Below, one piece after another: positions 1 through 64,000 of a stretch of 64,000 bases of DNA. Under the pieces are notes generated by a model. That model had not been told where the DNA came from. It searched no databases and saw only the letters and a program-made list of their open reading frames with translations. The first letter of the stretch is position 1. Each line of letters opens with the position of its first letter. The position numbers and the translations under genes were made by a program. The stretch is taken from the IMG/VR virus record IMGVR_UViG_3300013104_000002, positions 1-64,000 of that record; one strand, given 5' to 3'. The stretch comes from a virus.

Positions 1-1
1 T

Positions 2-235
2 ATGGAATTTAAAGGAACAAAAGATTTATCATACTTTAAAACAAATGCAGAAGAAGACTATATGTATACACCAATATCTGTTTTAAGGTATATATCAGAG
101 CTTGAAAAACAAGAATCAACTGAAATGTTAGAAGCCTTAAAATATTTTGTAAACAGGGTTGAAGAAGGTTCTATAAGAAGTTACACTACTTATAATAAGT
201 ATAAAAAACTAATTGAGAAAATAGAAAATCAGTGA
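2..235 (+). CDS. hypothetical phage protein
   Basis: 77 aa ORF in tightly packed + strand array. Confidence 0.6.
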   Translation: MEFKGTKDLSYFKTNAEEDYMYTPISVLRYISELEKQESTEMLEALKYFVNRVEEGSIRSYTTYNKYKKLIEKIENQ

Positions 236-489
236 CTCGATTTAAACGTAAAAACAGAACAGATATAGAGTTTAAAGGTTGCGGTGGGATAACAGATGCT
301 TTAGATGATATGTTAAAAGATTTGTGGAGAATAAACGATGAGGAGTTAGATTACTTAATAGAAAACCTGTCTGATGATGAACTTAATATTATTCTTCCTG
401 CATTTAAAGATATTAGTCAAATAAAATCCGCGATTAAAATTGTTAACGATAAATTAGAAGAGTATGAAACACCAAATAACACTTTGTAG
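232..489 (+). CDS. hypothetical phage protein
   Basis: 85 aa ORF, GTGA overlap with upstream stop. Confidence 0.6.
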   Translation: MTRFKRKNRTDIEFKGCGGITDALDDMLKDLWRINDEELDYLIENLSDDELNIILPAFKDISQIKSAIKIVNDKLEEYETPNNTL

Positions 490-727
490 ATTTTTAAGTA
501 GTTCTGCTTCCCCTCAAAAGTTCATTCCTATGGAAAATAATAAATTATGGGGCACTTATTCTTTGGAAAATGAAACTTGGGAGAATAAGGAAATTTTCGC
601 AGTAAAAAGAGAAGACGGAAAGGAATTTAGAATAGGTGATCAAGACATTTACAGATTCAGAATTTTAGGAGAAACAATAACAGCAGATAAATCTAATGGA
701 GAGTCTGTTTTAATAGAAAATTTATGA
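464..727 (+). CDS. hypothetical phage protein
   Basis: 87 aa ORF; start uncertain; ATGA overlap with next gene. Confidence 0.55.
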   Translation: MKHQITLCRFLSSSASPQKFIPMENNKLWGTYSLENETWENKEIFAVKREDGKEFRIGDQDIYRFRILGETITADKSNGESVLIENL

Positions 728-1086
728 TACTAGAAGAATTTATAGAAAAGTGGTTTCCTAAAACTGATGAATGGAGAAACGTAGCTAAGTTTATATTAGA
801 ATCTGGAGTTGAAATAACAACAGAACAAAATAAAAAATGGCTACCTGGATATACTAATATCTCTCAATCTTCCAAACCACATCATACAGATGAATTTACA
901 CGTTATATGGAAGAACAATTGTTTATGCTCCATGACACAATACATCAAATATTTACTATTACGGTAAATTGTAGTGAAGAAGAGTATATTAAACGTCAAA
1001 TTTATGGAGAACTATTCGTGTTCTATTTAACAGAGTATGTTATACCTAAAGTTGGGGATGGGGTTCAAAAGAGTATCAATATGTAG
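724..1086 (+). CDS. hypothetical protein with HDxxH...E motif; probable 5' part of a frameshifted gene
   Basis: HDTIHQ...YGE; frame of next ORF is open from 1050. Confidence 0.55.
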   Translation: MILEEFIEKWFPKTDEWRNVAKFILESGVEITTEQNKKWLPGYTNISQSSKPHHTDEFTRYMEEQLFMLHDTIHQIFTITVNCSEEEYIKRQIYGELFVFYLTEYVIPKVGDGVQKSINM

Positions 1087-1103
1087 AAAGTAAGCGAGAT
1101 GCT

Positions 1104-1439
1104 ATGGACTTACTAAATATTATTTTAATTGAACAACCTAGATACTCTTATAATATTATAGATTGGATGTGGAGAGTTTTTATAGAAGATGTCGAATTAA
1201 AATATATGGATAGATTAGGGGAAATACACTTAGAAAAATATAGAAAAATGTTTAAAGAAGACTTGGAAAACTCTAGAAAAAATTATAAATTTGTCCAAGA
1301 TTTAGTCATTGACAGAGATTGCTGTATTATTGGTAAAACTTCTCAAAATCATATTGACTTTTTCGAAGCTGTTATGAAAGGCGCGATAAAAAACATAAAG
1401 AGAGATTTTAATTTAGAACTACCAGATAGCTGGAATTAA
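1104..1439 (+). CDS. hypothetical protein; probable 3' part of frameshifted gene 724-1439
   Basis: frame open from 1050 (SWGWGSKEYQYVESKRDA-M). Confidence 0.55.
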   Translation: MDLLNIILIEQPRYSYNIIDWMWRVFIEDVELKYMDRLGEIHLEKYRKMFKEDLENSRKNYKFVQDLVIDRDCCIIGKTSQNHIDFFEAVMKGAIKNIKRDFNLELPDSWN

Positions 1440-1441
1440 TT

Positions 1442-1660
1442 ATGAAACAGATTATGTTAAGACGATTAGAATTACTACAAAATAATATTTGGACAAAAGA
1501 AGAAACTCTAGAAAATATTATGGAATTAATAGAAGACTATTCAAAACAATTTATTATATTTGCAGACAGTAATCCAGAAATAGAAGTTCTTGATGAATTA
1601 TATACTAAGTTTGAAAATTTTTATAGTCAAAATACAGATATAAATGGTAATAGATTATGA
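1442..1660 (+). CDS. hypothetical phage protein
   Basis: 72 aa ORF in array. Confidence 0.55.
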   Translation: MKQIMLRRLELLQNNIWTKEETLENIMELIEDYSKQFIIFADSNPEIEVLDELYTKFENFYSQNTDINGNRL

Positions 1661-1783
1661 AAGAATGTCAACTATATGAAGAAGGTTTTTGTAGTTGTTA
1701 TCAAATGATGTGTGAAGATATACAAGATTGCGCGCCAAAAATAATAACAAAAAGAAACTTAGAAACAGTTAAAAATATTATAG

Positions 1784-2236
1784 ATGGAAAATAAAATAAT
1801 AGAATTTATAAGAGAGTTTAATAGTAATTTAGAAAACAGTAATGGTAGGGTTCTATTAGCTCACGAAGATTATGGTTTTCAAGAAGGGATAGTAGTTCCT
1901 AGCTTATATTTATGGGATGATCAGAATTGTAATATAGAAAACTTTAAGACAGTTTCTTTATCTAACTTACTAAAACAAATAAGCGAATTAGAAGAAGTTG
2001 CTAATAATATGCTTGTAGAGGAAATAGATAAGTTTTTCGAGGAGATAAAAAATAAAATAGATGAAAAATTCACTTATGCAAGATTAAAATACGAAAGAAT
2101 AGCCAAACTAAGGTGGAGACTTATAATCTCAGGAACATATAATGAAGATATTATGGATGATTTTATAGAAGTTGTGGCAGAGGATTTTAAATGGAAGTTT
2201 GATGGTTTAATTTTGGATTATGAGTTAAGTAATTAA
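1784..2236 (+). CDS. hypothetical phage protein
   Basis: 150 aa acidic ORF. Confidence 0.65.
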   Translation: MENKIIEFIREFNSNLENSNGRVLLAHEDYGFQEGIVVPSLYLWDDQNCNIENFKTVSLSNLLKQISELEEVANNMLVEEIDKFFEEIKNKIDEKFTYARLKYERIAKLRWRLIISGTYNEDIMDDFIEVVAEDFKWKFDGLILDYELSN

Positions 2237-2238
2237 TT

Positions 2239-2421
2239 ATGAAACAAACAATTTTAAATACCATAGAGGATTTAGTTTCTAATTTTGTCTATTATGACCG
2301 AAAAGAAGATGAAGATTTGTCCCAGGAAGATTTAGAACAAGCTGTAAAAACAGGAGTAATTACAGTAGATGAGATTATAGAAAAATTCGCGGAAAAAATT
2401 AAGAATAGCTTAGGAAGATGA
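2239..2421 (+). CDS. hypothetical phage protein
   Basis: 60 aa ORF, YYDRKEDEDL motif. Confidence 0.6.
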   Translation: MKQTILNTIEDLVSNFVYYDRKEDEDLSQEDLEQAVKTGVITVDEIIEKFAEKIKNSLGR

Positions 2422-2551
2422 AAGAATGGTGGAATAACTTAGATATGAACGACAAATATTTGATTCACCTTTATTCTGGAATGTTTGGAAGCGTGGAACA
2501 AAGAATAGAACAACTATATATAATTAGAAACAGTTTTAATTTTAAGAAGAA

Positions 2552-2776
2552 ATGAATTGGATATACACAAAAGATCGTTTACCTCGCGTATGGGTAAGAG
2601 GAAATTGGGATGGATTAAAAAGTGATGAAATATTAGTAGAAGATAGAAACGGTAAAAGATATATTGCTACTCTATATTCAGGCTTTATTGATGGCGATGA
2701 TTTCAATGATTGGTATAACAACAATGATTACGAAATTACAGAAGATATTGTTAGATGGATAGAAATACCTTATTAA
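2552..2776 (+). CDS. DUF551-like small phage protein
   Basis: MNWI..KDRLP ... IVRWIEIP pattern. Confidence 0.6.
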   Translation: MNWIYTKDRLPRVWVRGNWDGLKSDEILVEDRNGKRYIATLYSGFIDGDDFNDWYNNNDYEITEDIVRWIEIPY

Positions 2777-2777
2777 A

Positions 2778-3155
2778 ATGAGTAATATATTTCCGCAAAA
2801 AGAGTTAGAACAGCAATTAAATTATGTAACATCTATAGACCCTTATAGTGAAAATCAATTCTCTATTTCTGTGGCTGTTTGTGATGGTAAAATTTTAGAG
2901 TATTCTGCCCGCGACCAAGAACTATTTGATCAAGAAGTTGAAAGAATGAGTCAATATTATAACTGTGAAATTGTAGAGGAAAAAGAACGTGTTTACGAAA
3001 ACGGTGGAAAAATAAATATAAGTAAAGAGTTTAAAGAAAGAGTGTTAGAGTATGCAAAAGAATACTTTAGTACAGGCAATTGTCAAAGAGAGTTAGAATT
3101 ATTTACTAACTGGGATTTGATCAATGAGATGAAGAATTACACCACAAAAAAATAA
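2778..3155 (+). CDS. hypothetical phage protein
   Basis: 125 aa ORF in array. Confidence 0.6.
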   Translation: MSNIFPQKELEQQLNYVTSIDPYSENQFSISVAVCDGKILEYSARDQELFDQEVERMSQYYNCEIVEEKERVYENGGKINISKEFKERVLEYAKEYFSTGNCQRELELFTNWDLINEMKNYTTKK

Positions 3156-3532
3156 GAAATATGAAAATATACGGCAGCACTCAATATTTCGACAGAGATA
3201 AAGAAACAGAAACTTACTATCAACTAAGTGTAATAAGTAAATGGGATTATTGTGGAATAGCGTCTCAAAAAGATATTATTAAATTGGAGTTGTTGGAGAA
3301 ATTAATTTCGGGCGAAAAGAGTTAAAAACAGAGTAAAAAATATGAAAAATAAATACAGTTTCTTAGTTAGATTATTTATAGGTTTACCAATACTATTTAT
3401 AACATTTATATTTTGGTGTATAATCTTTTTATGTTCTGACAGAGATTTAGGAAAAGTTTTGAAAGAGACAGGAGACAATTTATTGAAGGAGTAAAAGAAA
3501 AATTTAAGGAGGTATGATAAACGAATAAACTT

Positions 3533-5548
3533 ATGGATCTAAATAAAGTACTTATTGGAGATATTGAAACAAAGGGTTTTCTTGAAGACATTCAAGGTTT
3601 AGAAACCGATTTACATGTTTTAGGAATTGCTTTCACCAATGAAGATGAAAAATGGGTTGTAAAAACAACTAATAAAAAAGAAGATGTAAAAAAAGTATTT
3701 GAAAATCCAAATAATACGATTGTAGGGCATAATTTTTTTATGTTTGATATACCATCTTTAGAAAAAATATTTAAAGATATTAATATGCAAGCTACAATTA
3801 TAGATTCCTTATTAGTTGCATGGTATATTGAACCTAATAGAATAAAAGAAGGTAGAAAGTATGGATTAGGAGATTATGGAGAGGAGTTTGGTGTTGAGAA
3901 GCCTGAAATAGAATCCTGGACAGATTTGACTTATGAAGAATATGTTAACAGGGTTACCGAAGACTGTAAAATAAATACAAATACTTGGATTAAACACTTA
4001 AAAATGTTAAGGGATTTATATGAGAATGATGATGAACGTATTAAATCTTTATTAAGATTTTTGATGACCAAAGGAAAGGTGTATAAAATGCACCAAGATA
4101 ATCCCTTAACACTAGATATAGAACAATGTGAAAAGAATCTCATGCTTTTTGATGAGATGATTAAAGAAAGGGTGGATAAACTTAAAGAAGTTATGCCTAA
4201 AATACCTAACCAAGTTGCAAGGACAAAACCCAAAACTTTATATAAAAAAGACGGCTCTTTGAGCGTTGCTGGAGAAAAATGGATGAATCTTGTAAAAGGT
4301 TGTAAATTATCCGAAGATTATGATGGAGTAATCAATGAAATAATAAGTTATGAAGAACCTAATCCTCAAAGTCCTTCTCAAGTTAAGGATTGGTTATTCA
4401 GTTTGGGTTGGATTCCTGAAATATACAATGAAACTAAAAATAAAAAAGGTGATACAAATAGAGTTCCACAATTAAAAGATAAGGAAAAAAATCTATGTAA
4501 TTCAATTATCAAACTTGCGGATGATATACCAGAGATTAGAGAATTAACTGATTTAAGCTTATTACAACACCGTAGAGGCTACTTCGTTGGTTTCTTAAGA
4601 GATAGGATACGAGAAGATAAAATAGTGGCTAATATTGCAGGTTTTACCAATACACTAAGAATTAGACATAAAACTTTAGTTAATCTAATTAAACCTTCTG
4701 CCCCCTATGGAGAATACGTAAGAAGTTTATTAAAACCTCCTGTGGGGTTCAAAATGATAGGAAGTGATATTGGTGCTCTGGAAAGTGTCACAAGAAACAA
4801 TTTTGTTTATGATATAGATAGAAAATTTGTAGAAGATCAATCACATCCATTTTATGATCCACATCTTGAAATTTGTGAAATTGCAGGGATGATGAGACCC
4901 TCAGAAGTGTTTTTTTATAAATGGTGGAAAGAAAAAAGAAAAAATCCTAATATAACTTTTGAAGAAATAGGAGAAATACCAAATGATTTTAATTTTATTT
5001 TAGATACTTACCTTACTGATGAAGAAAAAAATGAGTTTCATGATAAATTAGATAAAAAAAGACATTCAGGGAAGAGTACAAATTATAGTAGCATGTATGG
5101 CATTGGAAAGGTAAAACTTGGTAAAGATTTAAAAATTACTACAAAAGAGGCAGAAAAACTTATTGATGCCTATTGGATAAAAAATAAATGTGTACGTATA
5201 TTTAGTGAATCTTGTGAGACAAAAACTGTAAACGGTCAGTTGTGGGTGAAAAATCCTTTAAATAATTATTTTTATTCCTTACGTGGGGAGAAAGACATCT
5301 TCTCTACTATAAACCAAGGGACTGGTGATTACATATTTACTTTGTGGCAACACAATTTAATGAAAATGGGTGTAAGACTTTTCGGAGGTTTTCATGATGA
5401 AATTATAACTTGCTGTAAACCAGAGGATTGTGAAGAAACTGTTGGTAAATTAAAAAAAGCTATGGAACTAGTTAATAAACAACTGAATTTAAAGGTTGCT
5501 ATTGGGGTTGATTATAAGATAGGAGACTCATACGCTGATGTTCATTGA
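3533..5548 (+). CDS. polA: family A (T7-like) DNA polymerase with 3'-5' exonuclease domain
   Basis: Exo motifs GDIET, GHNFFMFD, YVNRVTED; polymerase motif A GSDIGALE, motif B RHSGKSTNYSSMYG, motif C FHDEI. Confidence 0.95.
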   Translation: MDLNKVLIGDIETKGFLEDIQGLETDLHVLGIAFTNEDEKWVVKTTNKKEDVKKVFENPNNTIVGHNFFMFDIPSLEKIFKDINMQATIIDSLLVAWYIEPNRIKEGRKYGLGDYGEEFGVEKPEIESWTDLTYEEYVNRVTEDCKINTNTWIKHLKMLRDLYENDDERIKSLLRFLMTKGKVYKMHQDNPLTLDIEQCEKNLMLFDEMIKERVDKLKEVMPKIPNQVARTKPKTLYKKDGSLSVAGEKWMNLVKGCKLSEDYDGVINEIISYEEPNPQSPSQVKDWLFSLGWIPEIYNETKNKKGDTNRVPQLKDKEKNLCNSIIKLADDIPEIRELTDLSLLQHRRGYFVGFLRDRIREDKIVANIAGFTNTLRIRHKTLVNLIKPSAPYGEYVRSLLKPPVGFKMIGSDIGALESVTRNNFVYDIDRKFVEDQSHPFYDPHLEICEIAGMMRPSEVFFYKWWKEKRKNPNITFEEIGEIPNDFNFILDTYLTDEEKNEFHDKLDKKRHSGKSTNYSSMYGIGKVKLGKDLKITTKEAEKLIDAYWIKNKCVRIFSESCETKTVNGQLWVKNPLNNYFYSLRGEKDIFSTINQGTGDYIFTLWQHNLMKMGVRLFGGFHDEIITCCKPEDCEETVGKLKKAMELVNKQLNLKVAIGVDYKIGDSYADVH

Positions 5549-5570
5549 TGATTACAATTAGTTTAATAAA

Positions 5571-5602
5571 TTTGGTTTGTATTAAATAAATAACTATATT
5601 TG
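5571..5602 (+). promoter_or_regulatory. Bacteroidota primary-sigma promoter
   Basis: TTTG (5571-5574), 20 nt spacer, TATATTTG (5595-5602), intergenic. Confidence 0.75.
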
Positions 5603-5609
5603 CTACTTT

Positions 5610-5728
5610 AAATTTCTTGGCGGAGATTTTTAGAAAACATATATAATTGAAACACACATAAATAAAGAGATGCCTGTATGATGCTACCGCTATAGCTGAC
5701 TACAGGTTTTCTCGCTTATATGCGCCAA
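5610..5728 (+). ncRNA. putative structured leader RNA (two hairpins with complementary loops)
   Basis: AAATTTC-TTGGCG-GAGATTT; CCTGTA...GCTA-CCGCTA-TAGC...TACAGG; CGCCAA just before ATG 5729. Confidence 0.45.
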
Positions 5729-5799
5729 ATGGAAAATAGTAAGTGGGTTAAATTAGTCACAAAAGAAGAAATAATAGAAAATTTAAAACAATTATAAAA

Positions 5800-6036
5800 A
5801 TGAAAACAAAAGAAAATTATACAAGACAAGAAGCGGGCTTTTTGAGTTTAGTTTCGGTAGCATTAAAAGAGACTCCACATACATTTCAAGGCAACTGTGC
5901 TTATTACTCTATAGTTAACATAGATTTTGAGAAAAAAGAGCTTGTTTATGATATTCAAATTGATGACCATTTGCTATATTATACGTTAGTAGGTATTGCT
6001 TTTGCTCATAAATATACTTTTATAGAAAATTTTTAG
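5800..6036 (+). CDS. hypothetical phage protein
   Basis: 78 aa ORF with A-rich leader. Confidence 0.6.
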   Translation: MKTKENYTRQEAGFLSLVSVALKETPHTFQGNCAYYSIVNIDFEKKELVYDIQIDDHLLYYTLVGIAFAHKYTFIENF

Positions 6037-6046
6037 TGTTTTTTAT

Positions 6047-6077
6047 TTTGCAGTTTAAATAATATGTTGTAGGTTTG
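6047..6077 (+). promoter_or_regulatory. Bacteroidota primary-sigma promoter
   Basis: TTTG (6047-6050), 19 nt spacer, TAGGTTTG (6070-6077). Confidence 0.7.
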
Positions 6078-6140
6078 TGGTGTGGAAGACGGTTGTTCTT
6101 TGTTTTCAATCTTTTTTCGCGGAAATTTAAAAATAAGATT

Positions 6141-6566
6141 ATGACAAAATCAGAAGCAATACAAAAAGCCTATGAAAAGCTAGGAATGGATTGGGATCAA
6201 ATTAAAAACTTAGTAACAGAAGGTGGTATTTTGGTATTACCCACCCCAGATTATAAATATTCACTCACTGGATATGAAAATTTAATACTAGACAAAGATC
6301 ATTTTGTTTCATTTGGAACTAATGGGTTAAAATTAATGCCTTCTTCTTTATATGGATTATATAGTAATAGGGGCTGGCTCAAGGTAGAATCCGAAGAAGA
6401 CTTCCCAACAGATGAGAATGTAATGTATAGAATAGGGATGTTTTTGAATGATGGAAGATTTCATCAAGATAAGAATTTAAGTACATTAAAAACAACTTTA
6501 GAAGGTCTCTCATGGAATTACACTCATTATATGCCTGTTCCACTTCCAGAAGACGCAATTTATTAA
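6141..6566 (+). CDS. hypothetical phage protein
   Basis: start moved to MTKSEA (ATG 6141), because the track start overlaps the promoter. Confidence 0.65.
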   Translation: MTKSEAIQKAYEKLGMDWDQIKNLVTEGGILVLPTPDYKYSLTGYENLILDKDHFVSFGTNGLKLMPSSLYGLYSNRGWLKVESEEDFPTDENVMYRIGMFLNDGRFHQDKNLSTLKTTLEGLSWNYTHYMPVPLPEDAIY

Positions 6567-6576
6567 TTTCAAACTA

Positions 6577-6638
6577 GGAGGAAGGGTATAATTGAGGGTT
6601 GGTTTCTTGCGCAGGTTCGATTCCTGCTTTCTCCACTA
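6577..6638 (+). ncRNA. tRNA-like element (acceptor stem + T arm; no canonical D/anticodon arms)
   Basis: GGAGGAA/TTTCTCC 7-bp stem, GCAGG-TTCGATT-CCTGC T arm, discriminator A then CTA; only 27 nt between the arms. Confidence 0.65.
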
Positions 6639-6791
6639 AAAATAACGAATTATGAAACACCTAATACAACAAAGAATAAATCATTATAAGAATTGTCGCC
6701 AGGAATGTGAAGATTGGAGTAATCAGCAAACGGTATTTACAATTAAGATATTAGAATTAGAGTGGGTATTAAATTTAATGGAACAAAAATT

Positions 6792-6980
6792 ATGAAACTA
6801 GACTTAGATAATTTTACTTTTTTAGATGGAAGAGCGTTTGAAAAATTTAAAAACGAGTATGACGAACATTTCCGTCAAAGTTATTATAATGGAGCAACAA
6901 GAGATGAACATATGGATAATGACTTAGAGTATTTAAAAGTTGCTTTTGAGTTTTTCTTTTCGCGCGGATATATAAAATAA
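6792..6980 (+). CDS. hypothetical phage protein
   Basis: start at MKLDLD preferred. Confidence 0.55.
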   Translation: MKLDLDNFTFLDGRAFEKFKNEYDEHFRQSYYNGATRDEHMDNDLEYLKVAFEFFFSRGYIK

Positions 6981-6985
6981 AAGAT

Positions 6986-7207
6986 ATGAATAATATAGCA
7001 ATTTACTCAAATGATGACGAAGATTCAAAACTTTTATTATGTACTCTTTTAGAAAAAGGTTATCAATTAGATGAAGATATTTCTTATAAAGATTTTACAT
7101 ATAGAGTTTATATTCCAGATTTAAATATATTTGTATCTCATTTATGTTTAGAGATGCATTACCCTAAGTACGAGCAAAATTTAATTTATGTAACCGATTA
7201 TTTATGA
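6986..7207 (+). CDS. hypothetical phage protein
   Basis: 73 aa ORF. Confidence 0.55.
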   Translation: MNNIAIYSNDDEDSKLLLCTLLEKGYQLDEDISYKDFTYRVYIPDLNIFVSHLCLEMHYPKYEQNLIYVTDYL

Positions 7208-7515
7208 AATACATAGAAAGTTATTGGGCAGAAGAATTACCAAACGGAGTTATACATTTGTTAATTAATTGTCGTCAAAGAGAGATTTATTTTCATGCTT
7301 TTGCTGACGATTGGTTTTTAGTTTGTGGCACAGAAGAAGAATATGATAATATGGAAAAAGATTGTACCCTTAGAACAGAACAGTTTATTCCCAATAATAA
7401 AGATGTGATTTATATTAGAAGTTATATGAAGGAGAAAGATCAGTTGAGTTTCTTCTGGATTCCTTTTGAGCGCGGGAAAAGAAGTAAAAACATAATTTTA
7501 CAAAGTAAAAAATAA
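7204..7515 (+). CDS. hypothetical phage protein
   Basis: 103 aa ORF, ATGA overlap. Confidence 0.6.
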   Translation: MKYIESYWAEELPNGVIHLLINCRQREIYFHAFADDWFLVCGTEEEYDNMEKDCTLRTEQFIPNNKDVIYIRSYMKEKDQLSFFWIPFERGKRSKNIILQSKK

Positions 7516-7665
7516 TAAGATGTTGATTATGAACACTAACGAAATCATAACAGAATTAGAAGATTTCAGAATTTGGCAAGAAGAAAAACCACAATACGAT
7601 TTATATCCTCAATCTGATAGATTAAAAATAGCTTTAGAATTAGCAATTAAAAAACTAGAAATTCA

Positions 7666-8040
7666 ATGCAATTAATAGACTACATAGACTTCCACTCAAT
7701 ATTTGAAAAAATCAAAAAAGACCAACTTGAAATGTATCCAACAGCACAGGATTATATTAAAGAGTTAGAATACTATGAGGAAAATTTTGATTATGTTGAA
7801 GAAATGTATAAAGCTTTAACTACAGATTTAATTCCAGGAGATGCTGAAGCTAACAATTCTCAAACTTCTTGTGACGCAGACACTATTTGGTTATTAGAAA
7901 ACAGATTAGAGTTGGTATGGACTATAGGAGGTAATAACGCTACAGAAAATGGCGACGATTATTGGGGATATGGGTGGCGATTTACAATAGATTTAGATAA
8001 CGAGTTATTTGTAGGATACTCAGAAGAAAATTATAGTTAG
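7666..8040 (+). CDS. hypothetical acidic phage protein
   Basis: 124 aa ORF. Confidence 0.6.
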   Translation: MQLIDYIDFHSIFEKIKKDQLEMYPTAQDYIKELEYYEENFDYVEEMYKALTTDLIPGDAEANNSQTSCDADTIWLLENRLELVWTIGGNNATENGDDYWGYGWRFTIDLDNELFVGYSEENYS

Positions 8041-8041
8041 T

Positions 8042-8263
8042 ATGACAACACAATTCATAACAGACACAGATCTAGAAACCAACGTATTTTATTGGTTAGA
8101 TCACTATACAAGTCACGGAGAAAATCATTATAGTGATACTTCGGAGGAAAGAATAGTAGAAATATATTATGATAAAATTGTAGACAGAGTATTAGAAGAT
8201 TTACCTGAACTACAAGACGATGAAATTGAGGATTTAACTGAGAGGATTAATAAGATAATATGA
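8042..8263 (+). CDS. hypothetical phage protein
   Basis: 73 aa ORF. Confidence 0.55.
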   Translation: MTTQFITDTDLETNVFYWLDHYTSHGENHYSDTSEERIVEIYYDKIVDRVLEDLPELQDDEIEDLTERINKII

Positions 8264-8393
8264 AAACAATTATTATAATAACCGTCCTTTTCTTTTTATG
8301 GCGACAGTATAAACCAGTGATAGAATACATTCCAGAAAGTAAAATATGGGTGTTATATTATAATGGAAAACAAACAAGAAAAATGTTTATATT

Positions 8394-8795
8394 ATGGCAG
8401 AACTAAAAGAACCGAGATTACTATATAACTGTATTCTCACACCAGACGGGACAGCTTTAGTATCCAGGCACAGACATGATTATGTAAGTTATGTTGATGA
8501 TAACAAAGAGACTTACGTAAATGACGGAGGGCTGGATTATTTAAGAAGATCTGTAAATAAAGAGCCTTATATTGATATGTCTATTTATGATACTGATGAT
8601 TTTGAGACAATTCGTTTTTATTTTGAACGCTGTGGATATGGGAAGAATGGAGATGAGCCTTTACATTATACTAAGTTAAAGGACATGTCAGACGACCATA
8701 TTCAAGCTGTTATAGATTATGAGACTGAGCGTGGAGGAAAGTTTATTGAAATTTATAAAAAGGAGCAGAAATACCGTAAAAAGAAAGGATTATGA
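8394..8795 (+). CDS. conserved phage protein of unknown function (SRHRHD...DGG motif)
   Basis: SRHRHDY and VNDGGLDYLRR motifs of a widespread small phage family. Confidence 0.7.
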   Translation: MAELKEPRLLYNCILTPDGTALVSRHRHDYVSYVDDNKETYVNDGGLDYLRRSVNKEPYIDMSIYDTDDFETIRFYFERCGYGKNGDEPLHYTKLKDMSDDHIQAVIDYETERGGKFIEIYKKEQKYRKKKGL

Positions 8796-9034
8796 CACCA
8801 ATACAGGAATTACTTAAGCAATTAAATGAAGTTAAATCTGAAAATTCTTTTATTAATACTACAATAAATTTAGTTATAGATTTGGTGGAAGAAAAAATAA
8901 AAAAAGAAAAACTGATAATAAACAAAGCTCATGCAGATGGAGTTATGTGGGGATTACAGGCTGTTACAGGAAATAAAGTAAGTGAAACAAATTATTATGA
9001 AGAAAAATATGGAATTAATCGAGATAGTAAATAA
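8792..9034 (+). CDS. hypothetical phage protein
   Basis: 80 aa ORF, ATGA overlap. Confidence 0.55.
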   Translation: MTPIQELLKQLNEVKSENSFINTTINLVIDLVEEKIKKEKLIINKAHADGVMWGLQAVTGNKVSETNYYEEKYGINRDSK

Positions 9035-9248
9035 GTTAGTCGGTAGAATAGATCCTGCTGGAGATGCGAGCAGAGATGATCAATATTTTGAAAATCTAGT
9101 TGTAATGTGCGATTTAGTAAATGAATTAGTCACACAAATTGATAATGTAAGTTATAGAAATAAAGATGCATATGAAGCTTCTGTTGTAAAAGCTAAAGAT
9201 TATGCGTTTAATTTTTTAACTAAAGATTTAGGAATATATAATGAATAG
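9009..9248 (+). CDS. hypothetical phage protein
   Basis: start at MELIEIV preferred. Confidence 0.6.
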   Translation: MELIEIVNKLVGRIDPAGDASRDDQYFENLVVMCDLVNELVTQIDNVSYRNKDAYEASVVKAKDYAFNFLTKDLGIYNE

Positions 9249-9417
9249 TCCATTTGAACTGTATTTACTTATTTTAGGTGAGCGTTCAGTTGATTACAGT
9301 TACACACCAGAAATAATTTATGAACATCTGGATTATTTTAGAAATTGTTGGGAGAATAACTTATCGTGCTATAAAGCACTTGAATTTTTTAGTTTTCAAT
9401 TATATAAAGATGAATAG
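9241..9417 (+). CDS. hypothetical 58 aa protein (not in ORF track)
   Basis: MNSPFELYLLILGERS...YKDE*; fills the gap and overlaps the next ATG. Confidence 0.5.
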   Translation: MNSPFELYLLILGERSVDYSYTPEIIYEHLDYFRNCWENNLSCYKALEFFSFQLYKDE

Positions 9418-10321
9418 CTATTTAGATTTAGAATTCCCGTGGTATCAGAATGGTATCAAAACTATCAAACCGTCAGGGATGATTTCTTTAAGAAAGTTTA
9501 TCTCAGCCGTTATTTCTCCAAAACCTGATATGATAGAAGCTTTTAAACTTATTCAAGAGGCGGGGAAAAGAAAAGATAAAGGAGAGAAAGACAGATTGAA
9601 AACTGAAAAATTATTTTTTACAACACCATCTGTCATAGTTGATCCCATACGTAATTATGAGTCAATAAAAAAATTTCTTCCTTTTGCTATTTTGGAATAT
9701 GATGATATACCCTATGCAGAAGAATTGAGAGATTACATTTTTGAGAAAAGAAAAGACTGCATTTTTGCTTTTGTTTCACCGTCAAAAACGGGGAGTAAGT
9801 TTATTTTTCACATAGAAACTCCTAAAAGTATTGAACATTACAAACAGCTTTATTTTGGAATTGTTTACGACCTAGACAAATTCAAGAATCTGGATTTGAG
9901 TAATGAGCGAGTTACCCAACCATTATTCAATAGCTATGATCCTAATGCAAAATTCAGAGAAGATGCTTTAGTTTCTAAAAAACGAGGTTATAAAGAAAAT
10001 GCTTTCGATGCTAATAAAGAGATAGAGTTCGAAATTCCAGAAAAAATTGATGAAACAGTAGAGAAAAAAGTTATAAGTAAGATATATTTTTTAATGGATA
10101 GAATTGTAGATAACGCTCATCCTCAATTATTAGGTCTTTCGTTTTTAATTGGTGGGTGGTCTGGCGCTAACTTCATAGGTCAGGAACTCGCCTATGATAC
10201 TATGGTAGATGCAATAGAGCAGAATGATTATATGAGCAAAAATGTGCAAGGATATCTATTAACAGCCAAACAGATGTTTTTTAAGGGATTGAATCATCCT
10301 GCTGAATTTAAGACTAATTGA
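9410..10321 (+). CDS. VirE N-terminal / BT4734-like primase-type (AEP-fold) protein
   Basis: FAILEYDD and FAFVSPSKTGSKFIF match the VirE_N-type pattern; start MNSYLD preferred. Confidence 0.65.
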   Translation: MNSYLDLEFPWYQNGIKTIKPSGMISLRKFISAVISPKPDMIEAFKLIQEAGKRKDKGEKDRLKTEKLFFTTPSVIVDPIRNYESIKKFLPFAILEYDDIPYAEELRDYIFEKRKDCIFAFVSPSKTGSKFIFHIETPKSIEHYKQLYFGIVYDLDKFKNLDLSNERVTQPLFNSYDPNAKFREDALVSKKRGYKENAFDANKEIEFEIPEKIDETVEKKVISKIYFLMDRIVDNAHPQLLGLSFLIGGWSGANFIGQELAYDTMVDAIEQNDYMSKNVQGYLLTAKQMFFKGLNHPAEFKTN

Positions 10322-10422
10322 TTATGACCAGAGAACAAAAATTGCTAACCTTATTACAACCCAAGGATTATGTTTCGAAAATTAAGCTATTTTGTCCTTA
10401 TTCTAATTTTTCTTGCCGAAAA

Positions 10423-10454
10423 TTTGGTCAATCCGAAAAACTTCCTTACATTAG
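10423..10454 (+). promoter_or_regulatory. possible Bacteroidota promoter (variant -7 box)
   Basis: TTTG, 20 nt spacer, TACATTAG (one mismatch). Confidence 0.45.
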
Positions 10455-10480
10455 CCGAATAATTATAAAACCAAGAGAAA

Positions 10481-10816
10481 ATGGGTAATTTATTAGAAGA
10501 TTTAAAAAAGTATTATACCGAAACTTCAGAAGAACAAATTAAAAAAGATTGGGCTAAAAGTGAAAAGTACGATCAGGTGGGAATTACTGTTGATGACTTT
10601 ATAAAAATAAATAAAAGCAATATGAATGAATTAGAAAAATTAAGAGAAGATTTTAAAAAGCCTAGATTCAATAATTTCGAGTTAGAGGACACCTTGCGAG
10701 CTATATTTATTGACGAAACTAAAAATAAGCTCTGGGCTGAAAAGGGAGACGGAGATGCAAATTTTGCTGAAGAGTATGTCTTTTGGTTAGAAGAATTAAT
10801 TTTAAGTAATAAATAA
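10481..10816 (+). CDS. hypothetical phage protein
   Basis: 111 aa ORF; may be a fusion of two small modules. Confidence 0.6.
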   Translation: MGNLLEDLKKYYTETSEEQIKKDWAKSEKYDQVGITVDDFIKINKSNMNELEKLREDFKKPRFNNFELEDTLRAIFIDETKNKLWAEKGDGDANFAEEYVFWLEELILSNK

Positions 10817-10821
10817 AAATT

Positions 10822-11142
10822 ATGGAATTAACAGAACTAATGAAAGCCCTGGCTAAGAAGAACATCTCGACATCTATAAGATATGACCCAGAATACAATC
10901 AAGCATATCTAGATTTAGAGACAAATGCAAAGAGTCATTTATATTTGTATGAAGATGAAATATTAAGAGGCAGGTATCAATATGAGAAACGAATAGAAAT
11001 ATATTTTAAAACCGAGGATGAAATAATAACGGAATTGTGTCGAGAATTCATAGAAGCACTGCATGGTAGAGGGTATTATCAATCTGGTTGGGGAGAGATA
11101 TGTAAAGAAAAGGGTATGGATTTAGAAATTATTTATTTTTAG
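10822..11142 (+). CDS. hypothetical phage protein
   Basis: 106 aa ORF. Confidence 0.6.
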   Translation: MELTELMKALAKKNISTSIRYDPEYNQAYLDLETNAKSHLYLYEDEILRGRYQYEKRIEIYFKTEDEIITELCREFIEALHGRGYYQSGWGEICKEKGMDLEIIYF

Positions 11143-11318
11143 AGTTATGAAATACGGATTATTTGCAACAGAGAAGATACGAACAGAATATACAACTATA
11201 GGACATTATTTATCGGAAAGTTGTTTTGAGTATTTGTGCTCATTCGATTCTGTAGAGGAAGCTAAAGAAGCTCAGAAAAATTATTCAATTAATACTATTA
11301 TTATACCTCATTATTGAT

Positions 11319-11630
11319 ATGACAAAGAAAGAACAATTCATAAATTATTTAAAAGAGCAAGGACTTTTAAAATTATTTTTACCTGTAATTCCAGATAAAG
11401 ACACTCTAGTTTTTTATAGAGATGTATTTATAACTACTTTTCAACTTTGGTGTTTGAATCTAGCTATTTTATTCTGTTTTATTATGGTACTCCCTTTATT
11501 AGTTAAACCTCAATATATTTTAATTGATATTTGGAATGTTATTGTTAAATGGATAACACATCCTTATCAAATTAATTACCTAGTATTTTGCTTTTTTCTT
11601 TCACTATATTTAACTTTTTTAGAATCATGA
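11319..11630 (+). CDS. putative membrane protein
   Basis: two hydrophobic segments. Confidence 0.6.
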   Translation: MTKKEQFINYLKEQGLLKLFLPVIPDKDTLVFYRDVFITTFQLWCLNLAILFCFIMVLPLLVKPQYILIDIWNVIVKWITHPYQINYLVFCFFLSLYLTFLES

Positions 11631-11830
11631 AATATTTATTATTATATTTTGCACCATTAGTGCTTACAAACGCTTTTTATTTTTTGTTCCGCGCGAAAAA
11701 AGATAAAACAGATTATTCCTTGTTCATGCAACTAACTCTAGTACCCTTATTAAATTTATTAATATTAGGTCTACAACTAAGGATTTTGTGGGAAGATTAT
11801 GTAAAAATTAAAACAAGAGAAGATGAGTGA
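11627..11830 (+). CDS. putative small membrane protein
   Basis: start MKYLLL with ATGA overlap; two hydrophobic segments. Confidence 0.55.
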   Translation: MKYLLLYFAPLVLTNAFYFLFRAKKDKTDYSLFMQLTLVPLLNLLILGLQLRILWEDYVKIKTREDE

Positions 11831-12203
11831 TATGATAATATATACAGAAGATGGAGAGTACAATCTACATAATTCTGAACTAATAGAACATCTTGAAAAC
11901 GATGGATATACTATAATAGGTGATGGTTTACATACCGTTGATTATGAAGGGAATAAGATGCTTAGAGAAATTATACAGTTGTTTCTTGTTTCTGATATTT
12001 TTGCGCGAGAAAATATTTATAGAAAATTATTTGATAAAGAAACTGAAGATATAGATTTTACTTTAAATAAGTATAATAACTATGATATTTTTAATTATCT
12101 CGACTATAATTCTTTTGACTTCTTAGATAATATAGATAGCCAAGAGACAGTACGCCATTTAGAGGATTGTGGATATGTAGTAAAAGACAGGTGGGAAGAA
12201 TGA
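11823..12203 (+). CDS. hypothetical phage protein
   Basis: 126 aa; HLExxGY repeated twice. Confidence 0.6.
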   Translation: MSDMIIYTEDGEYNLHNSELIEHLENDGYTIIGDGLHTVDYEGNKMLREIIQLFLVSDIFARENIYRKLFDKETEDIDFTLNKYNNYDIFNYLDYNSFDFLDNIDSQETVRHLEDCGYVVKDRWEE

Positions 12204-12424
12204 GTAAACTTTTAATATTTGAAAATCGTTTAAAGAAAATAGGAATAGATATAAAAATGTATGGAAATATGCCTTGGATTTATATAGATTATATAAACGG
12301 TAAAAAAGTAAAAGAAAAGTTTCAAGGAAATCATGGTTTTACAATAGCTTTCTTAAATAATACTCAAGAAATAAAATTTACAGATTTAAAAACAATATTT
12401 AAATTAATAAGACAGTATATATGA
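12200..12424 (+). CDS. hypothetical phage protein
   Basis: start MSKLL with ATGA overlap; GNMPWIYID...NHGFT. Confidence 0.65.
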   Translation: MSKLLIFENRLKKIGIDIKMYGNMPWIYIDYINGKKVKEKFQGNHGFTIAFLNNTQEIKFTDLKTIFKLIRQYI

Positions 12425-12618
12425 ACAAACTAAGACAACAACTAAATGAATTAGAAAAAGTGTGTGATGATTTTGCAATAGCTTTTGTTAAGTACATTGA
12501 TAAATCTTACTATCAACACCCAACTAAAAGGAATTGTTATGCTAAATGTGAAGAAGATTTTCACAGCGGGGAAACATATACAATAAAAGAATTATTAAAA
12601 CTATACAAAAATGAATAA
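12421..12618 (+). CDS. hypothetical phage protein
   Basis: 65 aa ORF. Confidence 0.55.
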   Translation: MNKLRQQLNELEKVCDDFAIAFVKYIDKSYYQHPTKRNCYAKCEEDFHSGETYTIKELLKLYKNE

Positions 12619-12826
12619 ACCATATATAAGAACAGAAATAACTATAGCAGATGGTGAGCAATCAATGTATATTCAACCAGGTGTAGGAGAGAATATAGAA
12701 ATATATTTTAAAGAGATAGAAGATCAAAAACAGAGTGATTTGTTTTATATTTCTAAAGATGAGCTCCCAGTTATTATTCAAAAACTACAAGAAATGATGG
12801 ACTATAATTCGGCGGATAAAAAGTAA
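12611..12826 (+). CDS. hypothetical phage protein
   Basis: 71 aa ORF. Confidence 0.55.
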   Translation: MNKPYIRTEITIADGEQSMYIQPGVGENIEIYFKEIEDQKQSDLFYISKDELPVIIQKLQEMMDYNSADKK

Positions 12827-12828
12827 AT

Positions 12829-13317
12829 ATGAGAAAAGTAAATGAAAATTTTTCGTCAGTATTAATTAATTATTATTTGACAGAATTGTGCACTTTGAAA
12901 AAAGGTAAAAAGAAAGGGTTGGGTTCTAACCAATCAGTTTATAATATTACTACTGAGATGTTATCAGAGCATGGCTTACATTCAGATGGTGCAACTACAA
13001 TTGGTGATTTAACATTTATTCATTTCAGACTAAATAGGAAATTTCCTGCTGAAAATTCAGAATTATTTGATCAAATATATGGTTATGATAATTTAAAAGT
13101 AGACATAGGATTACCCTTTGAAACAGACCAATGCGCTTTTAGTTTTGAATATGATACTAATAATAAAAGCTGTACATTGAGGAAAAATGTATGGGGTAGG
13201 GTTGAAAAACTAATGTATTTCGAAACCTTTAATGATTTGTGGGTAAATTATAAAAATGCGAAATCTTTTGAGAAGGTTTTACAAATCGCGGAAAAAGAGA
13301 TAAAAACAGAGAAATAA
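12829..13317 (+). CDS. hypothetical phage protein
   Basis: 162 aa ORF. Confidence 0.6.
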   Translation: MRKVNENFSSVLINYYLTELCTLKKGKKKGLGSNQSVYNITTEMLSEHGLHSDGATTIGDLTFIHFRLNRKFPAENSELFDQIYGYDNLKVDIGLPFETDQCAFSFEYDTNNKSCTLRKNVWGRVEKLMYFETFNDLWVNYKNAKSFEKVLQIAEKEIKTEK

Positions 13318-13508
13318 ATACGATACAATCAATTTTAATAATTTACAGTATAATTACAGGTGTTCATTTTCTTGCGACAGGGCTATACCTACTACAAGAT
13401 GATATAGATGAAATAGATGGTTTTTGGGATTGGGTAATATACAATGTATTTTGGATAGTACAACCTATAAAAGCTATAATTAAATTCGTAAAAACAAATA
13501 TAAAATAA

Positions 13509-15098
13509 ATGGATAAACAGAGAAAGTATTCAGAAGAACAAATTAAATATGTCCAGGATTTAGTAGAGGCAGGAAATAATGTTACACCTTCTGCTAAACT
13601 AATGTGTGATTTTTTTAATATTCCCTATAACGAGTCTGTCGGGAGGGTTTTTAGAAATAAGATGCAAAAAACAGGAGTCACTGCGAATACTACTTCAATA
13701 GAAGATACAGATGTCTTTAAAGAGGCTCAGAATAAAAAACATGACTCTTCTAAAAAACGATTTTTAATTAGTTGGGCACAGTCAGAAACTAAGGTGCATA
13801 AAGGATTTCTTAAAAATATGGAAGCTTATTCAAATCATATTGATGCTCAGATTCTTATTGTTGCAGGAAGGTATCGGAATCCGACATCTCTTTCCGCAAG
13901 TAAAAGTATAGAGGATAAAGAGAAAAACGTTAAAAATTCGTGGGATGAGTCGGTATTACCCTATTTAGATGCTGCAAGACATAATATACATAAACATTTA
14001 GTAGTTTTATCAGATGTTAAAATACAACCAACTGCTTCTACTCCTATTCAAGGTTTAAATAATATTACAGGATTGGAAAGTTGTATTGTAGGTCATCCTA
14101 GAGTGCAATTAAGGTCTTTACCTGTAGTTGAAGGTTACCCAAGTAAAATGGTTTTAACTACTGGAGCAGTTACTGAATCAAATTACACTGATACTGCTAT
14201 AGGAAAAAAATCTGAATTCCACCATCAATTAGGATGTGTAGTAGTAGAGTTAGATAAAGATATTTTTCATATACGCCAAATAACCGCAGATGATAAAGGG
14301 GATTTTTACGATTTAGTATATTGTATTAAATCAGGAGAAGTGCATCAATGTAATGAAGGTGTTCCTGCTATTGTTTTTGGCGATTTGCATATTACAGAGC
14401 ATAACCCTGAAGTAGTAGAAGCCTCCTTCGATTTAGCTAAAAAATTAAAGCCAAATAAAATTGTTTTACATGATGTTGTAAATTCTCACTCTATCTCTCA
14501 TCACGAAAAAAGAGATCCTTTCTTACTATTACAACGTGAAGAAGATGGTTCCTGGGAGCTTCAAAAAGAGTTAGACACCGTTATTGAATGGTTTAATGAT
14601 CATCCTAATTTTAATTATGTGGCTGTTCGTTCTAACCATTGCGAGTTTATTGACCGCTGGCTTAGAAATGAAGATTGGAGAAAAGTGAGTAATAAACGAT
14701 TATATCTAGAATTTGCCAATCTTATAGCTGAAGGAAAAGCCACTAAAGGAATTGTTCCATATTATTTAGAAGAGAGGTTAAGCAATGTAAAAGCTTTAGG
14801 TATTGATGAAAGATTTGATATAAAGGATTGGGAATTATCAATACACGGTCACATTGGTGTTCATGGATCTAGACCTAGTCCAATACAAATGAAAAATCTT
14901 CCGGTCAAAACAATTACAGGGCACTCACATGTTGCTCATAGAGTAGACGGGCATTTATCAGTCGGTACTTTAACTTATTTAAGAGTTGGTTATAATCAAG
15001 GAAGTAGTGCATGGAGTAATTCAAATGTTGTTATTTACCCTAACGGTAAAGCTTCACATGTTCATATAATAAACAATAAATATACAACTCTATTTTAA
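13509..15098 (+). CDS. calcineurin-like metallophosphoesterase/nuclease resembling T5 A1, with N-terminal HTH-like region
   Basis: GDLH, LHD, SNH, HGH, GHSH motifs; middle region RFLISWAQ...GHP...TTGAVT..NY..FHH. Confidence 0.8.
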   Translation: MDKQRKYSEEQIKYVQDLVEAGNNVTPSAKLMCDFFNIPYNESVGRVFRNKMQKTGVTANTTSIEDTDVFKEAQNKKHDSSKKRFLISWAQSETKVHKGFLKNMEAYSNHIDAQILIVAGRYRNPTSLSASKSIEDKEKNVKNSWDESVLPYLDAARHNIHKHLVVLSDVKIQPTASTPIQGLNNITGLESCIVGHPRVQLRSLPVVEGYPSKMVLTTGAVTESNYTDTAIGKKSEFHHQLGCVVVELDKDIFHIRQITADDKGDFYDLVYCIKSGEVHQCNEGVPAIVFGDLHITEHNPEVVEASFDLAKKLKPNKIVLHDVVNSHSISHHEKRDPFLLLQREEDGSWELQKELDTVIEWFNDHPNFNYVAVRSNHCEFIDRWLRNEDWRKVSNKRLYLEFANLIAEGKATKGIVPYYLEERLSNVKALGIDERFDIKDWELSIHGHIGVHGSRPSPIQMKNLPVKTITGHSHVAHRVDGHLSVGTLTYLRVGYNQGSSAWSNSNVVIYPNGKASHVHIINNKYTTLF

Positions 15099-15104
15099 TG
15101 AATT

Positions 15105-15130
15105 TCCCTCTCTAACCCAGAGGGATTTTT
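15105..15130 (+). terminator. intrinsic terminator
   Basis: TCCCTCT-7nt-AGAGGGA followed by TTTTT, just after the stop. Confidence 0.75.
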
Positions 15131-15172
15131 CATTTACACTCTATTTTATTTTAAAAATTTTTTACTATTTCT

Positions 15173-15204
15173 CTTGTGTATTAAATATATTCTTTGTAGG
15201 TTTG
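15173..15204 (+). promoter_or_regulatory. Bacteroidota primary-sigma promoter
   Basis: CTTG, 20 nt spacer, TAGGTTTG (15197-15204), after the terminator. Confidence 0.65.
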
Positions 15205-15256
15205 TCAAATATTAATCTGCTGTTTATCTGTTTATGCGGCGAAAAAATTATAAAAT

Positions 15257-15673
15257 ATGATAAATTATGAAGAAATAAAAGCTAAAATGGATGCTTATCT
15301 GGAATCTGAAGAATGTAAAGAGTATTTCCGTAAGATGAGGGCATGGAATAAACGTGAAAAATATCACTCGGAAAGAGTACATGAGTTCATCAAACTTAAT
15401 CCAATATATCTTGAGAAATTCTTAATATGGGAAGAAAAGTATCAAGAACGAAAATATAAACAAGGTGTAATTACAAATTCAAGACTGTTCAATATGATAT
15501 TTGGTATTTGGTCACAATACGGCAAGGAAACAAACAAAGATTACAAAAAAGATAAGTATGGATTTTTAGGGGGATCTTATAAGTATTTGGGGTATAAAAT
15601 GCAGGTTTTTATAGGTCAAGGTAGTTTTCATAGGGTTTATAAACATAAAGAATGTATATTTCAAAGTAATTAA
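15257..15673 (+). CDS. hypothetical phage protein
   Basis: 138 aa, C-terminal GQGS motif. Confidence 0.65.
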   Translation: MINYEEIKAKMDAYLESEECKEYFRKMRAWNKREKYHSERVHEFIKLNPIYLEKFLIWEEKYQERKYKQGVITNSRLFNMIFGIWSQYGKETNKDYKKDKYGFLGGSYKYLGYKMQVFIGQGSFHRVYKHKECIFQSN

Positions 15674-15694
15674 TAATTTAAAAATAAATAAAAT

Positions 15695-15877
15695 ATGAGA
15701 GTATCTGACGAAGCAGTGAAACAGCCATTAAAATTAGATGGTAGGAAAGTAATTGTTCAAGAAATTAGTTGTTACGAATACGTTAAAACGGATAAAGCTT
15801 TTATTTATAGAAAAGAAGTTATATATCACTTCAAAAATGAGGAAGAAGCAACGGAATATTATTATAAAAATAAATAA
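15695..15877 (+). CDS. hypothetical phage protein
   Basis: 60 aa ORF, A-rich leader. Confidence 0.55.
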   Translation: MRVSDEAVKQPLKLDGRKVIVQEISCYEYVKTDKAFIYRKEVIYHFKNEEEATEYYYKNK

Positions 15878-15900
15878 GAGAGGGAAATACAAAAATAGAT

Positions 15901-16164
15901 ATGATAAAATTAGACGAAAATTCAAACGCACAAGCTTGGGAATTAGAAGTAGTTTGTAGAAATAAGAAATATTTAGACGCTGTAGTAAAAGCTATTTTAA
16001 AATATGGCTGTATTGGTTTTGAAGTAGAGGCTGGAGAAGGTGGTTATAAAAAAGATATATGGGACGGTAGATATACTGTTTTAATTTGGTGCAGTTGGTT
16101 TAGTTATTTGGGAAAATTAGGAGTAGATTTGTCGGATATTGAAGAAAAATTAGAAAAAATATGA
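15901..16164 (+). CDS. hypothetical phage protein
   Basis: 87 aa ORF. Confidence 0.6.
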   Translation: MIKLDENSNAQAWELEVVCRNKKYLDAVVKAILKYGCIGFEVEAGEGGYKKDIWDGRYTVLIWCSWFSYLGKLGVDLSDIEEKLEKI

Positions 16165-16252
16165 ATTACAAAACAAAAAGAAATTTAGTTATTGCCTTAG
16201 ACATAGTTCTTTGGATTGCATTATTATTTTTTGGATTTAAATATTTTACAGG

Positions 16253-17341
16253 ATGTTAAAGAAAATTAGAGAAAAAAGAATTGAACAGTTTAAAAAAGAT
16301 TTCCCAGATTTTAAAGTTGCCAAGAAAACAGGATCTTTGTATATTCCTATAGATGAGCAAAAGATTCCTAAAACTATTAAATATAATGGTAGAGCAATTA
16401 CTAAAGGAACGATTAATAAACTAGGAACATTTCAGCATTGGGATATCACAACTAACAGAAGAGTTTATTTGATGAGTCCAAAAGGAAGATTAATGATTAA
16501 GTATCCTAATAAGAATTTTAAATCCGTTACACTAAAAAGTTTAAGAGGAGATTGTAATGATCTCTCTAATGTCTTTTTTATAGGTAAGAAATATGAATGG
16601 TTGAAAGATTATGGAAAATTACAGGCTTACAAATTCTTTCAAGGTTTTAATTCTTTGGGGGAAGCTAAAAAATTTTTAGGTTATTCTTTTATCTCCGATG
16701 AAGATTTTGTTAAATGTTTTTCGGAGTACGATGTTGATGCTCTAGAAGTAATGATCTTAGCTAAAGAAAAGAAAAACGCAGTGAATTTACTTAAGGATAT
16801 AAAATCTGAAACTATAGATATTTTAAGAGATTATATCAGCATGTGTCAGGATAATGGGTTATCTATTGAAATTCCCGCAGGTAAAAATAAACTAGAGGAG
16901 CTACATGATTCAGCTAGATGGGAAATAAATAAAATGACTGCTGAATATTACTCTAAAGAATACAGATATGGTATTAAAGAGGATTTTACAGAATTTTGGA
17001 AAGAAAGTGGACTTGTTTTTAGACGTTTAGAAACACCATATGAAATGTATACGCAAGGTTTGAAACAACATCATTGTATAGGAACAAATTATGCCAAAAC
17101 ATTACATCAATACGCTTTTTATACTTTTACTTTTGAAGATAATGAGTATGATATGCAGATTTATAGAGATGGTACAATAGGGCAGTTTTATGGAAGAAAG
17201 AATTGTAGTCCTCCTGAAAGTTTGCGTGAAAAAATAAAACAAACTCCTACTTTAAAATTTCAGTTGGAAGATACTAAACCTGGATTGGACAACTATCCTA
17301 TGATAAAGGAAGGAAGTAATGAAGAACTAATACCATTTTAA
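16253..17341 (+). CDS. PcfJ-like domain protein
   Basis: LEELHD ... QGLKQHHCIGTNY ... QFYGRKN. Confidence 0.7.
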   Translation: MLKKIREKRIEQFKKDFPDFKVAKKTGSLYIPIDEQKIPKTIKYNGRAITKGTINKLGTFQHWDITTNRRVYLMSPKGRLMIKYPNKNFKSVTLKSLRGDCNDLSNVFFIGKKYEWLKDYGKLQAYKFFQGFNSLGEAKKFLGYSFISDEDFVKCFSEYDVDALEVMILAKEKKNAVNLLKDIKSETIDILRDYISMCQDNGLSIEIPAGKNKLEELHDSARWEINKMTAEYYSKEYRYGIKEDFTEFWKESGLVFRRLETPYEMYTQGLKQHHCIGTNYAKTLHQYAFYTFTFEDNEYDMQIYRDGTIGQFYGRKNCSPPESLREKIKQTPTLKFQLEDTKPGLDNYPMIKEGSNEELIPF

Positions 17342-17586
17342 TGAAAACAAATATAAAAATTATGATAGGAATTAAATGTAAATCAGGGCACGTTTTTTCA
17401 GCGTGTAATGAAAATTATATAGACGCGGAATGGAAATTACAAGAAGCTTATTATAAAGCTCAGGGATGTGAAATTGAGTTATCTGACGAGGTTAGATTCT
17501 CTGAATGTGATTGTGAACATTGTCAGTCTTTAGAACATGAATTTGAGAATTTGATTGAAGAAATTATTACTAATAGCGAAAATTAA
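17341..17586 (+). CDS. hypothetical Cys-rich phage protein
   Basis: 81 aa with CDCEHC. Confidence 0.55.
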   Translation: MKTNIKIMIGIKCKSGHVFSACNENYIDAEWKLQEAYYKAQGCEIELSDEVRFSECDCEHCQSLEHEFENLIEEIITNSEN

Positions 17587-17757
17587 AAATTATGTCAGCA
17601 ACTTACGAAGGATTTGAAGAAAAAGACATCATTACCCCTGATTTAATAGGTGAGAAAATAATAGAATATGCTAAAAAATACGAAGGTACAGATAAATATG
17701 GGGCAGTTATGCTAGCCATAGAATTTGGTTATGAGTTAGCTTTAAAAAATCTATAAT

Positions 17758-18081
17758 ATGAAAATATATAAATTTGAACATAAAGGGATAGGCGGAGAGA
17801 CTGATTGGGTTTGCGCGCCTAATATAAAAGAAGCAAGAGATTTTTATTCTGGTGAATCAGGTATTAGGTCTTTTGAGAATTTTATTGTTAAAGTTTTAAC
17901 TAAGGCTGAATTAGAAAATAGTTACTTACTTGATTTAGATGAACCAGAGCCAGATTGGGATGAGTATGAAGGAGATTTAATTGAAGATGATTTTTGTTGC
18001 GGTTATTTGGTTATACAATCTTTTGCGGAATATTTAAAAACAGCTAAGTATACAGATATGGTAGCTACAACAGCTTATTAA
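17758..18081 (+). CDS. hypothetical phage protein
   Basis: 107 aa ORF. Confidence 0.6.
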   Translation: MKIYKFEHKGIGGETDWVCAPNIKEARDFYSGESGIRSFENFIVKVLTKAELENSYLLDLDEPEPDWDEYEGDLIEDDFCCGYLVIQSFAEYLKTAKYTDMVATTAY

Positions 18082-18083
18082 TT

Positions 18084-18410
18084 ATGAAGAACGATAAAGG
18101 ATTATTTATAAAAGATCCAGATAAATTTCGAGTACCAAGAAAGTTAAAAAAACAAATTCCTAAAGATACTTTTTATTGTTATAAGCCAACTTCGGATTTT
18201 CATTATCTTAAAAGTGGAAATTATGGTTTTACTGTTAAAACTTGTCCTTTTTATACTTGGAAAGCATTTAAAGATATGAAACCATTACCTTCTTGGATAG
18301 ACGATGACTATTTAGAAGAATTCGGAGATGTTGAAAATGGCTGGTGTAAACTAGTCAAATGTGAAATAGAGGATCAATGTAAAAGTTGCGGATTAAAAAC
18401 AGGGTATTAA
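18084..18410 (+). CDS. hypothetical Cys-containing phage protein
   Basis: IPK..YCY, CPFY, DQCKSCG. Confidence 0.65.
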   Translation: MKNDKGLFIKDPDKFRVPRKLKKQIPKDTFYCYKPTSDFHYLKSGNYGFTVKTCPFYTWKAFKDMKPLPSWIDDDYLEEFGDVENGWCKLVKCEIEDQCKSCGLKTGY

Positions 18411-18438
18411 TTATGGATCAAATAAAAATAAAGAGAAT

Positions 18439-18891
18439 ATGAAAGAATCAATACACAATCTAGTAAAAGTACTAGAACAATTAGAAGATTATTTAGATTT
18501 TACTGTATTTTATACTTATGAAGAGTTTCTTTCTTCTCATCATTTTTGCCCCGCTTTTGACTTTGAAAGGGACTACTATGAAATCCAATATGATAGTGAT
18601 AATGATTTGCAGATTTTACGATGGGTTTTAAAATCAGGTAATTATGAGAAAGGGTTTGTTTTAAGTGAAATAGAGATAAAAGAATTAACCTCAAATTTAG
18701 TTACAGGTTGGGCAGAAAAAGTTTTAAAAACTAATAAAGAGGGAATAGAAAAAATAAACGAAGACAACTGGCAACATTTCTTAAAAGGAGATATTATTAC
18801 TTCAGAGTTTAGTGAAGATGTAATTTATTCTATAAGAACAGAAAAATTAAGCAGAGAAGAAATTATGGACAGATATAAAATTAAATTATGA
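18439..18891 (+). CDS. hypothetical phage protein
   Basis: 150 aa ORF. Confidence 0.6.
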   Translation: MKESIHNLVKVLEQLEDYLDFTVFYTYEEFLSSHHFCPAFDFERDYYEIQYDSDNDLQILRWVLKSGNYEKGFVLSEIEIKELTSNLVTGWAEKVLKTNKEGIEKINEDNWQHFLKGDIITSEFSEDVIYSIRTEKLSREEIMDRYKIKL

Positions 18892-19091
18892 ACTGGAAAG
18901 AAGAAAATGATGAGTGGTATTTAAACACACCTATAGGGAAAATGAGGATAAAGAAAGACTCTGGAACTTACGATGCGTATTGTAATGACAATTTACTAGG
19001 TTCTTATTGGGATTTAAAAAATGCACAAGACGAAGTTAAAGTAAATTTGTCTGTAACCTACTACAGACTTAAAATATTATTAGAGTTATGA
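18888..19091 (+). CDS. hypothetical phage protein
   Basis: 67 aa ORF, ATGA overlaps. Confidence 0.55.
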   Translation: MNWKEENDEWYLNTPIGKMRIKKDSGTYDAYCNDNLLGSYWDLKNAQDEVKVNLSVTYYRLKILLEL

Positions 19092-19369
19092 CAGCACTCC
19101 AATTCCTAAAAGAAAAACAAGAAGAGCATTTCAAATTACATGGTGTATATGCAGATGTAGACAGTAAGATAGCTCAGTGGATGGAAGAGTATAAGAATTT
19201 AGATAATTATACGGATGGCGTTTATAATACTTTATTGAATAACATTAATAGGGTGGAAGTAATTAATCATAATTCTTCTAGATTTGATATTGGTTGTATT
19301 TTTTCTTTTCGCGGCAATATTGAGTTACAATTACAAGACAATAATAAAACTATAAAAGTGTTTATATGA
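19088..19369 (+). CDS. hypothetical phage protein
   Basis: 93 aa ORF, ATGA overlaps. Confidence 0.6.
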   Translation: MTALQFLKEKQEEHFKLHGVYADVDSKIAQWMEEYKNLDNYTDGVYNTLLNNINRVEVINHNSSRFDIGCIFSFRGNIELQLQDNNKTIKVFI

Positions 19370-19890
19370 AAACTACATTATTAACTACAACAGCCATTTT
19401 CTTAATGATTTTGGCTTTTTCTTTTAAGTTCGAATTCGCGCCGAAAAAAGGATTCAAAAAAGTAGAATTAGATCAATCTATAAAAATAATAAACTTAACT
19501 TCTTATAGGTATTTAGACACTATAGCTAGCGTAGCTGCGAAAAGCTTACGAGTAAAAGATGTCACTATTATAATTACAGATATTCCAGGAGAATATTTAT
19601 ATGAAAATGCTTTACTAGCTTATACAGAGAAAATAGATGATATTTATTATATTAGAATGAGATATGATTATGGAGTTTATTTAGGGTGTTTAATTAGTTG
19701 TCATGAAATGATCCATTTATCTCAAATGTATTTTGGAAGGTTGTTTATTACTAATGATGGTTTTATTTTTGATAATGAATTTATTCCATTTACTTCTAAT
19801 TATGAAGATAGGAAGTTTGAAGCAGAAGCTTTCATGTATGAAATGTCATTAAAATACGAAGTAGATTCTATTTTAAGCCACGATTATTAG
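19366..19890 (+). CDS. signal-peptide-bearing zincin-like metallopeptidase
   Basis: N-terminal hydrophobic signal; HEMIH..Q plus downstream YEDRKFEAEA. Confidence 0.7.
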   Translation: MKTTLLTTTAIFLMILAFSFKFEFAPKKGFKKVELDQSIKIINLTSYRYLDTIASVAAKSLRVKDVTIIITDIPGEYLYENALLAYTEKIDDIYYIRMRYDYGVYLGCLISCHEMIHLSQMYFGRLFITNDGFIFDNEFIPFTSNYEDRKFEAEAFMYEMSLKYEVDSILSHDY

Positions 19891-19938
19891 ATTTGTATAT
19901 TCGTCTATCAACTTATAAAAAATAAGCCCTTAGAAACG

Positions 19939-20478
19939 TTAATTTGTCTCTAGGGCTTTTTGGTTTTTCAACTCTAAGTAACTATAATAAAATTTTCTGC
20001 ATAATATAGATTCAATTTCTTTTAACTTTTTTTCTTTGTGAAGCAATTTTGCCTCTTTATATTTTCTTATATAACCTAATTCTGTAATATAAAATAATCC
20101 TGCATAATCTGGAAGTAAATCTTTTACTTTTTCTAAAAGAGTGTAAGGTACGCAAAAATAAAACCTATTGGGAATGAATACAGGAATACATTCTCCTTTT
20201 TTATACCAAATTAAAAGACCATCTTCTTTTCTTGCATAATCGCTTTCTGCGACGACAAAACCATTTTTTAGGATACTGTGCTTACTTTTCTTAAAATCTG
20301 CCTTAAAATCGCTAAAACTTACCTTAACTTCAATGTCTAGGCAATAGCCATTCTCTTTTACTACTAAAAAATCTGTTTCTTTATAATGATGGTCGAAAAC
20401 ATATGTATTAGAAACCATGTATCTGGAGTTATTTGAAAAATGCGATCTCAGTGCGTTGTCTATATCTTTTGCGGTCAT
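19939..20478 (-). CDS. PD-(D/E)XK nuclease, MmcB-like
   Basis: ETDFL...DIEVKVSFSDFKAD...NRFYFCVP. Confidence 0.75.
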   Translation of the reverse strand: MTAKDIDNALRSHFSNNSRYMVSNTYVFDHHYKETDFLVVKENGYCLDIEVKVSFSDFKADFKKSKHSILKNGFVVAESDYARKEDGLLIWYKKGECIPVFIPNRFYFCVPYTLLEKVKDLLPDYAGLFYITELGYIRKYKEAKLLHKEKKLKEIESILCRKFYYSYLELKNQKALETN

Positions 20479-20479
20479 A

Positions 20480-20668
20480 CTAATTTGTAGGCTTCTGTAT
20501 TCTTTGTAATTCTTTTCTTAGCCTTTCTTCTTCCTCATACTCAAGACTTGTAAAAGCTTCTACATATTTATCAATCAATATCTCAATACAGTCATCGTAA
20601 TTAAAGCGTCTTATATTGATTCCTAACTCTTGCATTTTATCTAGGTTTTCTTTAGCTTTTGGTGTCAT
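20480..20668 (-). CDS. hypothetical phage protein
   Basis: 62 aa ORF. Confidence 0.55.
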   Translation of the reverse strand: MTPKAKENLDKMQELGINIRRFNYDDCIEILIDKYVEAFTSLEYEEEERLRKELQRIQKPTN

Positions 20669-20918
20669 AATACTCTATTTTAATTACTGCTTTTTCAATT
20701 AATTCTTCCAATACTTCATGGGTCTTCTCTTGATAATACTCACGATATCCCAGAGTATATTTCAAAGACCCTATTAAAGCATTCATTGCTTCTCCTTTCT
20801 TTTTCCAGGAAAATTTTCCAGAGTTCATTACTAATAAATCTCCTTCAAAGTATATTCTATAACCTGCTTTTGAACTTGTTTTTAACTGTTGTAGTTCTTG
20901 TAATATTTTATCTGTCAT
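20652..20918 (-). CDS. hypothetical phage protein
   Basis: 88 aa ORF. Confidence 0.6.
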   Translation of the reverse strand: MTDKILQELQQLKTSSKAGYRIYFEGDLLVMNSGKFSWKKKGEAMNALIGSLKYTLGYREYYQEKTHEVLEELIEKAVIKIEYYDTKS

Positions 20919-20955
20919 ATAGTCTTTCTATTATTGCTATTTTTAATTTTGTTTG

Positions 20956-21393
20956 TCATAATTTACCTTGTTTTAAAAGTATTCTAATATACATTATCAA
21001 TCTTCCTAGATTATTTTCACCCACGTTTGGATTCTGTTTTAGATCAACTCCCCAAAAAATGTCATTCCAGTAGTTTCCTTCCTGTATATTTTCATTACCT
21101 GTGTTTAATAATTTACTTCTAAATGGCTCTTGAGTAAACTTTTTGACCAGTAATTTATACATTATTTCAAGTTTAACCTCTTCCCAATCTTTTCTTATCT
21201 GAATATTTTTAGATTCTTTTTTAACGACATTCGGTGGGTTTTCCAGACAAAATTTAAACCAGCTAACATCATCTGTGTTCTTTTGTGCCATATAAGCATT
21301 TTCAACAGATTTGTAGATTAGCCCATTATGTATAATATCACATGAATACATGTTGGATAGCCAATTATATTCTCCTCTGAAGTTACTTATCAT
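20956..21393 (-). CDS. NADAR (YbiA-like) family hydrolase
   Basis: WLSNMY, SVENAYMAQK, RKDWE, KF.Q, EGNYWNDIFWG, GENNLGRLIM. Confidence 0.92.
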   Translation of the reverse strand: MISNFRGEYNWLSNMYSCDIIHNGLIYKSVENAYMAQKNTDDVSWFKFCLENPPNVVKKESKNIQIRKDWEEVKLEIMYKLLVKKFTQEPFRSKLLNTGNENIQEGNYWNDIFWGVDLKQNPNVGENNLGRLIMYIRILLKQGKL

Positions 21394-21583
21394 ATTCAGG
21401 TATTTCTGTCCAACGTTCTACTATCTCATAACTTTTTCTCCCGCCAACACAATACCAATTTCCATGGTAAGATGCTATTCGGTATTCGCTCCACCCAGGA
21501 GTTTTAGTATTATTTACCCAAACTAATACATGTCTGTCATTATCAGGTGTTTTGTCTTCTACAAGATGCCATTTATTTCTCAT
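21383..21583 (-). CDS. DUF551-like small phage protein
   Basis: KWHLVEDKTP ... VERWTEIP. Confidence 0.6.
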   Translation of the reverse strand: MRNKWHLVEDKTPDNDRHVLVWVNNTKTPGWSEYRIASYHGNWYCVGGRKSYEIVERWTEIPEYDK

Positions 21584-21858
21584 AATTCTCCCATTTCTTT
21601 TAACTGTTCTCTGACTATCTTCAAGTCACTTTCTGTCTGCTCTCTTATTTTCTTGCGCAAAACTGGGTCACATTCATAATTCAAAGCTGTAAACACTGAT
21701 CTCGGCGCATTTTTAGGAAAAGACATTTTAAGTCTGTGTTGTTTGTAATACTCGTAATCCTCTAAAGTTTTACAATAATCTCCCGACCCTGCCCAAATAT
21801 GGGTGTGTCTTCCCCAACCGTTTAGGTTTTTAAATTCATTCCAAGTTAGTTTACTCAT
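21580..21858 (-). CDS. hypothetical phage protein
   Basis: 92 aa ORF. Confidence 0.6.
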   Translation of the reverse strand: MSKLTWNEFKNLNGWGRHTHIWAGSGDYCKTLEDYEYYKQHRLKMSFPKNAPRSVFTALNYECDPVLRKKIREQTESDLKIVREQLKEMGEL

Positions 21859-22049
21859 AATAAATTATATTTAATTAAAAATTGTCTGTGCCTAAATTCT
21901 ATTTCTTCATCAGTTAATACCTTATCCCAGAAATCTATTGAAATACCTAGTGTGTCATACAGTAATTTAAGCATACGCATTTGCATTCCTTGATATTCTT
22001 GTATTAATATTGGTTTAATTTCCATTTCTATAGAATCTGGGTGCATCAT
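21855..22049 (-). CDS. hypothetical phage protein
   Basis: 64 aa ORF. Confidence 0.5.
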   Translation of the reverse strand: MMHPDSIEMEIKPILIQEYQGMQMRMLKLLYDTLGISIDFWDKVLTDEEIEFRHRQFLIKYNLL

Positions 22050-22275
22050 TCATCCAATAATATTTTTCATATTGCTCATACCATATTCCATTTATTCGAA
22101 AATTTTTACAACCTAAATTCCAGCTTATATCTGCATTAGGAAAATATTTTCTAAATATAGGAATTAATCTACTTGGTAAATTACCTATGTATACCTCACA
22201 ATTTGCTATAACTGAATTTATATCTTCTAAGTTATTAGCATCTAATTCTTTATTTTCTATAAAACTAACTGACAT
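22015..22275 (-). CDS. hypothetical phage protein
   Basis: 86 aa ORF. Confidence 0.55.
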   Translation of the reverse strand: MSVSFIENKELDANNLEDINSVIANCEVYIGNLPSRLIPIFRKYFPNADISWNLGCKNFRINGIWYEQYEKYYWMNDAPRFYRNGN

Positions 22276-22551
22276 TTATTTAAATATTAAGTAAAACTTC
22301 GGAAAAATATATTTATTCGGCGCATAAAAACTAAGAGTATTTTCATGAAAATCATATCTGAATTTTGCTTTGGAAATAGGTATATAATCTTTAACCAATT
22401 TTAAAATCTCTTCTTTATTTTTATCTTTATTTGCACGAATTAAACTTTCATACTCCCAGAAAACTTTAGTATCGTTAAAACCTGAACTTCCGTATTTTGT
22501 GAAATACTCATAATCGATTTGGCTGTAACTTTTTGTATATTCTACTCTCAT
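22276..22551 (-). CDS. hypothetical phage protein
   Basis: start MRVEYTK preferred (avoids overlap). Confidence 0.55.
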   Translation of the reverse strand: MRVEYTKSYSQIDYEYFTKYGSSGFNDTKVFWEYESLIRANKDKNKEEILKLVKDYIPISKAKFRYDFHENTLSFYAPNKYIFPKFYLIFK

Positions 22552-22556
22552 ATTTG

Positions 22557-22928
22557 TTATTTTATAAATTCTATTACTGCCCACATCCAAATAAAATGAA
22601 ATACCTGATCCACTACAAAATGACCCCAAGGCAAAACTCTTTCATATTGATTATTGGCAACTAAAGCATTGTGTTTTAATTCCCTTTGAAAACTTCCCAT
22701 AGTTTTACACCACCAAGATACAAAATTTGTTCTGTCTTGTATCCAATGTTGTGCGTAAATTAATAGTATTTGTACTGGGGTTAAATTTGTTAGAAGAAAA
22801 GGTAGTATATAAAGAGTTACATGTAAAGTACAACTCCAATTGTTTTTCTTTTTATTTACGGCTTGCCAATCATTTTGTAATAAAAAGTCGCCTATAAAAT
22901 GGGCTAAAACCCAAGGTAAATTTATCAT
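22557..22928 (-). CDS. DUF3307 family membrane protein
   Basis: AHFIGDFLLQ, HVTLY, HWIQD, DQVFH. Confidence 0.85.
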   Translation of the reverse strand: MINLPWVLAHFIGDFLLQNDWQAVNKKKNNWSCTLHVTLYILPFLLTNLTPVQILLIYAQHWIQDRTNFVSWWCKTMGSFQRELKHNALVANNQYERVLPWGHFVVDQVFHFIWMWAVIEFIK

Positions 22929-23134
22929 AAGTGGTATTTTGGACAATTATTACTATGCTCTCCTGTGGTCATATAACAGCAGATACATTCATTATTTACT
23001 TCTGAGTTTTCTCGCTCATATATTTTATTTTCTAACCATTCTATATAATTTTGATTAGAGCTTAAAAACATATATTCTACAGAGTCTGTGGTTTTATTCC
23101 AACACTCTGATTCAAATTCTCCTCTTAATGTCAT
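22925..23134 (-). CDS. hypothetical phage protein
   Basis: 69 aa, C-terminal CxC...H...CP. Confidence 0.55.
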   Translation of the reverse strand: MTLRGEFESECWNKTTDSVEYMFLSSNQNYIEWLENKIYERENSEVNNECICCYMTTGEHSNNCPKYHL

Positions 23135-23178
23135 AATTTAAGTTTCTTTAATAGTTCCTCGATTGTTTCTAGCGTACT

Positions 23179-23469
23179 TTATTTTATGTAATTATGTGAT
23201 GCTTTACACAGCTCAGTAAATTTTTCTTTTAACCAATTGTTTCTTAAATCTAACAGTTCCTTTTTAAATTCTTTTTCCGCTGATTTTATAGAATATTCTT
23301 TCCCTATAGATTCTAAATTAGTTTCATCTAATTCGGTTGTAGTGAATATTTCTTTTGAGTCATCGCATTGCCAATAAAAGCTAATATACTCTAAATGAAG
23401 ATTTTTATATTTACAAGTAGCAATATCAGTTTTTAATACCATTGGTTTATTTGTTATTGGACTGTTCAT
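23179..23469 (-). CDS. stand-alone MqsA-type antitoxin N-terminal domain
   Basis: MNSPITNKPM...YWQCDDSKEIFTTTELDETN resembles Bacteroidota MqsA-family N-termini; no HTH follows. Confidence 0.6.
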   Translation of the reverse strand: MNSPITNKPMVLKTDIATCKYKNLHLEYISFYWQCDDSKEIFTTTELDETNLESIGKEYSIKSAEKEFKKELLDLRNNWLKEKFTELCKASHNYIK

Positions 23470-23767
23470 CTCTTTCTGCTTAATATCTTACTTATCACTT
23501 CTTTATCAGTATAATTATGTCCTAAGAAAGTACTTAAATCTTAGGTTGGTAGTGAATCTACCCTCGCATTCGGATGTATACAATAAGACTCTTCTTTAAT
23601 ATATGGATTTTCTCCTATATAAGTAAAAGTTAAACCCATTCTATATTTACTTGGTTTCCATTTTTCATATCTGCCTGTTTAAATACAAATTATATCTAGC
23701 CCATCTCTCCATCAATTCAATCTTTTGGTGTTTAGCTTCTCTTAATACTAATCTCCACCATATTCTT

Positions 23768-24133
23768 TTAAGTCTTTTCATATTTTATAATTCTAATTGG
23801 TATTCCTTTCTTCTTAGCCTTGGAAATTGAATCTGCTGTTCCATTACTACCTGTTGTTATTGCGATAAGATAATCTGAAGCATCAACTATTTGTGTGTTT
23901 CTTAATAAAGGTGCTAATTTTGGTGGATTATTTTTGTAGTCGGGTAGAAATTCAATCATTTCTAAATTAGGTCTTTCTTTCCAGTATTCTCGGCATAATT
24001 TATCGACCCCAGTAGCACCACCACTTACTAGACAAATATTTTCTTCTATATTTTGTAAATAATAGTCTAAAGTTTTAAATACAAATTCGCGATCTGAAAT
24101 TGACCTTGAACCTACTACAGCTACATATTTCAT
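23768..24133 (-). CDS. SLOG superfamily protein (YspA/DUF2493-like)
   Basis: VVGSR, VSGGATGVD, PLLRNTQIV, SNGT. Confidence 0.85.
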   Translation of the reverse strand: MKYVAVVGSRSISDREFVFKTLDYYLQNIEENICLVSGGATGVDKLCREYWKERPNLEMIEFLPDYKNNPPKLAPLLRNTQIVDASDYLIAITTGSNGTADSISKAKKKGIPIRIIKYEKT

Positions 24134-24275
24134 ATTTATTTAGTTTTAAATTCTAGAGAATGATTTTCCCAATTATATTTCGTTATTCCTCTGCCATAGT
24201 TTTTCATACATAGTCTAATAAAATCGAAGTAGCTTATAAAAACACCCTTATACTCAAATCTTAGATACTGTACCA

Positions 24276-24602
24276 TTAAAACACTTTTAAAGTTATCATT
24301 TCTTCATCATTTTCGATCATCAACTCAAAATCTTTATTTACAATAAACGCAAAGTCTGGATTTTTAAATACAGTCCGTAATGCTTTCCAATCATCATCTA
24401 TAGAAAAAGCTAATATTAACTCTTCATTGTCTGATACACCCAAACAATCTAAGTATAAATCTGTTTCTAAACTTATTTTTACATTTTGTGTTATACTGAC
24501 ATTTTTATCCCTCCAAGATTCGGCGAATAAAATTACTCTGCCATCCTTCTCCTGTATCTCGCTATTTCTTAAATAACTTGAAATATGTATTAGTTCTAGC
24601 AT
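24276..24602 (-). CDS. hypothetical phage protein
   Basis: 108 aa ORF. Confidence 0.6.
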   Translation of the reverse strand: MLELIHISSYLRNSEIQEKDGRVILFAESWRDKNVSITQNVKISLETDLYLDCLGVSDNEELILAFSIDDDWKALRTVFKNPDFAFIVNKDFELMIENDEEMITLKVF

Positions 24603-25306
24603 AAGATTGGCATTGAATCAGATTGAACACATCCAGGGACAGGAATCATATTATCGTTATTCATCATAACTGTAAATTTTTCATGAGTAGCTTTACTGAA
24701 TCCATTATACCAAGACTTAGAATATTTAGCATCTATTTTACTAAGTTCTATTAAAATATGATAACCCCCTCTTGTTTTAATAATACTATTAGCAAAAGCA
24801 TTCGAATTTACAATATTATTTTGAATAATCCAACTAAATAACTCAGTTTCTGATAAATTTTCTCCTTCCTTTAAATCAATATCTATATCAAAATATTTTC
24901 TAATTCCTGAAACTTGCGTCATATTTAAAGCAACCGATTGAGGGTTATAAATAGTTTTACCATCTACTAAAAATTTAGTCAGTTCCTGTATAGTTCTAAG
25001 TCCTGCCTTATGCATGTCTCTAGGATTAGGTGTAATATATAAAGCTAAACTATCCTGATTTACAGGTATACTATCGCACTCATAAGAACCTAATTCAACC
25101 TCTAATTTTCTTATTTTGTTTATTAATTGTTCCTTAGAGGCTGTGAACCTTTTAAGTTGCCCTTTATCGGCTTTGAGTCCTTCAGTGTAACCATATTTTT
25201 TCCGCGCAAAAAGAGAAACATAAAATTTTTGACCATCCTCTAGCTTTGGTAGCCAATCAATAAATCTTTGAAGTTCTTTTTCGTCCTTAATAATATTATA
25301 ATTCAT
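24596..25306 (-). CDS. archaeo-eukaryotic primase (AEP)-fold protein
   Basis: YITPNPRD, FDIDID, KTRGGYH, PVPG motifs. Confidence 0.6.
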   Translation of the reverse strand: MNYNIIKDEKELQRFIDWLPKLEDGQKFYVSLFARKKYGYTEGLKADKGQLKRFTASKEQLINKIRKLEVELGSYECDSIPVNQDSLALYITPNPRDMHKAGLRTIQELTKFLVDGKTIYNPQSVALNMTQVSGIRKYFDIDIDLKEGENLSETELFSWIIQNNIVNSNAFANSIIKTRGGYHILIELSKIDAKYSKSWYNGFSKATHEKFTVMMNNDNMIPVPGCVQSDSMPILC

Positions 25307-26399
25307 TATTTCTTATTTTAAGTTCTAACTGTTTTGTATACTCAATGCCTACTTTATCAGGTAAGTTACTGTTTGTGTAAAGTTCTTCTAAATCTTTAGT
25401 CTTTTGTGTCCACTCTTCAATAATTCCTTTTAAATCTAGATCTCCTCTCTTAATGCTTAATAGGTAGTCTCTGTCTTTGGTTCGGTCTACATTTATCGTA
25501 TTTTCTAAAGGAATTTCTTGGGCTGTCATAATGAGTCTCACTAAATGTAAAATATTTTTTGAATCTAATTGTTGACCGTGTTTTTTATTTGTTGCAGTTC
25601 TATTTTCATTTCTATTCTTAAGCCATTGTTCATATTCTCTATATTCTTTGCAATGTGTTGAGTAGCTTTCTCTATTCCAATAAATAATACCTTTCCAATT
25701 ATTAATAAGGTATTTTTCAATCTCAGATTTTCTAGGTTCATTAGAGTTGATATCACCAATACCTTTATAATTTCTAGTTTCAAATTTTAGATCTCTAGTA
25801 TCATTAACCCATTTTATATCGTCGGTATAAAGACGGTAACTGTCTCTGAACCCCTCTATTCCTGCTAAACCAATTTGATTTTGATTATAGTCATTATTTT
25901 TAAGCCAGTCTTTAAGAAGATAAGTTTGACCATCAGCTCTGTCTACAATTTTACAAAAATCTAAAATATCTTTTCTTACTACTCTACTTTCCTCCCAATT
26001 GTATTTTTTATTTAAACCTGAAGCTTTTATTAATTGCGTTTTTGCATATCCTGAATAAGTTTCATAACATTTTTTAGTTAAGAAATTATTTCTATTTGCC
26101 TTTAAATATTCATACTCTTTAGAAATTTCTAAAATACAATTTTCGGGTAAGAATAAAAGTTCAAGAACATTAGGATTACCAGTAGAGACTAACTCTAAAA
26201 AACGTCTTAATTCATAAGCCACATCATCTTTATTAATATCTATTTGAGGTATATAGTTATTAGAAAGAATATCCTCATTACTTTGAATATAGATAGTTTT
26301 GTAATCTATATCGGATGTTTCAGTAGCTAACCCGTAACTCTGACTCCCCACAATTCCTCTAAAAATTATTCTTGCATTTTTTGGTAAACTGTTTATCAT
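25296..26399 (-). CDS. DNA polymerase beta-superfamily nucleotidyltransferase (YcgL/RlaP-like)
   Basis: GSQSYGLATETSDID, GNPNVLELL, YSGYA..QL, DSKNILHLVRL, LLSIKRG. Confidence 0.9.
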   Translation of the reverse strand: MINSLPKNARIIFRGIVGSQSYGLATETSDIDYKTIYIQSNEDILSNNYIPQIDINKDDVAYELRRFLELVSTGNPNVLELLFLPENCILEISKEYEYLKANRNNFLTKKCYETYSGYAKTQLIKASGLNKKYNWEESRVVRKDILDFCKIVDRADGQTYLLKDWLKNNDYNQNQIGLAGIEGFRDSYRLYTDDIKWVNDTRDLKFETRNYKGIGDINSNEPRKSEIEKYLINNWKGIIYWNRESYSTHCKEYREYEQWLKNRNENRTATNKKHGQQLDSKNILHLVRLIMTAQEIPLENTINVDRTKDRDYLLSIKRGDLDLKGIIEEWTQKTKDLEELYTNSNLPDKVGIEYTKQLELKIRNNEL

Positions 26400-26614
26400 A
26401 CTTCTTCTATATTATATTCGTACCCTACCACTTTAGTTTTATACTCCATTCCTAAAAACTTTTTTATTCTTTGTATTAAGTTTTTTGGCGCGAGAACTTC
26501 TCTAACATCACTTACTACTTTATAGTAATATAGATTAGGTGTGAAATGTGTTGTCATATCTTCATCAATCCATATCTTGAATGATTGTGGATTTGTTCCT
26601 GGTTGTTCGTTCAT
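26396..26614 (-). CDS. hypothetical phage protein
   Basis: 72 aa ORF. Confidence 0.55.
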   Translation of the reverse strand: MNEQPGTNPQSFKIWIDEDMTTHFTPNLYYYKVVSDVREVLAPKNLIQRIKKFLGMEYKTKVVGYEYNIEEV

Positions 26615-26617
26615 AGT

Positions 26618-26935
26618 TTATTCTTTTAAATATTCCCATAATTTGCTTGATGATTGATGTTGTCTCATATCTTTCAAATAAAACCTACAATCATAAGAGC
26701 CGATCCAAGTATCTGATGTGTAGCTCTGATCGTGTAACCCATTCCATTCTTCCCAAGAATACTCTTTTGTACAACTACCTAAACATAATTGACCCTTATT
26801 CTCGGTATATGTCATCACTCCTATTTTATAACCATATTCCTTTATATACTGTTTTAGATCCTTTTCTTTAAATGTTTCTAAAATTAAATTATAATTTTTG
26901 GGATATTTTCTTTTTAACCATTTATTGAAGTCCAT
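26618..26935 (-). CDS. hypothetical phage protein
   Basis: 105 aa ORF. Confidence 0.6.
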   Translation of the reverse strand: MDFNKWLKRKYPKNYNLILETFKEKDLKQYIKEYGYKIGVMTYTENKGQLCLGSCTKEYSWEEWNGLHDQSYTSDTWIGSYDCRFYLKDMRQHQSSSKLWEYLKE

Positions 26936-27047
26936 TTTATATTTTTTTAGTTTTCAATCTATCAATTTGTTTTTTGTAGTTTTTCTATTTCACTTTCGAT
27001 ACGCGGTTTTTAATATTTGTTCTTTCATATATGGTTAATTTATTTGA

Positions 27048-27079
27048 CAAATATAATAGGTTTTTAATTAATACACAAA
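27048..27079 (-). promoter_or_regulatory. Bacteroidota primary-sigma promoter for the - strand early array
   Basis: minus strand TTTG, 20 nt spacer, TATATTTG. Confidence 0.75.
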
Positions 27080-27116
27080 TAAAAAAGCGGAAAAGTTACT
27101 CTCCGCTTTATTTTTT
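27080..27116 (-). terminator. intrinsic (possibly bidirectional) terminator ending the virion gene block
   Basis: AAAGCGGA...TCCGCTTT stem flanked by A and T tracts. Confidence 0.8.
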
Positions 27117-27120
27117 AAAT

Positions 27121-30100
27121 TTAGTTTTCTTCTTCGTCAACCAGCAATGGGTAAACGCTGAGATAGTCTAGCGTTTTATTGTCCTCCAAGTTAAAAAAAC
27201 GATATGCGTTTAAACTTCCTGACACATCTCTAAACAAAGAATTATAATCCTTGGCTAGCGGAACATATTTGTAAAAATATCGCTCTCTTTCAGTTAAGCC
27301 ACTGTAACGTCCTTTCTGAACGATTTCAGAAGATCCTATGTCCCCTATATCAAACGCCATATCAATAGTGTTAAGCCCGACCACCGCATCATTAAGTGTT
27401 CCGTAAATATTACTTGGTACGCCTATCGAACTTGACATCACCTCTGAGGTCGTTCTCATTAAAAATAGATTAGCCACTTGAAAAGCATAACTATCTTTAT
27501 CATCGTCATCAAGTTCTTTAAGTCCCATAACAAGAAGTCCAATCATAAGATTTAAAACTGTCATTTCTGTAACACCTCTTATTAGGTTTTTTCTTGTGGT
27601 TGTATTCCCGTTCTCCCAGCGTTCTTTTATATATTTTACTATATCCTTTGTTTTACCGCTTTTAACATCATCTACAATACTAGACACTACTCTCCACGGT
27701 GTTCTCCAGCTTCCTTCTTCAATGTTTCCACTTAAAGTATTTAATTGCCTTCCTTTGAATTTAGATTGCGCCGCCAAGTATAACCAGCTTCGGTGAGTGG
27801 TTAGAAAGGAGAATATTGCATTTCTGGCTGCCATAGAACGATCAGATTCAGAAATTTGTTGATCAACTGCTTGGATAGCAAGTTTAACTCTTGAAGCAAT
27901 TCCTGCATCTTTACCATCCATAAATTCTTTAGCTTCTTCAGCTGTCATTCCTGTATTTAGCTCGTCTGCAATTTTTTGATAGTCGTAAGTTACAACTCCT
28001 GATTCAGATACTTTGGAAACATCTGTTATGTCTTTATATTGTTTCCATATTTCTCTTATTTCTTTATCCGATTTTCCTTTGTTATTTTCTTTAAAATCTC
28101 TGTATTGAATGAGTTTGCCATCTACAAATCTATGATCACACAAAACTGCTAAACCTGTTCTTGGATTTATTGGGAAGTTAAACATAGTGTGAGCTACATA
28201 TGCAGAACGACCTAAACCTCTCACTGCTTTACCGTAATTAGAATTGTTGTATTTTTCTTCTGTTTCAAACCATCCCCATTTAGCTCCCATAGAATTTAAC
28301 CATGAAGTAGTCTGAAAATCCATTACTTCTCTTGTAGAATCTCCTGCTGTATCTTTAAATATCTTATTGGCGCGATCTAAAGCCGATCTATCCACTCTCT
28401 CTCCAACAATTTTTTCTATTCTTAACTGTACTGATCCTGATAAAGCAGATGTGATTGGAATAGTTAAATTATAAGCTAAATTTCTAAATCTAATAAATGC
28501 ACCAAAAGATTTTAAAACACTTCCCCAATTTCCTTTTACACCAAATAACTGGAATTCTTTACTAAATGTCTCCTTCACTCCGTAGAAATTATGTTTCATA
28601 GAATCTTCAAACATCTTATAAACATTACTTGATTCAACAGCTAAGTTATTTTCAAATTGAGATCCTAATAAAGCTTTTTTAATAGCAAGCATATCCCCAA
28701 TATTAGCTTTACGTGCTTTATATAAATTAGATTCTTTATTCATCCAGATATAAGACTCTAGCAACTCATCTGTAGCTTCTCCTTGATTTAATTTTCTAAG
28801 TCCAAGTTTGGGTATAGAAGATATTACCATGTTTTTAGCTGTATTTCCTGCCGAATCTTGTCCTAAACTTGCATCGTCTTCTCGGAAATTTATAAGCTCA
28901 TCTACCAATCCTCTAACTCCTTGTTTTTTATTTACTATGTCTTCCCATTTTCTAAGTTTTCCTTTTTCTTTTTGAGGAAGTAAATATATATTATGGGAGT
29001 TAGTCATTCCATAATTTTCTACAGTTTGTTTTTGTAATTTTACAAATTCTTGTCTGGCATCAAATTTATCCTGTATTTGTTTAGGAGTACCTTCTTTAGT
29101 GGTTTCTTCTCCTGTTTCGAATAGTTGAACTAAATCTATATTATATTCTTTTAAGAATTCTTTATTGACATATTTGTTTAATTTACCTTCCTTGTAAAGT
29201 TGATCTACAGATTTATTTTTAACATCCTCTAAAGTCGTATCTACCTCAAATGTTCTAAATAAAGGAGTTCCTTGTAATTTGGCTTGATTGAAGTGCGGAT
29301 TTTTGTTATTAGCTTCATTAGCTTGTTGAAAAGCATAATTAGGAGAAATATTTAAATACTCATACTGCCCTTCTTGATAATTTTTAAGGAAATCTGATGC
29401 ACTTATTTTATTATTTCTTAAATCTGACAAAGCTATATCTACACCTGTTGGTTGTGATTTTCTAAAATAAGGTAAGAGTCTTGTATAACTATATTGTAAT
29501 AAATCATTAGTCATAGAAGCAAAAAGCTGTTCCTCTGACATTTCGTTATAATCTGATTCAGATAAATTAAAAACTTTTTTATATTCTTTAGGTATTCTGT
29601 TTATAGCCCCTCTTGAAAAATCTTTCACAAAACTTCTTAGTTCCAACACTTTCTTTTTATTCTTTTGTGTTGAGTGTTCAATTATTTCAGAAAATATTTT
29701 ATTTATGTTATCTACTTCATCTTCGTTCAGATACTCTTTATTGTAGTCTAACTGAAAAACTAAATGCTTGTCTGCCATATAATTTACAAAAGACTCATTA
29801 GGTATAGTTTCGGATATATTGTCTTCTTCTATTTCTTCTGAGCGTGAAACTAAATTACTAGCTTGGGAATAGTAATCCTCTAAATCTTGGGCGTACTGTT
29901 TTACCATCCCTACTTCAGTTGATTTTTCCATATTCTCATAGCTAACTTCGGAAGGATTATTCATCACTTTATTAGCCTGTAAAATGGTATTCATTTTTTT
30001 GGTAGTGGATGCGATTTTATCTATTAAATTTTGTATTTTCCAATCATTATCTCCTCCAAGTTCATCATTTAATTTATCTAATATAGAAGGTCTGTTTAAT

Positions 30101-33100
30101 CTATCGTAATACTCGTTTGTATATCCTACGTAAGCATTTAGCATGAGAAAGTCATAAGCATCCGAAGGAGTCATTTCACTTAAAGTATCTACAAAAGTTT
30201 GAGAAAACTCTTTTTCTTCGTTATTTTCTTTTATTTCAGCAAGTCTTAAATTATCTAACTTAGTTAATTCAAATGAAAGAATAGAAGGATTATCTGTAGT
30301 TCCTGGCTTTAAAGATACAAAGATATTATTACTAATTTTTACAATATCTTGCTCTGGGCTTAGTTCATATTCAGCTTCTGTTCTGAGTTCGATACCTTCT
30401 CTTAAGTCTCCCTCTATGTTAAAAACTGATTTATCATATACTCTCTCCTTTTTACGTTGCTCATAATCGTACTTCATTTCTGTCGTAAAAGTGGGTACGC
30501 CATTCACTATCTCTGCATTTTGCATTAGATTTGCATAAAACAAACTACTGTTTCTTTCGTAATTTTGTGTAACCAAAGAGTAATTTTCAAGTCTTTTTCT
30601 ACGCTCTCTTGTTTCTTCAGGACTTAAAGCACTTAGAGTAAAATTATCTAATTGCCAATCTTGTAGTTTTTTATTGAAATCGGTTTTTTGAGCTGTTGTT
30701 AGACCACTTAGTTTTTTCTTTTCAAATTCCTCCTGTGTTAAATCTTCTCCTGAAATTTCTTTATAAATATTGTATCTGGCTTCTGCTAATGCATCTTCCC
30801 TAAGTTTATCATTAAATCGGTTTTCAATAAATCCGTCTTTTGCGAATTCTTTTACTTTATTTATCCAGCCTAAGTCTTGTAGTTTCTTAACGAAAGGTAA
30901 AGTCTGCTCCAAGGTAGCTTGTCTTTTCTCGTGATCTACTTTAGAAGATACATGAGCAGCAGCATTTAAATATAAATTAGAAGAATGCATTAGAGTACCA
31001 AAATTCATAAAAAAGAAATTAGTCTCAGCCTGTAAGTTATCAACTTTGTTTTGTATAAAAGCCCTTTTATCTTGTGATAAATCTAACCTTCTTACTAGTA
31101 AATCGACTAAATGATTTTTATAATTGTTTTCTGCTGTACTAACCTGACCTTTTAGTTTTTCTATGGAATCAGATACTTTATTTACTTCTTCTAAAATTCT
31201 GTTCTCTGCTTTGGAACGTAATTTTTTATTTTCCAAAGTGTGTTTTATAGAAGGTAGTATTTGATTATCAAATTGACTTATTAAAGTATTGTAAACTGCA
31301 TCTTCTTCGGCAGAAAAATGGTAATTTCCTTGCTCATTTCTTTTAACTGCCCTCTGTAAGTAAGTTAATTGTTTTTGGGCAACATTTGTTAAATGGGAAA
31401 AGGTTGCAGCTAATTCTGATTGAGCTACTTTCTCTAGCTTACCTTTTTCAACTACATCTGTTGTTTTTGCTATTTGCTCAAATTGCTCTCCGACTCTTCC
31501 TAAAGACTCTTCCGCTTGAGTTAATTGTTGTCTTTGAGCATAATCATTTCTGGCAATCTCATATGTTTGTGATCTCAAGAGATTAAGAGTTTCTTCCGCC
31601 TGTCTTTGTATTTGCACTAAATCGTTGCTTAAATTATTGCTGGAAGAATACAGTCTAAACTTAGTTCCAAAATTTTGATTAGGATTTAAATCATCTACTA
31701 ATTCGCCTGATAATAGCTTTACATAAATATCTTTATTCAAATTGTCTATTTGAGTTTGAGCATCTGAATTAAAATAAGTATTTAATCTTTGAAAAAAAGT
31801 GTCTAAAAACTCTATTATTTTACTGAATATAGACTGTTCTGTTAAAGTAGCGTCTTGTGATAATTGAAAATTATTAGCTACAGCATTTGCCATGACTTTA
31901 CCTAATATTTCTCTTCTTACCATTTCTTCTAATTTATTACCAGAGTATTCTTTACTATAAACTTCATAATAATGTTGAGAATGCTCTTTCCATTCAGGAG
32001 TAATATGTATATTTCTTCTCACTCCTTCTGTGGTTGTAGGATCTAAACTAGCTTCAATTAAGTGCATAGTTTCTTCAATAAGGTCTTGTCTGGTTATATT
32101 ACCGTCCTTGAAAGCCATTATTTTATTTACAACATCCATTAAAGCAGATGATGTTGCAGGTACGCCTTCATTTTTTAACTTGTTGTTATTAATATATTCT
32201 TCTATTGAAGTTATTTTTACTCCTAATTTGTTTAGAAGGCTTTTTATTGATCTTACTAACTCATCTTCTGTTTTTATTTCAGTTTCTTCGTCGATTCTTT
32301 TTTTAAGATTGTTTGGTAATTTTCCTTTTTCAAATTCTCTTTCTACTTCTATTTCTATAGCTTGTTCTTCTCCGAATTTATTTTTTAACTGTTCGAAGCT
32401 TAGTTCAGATATTTCATTCTGGTCTACTTTTTCAGACCCTATTATCCTGGTATTCAAATTATTTTCCAAAATAAAATCTCCTGTAGCTAATCTTACTACC
32501 GAGCTTTGTCCTAGTTGTTTAACTAATATATCTTCTGCAATATTTGAAGATAATTGTCGTGCTGTATCTGTTTGTCCGTTTACGTTTGTTATAACATCTC
32601 CATTTACATCTAAAGTTCTGGTTCCATCTAAGACACCATTTTTAATTAAATGATTCAATATTCCTGGATAGGTGTCAATACTAGTATCAGAGTTAACCTG
32701 TCCCATTACTTTATCACCTACTTTTAGAGAGATCATTCCAGTGGTACTATTTTGTAGTGCTTGTTGATAGGTTGAGAAACTTTCTCCTGAAAGTGTTTCA
32801 AATGTTAAATTATTTTCTTTTGAATAAGTTTTCTTCCAGTTTTTAAAACTTTCTATATCTTCTTCTGTTCCTAAAATATGGATTTGATTCACGTTTGGAA
32901 CCACTACTTCATCATATGCCCTTGTTTTGTAAGATACTACTACCCCATCAAAACCTTCTTGGTTTAATTCTTCTTTTGATTTCTGAGAATTCATATCAGG
33001 ATTCTCAACATTTACAATAACTGGTATAACTCTGCCTACTTGGTTTCCTGTAGACATATCAATACTATATCCATACGCTCTGTCAAAAATTTCTGTAAAA

Positions 33101-33498
33101 TAAAATCCTTGCCCAAAATCTCCTATGGTCTTATTTTTATCAGATTCTGTTCCAATTTGTTGCTCGTCAAAATTATTGAAATCTCTTTTAGTACCGTGAT
33201 AAAGTACGCTATTTACTTTGGTATTCGGAAAAATAGATTTAAGATATTGAGCATATTCTACCTCTGTCCCTATTTGGGATAGGTTTGCATTTTCTTTAAA
33301 TATATAATCTATATTATTAATAGCAGAATCTTCAATATTTGATTTTATGGAAAAGGTGTTTTGATAAACTTGTATAGACTGTTCTAATGTTAATATAGGT
33401 ACATTAAAAATTTGTTGAAATAATCGAGATGTCTCTCCATTTTCGTCTTTTACTTTATTTATTTTTCCGTTTTGTGCTTTTTCTATTTTACAAGCCAT
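27121..33498 (-). CDS. large polyvalent ejection/cargo protein with N-terminal ADP-ribosyltransferase (ART-PolyVal-like) and degenerate zincin domains
   Basis: LYHGT...GQGFYFT...GFDGV...DEVVV..NQIH; IEETMH...REILGK; C-terminal hydrophobic segments. Confidence 0.75.
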   Translation of the reverse strand: MACKIEKAQNGKINKVKDENGETSRLFQQIFNVPILTLEQSIQVYQNTFSIKSNIEDSAINNIDYIFKENANLSQIGTEVEYAQYLKSIFPNTKVNSVLYHGTKRDFNNFDEQQIGTESDKNKTIGDFGQGFYFTEIFDRAYGYSIDMSTGNQVGRVIPVIVNVENPDMNSQKSKEELNQEGFDGVVVSYKTRAYDEVVVPNVNQIHILGTEEDIESFKNWKKTYSKENNLTFETLSGESFSTYQQALQNSTTGMISLKVGDKVMGQVNSDTSIDTYPGILNHLIKNGVLDGTRTLDVNGDVITNVNGQTDTARQLSSNIAEDILVKQLGQSSVVRLATGDFILENNLNTRIIGSEKVDQNEISELSFEQLKNKFGEEQAIEIEVEREFEKGKLPNNLKKRIDEETEIKTEDELVRSIKSLLNKLGVKITSIEEYINNNKLKNEGVPATSSALMDVVNKIMAFKDGNITRQDLIEETMHLIEASLDPTTTEGVRRNIHITPEWKEHSQHYYEVYSKEYSGNKLEEMVRREILGKVMANAVANNFQLSQDATLTEQSIFSKIIEFLDTFFQRLNTYFNSDAQTQIDNLNKDIYVKLLSGELVDDLNPNQNFGTKFRLYSSSNNLSNDLVQIQRQAEETLNLLRSQTYEIARNDYAQRQQLTQAEESLGRVGEQFEQIAKTTDVVEKGKLEKVAQSELAATFSHLTNVAQKQLTYLQRAVKRNEQGNYHFSAEEDAVYNTLISQFDNQILPSIKHTLENKKLRSKAENRILEEVNKVSDSIEKLKGQVSTAENNYKNHLVDLLVRRLDLSQDKRAFIQNKVDNLQAETNFFFMNFGTLMHSSNLYLNAAAHVSSKVDHEKRQATLEQTLPFVKKLQDLGWINKVKEFAKDGFIENRFNDKLREDALAEARYNIYKEISGEDLTQEEFEKKKLSGLTTAQKTDFNKKLQDWQLDNFTLSALSPEETRERRKRLENYSLVTQNYERNSSLFYANLMQNAEIVNGVPTFTTEMKYDYEQRKKERVYDKSVFNIEGDLREGIELRTEAEYELSPEQDIVKISNNIFVSLKPGTTDNPSILSFELTKLDNLRLAEIKENNEEKEFSQTFVDTLSEMTPSDAYDFLMLNAYVGYTNEYYDRLNRPSILDKLNDELGGDNDWKIQNLIDKIASTTKKMNTILQANKVMNNPSEVSYENMEKSTEVGMVKQYAQDLEDYYSQASNLVSRSEEIEEDNISETIPNESFVNYMADKHLVFQLDYNKEYLNEDEVDNINKIFSEIIEHSTQKNKKKVLELRSFVKDFSRGAINRIPKEYKKVFNLSESDYNEMSEEQLFASMTNDLLQYSYTRLLPYFRKSQPTGVDIALSDLRNNKISASDFLKNYQEGQYEYLNISPNYAFQQANEANNKNPHFNQAKLQGTPLFRTFEVDTTLEDVKNKSVDQLYKEGKLNKYVNKEFLKEYNIDLVQLFETGEETTKEGTPKQIQDKFDARQEFVKLQKQTVENYGMTNSHNIYLLPQKEKGKLRKWEDIVNKKQGVRGLVDELINFREDDASLGQDSAGNTAKNMVISSIPKLGLRKLNQGEATDELLESYIWMNKESNLYKARKANIGDMLAIKKALLGSQFENNLAVESSNVYKMFEDSMKHNFYGVKETFSKEFQLFGVKGNWGSVLKSFGAFIRFRNLAYNLTIPITSALSGSVQLRIEKIVGERVDRSALDRANKIFKDTAGDSTREVMDFQTTSWLNSMGAKWGWFETEEKYNNSNYGKAVRGLGRSAYVAHTMFNFPINPRTGLAVLCDHRFVDGKLIQYRDFKENNKGKSDKEIREIWKQYKDITDVSKVSESGVVTYDYQKIADELNTGMTAEEAKEFMDGKDAGIASRVKLAIQAVDQQISESDRSMAARNAIFSFLTTHRSWLYLAAQSKFKGRQLNTLSGNIEEGSWRTPWRVVSSIVDDVKSGKTKDIVKYIKERWENGNTTTRKNLIRGVTEMTVLNLMIGLLVMGLKELDDDDKDSYAFQVANLFLMRTTSEVMSSSIGVPSNIYGTLNDAVVGLNTIDMAFDIGDIGSSEIVQKGRYSGLTERERYFYKYVPLAKDYNSLFRDVSGSLNAYRFFNLEDNKTLDYLSVYPLLVDEEEN

Positions 33499-33520
33499 TG
33501 TGTATTTTTTGATTTTAAAT

Positions 33521-33554
33521 TGAAAAAAGTCTGACTATATTTCAAATCAGACTT
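33521..33554 (-). terminator. intrinsic terminator overlapping the start site of a promoter
   Basis: minus strand AAGTCTGA...TCAGACTT followed by T tract. Confidence 0.65.
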
Positions 33555-33586
33555 CAAAAGTAATACTATTATTTTAATTTTGCAAA
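33555..33586 (-). promoter_or_regulatory. Bacteroidota primary-sigma promoter for the 2125 aa gene
   Basis: TTTG, 20 nt spacer, TACTTTTG. Confidence 0.7.
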
Positions 33587-33590
33587 TTTA

Positions 33591-35795
33591 TTATAAACAA
33601 TCAAAGCTATCTCCTATTTCAGATGATTTCCATTGTTTTTTAATATTTGTATATTCTTTTTGCTGTTGTAAATTTGTTTGTAAATTAATTATTTGTTCTA
33701 CGGGTTGTAATGGTAAGGTATTGTTATACAGTAAATTCAAGTTTTTCTGTATTTTTGTATAGATACTTGTACTGCCTTCTTTTCCTACTAATTCAAAAAG
33801 CTCGTCCTCATTATTAATAAATTCATTTATGCCATTTTTTACTACTGTAGTGTTTGAATTTAATTTAACTACATCACCTAATTCAACAGGAATTTTTGAG
33901 AAGTTATTTACCGCCCAGATTCTGTTATTAAATTTATTTGTCAGCATCTGAGGATTATCGTTCATAAGGTTTTCCATTTGTTTAGATATAACACTATATT
34001 CTTGCAAAGGTTGTGTTAATTTAGTTTCATCAATTATGTGAGCTTCTATTTCAGCCATAGATAAAGGATCGCTATAAATTTGTTCTATGCCCTTTTCTGT
34101 TATTTTGAATTTATTATATAAACCATTATTAGGATTTTTAATTTTTTCAATATTAAAATCGGCTATAAAGTCATTAGTTAAATAATCTAAGCTATATGTT
34201 AATGCTATCGGAGGAAATGTCTGTTCCTTAATTACAGGGTTTGTGTTGTAATTAAAATAATCTTTATATGCTTGTAACTCAGTTATATCGTTGGATAAAT
34301 TAAAAGATTCTTTCATTTCCTGAAAATCTACCTTCTCTATTCTGTGGTAAACATTTGCTACCTCCGTTTGTAGGAGATTCATTTCATCAAATAATTGTTG
34401 TTCACTCTTAGTTGTTTCCATGTACACTAAGTCCCTATCTTTGTTCTCTATTTTGGTAACTCTTTCTCTTTGTTTTACAGGAATATTAAATATTTCTCTA
34501 TACTTGTCAGAAAATATCTGAGTATTTATTTCTGAAGGGTTTTCTATGAATAGTTTTAAGCTTGGCAACAGGTCTTTTGTAAATCCTTGGATATTTATAC
34601 CATACCTTAATAACCAATTTGAAAGTTTTTGCTCTACTTTAGTAGTATCTACAATTTCAGGTGCATTAAGTAGTGTATCCACCGCTTCAAATATTCTAGA
34701 ATCATCTACTATTTTAATTGAGTTTGGGTATATAACTTCTTCAACTATAGGTGTACCATTGTCATAAATGGATGGAATCCTTTTAAACTGTGACAAATAC
34801 TCTTCTGTTATAGTTCTATCTTTTATTTCTGATAGGTCTGTTTTTTCTACGCCTCCATACCGCTCTACTATATCTTGTTTTATAATGTAAGGATTTTCAT
34901 TTTTTAGTTTTCCATATATATTTAAATCGTTTAATTTATATATTGCAGGTAAAACAGTTGTATTATATATTTTTGGTGTTCTTTTTAATTTTTCAATGCT
35001 TTCTTTCACTTTACCTAAGGCATTTATGTCAGATAATATTAAATCTGTTTCATATTTTGAATACAAAGATTTTAGCGTATCCTTTGTTGGAGAAAACAGT
35101 CCGTTCTTGTAGAATGCTTTAGTTAATTTATCTGCTAAATCATCTGAGTCTTCAATGTCTGGAAACTCTGCCATCATTATTCTTGTTTCTTGTTGATCTA
35201 CAAAGTTTAAGGGCTGTGTGTTCTCATTTATAGAAGTGGCATATTCCAAGACATTTTCCGCTAATATTTCTCCATTTTCATCAAAAGAGTTTAAAGGCTT
35301 GGCATAAATAATCTTTTTAGTTTTATCTGTAACGCCTAATTCAGAAAAATAGTTCCAAATATTATCTGCTGATTCTGTACGGATTTGATCACTATGAAGA
35401 TTTTTGTTTTCGGAAATCATTTGCCTGGCTACATAACTATAGATAGCTTTTCCATATTCTTCTTCGTTTACAAAAGCGGATTTTATTTTATATCCTTGTT
35501 TGTATGAAGTTAACTGTATTTTACCTTTTACAGATCCATTTTCTATAAGTTGAAAAGTTCTATTTTTAATAGAACCTGTCTCTTTAAAATTAAGATTTGC
35601 GGGTATTTCAGGAAATTTGTTTTTATAGTTATATATTAATTCAGACTGTACATCCCTAATAAAATTAGGAGTATAAGCAAGCACAAATAAATCCTGCGCT
35701 TGCGATTTACCTACTTTTTGTTCTAAATCATTATATAATTTACTTTTTTCGCCGTTAGGGGCAAAATATTCACCGTCATTTATTTGGCACGCCAT
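33591..35795 (-). CDS. ejection/cargo protein with possible N-terminal GNAT-like domain
   Basis: IKSAFVNEEEYGKAIY...LHSD...ESADNIW; N-terminus similar to the 2125 aa protein; Cys only at positions 3 and 733. Confidence 0.6.
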   Translation of the reverse strand: MACQINDGEYFAPNGEKSKLYNDLEQKVGKSQAQDLFVLAYTPNFIRDVQSELIYNYKNKFPEIPANLNFKETGSIKNRTFQLIENGSVKGKIQLTSYKQGYKIKSAFVNEEEYGKAIYSYVARQMISENKNLHSDQIRTESADNIWNYFSELGVTDKTKKIIYAKPLNSFDENGEILAENVLEYATSINENTQPLNFVDQQETRIMMAEFPDIEDSDDLADKLTKAFYKNGLFSPTKDTLKSLYSKYETDLILSDINALGKVKESIEKLKRTPKIYNTTVLPAIYKLNDLNIYGKLKNENPYIIKQDIVERYGGVEKTDLSEIKDRTITEEYLSQFKRIPSIYDNGTPIVEEVIYPNSIKIVDDSRIFEAVDTLLNAPEIVDTTKVEQKLSNWLLRYGINIQGFTKDLLPSLKLFIENPSEINTQIFSDKYREIFNIPVKQRERVTKIENKDRDLVYMETTKSEQQLFDEMNLLQTEVANVYHRIEKVDFQEMKESFNLSNDITELQAYKDYFNYNTNPVIKEQTFPPIALTYSLDYLTNDFIADFNIEKIKNPNNGLYNKFKITEKGIEQIYSDPLSMAEIEAHIIDETKLTQPLQEYSVISKQMENLMNDNPQMLTNKFNNRIWAVNNFSKIPVELGDVVKLNSNTTVVKNGINEFINNEDELFELVGKEGSTSIYTKIQKNLNLLYNNTLPLQPVEQIINLQTNLQQQKEYTNIKKQWKSSEIGDSFDCL

Positions 35796-38700
35796 TAGTT
35801 ACAATTTAAGTTTCTTTCTGTTTCTTTATTCTTTTGTGTTTTAATCTGACTTTCGTAGAATTGAAGTTTCTTTAACTCGTCTCTAAGATTAGTCAACCTC
35901 TCTCTTCCTATTATATCAACTGCTCCTCCTCTTACGGATTTTAGCTTACCATCCTCTGTAAAAAATACTTTTTTAATGAAATTTACATCTTTTCTATTCA
36001 TTATATCAATACCTTTATTTTCCACCACATTTTCATCAAAAGCCTCTATTAGTTTATTTCTATCAGGTATTTCAATAGAAGTATTAACTGTTCTCTCAAT
36101 AGCTCTTAAATTATCAACTATTTTTTGACGTAGATTTATAGCATCTGCTTCTGTATCTTCTAGTTTTCCTAGTGTTAAGGTAGAGTAATCAACCGTAATC
36201 TTTGGAGATGAGATCACTTCATCTTCTAAATCTACTTTTATAGTAGCATCGGAAATTAAATTACTTTTATTATAATTAACATCTGCTATCTCATCTGCGG
36301 TTCTAAATGTTTTGTAGTTTTGTAATTCTCCTCTAATTTTATCCTGCTCTTCTTGTGATAGATTTGTAACTCTTGTATTCAGACCTAATGATATCATAAG
36401 GTTATTAGTCAACTTAACAGCTTCTATAGGAGTTTCGACTGAAGATAGTATATCATCAAATAATGCTTCTTTACTATCCTCGGTTTTTACCATTGTTATA
36501 GGGAAAGCAAATTGATGTTTTCCTTTTTGTAATACTACTACAGGTATTTTTAACTCAGGGCTTGATTTAACCAAGTTAGTTACATATAGTTTAGAAATAT
36601 TTTCCGTATTTAACTTTTTATCTGATAAAACAAAATCTTCACCTTTTATATATCCTTGAGTGATTACAGAATTTAATCCTCTTTCAGTTATAGGTAATTC
36701 TAATGGTTTTAAATTTTCATCTAATTGAAAGTTAGGAGTACCAAGAAAAATCTCTTTCACGGCTACATCTGCTTCTAAATCTATTTTATTAGGTAAAGTA
36801 GCTAAAGCTTGTTCTGTTTGTAACACCTCTATAAATTTATCAGCATATTTTTTTCTTAAATATATGAAATTGTCATCCATAACACTGTCATACAAGGCTT
36901 TTAAAGTAGAATTGTTTTTATTAAATTCTCTACTTGTAATTTCTAGAGTATTTTGTATTCTTTCTTTAAGTTCTTCTGATATTTCTCCATTTTTTTCAAT
37001 ATCTGATAAAGATTCGTAAATTAAATCCTGATTCCAATTAGTTTTTAAATCTACAAATAAATTAAGGTTATCTCTTGGTTCAACATCGTACAAATAATCC
37101 GAAATTGTATTGGTATCAAACTCTGAAACTTTTTTTCTTGTAGTCCCATCGTCTAATCTTTCGTATAAATCAGCATATGACCATTTTCCAGAATTTGAAT
37201 CAAAATAATAAAGATTTATAATGTCTTTTACATTGTTGTAATCTTCTAAAGACATAACTATGTTTCCCCTCTTACCTATAGTAATTTTTGTATTACCAAC
37301 AGTAAAAATAGTGCCTGGTATTTTAATATTTTTATCCAATAAGTTTCTGGTTAGATCCTGAGATTTGTTTAACTTACCATCTTTATTAACTGTTTGAACC
37401 GACGCTATAGATACATTAGGTAACAGCTTATCTATAATTGTTTTAGGATTGATATGGACAAAATGAATATCGTTATCTATTATTTTAACTACAGCATTTC
37501 CTGATATGTTTTGAAGAATATCTTGTCTTTCAGTGGAATGTGCATCTTTTTGTTCAGCTGTTTCCTGAGTTAATAGGTCATTATCAATTTCTGTTACTGT
37601 TTCATTTCTATCTAAAACTGTTTCTAATTGTGAAAGTAACTCCACCAAATCTGCAATAGTCATACCTCTCACGGGAAGTGACTGAGCCATGAACCATCTT
37701 TGCATTCTAGGCTGTAAAGTTTGAAATTCTTGTGTTTCTTTTTCAGTAAATGTATTTTGTTTATTATAAAGAGTTTGATATCTTTCCACTTCTTCTTTAG
37801 AAGGTTTCCCTTTAATCATTTCATCTACGTCTTGGGTAAGTAGTGGATAGTCTTTTTTAAAAGCTTGATTTATCTCTTCTCTTAATCTTTCTGCTTCGGA
37901 AATTGGTTTAACTTCCTCTACATCTCTTGTAAGATCAGGTTTATTAGGATTTTGTAAAAGTAAGTTATTAATTTCTTGGGTTTTATCTGAATATATCTCT
38001 TGCTCTCTAGTGGTTAGTAAATCCTTTATTTTAACTTTTTTAGCAATACTAGATATAATTTTTGGAGATACTGCACCTGTTTCTAAGAATGTAGTATAAT
38101 CTTCATTTGATATGATATCTTCTGTTAAAGATTGTTCTGCTGACCTGGCGGTGCTATTTACATAATTGTCGTAACTCTCTTTTAAAAACTTATTTGTAAA
38201 ATCATTTGTAGGCTCACCAAATTTATCAAAAATTTTGCCTAATAATCCTCCTGCATTTTTAAATTTAACAGCAAAATCTCCGTTAATAATAGAATCAATA
38301 GAATTTTGAAAACTAAAAAAACTTTCTTTAGCTTTTACATATTGTCTTTTTAAATCTAGGAGATCATAATAAATTTCGTGATTAACTCCTTGATAAGATT
38401 TAATTTCGTCTTCTATCCTTTGAAGTTTTTGATCGATATTTGATAAATCCTCTCCAGTAATAAATTCTGTATTTAAGTCGTAATTTAAATCTGATGACTG
38501 GATACCTCTTCTTCTTTTACTTTCTTGGCTGACTTGTTGAGCTAAAAGCTCTCTTTCATTTTTTAAATCTGTTAGGGTTTCATTTGCTTCAGTAAATTTC
38601 TCTTGAACAGATTGCAGTCTTGTCCCTTTATTCTCATCAGAGGATAGTTGAAGTTTTTGTAGCTCTTTTGATAATTGTTTTATCTGCTCTTCATTTGAAA

Positions 38701-40843
38701 CAATTTGTTCATTTAATCTTCTAACCTGTTGCTGTTTTGCTTTGCCCATTTTTTGTAGTTGGGTTTGCACTTGTAAAGCTTTTATACTATCTTGACCAAT
38801 TACTTCACCCATATCCACAAGTAAACTGTCCATCATCTTATTGGCTTTTTGACCACTGACAATAGAATACGTTAAAGCGTCTTTTAAGTGTTGGGTATCT
38901 ATATCCTGACCTAGTATTTTACTTTCACCTAGAACAGCATCTGCAAAATCAGAGGCTTTGTCATATGAAGTTAATAAGTTTTGATATCCTTTTAAAACCT
39001 CATTTTTATAAGTTTGGGGATCATTAATTCCTTGCTCGGAAAAGGCTTCTTGTGGTACAGCATCTAGAGCTGTCTTATACTTCGAGAGTAGGTCTTTAGT
39101 ATCTTCTCCTATAGATTTTCTAAACTGGATTTCAGCAATTAGTTGATCTTGTTGAGCCAATGCTGCACCTACATCATCACCTGTATCTATAGCTTGCTTT
39201 TGTCTTTCTACAGCGTTTTGAGTTCGTGCGTTAAACATTATTTTTTTAACTATCGAATCTGTAGCTAGCGCACTTTGGTCTCCAAATTGATTTAATCCTT
39301 TGGCTACGTAATCTTCTTGATACTGCTGTTCTTTATTAAATTCCTGCACTTCTTGGAATTTTCCTCCTCCAATAACCAGAGATGAACCTATTCCTATTAT
39401 AGCTCCAATACCAATTTCTTTCCAGCCTTCTTTACTTCCATATTGATCCGCAAAAGCCTTATAAGTAGCGTCAGATAAAGAAAGAGTTTGATTATTATAT
39501 TTTGGATTATAAGTTGAAGATATCCAATTTTCTGCTGTTTTTGTTGTAACTCCCTGTAATCCCTCTTCCCATAAACCTTCTGTTGCTAATGGTTTTAATG
39601 CAGCATATGTATATTGGGCTATTTTTTGTTTACCTGTAGCTTTTAAACCTTTATATGCTACCTCTCCTGCCTCACCAACAGTTTTTTCTACGCCTATTCC
39701 AAACAAAGACTTATTCATAGATTTAGCTAGTCCTTTTACAGGGCTTTCTATATTAAATAAACTTCCAAACATTGCGTAGTTTGATGGTATTAAAATAGCC
39801 ATATTAGTTGCAAATACAACATTCGCAGAATTCTCTAAGTTTTCATTGAATTGCTCTATTTCTTCCGCGTTAGGGGTTCTTCCATTTAATTTTTCAAAAT
39901 CTCTATAGAAGTTTTCAGTTTGTTCTCTTTTATAGTGAAGAGCTTCTATTCCCGCCTCGTTACCAGACGATGTAGCTAAGAATCTGGCTGTATTTAAACC
40001 TTTAGCTGTATTGGCGAAAAAATTGGCTGTAGTGGTCTTTAGGCTGGCTGTTGTGAAAAGCTTATCCATTCCACTAGCGAGAAACTTTTTAGAATTTGCC
40101 AATCCAACTGCTGCTTCTTCAGCTCCTAGAGCTACTTTACCCCAACGTAATTTATTTCCTAATTTTGCTCCTTGTAATCCCCATTTTGCAGAATTAGCTA
40201 TACCTCCTGTTGCATATCCCCAAATAGCTTCACTAACAATAGTGCCTAAAGTGAATGCTAATCCCCCTGCAACATCCTTAGCCCAGAAATTTGTTGTTAA
40301 TGCACTCTCAAAAAAATTGTCATCCATCTCATCCTGAGATACATAATTAGGAAGTTGATAATTTAACTTATCATTCCAATCTGCTAAGGTATTGCTGAAT
40401 TTATTATCAAAGACTGCATTCCAACTTCCCTGTGCTATCCCTTGAGTGGCTCCATACACAAACCCTACAGTATTACCTGCAATTGTTGTTAATAAATTTG
40501 CACCAGCTTTTGTAAGACCATTGGTTAGTTGATCAAAAGAAGATTGATTTTGTGCTGCATATTCAGCATTATCTCTTCCTACTTCATAGGTAGGGTATTT
40601 ACTTATATACTCATTTCCTACTAAATTATATCCTTCTTCTATTGGTACTTGATATTCTAAAGAAGGTTTTTGTACTTCTGATTGTATTCCTGTTCCTCCA
40701 AACGTAGGAGTTTTTAACGAGTCATATAAAGAAGTTGTTCCTTGTTCTTTAGCTATAGCTTTTTGTTGAAGATTTTGTTGCAACTGTTGTATAGGTTGCA
40801 TTTCGTTATTTACTATATTGGTGATATTTAATTCTTCCTCCAT
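35795..40843 (-). CDS. large ejection/cargo protein with Gly/Ala-rich hydrophobic segments and coiled coil
   Basis: 1682 aa; GLAFTLGTIVSEAIWG, EGLWEEGLQ, IGIGAIIGIGSSLVIGGG; single Cys at 1681. Confidence 0.7.
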   Translation of the reverse strand: MEEELNITNIVNNEMQPIQQLQQNLQQKAIAKEQGTTSLYDSLKTPTFGGTGIQSEVQKPSLEYQVPIEEGYNLVGNEYISKYPTYEVGRDNAEYAAQNQSSFDQLTNGLTKAGANLLTTIAGNTVGFVYGATQGIAQGSWNAVFDNKFSNTLADWNDKLNYQLPNYVSQDEMDDNFFESALTTNFWAKDVAGGLAFTLGTIVSEAIWGYATGGIANSAKWGLQGAKLGNKLRWGKVALGAEEAAVGLANSKKFLASGMDKLFTTASLKTTTANFFANTAKGLNTARFLATSSGNEAGIEALHYKREQTENFYRDFEKLNGRTPNAEEIEQFNENLENSANVVFATNMAILIPSNYAMFGSLFNIESPVKGLAKSMNKSLFGIGVEKTVGEAGEVAYKGLKATGKQKIAQYTYAALKPLATEGLWEEGLQGVTTKTAENWISSTYNPKYNNQTLSLSDATYKAFADQYGSKEGWKEIGIGAIIGIGSSLVIGGGKFQEVQEFNKEQQYQEDYVAKGLNQFGDQSALATDSIVKKIMFNARTQNAVERQKQAIDTGDDVGAALAQQDQLIAEIQFRKSIGEDTKDLLSKYKTALDAVPQEAFSEQGINDPQTYKNEVLKGYQNLLTSYDKASDFADAVLGESKILGQDIDTQHLKDALTYSIVSGQKANKMMDSLLVDMGEVIGQDSIKALQVQTQLQKMGKAKQQQVRRLNEQIVSNEEQIKQLSKELQKLQLSSDENKGTRLQSVQEKFTEANETLTDLKNERELLAQQVSQESKRRRGIQSSDLNYDLNTEFITGEDLSNIDQKLQRIEDEIKSYQGVNHEIYYDLLDLKRQYVKAKESFFSFQNSIDSIINGDFAVKFKNAGGLLGKIFDKFGEPTNDFTNKFLKESYDNYVNSTARSAEQSLTEDIISNEDYTTFLETGAVSPKIISSIAKKVKIKDLLTTREQEIYSDKTQEINNLLLQNPNKPDLTRDVEEVKPISEAERLREEINQAFKKDYPLLTQDVDEMIKGKPSKEEVERYQTLYNKQNTFTEKETQEFQTLQPRMQRWFMAQSLPVRGMTIADLVELLSQLETVLDRNETVTEIDNDLLTQETAEQKDAHSTERQDILQNISGNAVVKIIDNDIHFVHINPKTIIDKLLPNVSIASVQTVNKDGKLNKSQDLTRNLLDKNIKIPGTIFTVGNTKITIGKRGNIVMSLEDYNNVKDIINLYYFDSNSGKWSYADLYERLDDGTTRKKVSEFDTNTISDYLYDVEPRDNLNLFVDLKTNWNQDLIYESLSDIEKNGEISEELKERIQNTLEITSREFNKNNSTLKALYDSVMDDNFIYLRKKYADKFIEVLQTEQALATLPNKIDLEADVAVKEIFLGTPNFQLDENLKPLELPITERGLNSVITQGYIKGEDFVLSDKKLNTENISKLYVTNLVKSSPELKIPVVVLQKGKHQFAFPITMVKTEDSKEALFDDILSSVETPIEAVKLTNNLMISLGLNTRVTNLSQEEQDKIRGELQNYKTFRTADEIADVNYNKSNLISDATIKVDLEDEVISSPKITVDYSTLTLGKLEDTEADAINLRQKIVDNLRAIERTVNTSIEIPDRNKLIEAFDENVVENKGIDIMNRKDVNFIKKVFFTEDGKLKSVRGGAVDIIGRERLTNLRDELKKLQFYESQIKTQKNKETERNLNCN

Positions 40844-43537
40844 TTAAAGCTTATTTATTTCTTCGTCTATATTGTTTTTATTTACAAGGGCAGAGTATAG
40901 TAATTGATTAAGTACATATACTTGAGGGTACATTTCTATTGAATACTTCAAATCATATGAAAGCTTATCTGTACCTAAAAATGAATCTGATATTCTTTTA
41001 TTATTATTGTCTAGAACTTCTATTGCAAATTCATTTTTAAAACCAGAATTCGGATTAGGTTTTACAACTGTTTTTATTTGATATGCGTCTAAATTATTTA
41101 ACGCAGTATTTTTGTATATAGTTGCTTTTTCTTTTGATACTCCTGCTGCAACTAATCTATTTACAATCTCTTCAGACGCAAGCTCTTTTGTGGCTAATCT
41201 CCCTGGTTGAAAGTTGACAACCCCAAATGCTTTTTTAGCTGAAGCGGGGATGTAATTTTCTACTTTATAAGCCATAGTTTGTTGACCTGTTCTACTCGTA
41301 GAGTATGATGGAATTGAAACTTTTATTGGTGGTATTTTAGTATCTTTACTAGCTTGAATATAATTTTGATTTGATGTTGCGTCTAAATTAATGTAATTTG
41401 ATAGTTGATTATAAAGAGAACTAACTTTATTGACTTTATAGCTTAATGGATAGGATTTTGCATTTTTTCCTGTTCCTTCTGATTTTAATTGCTCTATAAA
41501 TACATCTTCACCTCTTTTTCGTATAGTTACATTTTGTTTAGGATCAAAATCAGACCCGCCTGTAACTTCATTACTTACAACGCTTTTTAAAACATTTTCC
41601 CTCACATCATCATCTATAATGTTAAATTGATTATATGCACTCATCATAACACCTTTAGAAGTCTTGCTTTGAATTGTTTTTTCTATCTCAGAACTAGCAT
41701 CTTTTTTTAAATCACTTACATTATATGCTCCTTTACTTATTTCTGATAAAATTTCTGAAAATTCTAATAGTTTTTCAGGGGAGCTTTGTAAAGTACTTTT
41801 TAGATTAGCCCAACCTCCATTACGTTTTACATACTCCTCTGCTTGAGCAGCTTCTTTCCAATCTTTGTCTGATGAAATTGGTCTTCCTACCATTGCATCG
41901 TAATAGTCAATTAGTTTTCCTGTCTTTTTACCTTCTATCATAGTTCTTAAAGAGTTGATATATGTATCAGGATTTTCATTAAACACTTTAGGTAGTGATT
42001 CTCTTCTTACAGTTAGTAACTCCTGTGATTTCTGTCTTTTTACTTCATTATTTTTATACATTTCAGGAGTTGTCTGTCCTGTTTTTTTAAATGATTCATA
42101 AACCGTGTTTGCTAGTGAATTATTTAAATTATTTGATGGATTTTTAAACCTGAATTGGTTTCCTACTACTTCAACACCTCTTAAATTTAATTCTGCCTTT
42201 ACAGTATTTACATCTTCATCTGTAGCTGTTTGCATGAAGTTACTAGCATCTTTTAGTATATTATTGTAAGCTCTATTATGCTCTTTAACTAATGTATCTT
42301 GTCCTGCATTTTCTGCCGAAATAGTTTCTGCTAATACGCTTTCCATTGGAGTGCTTGATATAACACTATTTCCTCCTACAGGATTTCCACTAGCATCTAC
42401 TCCTGCTTTTTTGAACTCCTTAAATTGATCTAATTCAAATTTCTTAGTATCTAAAGCTAATTTTTGTCTGTCAATGTCTAGTTTTTGATTTTCAAAATAA
42501 ACATCGTCCTTTTTATATTCTGTGCTCCATTCTGCTTGCGCTAATTGAGAAATACCGTTTAAGTAATTTTGTCTATCTAATGTAGAGGCTATTGTAGTGG
42601 TATCTAACTTAGATGAATCCATTGCTTTAAATGTATTAATAGATTCTGTTAATTCTGCTGACTTTCTTTTAGCCTCTTGCCTTTGATTATCAGAGTAAGA
42701 TGAATTATTTATTATAGCATCATTTACTTGCTTTTGGTTATTTAAATAATCTATTTTTTGAGCTTTATAGCTGTTATATTGAGCTTCTATTATAGGTCGA
42801 TTAGATTCTATGTTTATTCCTCCACTTTTTTGCCAAGCGTTTATCTTCATTTGCTGTACTTGTGGGGCAGTCATGGTAGACCCTAAGTACTGACTAATTT
42901 CCCAATCCTCTAACCCGTCTATTTCTTTACGTACTATCTGACCAGGGTTATTTGGATCGGGCATTTCCATAAACCTTTTACCTTTTATGTCTTTAATAGT
43001 TTTTAAAGCCTTTAAGTTTTCTTCTGTTACATCTACATACGGCTGATATTGCATAGCTCCTAATTTCTTAGTTTTTCCTTGCATATAATCGTAATAGCCT
43101 CCAGAATACATTCCATATTGATAATTAGCTGAGTTAGCTAATTCAGGATTCTTCTTTAGTATATTTTGATATTCTGTATCGTATGCTTGTTTGTTCTGGG
43201 TAGATGTTATAGCATCTTGGACAATCGGATCATCTACAATGCTAGTAATAGCTGTTAAAATACTATCCCGTGTACTGTTATAAGCAAGATTACCATTCTT
43301 CATTTTATAAGAATCAATAGCCGAAGTGACTTCCTTCATACGAGCCGAAATATACTCCTGATCTAATGGACGTAATGCTTGTAATTTAGAACTATAAGCT
43401 CCTAAAGTTTGTTGAATCAGAGCAGAATTTGCATCAAATTTATTTTGTAATGTACTAAGGGTTTTATCCACTACGTTAATGTCAACATTGCTTTGAGGCT
43501 GTTGTATTCTATATTCTTGACTTAAGTAATTACTCAT
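40844..43537 (-). CDS. putative ejection/cargo protein
   Basis: 897 aa, Q/N/S-rich, no Cys, lies in cargo block. Confidence 0.6.
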   Translation of the reverse strand: MSNYLSQEYRIQQPQSNVDINVVDKTLSTLQNKFDANSALIQQTLGAYSSKLQALRPLDQEYISARMKEVTSAIDSYKMKNGNLAYNSTRDSILTAITSIVDDPIVQDAITSTQNKQAYDTEYQNILKKNPELANSANYQYGMYSGGYYDYMQGKTKKLGAMQYQPYVDVTEENLKALKTIKDIKGKRFMEMPDPNNPGQIVRKEIDGLEDWEISQYLGSTMTAPQVQQMKINAWQKSGGINIESNRPIIEAQYNSYKAQKIDYLNNQKQVNDAIINNSSYSDNQRQEAKRKSAELTESINTFKAMDSSKLDTTTIASTLDRQNYLNGISQLAQAEWSTEYKKDDVYFENQKLDIDRQKLALDTKKFELDQFKEFKKAGVDASGNPVGGNSVISSTPMESVLAETISAENAGQDTLVKEHNRAYNNILKDASNFMQTATDEDVNTVKAELNLRGVEVVGNQFRFKNPSNNLNNSLANTVYESFKKTGQTTPEMYKNNEVKRQKSQELLTVRRESLPKVFNENPDTYINSLRTMIEGKKTGKLIDYYDAMVGRPISSDKDWKEAAQAEEYVKRNGGWANLKSTLQSSPEKLLEFSEILSEISKGAYNVSDLKKDASSEIEKTIQSKTSKGVMMSAYNQFNIIDDDVRENVLKSVVSNEVTGGSDFDPKQNVTIRKRGEDVFIEQLKSEGTGKNAKSYPLSYKVNKVSSLYNQLSNYINLDATSNQNYIQASKDTKIPPIKVSIPSYSTSRTGQQTMAYKVENYIPASAKKAFGVVNFQPGRLATKELASEEIVNRLVAAGVSKEKATIYKNTALNNLDAYQIKTVVKPNPNSGFKNEFAIEVLDNNNKRISDSFLGTDKLSYDLKYSIEMYPQVYVLNQLLYSALVNKNNIDEEINKL

Positions 43538-43559
43538 TATTAATCTTTTTCTATTTATG

Positions 43560-43591
43560 CAAAAATAACACTTTATTTATTACTATGCAAA
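43560..43591 (-). promoter_or_regulatory. Bacteroidota primary-sigma promoter
   Basis: TTTG, 20 nt spacer, TATTTTTG. Confidence 0.7.
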
Positions 43592-43595
43592 TTTA

Positions 43596-46500
43596 TTATA
43601 TTATTTTTGTTCCTTGTAATCTACTTTTTGCAATTTGTGATTTCTTATAAGCGTCAATTTGCTCTGGAGTCATAGATAAATAAGCATTTTCGTTTAAACT
43701 TGGTAAAGCTAGATTTGTTTTCGGAGTGTTTATATACTGTAATCCTACTCCTGGTACGTATTGAAAGTTTTCATTTTGACTATTAATCATATTAATATTT
43801 TCAATATCTTTATAATTCTGCCTATTCTGCAAATTTTGTTCGTTATAGTACGAACGCCAATTATTCTCATAATTATTAAGACCTCCTAACACTTGCTGCT
43901 CATATTGCTGATTAAACTGAGAATTTGTTAAGTCTTCTTTTGAACGTTGCCCCAGATTATATTGATCAATTTGGGCTTGATTTTGTGCATTAAAACTTTC
44001 TATTTTGGATATTGCGTCATTAGAAGCCATTTGAGAAGAAGCTAATCCTTGTGAAAGTAGGGCTTCTTGTGCTTGAGGTGGTAATCCAGATGCTTGTACT
44101 CTTGCTACGTCAGTTCCTCTTTGTCTTTCCTGCTCGGCTAAATACGGCTCAACAGTCTGTTTGGTAGGATCTAACCTACCAAGAGTTATTTGCTCTTTAT
44201 ATAATGGATCAAGTGCTGACGGTGCTAAACGTAAATCATCAGGAAGAAGTGGTAAAACATTTTTTATAATGTTTCGTTGTTCTACAACAGGTTTACCATC
44301 AACTACTACTTTTTCTTCTACTTTAATTTCATCTCCATTTGCCTTTTTAAAATCATAAAGCGGTCTTGTTGAAGAGAATGCACCAAACTTCCCATCAAAT
44401 TGCTGAACTCCTCTTCCAGAGAAACCTACCTGATTTATAATGTTATTAGTTTCTGTCTTAGATATTCCTGCTTCTTCTGCTCTCTTTCTTAATTCTTTAT
44501 TATAAGCATTTTGAAATTTTAAAATCTCTGGTTGTTGCCCTTCTTTTTTAACTGCATCTCTGAAAGCTTGTTTTTTAGCTTCTGTGTCAAAATACCATTT
44601 ATGTAGGTTAATCGTATCTTCTACATTTCTCATTTGTGCACCATATCCTGTCCCTGTAAAAGGTTGGGTTTGCTCTACATTTTGAAGCATGTCTTGGTTT
44701 ACAATAGAATTTCCAGATACGTCGTATCCTGGAATTGTTGGAGTATATCTTGTAGAAAATGAGAATCCTGCTTGTGTTCCTTCCTGAGCCATAGGTACAT
44801 CCCCTTCTGCTGGTTGTTGTAATTGTTGCATTACTCCTTGCACCATTTGAGTGGCTGTATTTTGATCAATACCTTGAGAAACTAATTCTTTTAATACTTC
44901 TTCTGGTGATGATCCTTGTGATAATGCCTGAGCTATGAAATTCATTATTTGCTCTTGATCTGATGAGGTAGGTTGTTCAGGAGTGCCTCCCTCTTGCATA
45001 GCTAAAAGTTCTTGTGCACGTTCTTCTGAAATTCCATATTTTGCTGCAATATTTGATATCTCCCCCCCTTGTTGATAATTTTTTCCTTGTTGAGCGACTT
45101 CTTTACCGTTTTCGTCAAATATTTGAGTACCATCTCCTTTTTTTGGAATAGACTCTTGTATAGAAAATAAATCATCAAACACCATAGATTGAGGATTACT
45201 TAACATGTCAAGTTTTGCTTTACTTGTTTCTATTTCTTTAGATAGAGCTATTTCATTAAGTCTTCTCGTAGTTTCATCTTCTATGTTTGAATTTTTACCG
45301 AATTTTTCTATAAGCCCTGATAAAAAATCTGTCTCTTTTTGAATGCCTAGTTTTTTGTCATATTGTTTTTGAGCATCAGAAAAAGTAGCACCTTTTTTTA
45401 ATTTTAAGTCGTATCTTTCTTTAAGCTCTTTTATATTTTTAGCTGGTATTTTAGTATAATCCGATAGTACTTTATCTCCACCATCTAATCTTACATCTAC
45501 ACCCTCTCCAATCTTACCATTTTTAATGTGTTTTTCACCAACAACTTCCTGCACATTCCCAGTATCTGCTTTTTTAACAAACTCTCCTGATTCTACATTA
45601 TAATTAGGCATGACTTGATCAGTCAAGTATTTTCCTGTAAGAACGTCTGAATTTTTTATTTCACCACCTTGTTGCATAGCGGTAAAAGGATTATAATAAG
45701 AATTAATATAGTTATTATATTCTGGGTTACTTTTTAAAACATTCTCTATATCTAATACGTTTTTACCATATAACGGATTCTTTTTCATATCTATTCCTTC
45801 CTCTGGAATAGGAACTCCATATATTTTTTGCATATTAAAGCCGTGTTCGTTTTTTTCTGTGTTTGAAAAAACTTTACCCCGACCATTGTAAACTTGGATC
45901 TTATCTTCTTCTTTTTTTAGGTTAAGTCTATTAGCTGTATTCATTTTCTCTTGGTAAGCATCCACAAATCCCTGTGCATCCCCTGCATAGTTTAAAACTC
46001 TGCCTATATTACTGTCAGCCTTTCCCATACCTGTTTCTGCCATAGCAATTGCTGCCAACCTGTCTATATCTTCACGTGACATGCCTCTCCCTTTAGCTAT
46101 TTCTATTACTTCGTTAAAACGCTGTGTAGGATAATTACCTGTTATTAAATCTTTGTTTGGATTAATAGGTTTATTAGTTGTTGCTCTTTTTGTGCGGTTA
46201 TCTTTAATATGTATATTATCAGGCTTATTGAAAGTGTTGAAATCTTTTTTTTGCCCTGCTAAATCGAAATCTAACCAATAAGTACCTCCTTCTTGAGCGT
46301 ATTGATAGTTTATTTTAGGATTATAAATATCATTAAACTGTTCTTTTCTAACTCTGTCACTTTCTTTTCCTGAAGCGTATCCTGTTAGAAAACTTCTTGC
46401 TCCTTTTAATACGGATAACCCTGCTCCTAATCCTCCTTGGAAATTATTACCTGAACCAAATCCTTGACCAGCATAATTTAAACTGCTCTCTAAATCTACA

Positions 46501-46913
46501 CCACTATAAGGATTTACTATATTATAACGTGTAATATCATTATATTGAGGCTGATTTCCTGCGATTTGATTAGTTAATTGTTGCCTTTGTTGTTCTGTTA
46601 AGTTTAAATCTTGACCTGAGAATTGATATTGACTGTCTAAATAATTTGTAGCTGGTGTAGCAGATTGGGAAGTAAAAGGTGACCCATTGAAATCATATTG
46701 AGGTATTTCTGGCTTTCCTACATAAGGAGTTGATGTGAAATTATTTACTATTGACGGATAGGTCATAGCATAAGGACTTGGATATTGCCCCCCTTGTTGA
46801 GCTTTATTCCTGTCTTTTTCCATGCTATAAGCTATCGCCGCGGATTGAGCTGAACTATAGCCCTCTTCTTTTAATTTTTTTATCTTGTAACTTATGTATT
46901 CTTCTCTGTTCAT
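43596..46913 (-). CDS. modular virion protein with seven QQGG-type motifs and a lysozyme/transglycosylase-like module
   Basis: AAIAMAETGMG...QVYNG lysozyme-fold pattern; NVESGE...GEKH module; repeated xQ[Q/E]G. Confidence 0.65.
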   Translation of the reverse strand: MNREEYISYKIKKLKEEGYSSAQSAAIAYSMEKDRNKAQQGGQYPSPYAMTYPSIVNNFTSTPYVGKPEIPQYDFNGSPFTSQSATPATNYLDSQYQFSGQDLNLTEQQRQQLTNQIAGNQPQYNDITRYNIVNPYSGVDLESSLNYAGQGFGSGNNFQGGLGAGLSVLKGARSFLTGYASGKESDRVRKEQFNDIYNPKINYQYAQEGGTYWLDFDLAGQKKDFNTFNKPDNIHIKDNRTKRATTNKPINPNKDLITGNYPTQRFNEVIEIAKGRGMSREDIDRLAAIAMAETGMGKADSNIGRVLNYAGDAQGFVDAYQEKMNTANRLNLKKEEDKIQVYNGRGKVFSNTEKNEHGFNMQKIYGVPIPEEGIDMKKNPLYGKNVLDIENVLKSNPEYNNYINSYYNPFTAMQQGGEIKNSDVLTGKYLTDQVMPNYNVESGEFVKKADTGNVQEVVGEKHIKNGKIGEGVDVRLDGGDKVLSDYTKIPAKNIKELKERYDLKLKKGATFSDAQKQYDKKLGIQKETDFLSGLIEKFGKNSNIEDETTRRLNEIALSKEIETSKAKLDMLSNPQSMVFDDLFSIQESIPKKGDGTQIFDENGKEVAQQGKNYQQGGEISNIAAKYGISEERAQELLAMQEGGTPEQPTSSDQEQIMNFIAQALSQGSSPEEVLKELVSQGIDQNTATQMVQGVMQQLQQPAEGDVPMAQEGTQAGFSFSTRYTPTIPGYDVSGNSIVNQDMLQNVEQTQPFTGTGYGAQMRNVEDTINLHKWYFDTEAKKQAFRDAVKKEGQQPEILKFQNAYNKELRKRAEEAGISKTETNNIINQVGFSGRGVQQFDGKFGAFSSTRPLYDFKKANGDEIKVEEKVVVDGKPVVEQRNIIKNVLPLLPDDLRLAPSALDPLYKEQITLGRLDPTKQTVEPYLAEQERQRGTDVARVQASGLPPQAQEALLSQGLASSQMASNDAISKIESFNAQNQAQIDQYNLGQRSKEDLTNSQFNQQYEQQVLGGLNNYENNWRSYYNEQNLQNRQNYKDIENINMINSQNENFQYVPGVGLQYINTPKTNLALPSLNENAYLSMTPEQIDAYKKSQIAKSRLQGTKII

Positions 46914-46957
46914 TTTGATGATATTTCTTTTAAAAATGCTTTTTCGGCTTCTGTTAA

Positions 46958-48232
46958 TTATTTAAAAACACCGGTATATAAAAGTGTTGTTTTGTTTGTT
47001 CTCTTACCTGATAAGTAAGCTTTTATGGTATTGTAATTACTAAACCCTAGTTCTTTACATGCTATTTTTAGATTCTTATATGCAATACTCGTAGATGTGT
47101 CTATAACCTCTTTAAAAGTCCATTCAGTAACTTTTCCTTCTTGAGCTTTTCTCCTATTTTCTATCTGTTGTTTTGTTAGTGGTGCGCGTTTTTTACCCCT
47201 ATTACCATCCCCTATTGCTTTTTTATGCTCCTCTGTTAAAGGAACTCCTTTTCTTTTATTTTTTACATCTGATTTTTTATGTGGTAGTGGTTTCCATTCA
47301 TCATATTTTTTATCTATGTCTTTAAATATCCATTCCTTACTCACAAGTCTATAACCTTTATAATTTTCTACAGTATTTTTTTCTAGGAGATTTAATCCAT
47401 AACGTGTCAATGTACTATTTTTTGTAAAATTTGTTATTGAAGTAAATTTATATAATTGATTATTATAGGATACTGTGTACATGAAACCATTTTGAATTTT
47501 ACTTGCCTCTATTTCAATATAGTCTTTATATTCGTCTTCATAGCAACACCACCATCTATTATCATACAAGCACTTATATTTTTTAAGAACCGAGTATAAC
47601 ATATTATTTGTTGTTTTTTCATTTTTTATTATAGACTTAGGTAAATTATTTTTACACCATATATGTAAATCATAAGTCTTATATGATAAATTATTTATTA
47701 AATCAAAAATTAAAATACTTCTCGCCCTATCATTTTTTAAACGGTATCCTTGACTCGTTTGTTGATAACCGAGTAGTAATTTATATATACTTGAATCATC
47801 TAAATTCTTATTTCTACAAAATTCTTTAATATTTTCACCTGTATGTATATTACCTTCAAAATCTATTAATTCAAAAGACTTTATAGATGCTATATTAAAA
47901 CCTCCCACTCCACCTATCGCAGTGTTATAATTATTCTTTCTTTTTATGTATTCTAAATTAACTGTGTTTTTCTCTACTTCTAAAGCTTCTTCATATGTGT
48001 CAAAAAATTGTAATACTTCTTTTATAAAATTATCGTATCCATATTTTAAAACGGCTTTTACAAAAGCAGATTTACAAGTCTTATTTATATTTTTTGCACC
48101 ATTTTGACTATAAACTCCACATCCTATGTAACCATCATTTATCTTATTTGTTTTATGAACCCCTATGTATTCTTTACCATTAATTATATTTATTGTTTTA
48201 TAAATGTAATTATAGGTCTTACTCTCTGTCAT
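46958..48232 (-). mobile_element. free-standing GIY-YIG homing endonuclease (Seg-like) with NUMOD-type DNA-binding repeats
   Basis: YIYKTINIINGKEYIG, GYIGCG, YNTAIGG, LTEEHKKAIGDGNRGK. Confidence 0.85.
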
Positions 48233-48247
48233 ATTCTTATTAGTTTT

Positions 48248-50683
48248 CTAACTTAATGGATATTCTGTAAATTTTGTAGCATTAGGGAAAGTATATTGTC
48301 CTGTATTTGCCTTTATTATTTTTGGCTCTCCTTTATCAGGTACTACATATAAATCTATATTCCCATAACCCTCGGTTGACATTACATTACCTTGTATTTC
48401 CGTAATTTTATTTGGAAACAATCTCTGTCCTTGGTTATTTTTTATTGTTGAACTTTTTACCTCCTTTAAAAATGCTAATTCTGATGGAGTTATCTCTCCT
48501 AAATTTATCCATTGATCTCTATCTTTGTTTATCGTAATTTTTTTTCCTTCCTGCGCGTAAGTATTACTATCTGTAGAATTGTAAGCAGTTTTGTTTAATA
48601 AGTTTAATAACTGATCTTTAGAGAAATGTTTTAAATTATAATCCTCTAAATTATAAGTTTCTACGTCTTGTGGAGTTATTACTTGATCTGGTTTCAGTTG
48701 ATAATTATATCTTAATCTGTTTAATTCTGCCTGATTTTCATCTATATCTCCTCTATAATTATTCAAACCTTGTATATTTTGAAGTTCTTGCGAAAAAGGT
48801 TCTTTAATATATTTATTATAAGTTGATGGATCTACATATTTTTGAAATCTATGGCTAAACTCATGTACTGGTATTCCTTGTTTATTTTGAAAATTATTAT
48901 CTAATAAAAGTCTGTCTGATACTCTGTCGTATTCTCCTAAAGTTGTTTCTCCTTCATTTTTACCATAATTTAAATCATCTACATAGATATCTGATGAAAA
49001 TGGTATTTGTGTTCCAGTGTTTATTTTAACACCGTCTACAACTCTATTTTGATTCCAATTATTTAACCATTTCCTTTGATTTTCTACTTCTAAAGTCTGA
49101 TCTGGAGTTAGGTTTCCAATTGTACCTCCTTGCTGAGCATAATTATTATATGTTTTAGAACTATCTGCTATATTATTCATTAACCAAATTATATCATCAT
49201 CTGTATAATTTTTCTGAAGTCTTGATTTTATAAATTCAGAATTTTTTAATTTATTTAAATGACCTTGATTAAATTTACCATCAGTTCGTGTATCATAAAT
49301 TCCATTTTTATACATTAGATATCTTAAAGCATCTATATCTGCTTTATTTTCTATTGGTTGAAAATCATGATCCATTTTGTTGTAAACTTTATTTTTTACA
49401 ATACCCTCTAAATCTTGTTTTCTAAAATCATCGTCTAATTGAAACTGTCTTTGTCTACCGAAAAGTTCTAAATTATCTTTATAGTTTAAATTTACTCCTG
49501 ATTGTAAAGCGTGACTAAGTTCATGCGCTCTAACAGCTTCTGTACTAGGATTAGGTTTAATTCTTTGTTTATCTATAGTAGGGTTTAATGTTAATTTATT
49601 ATCTGAAGGTGAATATCTAGATCCTTTATTTGCATCTGGAAATCCTTGAAATTCTCTATATAACTCTTGAAAATAATTATCATTTGGATTTTGTATATAT
49701 TCCTTAACTGTTTTTAGTTTATTTAGTCTGTATTTTACGACTTCTTGTGGATTTTCATATCCTTGCTGTCTTAGTCTTTCTAAATAAACTGGAGAATTTA
49801 AATAAGATTCTAAATAAGCTTTTGGATCAATATTTTTATCCTTTATTATATCTGGCTCTAGATTAGGGATGTTATCTTTAATAACCCCTCCTTGTTGCGC
49901 TATTTGAGTATCTATAAAATTACTAACTTGATTATATATTCCTGTTAAATCTGGTACTTCTGTTTGTACAATGGGCTGTTCTTGAGGTATTGGTTGTTGT
50001 GAAATAGGTTGATTAATCAAATTTTGGTAATCTTTCAAAAAATTGTACTCATTAGTTTGCTTTTTTACTTCTTCAATATCCTCATCCTTTTTATCAGGCT
50101 GTTCTTCTTTAATTTCTTCTGCTAAATTAGTGTTATCTGCTGAAATATCAAAATCTTTGACAGTGGTTGTTGGTAAGTTATCAAAATAAGAATTAGTTTC
50201 AGCAATTACTCTATCTGATATGGGTGTTGAAGCCATTCCTGAAAATGAAGAGTATATCTTGTTGACTTTTTTCTGCCTTTCTGGATTATTTTTGTACTTT
50301 TTGGCAGGAATCTCATATAAATCTGAAAACACTTGTCCAGCTTGATAAGCAGTAGTAGCATTCTTCAATCCTAAATTAGCTTTTTGATGGGTTGTTTCTA
50401 GTTCATGTCTAACAAAATCTAATTGATTTCCAAAATCAGTCCACTTATCCCCATATCTTTTCTTAAGGTCTTGTAATCTTTTTCCTCTAAATTGAGCTAT
50501 ACCAAATGACGAGCCTCCTCGGTATCCAATATCTCCCTCGGCTGATGTATTTAATCCACTCTCGTACACTAGATTTCCTACTATACCTGCTGTAGCTTCT
50601 GGGGAATAACCTTGAGAAATAAAATAATCATAAGCTATTTTTTCCTTTTCTCTTTGTTTTTGATAAGATTTAACTGTTGGCAT
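48248..50683 (-). CDS. modular virion protein: phage tail lysozyme + two zincin modules + C-terminal domain
   Basis: AGIVGNLVYES...FGIAQF...QLDFV (Phage_lysozyme2 type); AHELSH and VHEFSH; modules separated by AQQGG/AQEGK. Confidence 0.8.
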   Translation of the reverse strand: MPTVKSYQKQREKEKIAYDYFISQGYSPEATAGIVGNLVYESGLNTSAEGDIGYRGGSSFGIAQFRGKRLQDLKKRYGDKWTDFGNQLDFVRHELETTHQKANLGLKNATTAYQAGQVFSDLYEIPAKKYKNNPERQKKVNKIYSSFSGMASTPISDRVIAETNSYFDNLPTTTVKDFDISADNTNLAEEIKEEQPDKKDEDIEEVKKQTNEYNFLKDYQNLINQPISQQPIPQEQPIVQTEVPDLTGIYNQVSNFIDTQIAQQGGVIKDNIPNLEPDIIKDKNIDPKAYLESYLNSPVYLERLRQQGYENPQEVVKYRLNKLKTVKEYIQNPNDNYFQELYREFQGFPDANKGSRYSPSDNKLTLNPTIDKQRIKPNPSTEAVRAHELSHALQSGVNLNYKDNLELFGRQRQFQLDDDFRKQDLEGIVKNKVYNKMDHDFQPIENKADIDALRYLMYKNGIYDTRTDGKFNQGHLNKLKNSEFIKSRLQKNYTDDDIIWLMNNIADSSKTYNNYAQQGGTIGNLTPDQTLEVENQRKWLNNWNQNRVVDGVKINTGTQIPFSSDIYVDDLNYGKNEGETTLGEYDRVSDRLLLDNNFQNKQGIPVHEFSHRFQKYVDPSTYNKYIKEPFSQELQNIQGLNNYRGDIDENQAELNRLRYNYQLKPDQVITPQDVETYNLEDYNLKHFSKDQLLNLLNKTAYNSTDSNTYAQEGKKITINKDRDQWINLGEITPSELAFLKEVKSSTIKNNQGQRLFPNKITEIQGNVMSTEGYGNIDLYVVPDKGEPKIIKANTGQYTFPNATKFTEYPLS

Positions 50684-50686
50684 AAT

Positions 50687-51610
50687 TTAGTCTGTAATTG
50701 TTTCGTTGTGTGTGGTATTTTTAAGTATTAGGTTATATCGGCTATCAACAGCTCCTGATAGATTTATTAAAAACCATTCTCCTTTCATTCTTTCTAACAC
50801 TTTTTTTCCCCTAAACTTAACAGCATTTGTATTTATAGTTTTAAAAATATTGTTCTCATCTGTGGTGAACATTGGAATGTTGTTTTGTGAATTTATTATC
50901 CTATTGAAAAAGTAGTTTATTGATTGCTTTCCACTATCACTTGTGAAAAGTATTTCTTGGACATTACCATTAGTTTGAGGGTATTTTCTATTATCAGATA
51001 ATGTAAGTTGTGGATTTAATCCTAATAAACCAGAATTATTGGTTTGATTAAATATGAATAAATTTTTAAAACTCTTATTCTTGTCTTGCGTCCAGTCCCA
51101 ATCATTTACATAATGTATAGCATCTATGTTTAAAGATATAGAATTTAATATTTTATCTACATTTTCATTTGCAATAGGTAGTTCTATTTGGGGTATGTGT
51201 TTATTTCCTTGAAATATGCAGAAACTACTTCTGTTTAATAAATGATTCCAGAGTGTTTCTTTATCTTCTCCAAAATTATAACCTATTTGAAAATATCCAT
51301 TATGAGATAAGCTATAATCAGGATAGAAAGTATAAAATGAATTCCACGTTCCTTCTACTACATTAAAAGATATAGTCCAACTCACTTCTTTAAAATAAGT
51401 ATCGTCATCGAAAAAAACCTGTTGTTTACTACTTTTTATAGTAGGAGCCACAGTTTCAGTACACGAGCATATTACGTTATTATCTTCAGTAATGATTGGT
51501 GTACAACCTGGAGGACAGGATACAGCTTCTATAATAGTAGTACAGGTGCAATATGTTACACCTGATACTATTTCTTGATTACACTCTATGCTGGGACAAG
51601 TACATGCCAT
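50687..51610 (-). CDS. C-terminal part of split muzzle/tail stabilisation protein
   Basis: YFKEVSWTISF...WNSFYTFYPDY resembles the segment I recall following RLFITKKDY in crAss-like stabilisation proteins; Cys-rich N-terminus. Confidence 0.6.
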   Translation of the reverse strand: MACTCPSIECNQEIVSGVTYCTCTTIIEAVSCPPGCTPIITEDNNVICSCTETVAPTIKSSKQQVFFDDDTYFKEVSWTISFNVVEGTWNSFYTFYPDYSLSHNGYFQIGYNFGEDKETLWNHLLNRSSFCIFQGNKHIPQIELPIANENVDKILNSISLNIDAIHYVNDWDWTQDKNKSFKNLFIFNQTNNSGLLGLNPQLTLSDNRKYPQTNGNVQEILFTSDSGKQSINYFFNRIINSQNNIPMFTTDENNIFKTINTNAVKFRGKKVLERMKGEWFLINLSGAVDSRYNLILKNTTHNETITD

Positions 51611-51619
51611 AATTTTTTA

Positions 51620-51651
51620 CAAATATAAGTTATTTATTTTTATTGTGCAAA
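51620..51651 (-). promoter_or_regulatory. Bacteroidota primary-sigma promoter
   Basis: TTTG, 20 nt spacer, TATATTTG, filling the 41 nt gap before the 307 aa gene. Confidence 0.7.
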
Positions 51652-54600
51652 TTAATTAGTTAAAACCGTTACACCTTTTGATATTAATGTGCTAACTGCT
51701 GAATTTGAAGCCGATGTTCTTGGAGAATTACCTCCTGTCAAGTCTACTTTTCCGCTAGATGCCCATGTAGGAACAGAAAGATTAATTAATAGGTTATCTA
51801 CTTCTGTTGAACTTAGTGCACTGGTTGCAGATTTTATAGTTACTTCTTTCATATTATTTACCCAAGTTCTACCTGATGTATAATCTGCAATTGTGTTTGT
51901 TCCTTGTATACTAAATATCCTTACATTTGGGGGTATTAAAGCTACATTTCCAGTTAGTGAATTTTCATCTAAGTCTATAACAGTCATTGTTGAAGGAAAT
52001 CCTGAAATATCCCCCGTAATATTATTTCTAGTAGCTATTAATATACCTAGACTAGTTAGTTTTGCTAACTCACTTACTTTTATCTCAACCTTTCCGTTAT
52101 TCAGAGTATCTTGTCCAATATTCATAGATCCTATAGAATTAGCATATACTGTAGTTATGATTTCTCCCGTATAAGACGTAGTGTAATTATGACTGAGCGT
52201 ATTTAATCCCGCTGGATAAGTGATTATAGTACCATCTCCCCAATTTACTTGAAACGTTGTTGAACTATTTACACTATACAAAGAGAAATTATCCAAATCT
52301 GTTGCATATAATTTAAATTCTATAGGTAGGGAAGGGTTAACTGTTACTATTACTTCTTCTGGCTCAGGAGTACAATCCTCAAAATGTGGGGTGATTGTAT
52401 ATATCACTGTTCCTACTATTGACCCGCTGTTTGTTAAAGTTTGAGCTATAGAACTTCCCGAACCACTTCCAGCACCACTAACTCCACTAGAAACTGCTGT
52501 CCAAGTAAATGTGGCTCCTAAAGTCGAACTTGTTAGAGAAATACTTGTGGTATCTCCACTAGCTATGTTTTGTACAGAAGGAGTAGGAATTACATCAACT
52601 GTGCATGAACAGTCTGCTGGTTCAGTAGTTATTAAAGTACAGGTTTGATTAACTTCATCGTAAACATAGTTTGGAGGACATAATGGTGCAGATGTAGTTT
52701 GTCGCTCACAAAGTTCAGTTAATGAATTATAAGTAAATCCTGGTGGACAAGTTGTTGTATCTTCTCCACAAGTATAATATATTCCTGTTTCTTCATCATA
52801 ATCCAGACATTCTTCGTCCTTCACAATATAATCTTTTTTGGTAATAAAAAGTCTTTCCCCTCTGTCATCATACCACATATTGTATCCAATACCTTTATAC
52901 TTATTATCAGTATTCAAATTTGGGAATTGTTTTAGTATTTTTAAAGGAAGTTGCTCTTTAAACCATTGTTTCATGTTAGTTGGTTGACCCCCTGACTGTT
53001 CTGAAATAATCTCTACTCCCTGACCATTTGATTCTAGTTTAAATATTCTTCCTCGTTTTGCATCCACCCAAAAATGTCCATATGGTGTACTTACAATATC
53101 TGTATGTTGAGTTCCCATGAATCCTAAATCAGTTGACTTAAATTCAATAGGTCTTTGGTAAAACATTCCTGAAATCCCTGTTTCTCTGTTTTGAGGTGTT
53201 AGTTTCTCAGAAAAAACATCTATAGCATTATGTAAAAGTAATCTGTTTTCAAATCTTGCTATAAACTGATTACTTTCAATGTTATGCATGTCAATAAGCT
53301 TACCATTATTTGTCTTGAATTCATACCAATTTAAAGGTTTATATACTAACCACGGATTAGTTAAATCATTTTCATTTACTTCTTTTTCAGACCAGGTTAC
53401 AGCGTTATTTTGTAAATTTCTTTTTCTCCATATCTCTTTACTGTAAGTTTTATCAAAAAATTTATATGGTGAATTTGAAACACCTAAACTATATGAATTA
53501 TTATAGTGAAAAGTATTTGGTTCTGACATAGGCAGGTTAGCTTCCTGTAACCATGTACTTAGATTTCTATGTTGTGGATAAAACCATTCCTTAGGTTCAT
53601 TTTTGGCATATCGGAAATTACAATTAATTTCTGACTCAACCAAAAAATCTACTATTCCGTGTACAAATAAATAAAATTTACTAGGCGGTTTATAATAAAA
53701 ATCCTTTCTGCCTGTCTCGCAATCAAAAGCTGTTTCTGATTTTATGTCTGGGAAAGGTATTCCTGTATTGGTATATATCCCTCCTACTTCATAATCACAA
53801 TAAAAACGTGGAAAAGCCATATTATCGTTTTCAGAGTACAAAAATGGTAATTTATCTGCTAATTTTACTGCATTACTTCTAAATATAGGGGCTTTCTTTC
53901 TCCAACTAAATCTTGATATTACCGAAGTTCCGCCTAATATAGGGCTACATTCTGTATTTTGATCTAAGTCAAATATATAATTAGTTGTAAGCCATTTTAT
54001 AGAGTCTATTTTACCCCATTGATCTGGAATATAATTTTTTAAAGTAAAATAAGGAGACGCTACGTTTCTGTCTGCTTCTACTCCTAATTTACAGTTTGTC
54101 TCGGATGAAATAAAATTACTGCCTTTATTAGACTTATTATTATTGTCGTATGCAGTGTATTGAGAATAAGAGGAATAGTCAAATGGAAAGCTTTCACCAG
54201 TAGATAAGAAAACCGAGTGCTCTCTTAACCAGTTATTAATTTTTACCATTTCTCCTGTATTTTCATCAGTAAATGTATAATCTCCTTCTCTTAAATGTTT
54301 TTTTATGGCAAGTTTTCTAAGATACTCTGAAGAATATTGGTCGGCTTTTAAGAATTTATTATATTTTGCAACTCCTGTTTGCATATTAGCATAGTTATCC
54401 ACTCTGCCTAAGTCTCTGAAAATAGTTAACCAGTCATATCTGTATTTACCGATTCTTACATAAGCTGCTGCAATCATTCCTGCTGCTGCAATTCCTGCTC
54501 CTACTGCTCCTAAACTAAATACAAAACCTCCTTGTTGTAGGGCTATTAGCTCTCCAGTTTTTATAAGTACTTCCATTACAGCCTCTGCTATAGCTAAAGT

Positions 54601-57600
54601 AGTGGCAGTGCTTCTTGATTTGTCTCCTAAAACTGTCCATTGTGAATGCTCGTCTACTTTCGAAAAGCTACTCGTGCTGTTACCAAAAACAAATCCTTGT
54701 AAACTTACTTCTGTTGGTAAAGAAGGTCTGGTTAAAAAAATATCAGGACTTAAGAAAGAATACATGTGGTTTCTTTCTGAATTATATGGATGATTTATAA
54801 TATTTCCTTTTGGTTTTTCAAGCAAATATTTATTCTTACCTAAATCATTAAAAGGAAAATTACTAAAATTTATAGTTTCTCCTTCTTTCTCATAATTATA
54901 AAAATCAAAACCAATTCCATTTGCTATTACAGATTTGGATACTGAATTATCACCTCTTAATATTTCATATCCCTGAATATTATCTCTTTGTTTAGCTGTG
55001 ATTAACCCATTTGAATATGCAATATTTATAACAGTTTTTATTACATTGCTGTCTATTTGAACTCCTAATGGAAATATGATACTATCTGCATTTTGTCTAA
55101 AACTTAGGGAATCTATTATATAAGGGGCAACAGTGTTATCAGGCATTTTAGGGTGTCTGATAGGCTGGCATCTAAAGTCTGCATTTTTTAGTATGTAGTT
55201 TCCATTACTGTCTAATCCAGAAGTGTAGTAATTTAAAAATTCTTCCCTGTCTTTTTCGGATAATAGGTTTAAATCAGAACCATTTATTTTTATTTCTGAA
55301 CTATCCCACAATTCTTTATTGTCGTCATAAATTTCTGTAGACTCCCAATAGGCAGTTACTCCCTTTCTATAAGGTAGTGGATCGCAATCATTTACTTTAG
55401 GTATTTTGTACCTACATTGTGTAGAGTAGTCTTGTATCTTGTCTATTACAATACTATCCCAACTTACCGTTGCTGCCTCATATTCTGTTTCTCTAATGTA
55501 AACAGAAAAACACCCACAAGGAGGTATAACTTTGTATACAATCTTTGGATCACCTGGAAAAATATCACTGCAATCTGTATATATAGTCTCACTCATTATA
55601 GGTGAGTCAATTGCAATGTAAAAAGTAGGAGGTAAAAGAGCTAGTTGAGTTTCATTAAAAAATCTTAGCTCTCCATTATCCAAATCTACTATTTCTCCTC
55701 CTAAAACTGTTTTATTAGTGCAGTTATCATAAATAGTGTACCTTACTGTAGAAACACTTGGTAGATCGTCTCTATCATTACTTGAAGGGCATTTCGATCT
55801 TCTGGTTATTTCAAAAACCAAGCTTGATCTCTCGTTCTTATTTATCTTGAAAAATTGAGCTTTTTTGTGAAGTTTAGATTTAAAAACACTATTAGTTACT
55901 GCTACATTATAAGATGGTTGTAATAAATCAGCTTCTAAATCAGCTCCAGCGTAATTTAGAAATACACCTATTCCCGACTGAGATGGGTCAGATTGTACTA
56001 ACAAACTTTCGGCATATCCGCAAATTTCGTTACTAAAATTACTGTCTCTTACATAGGCTTCTCTTAAATCTCCACCTACCTTACATCCCATAAAGTTTTC
56101 CTCAAACTCAGTATCCCTTTCATAACCTGATCCGTCTACGTCTCTTTTATAAGGGCTACAGAAAGATGGAGGAACAGATCTTAAATAATCTTCCTCTTCT
56201 TTAGGATCAAGTACTGTTACCTCATTTACTACGCTTGAAATAATATTTGTTTGATTATCTAGATTTGCAGGTAAATCACAATCTCCTATAAAAGCAGGTG
56301 AACAATTTCCTGGATAAGCGTTATTTAAAGCATCTGTAATTATAGATATATTAGGATCATCTGGATGAGTCTCCACATACGTTTTTAAATCTTCATAGTT
56401 TTGATCTATTTCTATAGTTACTGATCCAGTATTTATAGTATATACATTTTCTAAAGTGCATGAATTTGTTGCAGGTTCCTCTATTTCTGTAGCTCCTTCC
56501 TCTATGTCTATACATGTTTCATTATAAGCATACGCTGTATTATATACCTGCCATTTTTTATTTCTGTCTGTAGATACACACTGAGAGCTGTTGTTTAAAA
56601 TACTATTTAAATTATTATCCTCTTCCAGAATATCATTTTCGCCTGGTAGTGCAGGTCTAGCAATTAACGGAATTGCTGTGGAATACCCTCCATTTTTGTA
56701 TAAAAGTCGCGCACTGAATGGTTGAACTTCATCTCTTGTAAAGCCTTTATATTTAGAATTTGCAATTGCACTTTTATATAGATTCTCCGAAGCTGCCGAT
56801 GTAGTCCAATGCAATAATCCTCCAAACAAGTTCATAACAGGTTGGACATTCAATTCTTCTTCTTGTACTAATCCTCCATGCCAAAGTACATCTCCACTTA
56901 CCATAGTGAATTTTGCTTTCTCCCAGTTAGGTTTAATTGCATTCAATGTATTAAAATCCATTCTCTTTTTAAGAGATACGTTTCCTCTGGCAATATACAA
57001 ATCATCATTACTGCTTCCGCTATGTGTATATATAACTGTATCGTCTGTTGTAGGGTAAATTCCTGCTAAAAACACTGATTGGGTGTTAACTACATTATTT
57101 CTTTCTACAACGGCTATTTTATAATATTTAAAATGCTTTACATCTAAATTCTCTACTTTTATTTTTATAGCAAAATTTGTAAATTCGTCTGTTTCTGTTT
57201 GAGATTGGATATTGTTATTTTCATCGAATATAGCGATAGGGTTAGTTGGGGAAGAATATTGAGTCATCTCATTTCCCATTAAATCGCAATAAGCCGCCCA
57301 AAACTCATAAGTTCCTTTTTTCAAATTACCACCTAATTGTTGTTCGGCAGGATTTAAAATTATTCTATTATGTTTAGGAAACATTAAAAGCTTATCTACA
57401 TCTATGCAGTTACTATAGGTAGAATCTTCACACGGCAATTCTAGCTCAAATAAATAATTTTGTGCACCTTTTTCAAGTAAATTAGTTACATTTAAAAATC
57501 TAGGTGGATTTCTATAATCATTCCAGTATAAAGTTGTCCCTAATTTCTCTTGATTGATTTCTATCTTTTTTGCTGGAAAATTAATATCAAAATTAAGTCC

Positions 57601-58083
57601 TGCATAAATATCTAAACATCTGTCATTAACTAGTTCTATATATTGTAAAGAAGGAACTTGTGTTACTGTTTCTAAAGGAGTTACAATAGGATTAAAAGCT
57701 TTTATACCACAACTATCACAATCTTCATTAAAATTAGTAGTTTCCTCGTTTTTGTAATTTATATTATTTATATCATTATTATCTACATACCCAATACTTG
57801 AACGTTTGTAATGAACACTATTAGTATCTTCTATAATACTAGTTAGAAAGTAATACGTATAATTTGAAAGTAAGTCTGTTTTTTTTCCAATGACTTTATA
57901 ATTTTCTGGGAATTTAACTCCATAATAATTAGAAGGTTCCAATTGGCTAATCTGGGTATCGCCTCCTTCATTACTAGATGTCATATTTACAGAAACTGTA
58001 TATTGTATATTCTTTAAATCCGCTCCATTTTTATCGCGTGACATTCCTAGTCGAGGGGATGAAATACTTTTATTATGTTTCAT
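51652..58083 (-). CDS. crAss-like tail stabilisation/muzzle protein (N-terminal part) with C-terminal Ig/PKD-like and LRR-like appendage
   Basis: GMSRD N-terminus, YWNDYRNPPR, IRHPKMPD, VESEINCNFR, GHFWVDAKRG, RLFITKKDY; position after IHF-like and tubular genes. Confidence 0.75.
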   Translation of the reverse strand: MKHNKSISSPRLGMSRDKNGADLKNIQYTVSVNMTSSNEGGDTQISQLEPSNYYGVKFPENYKVIGKKTDLLSNYTYYFLTSIIEDTNSVHYKRSSIGYVDNNDINNINYKNEETTNFNEDCDSCGIKAFNPIVTPLETVTQVPSLQYIELVNDRCLDIYAGLNFDINFPAKKIEINQEKLGTTLYWNDYRNPPRFLNVTNLLEKGAQNYLFELELPCEDSTYSNCIDVDKLLMFPKHNRIILNPAEQQLGGNLKKGTYEFWAAYCDLMGNEMTQYSSPTNPIAIFDENNNIQSQTETDEFTNFAIKIKVENLDVKHFKYYKIAVVERNNVVNTQSVFLAGIYPTTDDTVIYTHSGSSNDDLYIARGNVSLKKRMDFNTLNAIKPNWEKAKFTMVSGDVLWHGGLVQEEELNVQPVMNLFGGLLHWTTSAASENLYKSAIANSKYKGFTRDEVQPFSARLLYKNGGYSTAIPLIARPALPGENDILEEDNNLNSILNNSSQCVSTDRNKKWQVYNTAYAYNETCIDIEEGATEIEEPATNSCTLENVYTINTGSVTIEIDQNYEDLKTYVETHPDDPNISIITDALNNAYPGNCSPAFIGDCDLPANLDNQTNIISSVVNEVTVLDPKEEEDYLRSVPPSFCSPYKRDVDGSGYERDTEFEENFMGCKVGGDLREAYVRDSNFSNEICGYAESLLVQSDPSQSGIGVFLNYAGADLEADLLQPSYNVAVTNSVFKSKLHKKAQFFKINKNERSSLVFEITRRSKCPSSNDRDDLPSVSTVRYTIYDNCTNKTVLGGEIVDLDNGELRFFNETQLALLPPTFYIAIDSPIMSETIYTDCSDIFPGDPKIVYKVIPPCGCFSVYIRETEYEAATVSWDSIVIDKIQDYSTQCRYKIPKVNDCDPLPYRKGVTAYWESTEIYDDNKELWDSSEIKINGSDLNLLSEKDREEFLNYYTSGLDSNGNYILKNADFRCQPIRHPKMPDNTVAPYIIDSLSFRQNADSIIFPLGVQIDSNVIKTVINIAYSNGLITAKQRDNIQGYEILRGDNSVSKSVIANGIGFDFYNYEKEGETINFSNFPFNDLGKNKYLLEKPKGNIINHPYNSERNHMYSFLSPDIFLTRPSLPTEVSLQGFVFGNSTSSFSKVDEHSQWTVLGDKSRSTATTLAIAEAVMEVLIKTGELIALQQGGFVFSLGAVGAGIAAAGMIAAAYVRIGKYRYDWLTIFRDLGRVDNYANMQTGVAKYNKFLKADQYSSEYLRKLAIKKHLREGDYTFTDENTGEMVKINNWLREHSVFLSTGESFPFDYSSYSQYTAYDNNNKSNKGSNFISSETNCKLGVEADRNVASPYFTLKNYIPDQWGKIDSIKWLTTNYIFDLDQNTECSPILGGTSVISRFSWRKKAPIFRSNAVKLADKLPFLYSENDNMAFPRFYCDYEVGGIYTNTGIPFPDIKSETAFDCETGRKDFYYKPPSKFYLFVHGIVDFLVESEINCNFRYAKNEPKEWFYPQHRNLSTWLQEANLPMSEPNTFHYNNSYSLGVSNSPYKFFDKTYSKEIWRKRNLQNNAVTWSEKEVNENDLTNPWLVYKPLNWYEFKTNNGKLIDMHNIESNQFIARFENRLLLHNAIDVFSEKLTPQNRETGISGMFYQRPIEFKSTDLGFMGTQHTDIVSTPYGHFWVDAKRGRIFKLESNGQGVEIISEQSGGQPTNMKQWFKEQLPLKILKQFPNLNTDNKYKGIGYNMWYDDRGERLFITKKDYIVKDEECLDYDEETGIYYTCGEDTTTCPPGFTYNSLTELCERQTTSAPLCPPNYVYDEVNQTCTLITTEPADCSCTVDVIPTPSVQNIASGDTTSISLTSSTLGATFTWTAVSSGVSGAGSGSGSSIAQTLTNSGSIVGTVIYTITPHFEDCTPEPEEVIVTVNPSLPIEFKLYATDLDNFSLYSVNSSTTFQVNWGDGTIITYPAGLNTLSHNYTTSYTGEIITTVYANSIGSMNIGQDTLNNGKVEIKVSELAKLTSLGILIATRNNITGDISGFPSTMTVIDLDENSLTGNVALIPPNVRIFSIQGTNTIADYTSGRTWVNNMKEVTIKSATSALSSTEVDNLLINLSVPTWASSGKVDLTGGNSPRTSASNSAVSTLISKGVTVLTN

Positions 58084-58094
58084 TAATTTAGTTA

Positions 58095-58958
58095 TTATGA
58101 AGGTAAATTATAGCGATTCTGGTTTTGTCTGTTTTTTTTATAAATTTGCTTGGCAAACTTTTCTTGGTCTATACCTTTCCAGTTTGATTCGGACATGGCT
58201 TCCAGAAATAACCTTCTTTGATCTTGTTTCCAAATACCTACCCATCTCATTAGAGATTGTGCGTTCTTTTCATTTATATCCAAAGTTTCTGCCAATTCTA
58301 ATTTTACTGCATTTTTTATATGTTTTAGAATATCTCCCGTACTAAAAACAGGGATTGCTATCTCTTCCTCTACAGTAGGTAAACTGTTATATTGTAAATA
58401 TATTTTTCCATCCTTAAAATTGGCTGTTAATGTACGACCTGTGATGCTGATTTTATCTGGGTAATTATTTCTTATTGCGGGATTCATATTTAAACAGTCA
58501 ACTGCTATTGTATCTTTATTCATTCCCTCTACTAAAGACAACCATTGATAATTATACCATTTATCTTCGTATTCATAATTGGTATATATCTTTTCTGTAG
58601 TTATTTTTGATTGGCAGAAATCTACATAATAATCCATAGTAGCATTACTCCAATACGCTGGATTTTCTATTTTTTGTTTTTCTACTATCAATCTTTTCTC
58701 TGGTGTTTTTTTTATGCTTCCTTCATTAGTTAATTTTAATCCTAATATCATAGATCTAAATGTTTCTGGTAGTACTGCCTTTGAATTCTTTATTTCTACT
58801 ATTGTTTCATTTTTAGTACAAATGTTTTTACCAAACTTCCTCAATTCAGTTATGACCCAAGTTTTTATCGAATTTCTGTCTATATCTCCTGTAGCTGCAT
58901 AATTAGAGAAAGTAGTTTCAATCTCTGCAATAAATTCATCTAATGTAACTAACTCCAT
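58095..58958 (-). CDS. tail tubular/ring protein (crAss-like)
   Basis: position between IHF-like and stabilisation genes; ANFKDGKIYLQY...IP. Confidence 0.65.
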   Translation of the reverse strand: MELVTLDEFIAEIETTFSNYAATGDIDRNSIKTWVITELRKFGKNICTKNETIVEIKNSKAVLPETFRSMILGLKLTNEGSIKKTPEKRLIVEKQKIENPAYWSNATMDYYVDFCQSKITTEKIYTNYEYEDKWYNYQWLSLVEGMNKDTIAVDCLNMNPAIRNNYPDKISITGRTLTANFKDGKIYLQYNSLPTVEEEIAIPVFSTGDILKHIKNAVKLELAETLDINEKNAQSLMRWVGIWKQDQRRLFLEAMSESNWKGIDQEKFAKQIYKKNRQNQNRYNLPS

Positions 58959-59371
58959 TATTTTTTAAGTTTTAATTTTCTGTGTAATAGTATAGCCTCT
59001 GCTTTATCTTCAGGTTTTTCTGTTTCTGCCTTTGAATTTGGTGTGTTGGTGATTATATATTGGTTTCTTAAATAATCATCCTCAAGATAGAAATGAGTCT
59101 CTTTTCTATGCATTCTCTTATGAGTAAATAAGCTCATTTTTTTCATATATTGACCAAAAGGTCTTTTATACATAACTCCTAAGCCTTTTAAATGAACACC
59201 GTACTTGGTTTCTGAAAGCATTTTTCTAAATTCCTCTATCATGCCTCCAATAGCTTTTTCAAAATAGTTATATTGATCTATTTTTTTAGAGGGCTTACGT
59301 CTTATTTTCTTGTAGAAATTATAAAATTCTCTTCCCATTAAAGGATCGAGGTATTCAAGTTTCTTTGCCAT
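58958..59371 (-). CDS. IHF/HU-like protein of crAss-like tail module
   Basis: basic protein, GVHLKGLGVM HU-like strand; start MAKK preferred. Confidence 0.55.
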   Translation of the reverse strand: MAKKLEYLDPLMGREFYNFYKKIRRKPSKKIDQYNYFEKAIGGMIEEFRKMLSETKYGVHLKGLGVMYKRPFGQYMKKMSLFTHKRMHRKETHFYLEDDYLRNQYIITNTPNSKAETEKPEDKAEAILLHRKLKLKK

Positions 59372-59373
59372 TT

Positions 59374-60471
59374 TTATATACCTATTGTGTAATTTGTAAA
59401 ACATTCTGTCTTTGATCCGTTAAAAGGTATTTCAGGTTGGTAATTTAGGTCTTTCAATTTTATTTTTTCTACCACTTCTAAATCCCATATAAATCCTGCA
59501 CTGCCTTTTACTTCGCTAATTACTTCATACTCATAGGGCATTTTATCAACATTATTATATCTGGTTTCAATAGTATTAACTGTTATTCCGATTTTATAAA
59601 ACTCTTCATTTTCATTGAAACACCTCAAGGTATAAAAAGTGCATGTCCTACCTTTGGCTTTTTCTATGTATTTTTCACGAGTCCAACATGATTCTTTTGT
59701 ACATTTTGAACATCCCTGTCCTTTAATGTGATTGTTTGGAGTTTGTCTAAATATCCCGTGGTGTTCACATAAAATATCTATTTTTTCTGTACCTTTGGTA
59801 TACTCTGATTGGTAGTATGAATATCTACCATTATGTACTAAATTGGCTTCGTGAATAAACTCTTCTTTTGTTTTTGTCTGTTTATCTGACATAGCTTCTT
59901 TTCCACATTTAGTACACCCATGTCCATTCAAATGCCCATTGGATTTTTGTAAAAACTCTCCATGATTATGGCAAAATATTTTAACTTTACTGTTACTACC
60001 TTTATATTCTACTTTTGAGTAATCGTATTTGTCGCCATGAATTTCTTTCGCTTTTTCTATGAATTGTTCTGTGGTTTTTATAAGTTTACTAGATCTAGAT
60101 TCATTGGCACATTTGGGACAAATTGAACCGTTTAAATGACTTTTGGGTATTTGTTTAAAATCTCCATGTTTTTGACAAGTTATTACTACTTTTTCTTTTG
60201 AGCTTTTATAAATAGTGTTTAAATAACTATATGTCTCATTATGTATCTCATTTGATCTTGCTATAAATTCTTCGGTTGTTAAACTATGTGCACATTTGCG
60301 ACACTTACTTCCACTTAAATGTTTATTAGGAGATTGCGTAAATGACCCATGTTTTTCGCAGAATATTACTACTTTAGTATGATTATTTGTGTAATTTACT
60401 TTATCGTAGTTATACCTATCACCGTGTGCTTTTTTAGCTTTCTCTATAAATTCCTTTGTCTTTTTATCCAT
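59374..60471 (-). mobile_element. free-standing homing endonuclease-like protein with four DUF723-type Zn-binding repeats and C-terminal GIY-YIG-like domain
   Basis: 4x (EFI.KA...H...Y.Y...C..HG.F.Q....HL.G..C.KC); FYTLRC...FYKIGIT. Confidence 0.8.
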
Positions 60472-60472
60472 T

Positions 60473-61147
60473 TTAATTTCCCTCGATAGAATTTGGATTA
60501 TTATCCTCTCTAATTTGTCTAGTTATCCCTAATTTCTCTAGTGTCATAGTTTTTACTACTTCTAATAATTTGTCAGGACATACGAACTCTTTACTCCAAT
60601 TTGATCGACAAACATCTTTTTCTGAACAACTTGAACAATCCTCTGCATTAATATTATCTATTGTAAGAACTGTTAAGTCTACACTATATATTTCTTCATC
60701 TGGGATATACAGATGATTATCCGATCCTAAATATAAGTAAACTTCTCCTTTTAATCTATATTTTCTATTTTTATTTCGACGATATTGTGTTTCATCTATA
60801 AATGCAAATCTATAATTACCATCTAATGATACAATATCTTTTATACTACTACCTAGCCTAGAGAATAGTAATTTAGGAAGAGGTTTTTTAGACTTCATTA
60901 AAGTATTGCAAAGTCTGAATTCTATTGAAGGACAGTTTTTGGTGTTGATTTTTTCAAATTCAAAGCAAGGTATATTAGTATAAATATTAGTGTCAGACAA
61001 TAAACTCCTTTCTCCCCATTTTTGAGATATTAAAAAAGTTGCCGAATCTTCCAGTAGTTTTAGTATAAATCTTCTAGGAATCCTGCTATCCTTATTATTG
61101 GTTCGAAATAAGTTGGTAACCTCAGATACTATTGTGTTTTTATCCAT
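60473..61147 (-). CDS. tail ring/adaptor protein (crAss-like)
   Basis: position in tail module; Cys-containing; DSRIPRRFI...EDNNPN. Confidence 0.55.
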   Translation of the reverse strand: MDKNTIVSEVTNLFRTNNKDSRIPRRFILKLLEDSATFLISQKWGERSLLSDTNIYTNIPCFEFEKINTKNCPSIEFRLCNTLMKSKKPLPKLLFSRLGSSIKDIVSLDGNYRFAFIDETQYRRNKNRKYRLKGEVYLYLGSDNHLYIPDEEIYSVDLTVLTIDNINAEDCSSCSEKDVCRSNWSKEFVCPDKLLEVVKTMTLEKLGITRQIREDNNPNSIEGN

Positions 61148-61163
61148 TTTGTAGTAATTTAGG

Positions 61164-61195
61164 CAAAATTAATTATATAAAGTGTATTACACAAA
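61164..61195 (-). promoter_or_regulatory. Bacteroidota primary-sigma promoter
   Basis: TTTG, 20 nt spacer, TAATTTTG. Confidence 0.7.
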
Positions 61196-61215
61196 TCTTT
61201 GAAACTTGTTGTAAT

Positions 61216-61246
61216 AAAAAATGCGGACATCTATTACATCCGCATT
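61216..61246 (-). terminator. intrinsic terminator
   Basis: AATGCGGA...TCCGCATT stem with T tract on the minus strand. Confidence 0.7.
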
Positions 61247-61270
61247 AAAACAAAAGTTATTTATTATCTA

Positions 61271-61606
61271 TTAACAAGGGTCTCCTTCGGGTTGTATTAG
61301 AGTAACATTACCATCAATAGGATAATTTACTGTTAAAAAATATCTAGGAGTGCCATCTATCCTTATATAATTATGAGGAATGGGTGTGGTTAGGGTAATA
61401 TCAGAATATACTGCCGTAACATCATATGGAAACGGAACACTTAAATCTCCCACATAGTATACACTTCCTCCTAAAGTAGGTGAATTTATTCCTACTACTC
61501 CGCCTGTACAAGCATATGTTCCATAATAGTATAGAGCTGTATTTATAGGTGGGGCGGGTTCTTGATTATTATTAGTCTTAAATATTAATTTTTTTATATT
61601 ATTCAT
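61271..61606 (-). CDS. putative tail fibre-associated protein
   Basis: 111 aa, beta-rich, downstream of fibre gene. Confidence 0.55.
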   Translation of the reverse strand: MNNIKKLIFKTNNNQEPAPPINTALYYYGTYACTGGVVGINSPTLGGSVYYVGDLSVPFPYDVTAVYSDITLTTPIPHNYIRIDGTPRYFLTVNYPIDGNVTLIQPEGDPC

Positions 61607-61608
61607 AA

Positions 61609-63054
61609 TTAAGCTTTTGTATTACCAAGTAAATCAAAGGCGTTAGTTGAACCAATTTGTTCAATTCCAACATGGAATCCTTGACCTTCTATTTTAAAAC
61701 CTACAGGATTAGAGATAGTAGTGGATGAACCCACTATTGTAACATCCGCTGTTCCTTTTTGGGTAATTCCTACAAAGAAGTTTTGAGGTAATCCTGCTGG
61801 GACAGTTATTGTTACTGGAGTTGACCCATTATTTACTTTAATACTATAATTGTTGTCTGCACTAGTTAGAGCATAACTAGTGGTTATAGCTTTTTGTAAA
61901 TTTACTGTTTCTATTACATAAGGTGAAGCAGTAGTTCCTGATCCTGTGACTGATGTAGTTGTTCCTGAATTAATTTTAGTCTCTGAGCCATCAGGGGCTG
62001 ACATTGTGTTATTAATAATATAAGGACTTCCAGCAGTACCAGATCCACTTATTGATATATTAGTTCCCGCATTAACTTTTGTCTCTGATCCATCAATTGT
62101 AGAAGATATAATATATGGAGATGCAATTGTTCCCAACCCAGACACACCAATATTAGTTCCTGGATTTATTTTTGTTTCAGAACCATCTGAACCTGTGGCG
62201 GTTATTATGTAAGGAGAGCCTGTTGTTCCGCTTCCTGATATACTTATATTTGTGCCAGCATTAATCTTTGTTTCGGAACCATCTATAACAGGTAAAACAT
62301 CTAATACCCATTTTTTGTTTACTAAAGACAAATCAGTAAAATTAGCAGAATAGTCTGCAAAATACTGAATACCTGTATTGTTTTTACTATCTCTAAATTT
62401 AGTAGTTTCATCAAAAAACATAAGTCCTACATACGGTTGGGCAGATCCGTCACCTATCCCTATATAAAGCCTTCCAAAGGTAGCTTCTGTTGCATCAACG
62501 CTAGATAGTGAGAGAAGAACTCCGTTAGGTTTATAAAAAATAAGATTTGAGTCATTTTCTAAGCTTACTAATGCATTTCCTGAAACAGAACCATCGTTAT
62601 TTATACTATCTTGAAATCCTACAACTGCTGCCAATCCCTCTACAAATTCAGTCAGGTTTCCTTCATCTATTGTTATATTTATTTCATTTGTTGATTGACT
62701 TAATAGTATAAGATTCCCTGATTTAGTCAAGGTTCTTAATTGTTTTTTACCTAAAAGACTTTCTCCTGAATAAATTTGAATTCCATTACCTATATTCTCC
62801 AATTGAAAATATCCTTGTATCTCTGAAAATTTGTTACAATTATAATCTACTATATTTTTTAAATTATCTGCAAGATTTATATTTTTTAGTACTACCGCTA
62901 CTCCGTTACATTGTATGTCATCTCCCTTATAGAGCACACATTCAGCACCAAGATCCGTAATAGGGCAGTCACAGTCAGTTTGTGGAGAACACTGACTACA
63001 TTGTGTATATGTTATAGTGGTATCTTGACATCCACAATTTCTATCATCTGACAT
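61609..63054 (-). CDS. tail fibre/spike-like protein with four ~31-34 aa repeats
   Basis: Cys-rich N-terminus; 4x DGSETK.N.GT....SG.GT..SPY.I; beta-rich C-terminal domain. Confidence 0.7.
   Translation of the reverse strand: MSDDRNCGCQDTTITYTQCSQCSPQTDCDCPITDLGAECVLYKGDDIQCNGVAVVLKNINLADNLKNIVDYNCNKFSEIQGYFQLENIGNGIQIYSGESLLGKKQLRTLTKSGNLILLSQSTNEINITIDEGNLTEFVEGLAAVVGFQDSINNDGSVSGNALVSLENDSNLIFYKPNGVLLSLSSVDATEATFGRLYIGIGDGSAQPYVGLMFFDETTKFRDSKNNTGIQYFADYSANFTDLSLVNKKWVLDVLPVIDGSETKINAGTNISISGSGTTGSPYIITATGSDGSETKINPGTNIGVSGLGTIASPYIISSTIDGSETKVNAGTNISISGSGTAGSPYIINNTMSAPDGSETKINSGTTTSVTGSGTTASPYVIETVNLQKAITTSYALTSADNNYSIKVNNGSTPVTITVPAGLPQNFFVGITQKGTADVTIVGSSTTISNPVGFKIEGQGFHVGIEQIGSTNAFDLLGNTKA
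61906..62283 (-). repeat. intragenic tandem repeat, 4 units of ~93-102 bp
   Basis: DGSETK...SPY units with synonymous DNA divergence. Confidence 0.85.
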
Positions 63055-63058
63055 AATT

Positions 63059-63283
63059 TTATAAATTATCTATTATTTCTTGTAAATTATCCACTTTATT
63101 TCTTAAAACTATCAATGCGGTATATATTGCTTGATTAAACTGTTCTTGTGTTGAGTTAGCTCCTAATCCTAGTTGAGAGTAGGTGTTTTCATCTATTACA
63201 CATTTAGTACTTTTACGATCCCCATTGCAATTGTCCTCTGATTGCACTACGTTTGTATAAGTCGGACATCCTGTTGTTGCCAT
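63059..63283 (-). CDS. small Cys-containing virion protein with C-terminal coiled coil
   Basis: 74 aa; CNG...STKCV. Confidence 0.6.
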   Translation of the reverse strand: MATTGCPTYTNVVQSEDNCNGDRKSTKCVIDENTYSQLGLGANSTQEQFNQAIYTALIVLRNKVDNLQEIIDNL

Positions 63284-63294
63284 AATTTTTATTT

Positions 63295-63726
63295 TTAGGG
63301 TTGAGGTAGATTATCTAAAATTAATTGTAAAGTTTCTGCTAAGGTAGATGGAGAATCCCCGCAGTCATCCACTAGTCCATTAAAGTCAAGATTACAACTT
63401 TCTATGTTTTTACTACAAATATCTGTAGTTTCTAGTTCTGTTACTCTATCTTTTAATGCTATTATTTCTGCATCTATTTTTATAAAAGCATTTTTTACAA
63501 TAACCCTCCCTTCTGTGGTTTTTACATAGTTTAGTATACTATCTTCTAATGATTCTAAGTTAATTTCCTCCAGCTGATTGTAAATATCCTGAGTCGTTTC
63601 TTCTATAGATAGGGAACAATGATCAGATAATTCCGAAAATTTATTAACCTCTCCCTCGTATTCTACGCATGCACTAGGTTTTATCTCACCACATGTATGC
63701 TGTATTTTATTGCACTTATTTTCCAT
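63295..63726 (-). CDS. Cys-containing virion/tail protein
   Basis: 143 aa; TCG...SACVEYEG resembles the AECVLYKG segment of the fibre. Confidence 0.6.
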   Translation of the reverse strand: MENKCNKIQHTCGEIKPSACVEYEGEVNKFSELSDHCSLSIEETTQDIYNQLEEINLESLEDSILNYVKTTEGRVIVKNAFIKIDAEIIALKDRVTELETTDICSKNIESCNLDFNGLVDDCGDSPSTLAETLQLILDNLPQP

Positions 63727-63747
63727 TTTAATTATTATAATTTATAC

Positions 63748-64000
63748 TTATGTAAAAAACGCTTCCGTAATAGTTATTGCAATTTTAAACATTCCTATGT
63801 CATTAGGATGTGATGCAACGCCTGAATTATTTACAGTATGCCAAACTAAGTCGTCTCCATAAACTTGTGCTCCAATAACACTTTTATTTATTGAAAGGTC
63901 TAACGAAGATAATGGTACATAAGGGCAATCTCTAGATAAAGAAGCGGCTTGCATTATTGAATCTTTAGTAGCACTAACCCAAAAATTACCTGTTGTAAAT
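63748..64000 (-). CDS. 3' end of a gene truncated by the window edge (probably tail-related)
   Basis: frame open from the window end (FTTGNFWVSATKDSI-MQ...) to stop at 63748. Confidence 0.6.
   Translation of the reverse strand, partial: FTTGNFWVSATKDSIMQAASLSRDCPYVPLSSLDLSINKSVIGAQVYGDDLVWHTVNNSGVASHPNDIGMFKIAITITEAFFT

Follow-up and report, generated by a model that had tools for sequence, protein, structure and literature searches.

Six consecutive virion-type proteins with five cysteines

The window analyzed here is a 64,000-nucleotide stretch of viral DNA (positions 1 to 64,000 of IMG/VR record IMGVR_UViG_3300013104_000002). It contains six consecutive genes for virion-type proteins of 811, 1105, 897, 1682, 734, and 2125 aa (7,354 aa in total), all on the minus strand, as are the features described below; the last three proteins are termed A, B, and C. 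The 811-aa protein (48248..50683) has no Cys and shows a weak match to the "tail lysozyme" protein of csAssE-Sib (E 6e-7). The 1105-aa protein (43596..46913), likewise Cys-free, matches PHROG 36695, "virion structural protein" (E 3e-42). The 897-aa protein (40844..43537), encoded directly upstream of A, also lacks Cys and has a weak BLASTP match to a 993-aa structural protein of csAssE-Sib (E 3e-15). Its slot is likewise filled by a Cys-free protein in relatives, and it lies outside the A-B-C chain proposed below.

Protein A (1682 aa, 35795..40843) has a sole Cys at its penultimate residue, 1681 (codon 35801..35803; C-terminus NLNCN), which forms an invariant column in the protein-A alignment labelled A4. 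The last 45 aa (35798..35932) form a lysine-rich C-terminal tail, predicted from sequence to be helical, with the final motif T-E-[KNR]-[NK]-L-[NK]-C. The stop codon of A overlaps the start codon of B (TAATG).

Protein B (734 aa, 33591..35795) has only Cys3 (codon 35787..35789; N-terminus MACQI) and the penultimate Cys733 (codon 33597..33599; C-terminus FDCL), both invariant columns in alignment A1. Conserved columns and secondary structure define an N-terminal "head" module of ~48 aa (35652..35795), with a beta-hairpin and helices after the Cys; its pattern reads C-x-I ... N-G-x-x-S-x-L-Y. The flexible C-terminal tail (residues ~700-734, 33594..33698) ends with [DE]-N-F-[DNS]-C-x. The AF2 model of B had a pLDDT of 87, falling below 50 at residues 704-719 and 731-734. 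Weak Foldseek matches of this model to GCN5/GNAT (E ~1e-3) suggest a GNAT-like domain close to the N-terminus.

Protein C (2125 aa, 27121..33498), separated from B by a 92-nt spacer, has only Cys3 (codon 33490..33492; N-terminus MACKI) and a lone internal Cys1787 (codon 28138..28140); its acidic C-terminus is Cys-free. Cys3 is an invariant column in alignments A2, A3, and A5. The N-terminal head module of C (~55 aa, 33334..33498) was modelled by AF2 with pLDDT 74-88 over residues 1-50, and in the model a beta-hairpin (strands 4-7 and 13-17) and helices again come after the Cys. Residues 98-181 contain an ART-PolyVal domain (PF18760, 35.4 bits; cut-off 31.2). The heads of B and C aligned by hhalign (E 1.1e-4, probability 57%) and appear to be a common module, and the A and B tails each finish with a hydrophobic residue, a polar residue, and Cys. 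The shared head and the similar tail ends fit two equivalent tail-to-head junctions.

The six proteins contain five Cys, vs. ~94 expected. This content of 0.068% (5/7,354) compares with 1.285% (373/29,025) in the remaining ORFs of the genome (complete, 146,490 bp), and the Poisson probability of five or fewer Cys is 6e-34. Four of the five are placed at the facing ends of A, B, and C (C-end of A, both ends of B, N-end of C); the chance of at least four of five Cys falling at the 12 facing-terminal positions is 3.5e-11. Adjacent tail-type proteins are rich in Cys, with 36 in 2143 aa, 10 in 307 aa, 16 in 365 aa, and 7 in 224 aa. An earlier note on this DNA had described the protein lengths, the four terminal Cys in gene order, and the Cys-rich tail proteins in the same terms, and all of these observations were reproduced.

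Conservation of the terminal cysteines

The earlier note had proposed conservation in orthologues as a check on the terminal Cys, and the result was positive for all three proteins. A Cys within the last 3 residues was found in 31/31 homologues of A and an N-terminal Cys in none of the 31; 29 had no further Cys, and internal Cys amounted to 2 per 55,639 residues. Among B-family members of at least 500 aa (n=181), 169 had both terminal Cys and 163 had exactly two Cys, with 24 internal Cys per 176,330 residues. Homologues of C had a Cys at position 3-6 in 33 of 35 cases, the two exceptions lacking it, and a C-terminal Cys in 0/35; internal Cys numbered 8 per 77,093 residues. Most C homologues have Cys3 only; Cys1787 is not conserved and is outside the terminal-Cys rule. 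Down to ~23% identity, the terminal Cys hardly change amid variable flanking residues, whereas internal Cys frequency is 0.004-0.014% in the three families. The positions beside the terminal Cys show no conserved His, Asp, or second Cys.

All 39 non-redundant loci showed the same layout: one protein with a C-end Cys, zero to two proteins with Cys at both ends, and one protein with an N-end Cys. We refer to this layout as the domino rule. The number of C-end Cys equalled the number of N-end Cys in each of the 27 complete chains. The middle link is missing in L020, L028, L029, and L045, B is fused to C in L012, and L030 has two middle links; a chain carries 2 Cys when there is no middle protein and 6 when there are two. 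The exceptions were B of L007, with 17 residues beyond its C-end Cys, and p-crAssphage gp47, whose penultimate Cys is unpaired. The B-to-C junction of relatives contains whole inserted genes or sits on the other strand. HU-like, GIY-YIG, and other genes are inserted there, csAssE-Sib has an 8-kb island, and gp47 is inverted in Steigviridae; the rule is kept in every case. In B and C relatives, LPD23, ParB, RadC, and ART modules are found between constant ends.

The rule is also kept in crAss001, DAC15, phi14:2, crAss002, p-crAssphage, cr118_1, csAssE-Sib, phi4:1, and Leptolyngbya phage Lbo-JY46. In crAss001, gp47 ends with RCNS, gp50 has Cys5 and Cys2404, and gp49 has Cys5. In phi14:2, gp078 ends with TIC, gp077 (the crystallized virion RNA polymerase, PDB 6VR4) has only Cys3 and Cys2179, and gp076 has Cys3. 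The A-family profile matched crAss001 gp47 (E 7e-25; BLASTP 2e-21) and a 2208-aa protein of csAssE-Sib (E 4e-106), and the C-family profile matched crAss001 gp49 (E 5e-49) and cr118_1 gp15 (E 6e-64). On this similarity, A is identified as a homologue of the crAss001 cargo protein gp47, and C as a homologue of gp49. The B profile gave no match to crAss001 gp50. Mass spectrometry detected gp47, gp49, and gp50 in crAss001 virions (PMC10172136); sequence-record annotations list the phi14:2 homologues and phi4:1 gp038, gp037, and gp035 as virion proteins on the basis of mass spectrometry (MS/MS for phi4:1).

Gene fusions

The earlier note had also asked, in advance, whether fused orthologues lose the Cys. 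P0175 of locus L012 is a natural B-C fusion of 2380 aa in which Cys3 is the only Cys; the B tail and the C head were lost together with both junction Cys. The A protein encoded upstream of this fusion retains its C-end Cys (C-terminus NSDC). Similarly, the fused proteins crAss002 gp33, p-crAssphage gp44, and cr118_1 gp14 have terminal Cys solely at ends facing a separate partner.

Proposed linkage of A, B, and C

A, B, and C are most likely cargo (ejection) proteins that are packed and injected by a crAss-related phage. Maintenance of the rule in relatives, together with a disulfide in the structure of cyanophage A4 (PMC12002296), indicates that they are probably tied end to end. Intermolecular disulfides joining the A tail to the B head and the B tail to the C head are the best explanation, and one that we regard as likely. 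The earlier note had proposed such bonding of each C-end Cys to the N-end Cys of the next protein; conservation, the domino rule, the fusion, and the cyanophage precedent support this proposal. For this phage and for crass-type phages in general the disulfide is inferred, the observed case being that of cyanophage A4.

According to this model, Cys able to misbond would have been purged and one Cys retained per end facing the next protein. Docking would take place at two junctions, between the C-terminal tail of A and the N-terminal head of B and between the B tail and the C head. An oxidizing environment would then lead to one intermolecular disulfide locking each junction, with a linear A-B-C thread of ~4,540 residues as the outcome. 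The distance from a terminal Cys to the end of its protein is 0-2 residues at the C-end and 2-4 residues at the N-end, so short that the link would be almost collinear with the backbone; such a link could traverse the narrow tail channel partly unfolded. The chain may set ejection order or coupling, and host cytoplasmic reductants would free the three proteins. No Erv1-type oxidase, thioredoxin, or glutaredoxin is encoded in the genome, and oxidation would therefore be spontaneous or host-dependent.

The same tail-to-head pairs could instead have free thiols in the particle, with disulfides formed only after ejection, in the periplasm and with the help of host Dsb, to lock a trans-envelope ejectosome. 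The domino rule and the fusion result fit this possibility equally well, the absence of a phage-encoded oxidase favors it, and Cys suppression in N4-like ejected proteins has been ascribed to passage via the disulfide-forming periplasm (PMC11445570). However, the cyanophage A4 bond is seen within the intact virion, before ejection (PMC12002296), and crAss001 particles already hold disulfides, in the tail and gp57 (PMC10172136). We consider late formation unlikely. A different pairing or chemistry seems slightly less probable still: B cyclized with an A-C bond, dimers of like with like, a shared metal site, or attachment to a virion protein, lipid, or DNA. The partner of a Cys is not deducible from sequence alone, the ~35 disordered residues of the B tail could reach far, and the four Cys of a three-protein chain are the number that a Zn or Fe-S site requires. 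However, a chain carries 2 Cys with no middle protein and 6 with two, rather than four, and no conserved His, Asp, or second Cys adjoins the terminal Cys. Dimers of like with like fail to explain why the first protein has no N-end Cys and the last no C-end Cys. At the locus with the B-C fusion, the only partner for the Cys of A is the N-end Cys of the B part, and the cyanophage A4 bond itself runs from C-end to N-end (PMC12002296).

The terminal Cys might also have no function and be a by-product of low-Cys composition combined with conserved sequence around start and stop codons where genes overlap. The A/B junction does overlap, as do the two phi4:1 genes, by 17 nt. However, the 92-nt spacer between B and C, and the inserted genes or opposite strand at this junction in relatives, do not agree with such an origin; nor does a Cys that is invariant amid varying flanks. 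This explanation is already contradicted by conservation, by the domino rule, and by the probabilities calculated above for depletion and placement, and is extremely improbable.

More broadly, and with slightly less than even confidence, we suggest that crass-type phages in general, and perhaps also unrelated podophages such as cyanophage A4, use the terminal Cys together with the tail and head modules as a connector code. Any number of cargo proteins, virion RNA polymerase included, could thereby be joined in a single redox-cleavable thread, with its order encoded by the protein ends. Since such a thread amounts to a single polypeptide, gene fusion, gene fission, and the insertion of new effector modules would be tolerated. 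The link would be needed for co-packaging or sequential ejection, and host thiols would cut it, freeing the enzymes.

Crassviruses are the most abundant human gut phages, and the proposal bears on the question of how podophages load megadalton amounts of protein and expel them via a narrow tail. To our knowledge, crassvirus capsid cargo has not been resolved by cryo-EM. If the proposal is true, a conserved end-to-end tether would fix cargo order and coupling, would explain the free evolutionary fusing and splitting of cargo proteins, and would provide a redox switch for release of virion RNA polymerase and effectors. The terminal-Cys rule can also aid annotation, since it marks cargo proteins, their order, and true start codons (e.g., crAss002 gp33).

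Comparison with known systems

The Crassvirales cargo block (crAss001 gp47-gp50-gp49; phi14:2 gp078-gp077-gp076) has the same order and the same terminal-Cys rule as A-B-C. Its middle link is a DFDxD virion RNA polymerase, whereas here the 734-aa GNAT-bearing B takes this position. The DFDxD motif is present in crAss001 gp50, cr118_1 gp14, phi14:2 gp077, and p-crAssphage gp44, but is absent from B, and no two-barrel RNA polymerase D[FY..]DxD motif is conserved in A, B, or C of this phage or its close relatives. The terminal Cys are unmentioned in the literature searched on crAss001 (PMC10172136) and phi14:2. The giant ejected proteins of Schitoviridae (N4 gp50-52, DEV gp71-73) show Cys suppression ascribed to envelope passage (PMC11445570). 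Relative to the phage proteome, Cys is strongly depleted both in these proteins and in the six proteins described here; however, the Schitoviridae proteins have essentially zero Cys, whereas A-B-C keep one Cys per facing end.

The earlier note stated that no description of such a linkage was known. This is incorrect: a cryo-EM study of the pre-ejectosome of cyanophage A4 (PNAS 2025) reported insertion of the C-terminal helix of gp27 into gp26 (PDB 9k3a_A) and a Cys1715(gp27)-Cys5(gp26) disulfide, described as a local stabilizer and not as a conserved rule (PMC12002296). In the A-4L genome, Cys1715 is the sole Cys of gp27 (1717 aa) and Cys5 the sole Cys of gp26. A4/A-4L thus resembles A-B-C in having consecutive large ejection proteins, otherwise Cys-free, with a C-end Cys upstream and an N-end Cys downstream; the neighboring ejection protein gp29 is Cys-free. 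Cyanophage A4, a 42-kb T7-like podophage of a cyanobacterium, differs in having a single junction and no protein with Cys at both ends. Profiles of A, B, and C against A-4L proteins gave best E values of 0.057-0.14, with no significant similarity to gp27 or gp26, and profile searches of PDB did not retrieve 9k3a. The AF2 model of C residues 1-1150 was weak (pLDDT 65, pTM 0.33), and Foldseek against PDB gave no match at E 0.001 or below, with 9k3a unlisted. Because A and C show no significant similarity to gp27 and gp26, the cyanophage bond is a precedent and not a homologous observation; by analogy, the C-terminal tail of A may be the counterpart of the gp27 helix. The gp27/gp26 pair is part of a 5+5 ring, not of a free thread (PMC12002296), so the image of a chain passing out in sequence may be mistaken.

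Phage polyvalent proteins (Pfam ART-PolyVal, LPD) are a further parallel, since an effector-type domain likewise occurs in the giant virion-type protein C; the polyvalent-protein literature searched contained no description of terminal Cys or of head and tail modules. AB toxins such as diphtheria toxin and clostridial neurotoxins are unrelated to A-B-C, and their chains arise by nicking of a single precursor instead of being encoded by separate genes. In these toxins, one disulfide holds two polypeptides together as they cross the membrane, and its reduction in the cytoplasm of the target cell frees the active part. The A-B-C chain may work in a manner analogous to this disulfide.

Cysteine depletion and placement in the putative cargo genes

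The window covers the initial 64 kb of a complete phage genome (146,490 bp, with direct terminal repeats), and its G+C content is ~30%. A minus-strand block encodes, in transcription order, a Cys-rich 2143-aa protein, a Cys-rich 307-aa protein, and proteins of 811, 424, 1105, 897, 1682 (termed A; 35795-40843), 734 (B; 33591-35795) and 2125 aa (C; 27121-33498). The 811-, 1105- and 897-aa proteins contain no Cys. A has a single, penultimate Cys (residue 1681 of 1682); two are present in B (residues 3 and 733 of 734) and two in C (residues 3 and 1787). Our recount agreed exactly with the Cys numbers and positions in the earlier note. Cys accounts for 1.285% of residues in the remaining ORFs of the genome, giving an expectation of ~94 in the 7,354 residues of the six proteins; a count of five or lower would arise by chance with P = 6e-34, and four of the five would fall among the twelve residues of the four facing ends with P = 3.5e-11. 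The Cys pattern is real and highly non-random.

The 307-aa protein (50687-51610, minus strand), which adjoins the 2143-aa tail-type protein, begins with MAC (MACTCP..) yet contains 10 Cys and lies outside the cargo rule. The 424-aa ORF (46958-48232, minus strand) has 8 Cys and breaks the run of Cys-free proteins; a 361-aa Cys-containing ORF occupies a similar place in a related locus (L006). A terminator-like hairpin (7-bp stem agtctga/tcagact, then a T run) was read by eye at 33523-33553 on the minus strand, inside the 92 nt that separate B from C, suggesting that these genes may be separate transcription units.

A blastn search of the region against a phage collection gave no match. The predicted structure of B showed a confident fold (pLDDT 87), a GNAT-like domain (Foldseek matches weak, with no other support) and a disordered tail of ~35 residues with the Cys at its end. 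C contains an ART-PolyVal domain scoring above the Pfam cut-off. B and C have in common an N-terminal module of ~45-55 residues, in which the Cys is followed by a beta-hairpin and helices, and a hydrophobic-polar-Cys sequence followed by 0-2 residues closes the tail of A as well as that of B. The shared head module and the similar tails fit two equivalent tail-to-head junctions.

Conservation of the terminal cysteines

The terminal Cys from which the earlier note argued are kept very strongly in homologues. In the A family, Cys was present within the last three residues in 31/31 proteins and near the N-terminus in 0/31. In the C family, 33 of 35 had Cys at position 3-6 and none had a C-terminal Cys. 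For B, word-based and full profile searches together yielded 181 proteins with a length of 500 aa or more (range ~500 to 2,800 aa). In 169, one Cys lay at position 3-8 and one within the last four residues, and 163 of the 181 had those two and no others; internal Cys amounted to 24 per 176,330 residues (0.014%). Most of the 12 proteins without one terminal Cys resemble fragments; one is a fusion, and one has a 17-residue extension past the Cys. In this last homologue (L007:10001-11761) the usual ..DNFNC motif is present and the usual stop is absent, and the gene that follows codes for a YkuD-domain protein in place of C. A 2807-aa B-type protein (P0117, L011:71-8494) with Pfam matches to ParB-like (faint) and RadC has both terminal Cys and 10 internal Cys; the purging of Cys is less strict in some acquired modules.

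The pattern extends to Cellulophaga phage phi4:1, the closest of the cultured relatives, whose proteins have ~24-26% identity to those of the window. The lone Cys of gp038 (1957 aa) is its final residue, gp037 (517 aa) has Cys4 and Cys516 and no others, and gp035 (1914 aa) has Cys3 and no others. Each of the three is annotated as an MS/MS virion protein. The gp026 gene (L001:34021-34449), ~6 kb downstream of the cargo block, is annotated 'cysteine dioxygenase'.

Order of terminal cysteines across related loci

A search for related loci with B alone as query found none; alignments used as queries did find loci. The neighbourhoods of diverse B and C relatives were reduced to 39 non-redundant loci. 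In 39/39, the Cys-poor giant proteins followed the same transcription order: one with Cys only at the C-terminal end, then 0, 1 or 2 with Cys at both ends, then one with Cys only at the N-terminal end. The numbers of C-terminal and N-terminal Cys were equal in 27/27 complete chains. Four chains (L020, L028, L029 and L045) had no middle protein and one (L030) had two.

The rule was kept where unrelated genes (HU-like, GIY-YIG, pectate-lyase-like, or the 8-kb island of csAssE-Sib) were inserted between B and C, and where the first gene was inverted relative to the others, which indicates that overlapping starts and stops did not generate it. Unrelated inserts are frequent at chain-gene junctions (loci L004, L005, L006, L003 and L013/L016) and include an HU-like gene, a 151-aa ORF, a pectate-lyase-like gene accompanied by a 572-aa ORF and GIY-YIG, a 72-aa ORF and the csAssE-Sib island; these junctions look like insertion hot spots.

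Several named phages obey the rule, including DAC15 and csAssE-Sib. In crAss001, gp47 has a single Cys (2339 of 2341), gp50 has Cys5 and Cys2404, and gp49 has only Cys5. Besides the terminal pair, gp50 (L017) and its relatives (L124-L159), which are polymerase-bearing middle proteins, have 1-3 internal Cys at similar positions (~1334-1420). In phi14:2, the single Cys of gp078 is its final residue, the virion RNA polymerase gp077 (2180 aa, with DFDID at 1361) has Cys3 and Cys2179 and no others, and gp076 has only Cys3. Leptolyngbya phage Lbo-JY46 encodes a 1552-aa protein whose only Cys is its last residue, followed by a 2748-aa protein with Cys4 only; these are homologous to A and C, respectively (E 5.5e-12 and 1.6e-13). 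The single Cys of p-crAssphage gp47 (L170:3588-6161, 857 aa) is penultimate (..KQSCR*), with no obvious partner bearing an N-terminal Cys nearby; either the balance rule fails here or this Cys links to some other partner.

Loss of junction cysteines in fused proteins

An uninterrupted 2380-aa ORF (P0175, locus L012) matches B 177-705 with residues 56-636 and C 281-2125 with residues 654-2380 (29% identity, E = 0). Its one Cys is Cys3. The B tail and C head are absent and both junction Cys with them, and the A protein upstream retains its C-terminal Cys. Whether fused orthologues lose the Cys was a check proposed in the earlier note. No further B-C fusion was found with the B profile among A and C homologues.

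Larger Crassvirales fusions showed the same behaviour. The p-crAssphage gp44 (4070 aa) begins MSC.. and is preceded by gp45, ending ..FSCM*. The cr118_1 gp14 (4946 aa) contains the DFDID polymerase motif and ends ..HCKGE*, and the next protein, gp15, begins MIC... The crAss002 gp33 (L167:8163-20900; annotated 4245 aa) has no C-terminal Cys and is preceded by gp32, ending ..FVCS*. An internal Met of gp33 gives the start MSCTPSNPKL, which fits the N-terminal rule and resembles the cr118_1 gp15 start MICPNLSNPK; this Met is probably the true start, the annotated one being 32 codons too far upstream.

Proposed linkage and alternative explanations

Profiles built here identified A as a homologue of crAss001 gp47 (E 7e-25) and C as one of crAss001 gp49 (E 5e-49) and cr118_1 gp15 (E 6e-64). 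crAss001 gp45, gp46, gp47, gp49 and gp50 are virion cargo by mass spectrometry and were assigned to the cargo zone of the capsid (PMC10172136); that study analysed both reduced and unreduced samples. A, B and C all lack the DFDxD motif found in the crass virion RNA polymerase, and the middle link of this phage is another protein of smaller size.

In the best-supported model, the A tail docks on the B head and the B tail on the C head, and a single disulfide would lock each junction to form an A-B-C thread. The tail-to-head bonding proposed in the earlier note is supported by the comparative evidence and by the structural precedent of cyanopodophage A4; in this lineage the bond is a putative one. 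crAss001 particles contain disulfides (PMC10172136), and in A4 a bond of this kind is seen before ejection. Evr1_Alr (Erv1-like), Thioredoxin and Glutaredoxin were all absent from the genome, suggesting that oxidation would be spontaneous after lysis or host-dependent. The chain might set the order of ejection, pass the tail partly unfolded and be cut by host thiols. For the B tail and the C head, a complex prediction from the two window sequences without alignments scored 0.00 and gave no verdict, weighing neither way on binding.

The A4 pair belongs to a 5+5 ring around the portal axis (PMC12002296); that the linked proteins act as a static scaffold is equally possible. Other Cys pairings or a metal site are disfavoured, because a chain contains two, four or six Cys, one terminal Cys is missing from the first protein and one from the last, and exactly one pair is lost in the B-C fusion. 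Split inteins or ligation chemistry were rejected; with Cys 0-2 residues from the C-terminus and 2-4 from the N-terminus, there is no room for intein halves. Fusion of the A, B and C genes by read-through or frameshifting was rejected because junctions in relatives have spacers, inserted genes or inverted orientation.

Comparison with known systems

Suppression of Cys in ejected proteins of N4-like phages has been ascribed to passage through the periplasm (PMC11445570). Neither the crAss001 atlas (PMC10172136) nor the preprint on the phi14:2 polymerase refers to the Cys described here, and full-text literature searches found no paper on the conserved rule, proteins with Cys at both ends or the behaviour of the Cys upon fusion. 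The earlier note knew of no description of such a linkage; one has in fact been published, for A4. In A4, gp26 receives the C-terminal helix of gp27, and gp27 Cys1715 forms a disulfide with gp26 Cys5 inside the virion (PMC12002296). In the A-4L genome, gp27 (1717 aa) and gp26 (1114 aa) have no other Cys. An editing method has been published for A4. When solved structures were searched by sequence, neither A nor C nor the alignment profiles A2 and A4 had a meaningful match; a fold search of the low-confidence C model against the PDB gave no significant match to A4 gp26, and the A4 pair scored E 0.06-0.14 against the A/C sequence profiles. Neither the profiles nor the fold search demonstrated homology of the A4 pair to A and C. 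A4 gp27 and gp26 have a facing terminal Cys pair, as do the chain proteins here.

Follow-up and report, generated by a model that had tools for sequence, protein, structure and literature searches.

In crassviruses, the closest described systems are the cargo proteins C1 (gp45) and C2 (gp46; PF25725) of crAss001, encoded directly after the muzzle and before giant RNA-polymerase-like virion proteins (PMC10172136). Cysteine is almost missing from the chains, the N-terminal part of which is hydrophobic and rich in Gly, and in gp45 hydrophobic-x-G-G joints of the form A-[YF]-G-G (NFSAYGG, NAFGGWL, MFAYGG) delimit ordered segments. A425-F-G-G428 forms the ordered N-terminal edge of the portal-bound domain, which spans 425-552 in the cryo-EM model, and the tail-bound helix 214-245 begins four residues past the GG at 209-210 (PMC10172136). 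Neither the joint motif nor cassette exchange is mentioned in that publication (PMC10172136). Here, we describe two genes of a 146 kb crass-like marine phage (complete genome 146,490 bp) that resemble these cargo genes in position, in composition and in their joints. The window analyzed is the first 64,000 nucleotides of IMG/VR record IMGVR_UViG_3300013104_000002, and the gene products have 1105 and 811 amino acids. A zincin-like cassette of the 811 aa protein (cassette 2) is also fused to a crAss_CARG1 domain (PF25725) in the proteins P0097, P0103 and P0107, the first of which has NYAAYGG where the present clade has TYAQQGG. Unlike gp45, the 1105 aa protein is not matched by CARG1 in Pfam and resembles it only weakly at the profile level (E 2.7e-4), its joints read Q-x-G-G rather than A-[YF]-G-G, and crAss001 has no counterpart of the lysozyme-led second protein.

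Several unrelated enzymatic domains per injected polypeptide are likewise found in the polyvalent proteins of phages and conjugative elements, where lysozyme/SLT and zincin-like peptidase domains are typical and zincin-like processing has been proposed (Iyer et al., 2017; PMC5512222). However, the MPTase-PolyVal domain is not detectable here, and the paper is silent on any linker or cleavage motif, the words 'linker' and 'glycine' being absent from its text. In phi29 gp13 (PDB 3CSQ/3CSR), the same N-terminal lysozyme fold is followed by a flexible linker and a peptidase domain, giving a tethered multi-enzyme during penetration. In contrast to the present protein, gp13 has one fixed M23 domain, lacks cassette variation and a conserved joint motif, and is located on the tail knob, not inside the particle.

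Short consensus sequences that recur in packaged and ejected proteins are known from prohead-protease processing by T4 gp21 and, at A-x-E, by phiKZ gp175 and SPN3US gp245 (PMC10052503, PMC5694885). These systems encode a recognizable protease, whereas none was found here, and they have the motif in capsid and scaffold proteins as well, whereas here it is confined to two proteins. Polyproteins are processed at Gly-Gly-X by clan CE/CA cysteine proteases such as the adenovirus protease, ASFV pS273R, coronavirus PLpro and the C39 double-glycine leader peptidases. The present joints share with their sites a consensus closed by Gly-Gly, specificity on its N-terminal side and a location at borders of functional units. 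These proteases prefer a hydrophobic residue at the fourth position ahead of the cut, where the present joints have Gln, with the hydrophobic residue one further back, and C5, C48 and C39 domains were not found in the present genome. An analogy for cargo docking within a phage particle is offered by encapsulins, the shell of which has the HK97 fold, and by bacterial microcompartments: their cargo-loading peptides are short, Gly-containing and linear, lie in disordered linkers and dock inside the shell, but are usually single and terminal, as opposed to one per module joint here.

Results

The virion plan is of the crassvirus type, with CrAss_Ring_2 present and the gene order muzzle, cargo, giant proteins; both genes are at cargo positions (Table 1). 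The muzzle-position gene is syntenic with phi17:2 gp043 and with crAss001 gp44-gp45. Gene position and homologues annotated as virion structural in Cellulophaga phages support the view of the first-pass annotation that both products are virion or ejected proteins. They are best read as the ejected cargo of a crass-like phage related to Lightbulbvirus.

Table 1. Features of the cargo locus and its surroundings (window coordinates; aa, residues of the respective protein)
Feature	Position	Strand	Evidence or remark
1105 aa cargo protein (P0001)	43596..46913	-	ORF and translation; phrog_36695 virion structural protein; hhalign to CARG1, E 2.7e-4
Joint AQQGG, aa 38-42	46788..46802	-	After N-terminal helical hairpin
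Joint AQEGG, aa 206-210	46284..46298	-	Aligned to YQNGG of phi17:2 gp041
Inserted cassette, aa 211-412	45678..46283	-	Missing from all 27 closest homologues
Joint MQQGG, aa 413-417	45663..45677	-	G416 invariant
Module 2, aa 418-606, most conserved part of P0001	45096..45662	-	53-member cluster, about 201 aa
Tandem joints AQQGK and YQQGG, aa 607-617	45063..45095	-	Motif scan of ORF
26 aa helix-hairpin mini-module, aa 618-638 plus next joint	45000..45062	-	42-member cluster of 25-35 aa
Joint MQEGG, aa 639-643	44985..44999	-	Aligned to FQSGG of phi17:2 gp041
Degenerate joint AQEGT, aa 709-713	44775..44789	-	Motif scan and homologue alignment
C-terminal body, aa 714-1105, beta region and ~100-residue helix	43599..44774	-	Cluster 0; AlphaFold helix 946-1046
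811 aa cargo/ejection protein (P0002)	48248..50683	-	ORF and translation; lysozyme, zincin-1, zincin-2, C-terminal module in order
Phage tail lysozyme domain, aa 1-149, phi29 gp13-like	50237..50683	-	PF18013, E 1.9e-31
Joint AQQGG, aa 262-266	49886..49900	-	pLDDT<50 segment 259-276; Q263 and G265 invariant (44 homologues)
Zincin-like cassette 1, aa 267-515, HELSH at 386	49139..49885	-	Module cluster 9; HExxH 18/18
Joint AQQGG, aa 516-520	49124..49138	-	pLDDT<50 segment 508-522
Zincin-like cassette 2, aa 521-709, HEFSH at 605	48557..49123	-	Module cluster 8; HExxH 21/21
Degenerate joint AQEGK, aa 710-714	48542..48556	-	Aligned to homologues' YAQQGG and to P0097 NYAAYGG
C-terminal ~80 aa beta-rich module (module 5)	48251..48541	-	36-member cluster; pLDDT about 90
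Homing endonuclease gene between both cargo genes	46958..48232	-	phrog_314, E 2e-26
Muzzle-position giant virion protein, two ORFs (2143 and 307 aa)	50687..58083	-	phrog_37948; directly upstream of cargo genes
Crassvirus tail ring protein 2 homologue	60473..61147	-	PF25702, E 9e-28; marks crass-like virion plan

All ten motifs reported earlier, seven in the 1105 aa and three in the 811 aa protein, are present with exact coordinates; seven are strict Q[QE]GG and three degenerate (AQQGK, AQEGT, AQEGK). Across all ORFs of at least 80 aa in the complete genome (42,520 aa), xQ[QE]G[GKT] matches 12 times, 10 of these in the two proteins; of the remaining two, the homing endonuclease has one (AQEGK) and the 2143 aa protein the other (LQQGG). 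Using a pattern that was set after viewing the sequence, shuffles of both proteins give 0.05 expected matches against the 10 seen (0 of 20,000 shuffles reach 10) and, for the strict form, 0.13 against 7. Independent confirmation comes from homologues, in which a clear logo of the general form [Y/V][A/M/L/Y]-Q-x-G-G-x-[I/V] emerges from 271 sites for the 1105 aa protein (64 homologues) and 125 sites for the 811 aa protein (66 homologues). Across hundreds of sites the Q and the two G hardly ever change and the remaining linker is variable, with conservation concentrated N-terminal of Gly-Gly and fading after it. In Cellulophaga phage phi17:2, degenerate forms are found at aligned positions. Some 70 unrelated proteins that also carry this lysozyme domain are almost free of the motif, and the neighboring giant virion proteins have none. 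Gly and Gln codons at the motif follow the background of the same genes, and selection therefore acts on the peptide, in agreement with the original proposal. Both proteins of a genome share one flavor of the motif: the present phage has QQGG/QEGG, another clade has QNGG, and six relatives from IMG/VR show Q[N/I/R/D]GG; judged from these sequence patterns, one shared partner probably reads the joints of both.

The motifs had been placed at domain borders, and all of them do lie in linkers with pLDDT<50 between confident AlphaFold domains (aa 1-149, 277-507, 523-702 and 731-811 of the 811 aa protein). The predicted identities held for the lysozyme (PF18013; PDB profile match 3csr, E 1.5e-4; Foldseek 3csq, E 2.5e-4) and for the recurrent C-terminal module, and the two zincin modules are zincin-like, each with HExxH. 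Both zincin-like modules always retain HExxH in homologues, and cassette 1 has a weak match to Peptidase_M91 (E 0.044). Module 5 is the constant C-terminal end of the 811 aa family and is kept even in minimal relatives of 300-420 aa. The proposed transglycosylase-like identity of the cassette inserted in the 1105 aa protein was not borne out by sequence matches, of which there are none in Pfam or PDB; a weak language-model (atlas) lead suggests that it may be SLT-like. It belongs to a large unnamed family (400 representative clusters), and in other proteins an xxGG-x-hydrophobic joint follows within 45 aa in 97 of 114 cases, versus a background of 34%. In the 1105 aa protein, homology to Cellulophaga and crAss-like proteins begins exactly at MQQGG, after this cassette. 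The module that follows, module 2, has no Pfam hit, CARG1 included, and a weak hhalign match to the portal-bound crAss_CARG1 domain (E 0.032; E 2.7e-4 with probability 41%). Among crassvirus proteins, the distant counterpart of the 1105 aa protein is probably cargo protein 1. The helices of the mini-module in the 1105 aa protein span 618-626 and 630-640 (AlphaFold).

Cutting the homologues at the motif yields modules of fixed length in combinatorial architectures, and the comparison of orthologues proposed at the outset reveals whole modules gained, lost and swapped exactly at the motif. Among lysozyme-family proteins, 53% of the internal ends of BLAST alignments have a motif no more than 10 aa away, versus 8% for random positions. 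Certain relatives terminate in ...KQPGGWLDKY, five or six residues past the GG.

Searches of the complete genome with C5, C39, C48, S77, S78, ClpP and MPTase-PolyVal detected neither a prohead protease nor one specific for Gly-Gly, and no protease was revealed by Pfam and PHROGs in the structural genes scanned. The internal zincins, which had been considered as a processing enzyme, are excluded as a general one because 42 of 81 lysozyme-family relatives carry the motif without HExxH, which is also never present in the 1105 aa family. In crAss001, A-F-G-G 425-428 lies inside the modeled gp45 chain, and the model therefore implies that this joint is uncut in the virion; continuity of the chain is the inference of its authors, whose mass spectrometry carried no size information (PMC10172136). 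In our re-analysis of the 2018 gel peak lists, the 12-copy portal was found and full-length gp45 at 80-100 kDa was not. The link from gp45 to the 1105 aa protein consists of weak profile similarity and one structural observation, made in another phage and on another flavor of the motif.

Discussion

The reading that we tentatively rank highest is that the joints are uncut hinge-and-recognition elements of cargo proteins built like beads on a string. The 811 aa chain comprises a cell-wall lysozyme, then variable enzyme cassettes (here two zincin-like peptidases) and finally the constant ~80 aa module. The 1105 aa chain is C1-like: its N-terminal part is rich in Gly, and the inserted cassette, a domain weakly resembling the gp45 portal domain and a long helical tail follow. 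Each joint carries one short linear motif, hydrophobic-hydrophobic-Q-x-G-G-x-hydrophobic, within a variable disordered linker. Gly-Gly would act as the hinge, allowing the beads to fold and unfold independently during storage of the partly extended chain and its N-to-C threading through portal and tail. Residues on either side would be the recognition element for one common partner, encountered inside the particle or at ejection. In the virion the chain would remain uncut, in line with what the crAss001 model implies for gp45. The joints are also the points of cassette exchange, because a new cassette would function only with a joint brought or kept.

The first-pass annotation proposed polyproteins cut at the motif, with a capsid-packaging tag as the alternative. 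Its modules and border motifs stand, and the tag, or docking, suits the facts at least as well as cleavage, for which the case was weakened by the failed protease search, the gp45 joint within the modeled chain and the relatives ending just past GG. Cleavage nevertheless remains a serious contender, somewhat less probable than the uncut chain. The joints would be cut, most likely after Gly-Gly, by a not yet recognizable protease. This enzyme might be encoded by the phage, be ejected along with the cargo (the zincin cassettes in proteins that have them) or come from the host, and the modules would be freed to act as individual effectors, either while the head matures or, with greater likelihood, once ejection has taken place. 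A motif at each module border, in disordered linkers, is classic for polyprotein cleavage sites, and docking has no obvious need for it. The conserved non-prime side, the variable residue after Gly-Gly and the hydrophobic second one are as expected for a cut after GG, and the flavor common to a genome is as expected for one active site. The motif-bounded N-terminal hairpin (~40 aa) and 26 aa mini-module are propeptide-like, HExxH is always kept in the zincin cassettes, zincin-like peptidases have been proposed to process polyvalent phage proteins (PMC5512222), giant phages process ejection proteins at a defined motif (PMC10052503), and the crAss001 gel data lack a full-length gp45 band. Against this, none of the seven protease families has a match in the genome, not all relatives possess the zincins, and capsid, portal and other virion proteins lack the motif. 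Moreover, the terminal motifs lie only five or six residues from the C-terminus, and tethered multi-enzyme tail proteins such as phi29 gp13 function uncut.

We consider it unlikely that the motif is a passive linker or recombination scar, a good helix stop with a flexible Gly-Gly that is read by nothing and was inherited with the cassettes because recombinants joined there were viable. Several joints do directly follow a helix (21-38 and 630-640 in the larger protein, 260-263 in the smaller one), and the mosaic architectures indicate frequent exchange at the joints. Such a scar sits poorly, however, with a near-invariant Q and two G in a varying linker, with flavor shifts that are coordinated between several sites and between the two proteins of a genome, with the lack of DNA-level conservation able to drive homologous exchange, and with the absence of the motif from ordinary lysozyme-bearing tail proteins. 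An RNA-level role, marking internal translation starts or ribosome pauses, is conceivable since CAA-GAA-GGA-GGT reads as a Shine-Dalgarno-like AAGGAGG, and AAGGAGG(T) is indeed spelled at several sites in the window. We regard it as highly improbable: Gly codons at the motif are at background (GGA 0.52 vs 0.49), an in-frame start codon lies within six codons at only 12 of 60 sites, and the QNGG flavor destroys the purine run. The likely hosts are, in addition, Bacteroidota, which largely initiate without Shine-Dalgarno sequences.

The homing endonuclease lies outside the system, and its one AQEGK is a chance occurrence. The neighboring 2125 aa protein bears ART-PolyVal.

The joint motif

The phage is crass-like, and its two cargo proteins, of 811 aa and 1105 aa, are built from modules that meet at a short Q-x-G-G peptide, here called the joint, that is selected as a peptide, has a genome-wide flavour (the variant in use, e.g. 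QQGG/QEGG or QNGG) and is a site of cassette exchange. Both reading frames and all ten motifs of the first-pass annotation were recovered in place, and when the two proteins were shuffled, 0.05 motifs were expected and none of 20,000 shuffles reached ten. Genome-wide, ORFs of 80 aa or longer (42,520 aa in total) contain the loose pattern 12 times, with ten matches in these two proteins; it is absent from the other ORFs apart from two single matches, and capsid, scaffold and portal are without it. Gln and Gly codon choice at the motif follows that of the rest of both genes and a start codon follows few of the sites, so the signal lies in the peptide and not in the RNA, as the earlier claim of selection on the peptide had it. 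Literature searches on QQGG, phage Gly-Gly cleavage and crassvirus cargo processing returned no description of the motif.

The observation is real and much broader than could be seen from the two proteins. Homologues, all metagenomic, were collected for the 1105 aa protein (64 sequences, 271 Q-x-G-G sites) and the 811 aa protein (65, later 80, sequences; 125 sites), and both sets give the logo [Y/V][A/M/L/Y]-Q-[Q/E]-G-G-x-[I/V]. AlphaFold models built on the homologue alignments place every motif in a segment of pLDDT <50 between confident domains, and Q, G and G are near-invariant inside linkers that are otherwise variable. Flavour changes in concert: both proteins carry Q-Q-G-G or Q-E-G-G in the clade of the window, and in six ~140 kb relatives from IMG/VR both have Q-N-G-G, with I, R or D in place of N at certain sites. 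Concerted flavour and near-invariance argue for one shared reader of the joint, which could be a protease or a binding site.

The exact pattern was not found in Cellulophaga phage phi17:2, where the aligned joint positions read LKSGG, FQSGG, YQNGG, LKEGG and AQAGG. Q-x-G-G is essentially missing from ~70 unrelated phage proteins bearing the same lysozyme domain, and it is absent from the neighbouring giant virion proteins of relatives. Cysteine is nearly absent from the cargo proteins, with none in 57/64 proteins of the 1105 aa family and 58/66 of the 811 aa family; in the crAss001 cargo, gp46 has none and gp45 two.

Modules and cassette exchange

The 811 aa protein begins with a phage tail lysozyme domain at aa 14-147 (PF18013; score 109.5 bits, cut-off 28.2) whose fold matches phi29 gp13. 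Two zincin-like HExxH modules, which match Peptidase_M91 weakly (E 0.044), and a small C-terminal module rich in beta structure come after it. The Pfam and fold matches, the HExxH modules and the domains of the model bear out the proposed layout of lysozyme, zincin, zincin and C-terminal domain. With these modules in one polypeptide the protein resembles the polyvalent proteins, which have at least two disparate activities per polypeptide and for which the MPTase-PolyVal zincin has been proposed as the processing enzyme (Iyer et al. 2017); a search of the whole genome for that domain (PF18818) gave nothing at E up to 1. The C-terminal module was also considered as a second portal anchor resembling CARG1 (PF25725), the portal-bound domain of crAss001 cargo protein gp45, and was rejected for want of similarity (hhalign E 0.38). 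Indirect support for the packaging of the cargo proteins in the virion and their delivery into the host, as suggested by annotation, comes from PHROG families labelled "virion structural protein" or "tail protein" and from Cellulophaga orthologues annotated as virion structural proteins.

When homologues were cut after every Q-x-G-G and the pieces clustered, modules of tight length were obtained. The 1105 aa family runs from an N-terminal hairpin (~40 aa) through an optional module (~130 aa), a Gly-rich module (~170 aa) and a conserved module (~201 aa) to a mini-module (26 aa), a further optional module (55-97 aa) and a C-terminal body (400-490 aa). In the 811 aa family the lysozyme and its linker (~262 aa) are followed by up to four cassettes of at least eight types, or by none, and then by a C-terminal module of ~80 aa; in minimal relatives of 300-420 aa a single joint connects the N-terminal enzyme (lysozyme, SLT or SLT_2) to the C-terminal module, and no further module is present. 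Close relatives are mosaic, for example with lysozyme at 87% identity, zincin-1 missing and zincin-2 at 68%. In the lysozyme family, 53% of internal alignment ends lie no more than 10 aa from a motif (8% at random positions), and in the 1105 aa family 24% do (9% at random positions). Fixed-length pieces, mosaics and alignment ends all put the module borders of orthologues at the motif, so borders lying off the motif, the outcome named beforehand as fatal to the proposal, are clearly not what the homologues have.

An additional cassette, missing from the 27 closest homologues, occupies aa 211-417 of the 1105 aa protein. Its earlier label, transglycosylase-like, found no confirmation: aa 211-412 has no Pfam match, short homologues included, and no PDB sequence match with a 15-sequence profile, leaving a language-model lead to SLT (score 0.90, 33% share) and the invariant Glu (aa 293, in A-L-Q-E-T) and Y-N-G. 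The cassette may be a divergent lytic transglycosylase. The cassette family, which has no Pfam model, comprises 400 representative clusters (126 at E<=1e-30), and its members are found at many different places within proteins 226 to 2423 aa long. A joint follows within 45 aa in 97/114 relatives against a background of 34%, e.g. KKFQMGGSLPG, EEFANGGLF, SKKKNGGWLD or PQFQQGGNI. Hundreds of large phage proteins carry this family flanked by a similar joint, so the rule probably extends far outside the present genome.

Fold searches with the 1105 aa model, which is too large and multi-domain, gave only coiled-coil noise in Foldseek, and the best VIA-align wide match (Z 8.1) was on helical hairpins. 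Small helix-hairpin units with K-x-G-[YI]-S-x-x-x-A-x-x-L recur in this protein at aa 1-37, 618-638 and 652-698; the 26 aa unit matches the N-terminal one with hhalign E 6e-4.

Relation to crAss001 gp45

The 811 aa protein has its zincin-2 in common with three proteins in which the Pfam domain crAss_CARG1 occurs. One of these, P0097, has NYAAYGG as the joint following zincin-2, compared with TYAQQGG in the clade of the window, and this joint forms the first residues of the CARG1 match. gp45 itself (222 bits to PF25725) has joints at NFSAYGG (GG 209-210), NAFAEGG, LKAFGG, NAFGGWL (GG 427-428) and MFAYGG (GG 562-563). Cryo-EM resolved gp45 residues 214-245 in the tail barrel and 425-552 on the portal wing, and its authors infer a single chain spanning the portal (PMC10172136). 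The ordered pieces thus start at or just after joints. GG 427-428 falls inside the modelled chain, and the bond that follows it appears uncut in the virion, with chain continuity as the authors infer it.

The 1105 aa protein as a whole matches no Pfam family, nor does its segment aa 418-613 with E allowed up to 5. Its conserved module matches weakly both gp45 alone (hhalign E 0.032) and a four-sequence CARG1 alignment (E 2.7e-4, probability 41%, 43 columns), and is probably a distant CARG1 counterpart, not a member of the family. [quoted passage not shown]

The 2023 mass spectrometry of crAss001 used an unresolved gel band and carries no size information. MALDI peak lists published for the upper virion gel bands, 1-9 (PMC6235969), were re-analyzed against all structural proteins. 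Bands 3 to 9 were assigned to gp50/gp47, gp49, portal (gp20), gp26, gp22, gp25 and gp23. In bands 1-9, gp45 never rose above shuffled expectation and a full-length gp45 band was not found, whereas the portal, present in the same 12 copies, was. Nor is gp45 listed among the gel-identified proteins in the text of the 2018 paper (PMC6235969).

Search for a protease

The structural genes, part of ~190 ORFs in the genome, were scanned against Pfam and PHROGs, and no protease was revealed. Six-frame searches of the complete genome, in which controls worked, gave no match to Peptidase_C48, C39, C5, S78, S77, ClpP or MPTase-PolyVal, and a prohead protease gene (S77, S78 or ClpP-like) was found neither genome-wide nor among the head-module ORFs. 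The zincin cassettes are probably active, as judged from sequence, because they always keep HExxH. They were rejected as general processing enzyme or reader of the joints, since 42/81 lysozyme-family relatives have joints and no HExxH, which never occurs in the 1105 aa family.

Readings of the joint

The reading we favour, at somewhat short of even confidence, is that joints are uncut elements combining hinge and recognition: extended in storage, the cargo chains would be threaded through portal and tail, with the joints left intact and acting both as hinge and as recognition element. Some relatives end in KQPGGWLDKY, five or six residues past Gly-Gly, which is odd as a cleavage site and natural as a docking or capping element. 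The strong rival, a serious possibility that we nevertheless hold more tentatively, is the original proposal that joints are cleavage sites, most plausibly cut after ejection. The joints lie at the borders of functional units, as do the sites of Gly-Gly-X viral polyproteins; those viruses, however, encode the cognate protease, and C5, C48 and C39 enzymes are absent here, where a protease of unknown fold may still be encoded. Processing of the T4/phiKZ type likewise differs, as it involves a prohead protease and motifs in capsid, scaffold or portal. The missing gp45 in the gel bands leans, if anything, weakly towards processing. That the joint is a passive linker is unlikely: the same residue change at several orthologous joints in two proteins and the near-invariant Q, G and G speak against it. 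An RNA signal is more improbable still, a Shine-Dalgarno-like or internal-start reading having been rejected on codon statistics.

A wider form of the cleavage reading, similarly tentative, is a punctuation code, hydrophobic-Q/K/A-x-G-G-x-hydrophobic, widespread in crass-like and other phages, at which a Gly-Gly-specific protease, phage-borne or from the host, would cut cargo, once delivered, into individual effectors, flavour co-evolving with the enzyme. If true, adenovirus and ASFV polyprotein maturation would have a counterpart in phages, and effector cassettes a natural plug-and-play system. Crassviruses, like their marine relatives, count among the most abundant phages, and they store and eject megadaltons of cargo protein. 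For the study of this process the joint provides a sequence handle that predicts domain boundaries and shows natural points of cassette swapping, and it implies a reader, protease or docking site, that can now be searched for.

Virion gene block

The complete phage genome has 146,490 bp with direct terminal repeats and a G+C content of ~30%; the window is its first 64 kb. The nearest named relatives are Cellulophaga phages phi17:2 and phi4:1 (Lightbulbvirus, 145 kb), with protein identity of ~32%. The virion module is a minus-strand block from ~84 kb down to 20 kb, and a strand switch at ~19900-20500, with a sign change in GC skew, separates it from a plus-strand early block.

Features of the virion gene block and of the two cargo proteins
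Feature	Position	Strand	Evidence
Large terminase and portal	virion module	-	
Tail ring protein 2 homologue of crassviruses (CrAss_Ring_2)	60473-61147	-	PF25702, E 9e-28
Homing/HNH endonuclease genes interrupting the block	46958-48232, 59374-60471 (window); L002:5903-6847	-	phrog_314, phrog_681
Giant muzzle-position protein, two ORFs (2143 and 307 aa)	50687-51610 and 51652-58083	-	
811 aa cargo protein	48248-50683	-	
1105 aa cargo protein	43596-46913	-	
Inserted cassette of 1105 aa protein	45678-46283	-	alignment A3
Helix-hairpin units of 1105 aa protein	46803-46913, 45000-45062, about 44820-44960	-	
Further virion-block proteins (897, 1682, 734, 2125 aa)		-	
2125 aa protein, N-terminal ART-PolyVal (ADP-ribosyltransferase of polyvalent proteins)	27121-33498	-	E 2.2e-8
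RlaP-like nucleotidyltransferase at end of block	25296-26399	-	PF10127, E 6.6e-22

In this phage, whose tail barrel is of the crass type, the gene for the 1105 aa protein lies where cargo protein 1 is expected, after the muzzle and before the giant virion proteins. Gene order is the same as in crAss001 (gp44-gp45-gp46-gp47), where muzzle gp44 is followed by cargo gp45 and gp46 and then by the RNA-polymerase-like giants. Q-x-G-G joints are absent from the ART-PolyVal protein.

The two muzzle-position ORFs lie in different frames, the longer with a PKD-like domain near its end. The shorter matches the last ~240 positions of a 2289-position PHROG profile, and phi17:2 has a single protein there (gp043); a split gene, a frameshift and a genuine two-gene arrangement could each explain the pair. 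Of the three endonuclease genes, one lies exactly between the genes for the two cargo proteins; endonuclease genes are found in the structural block of crAss001 too.
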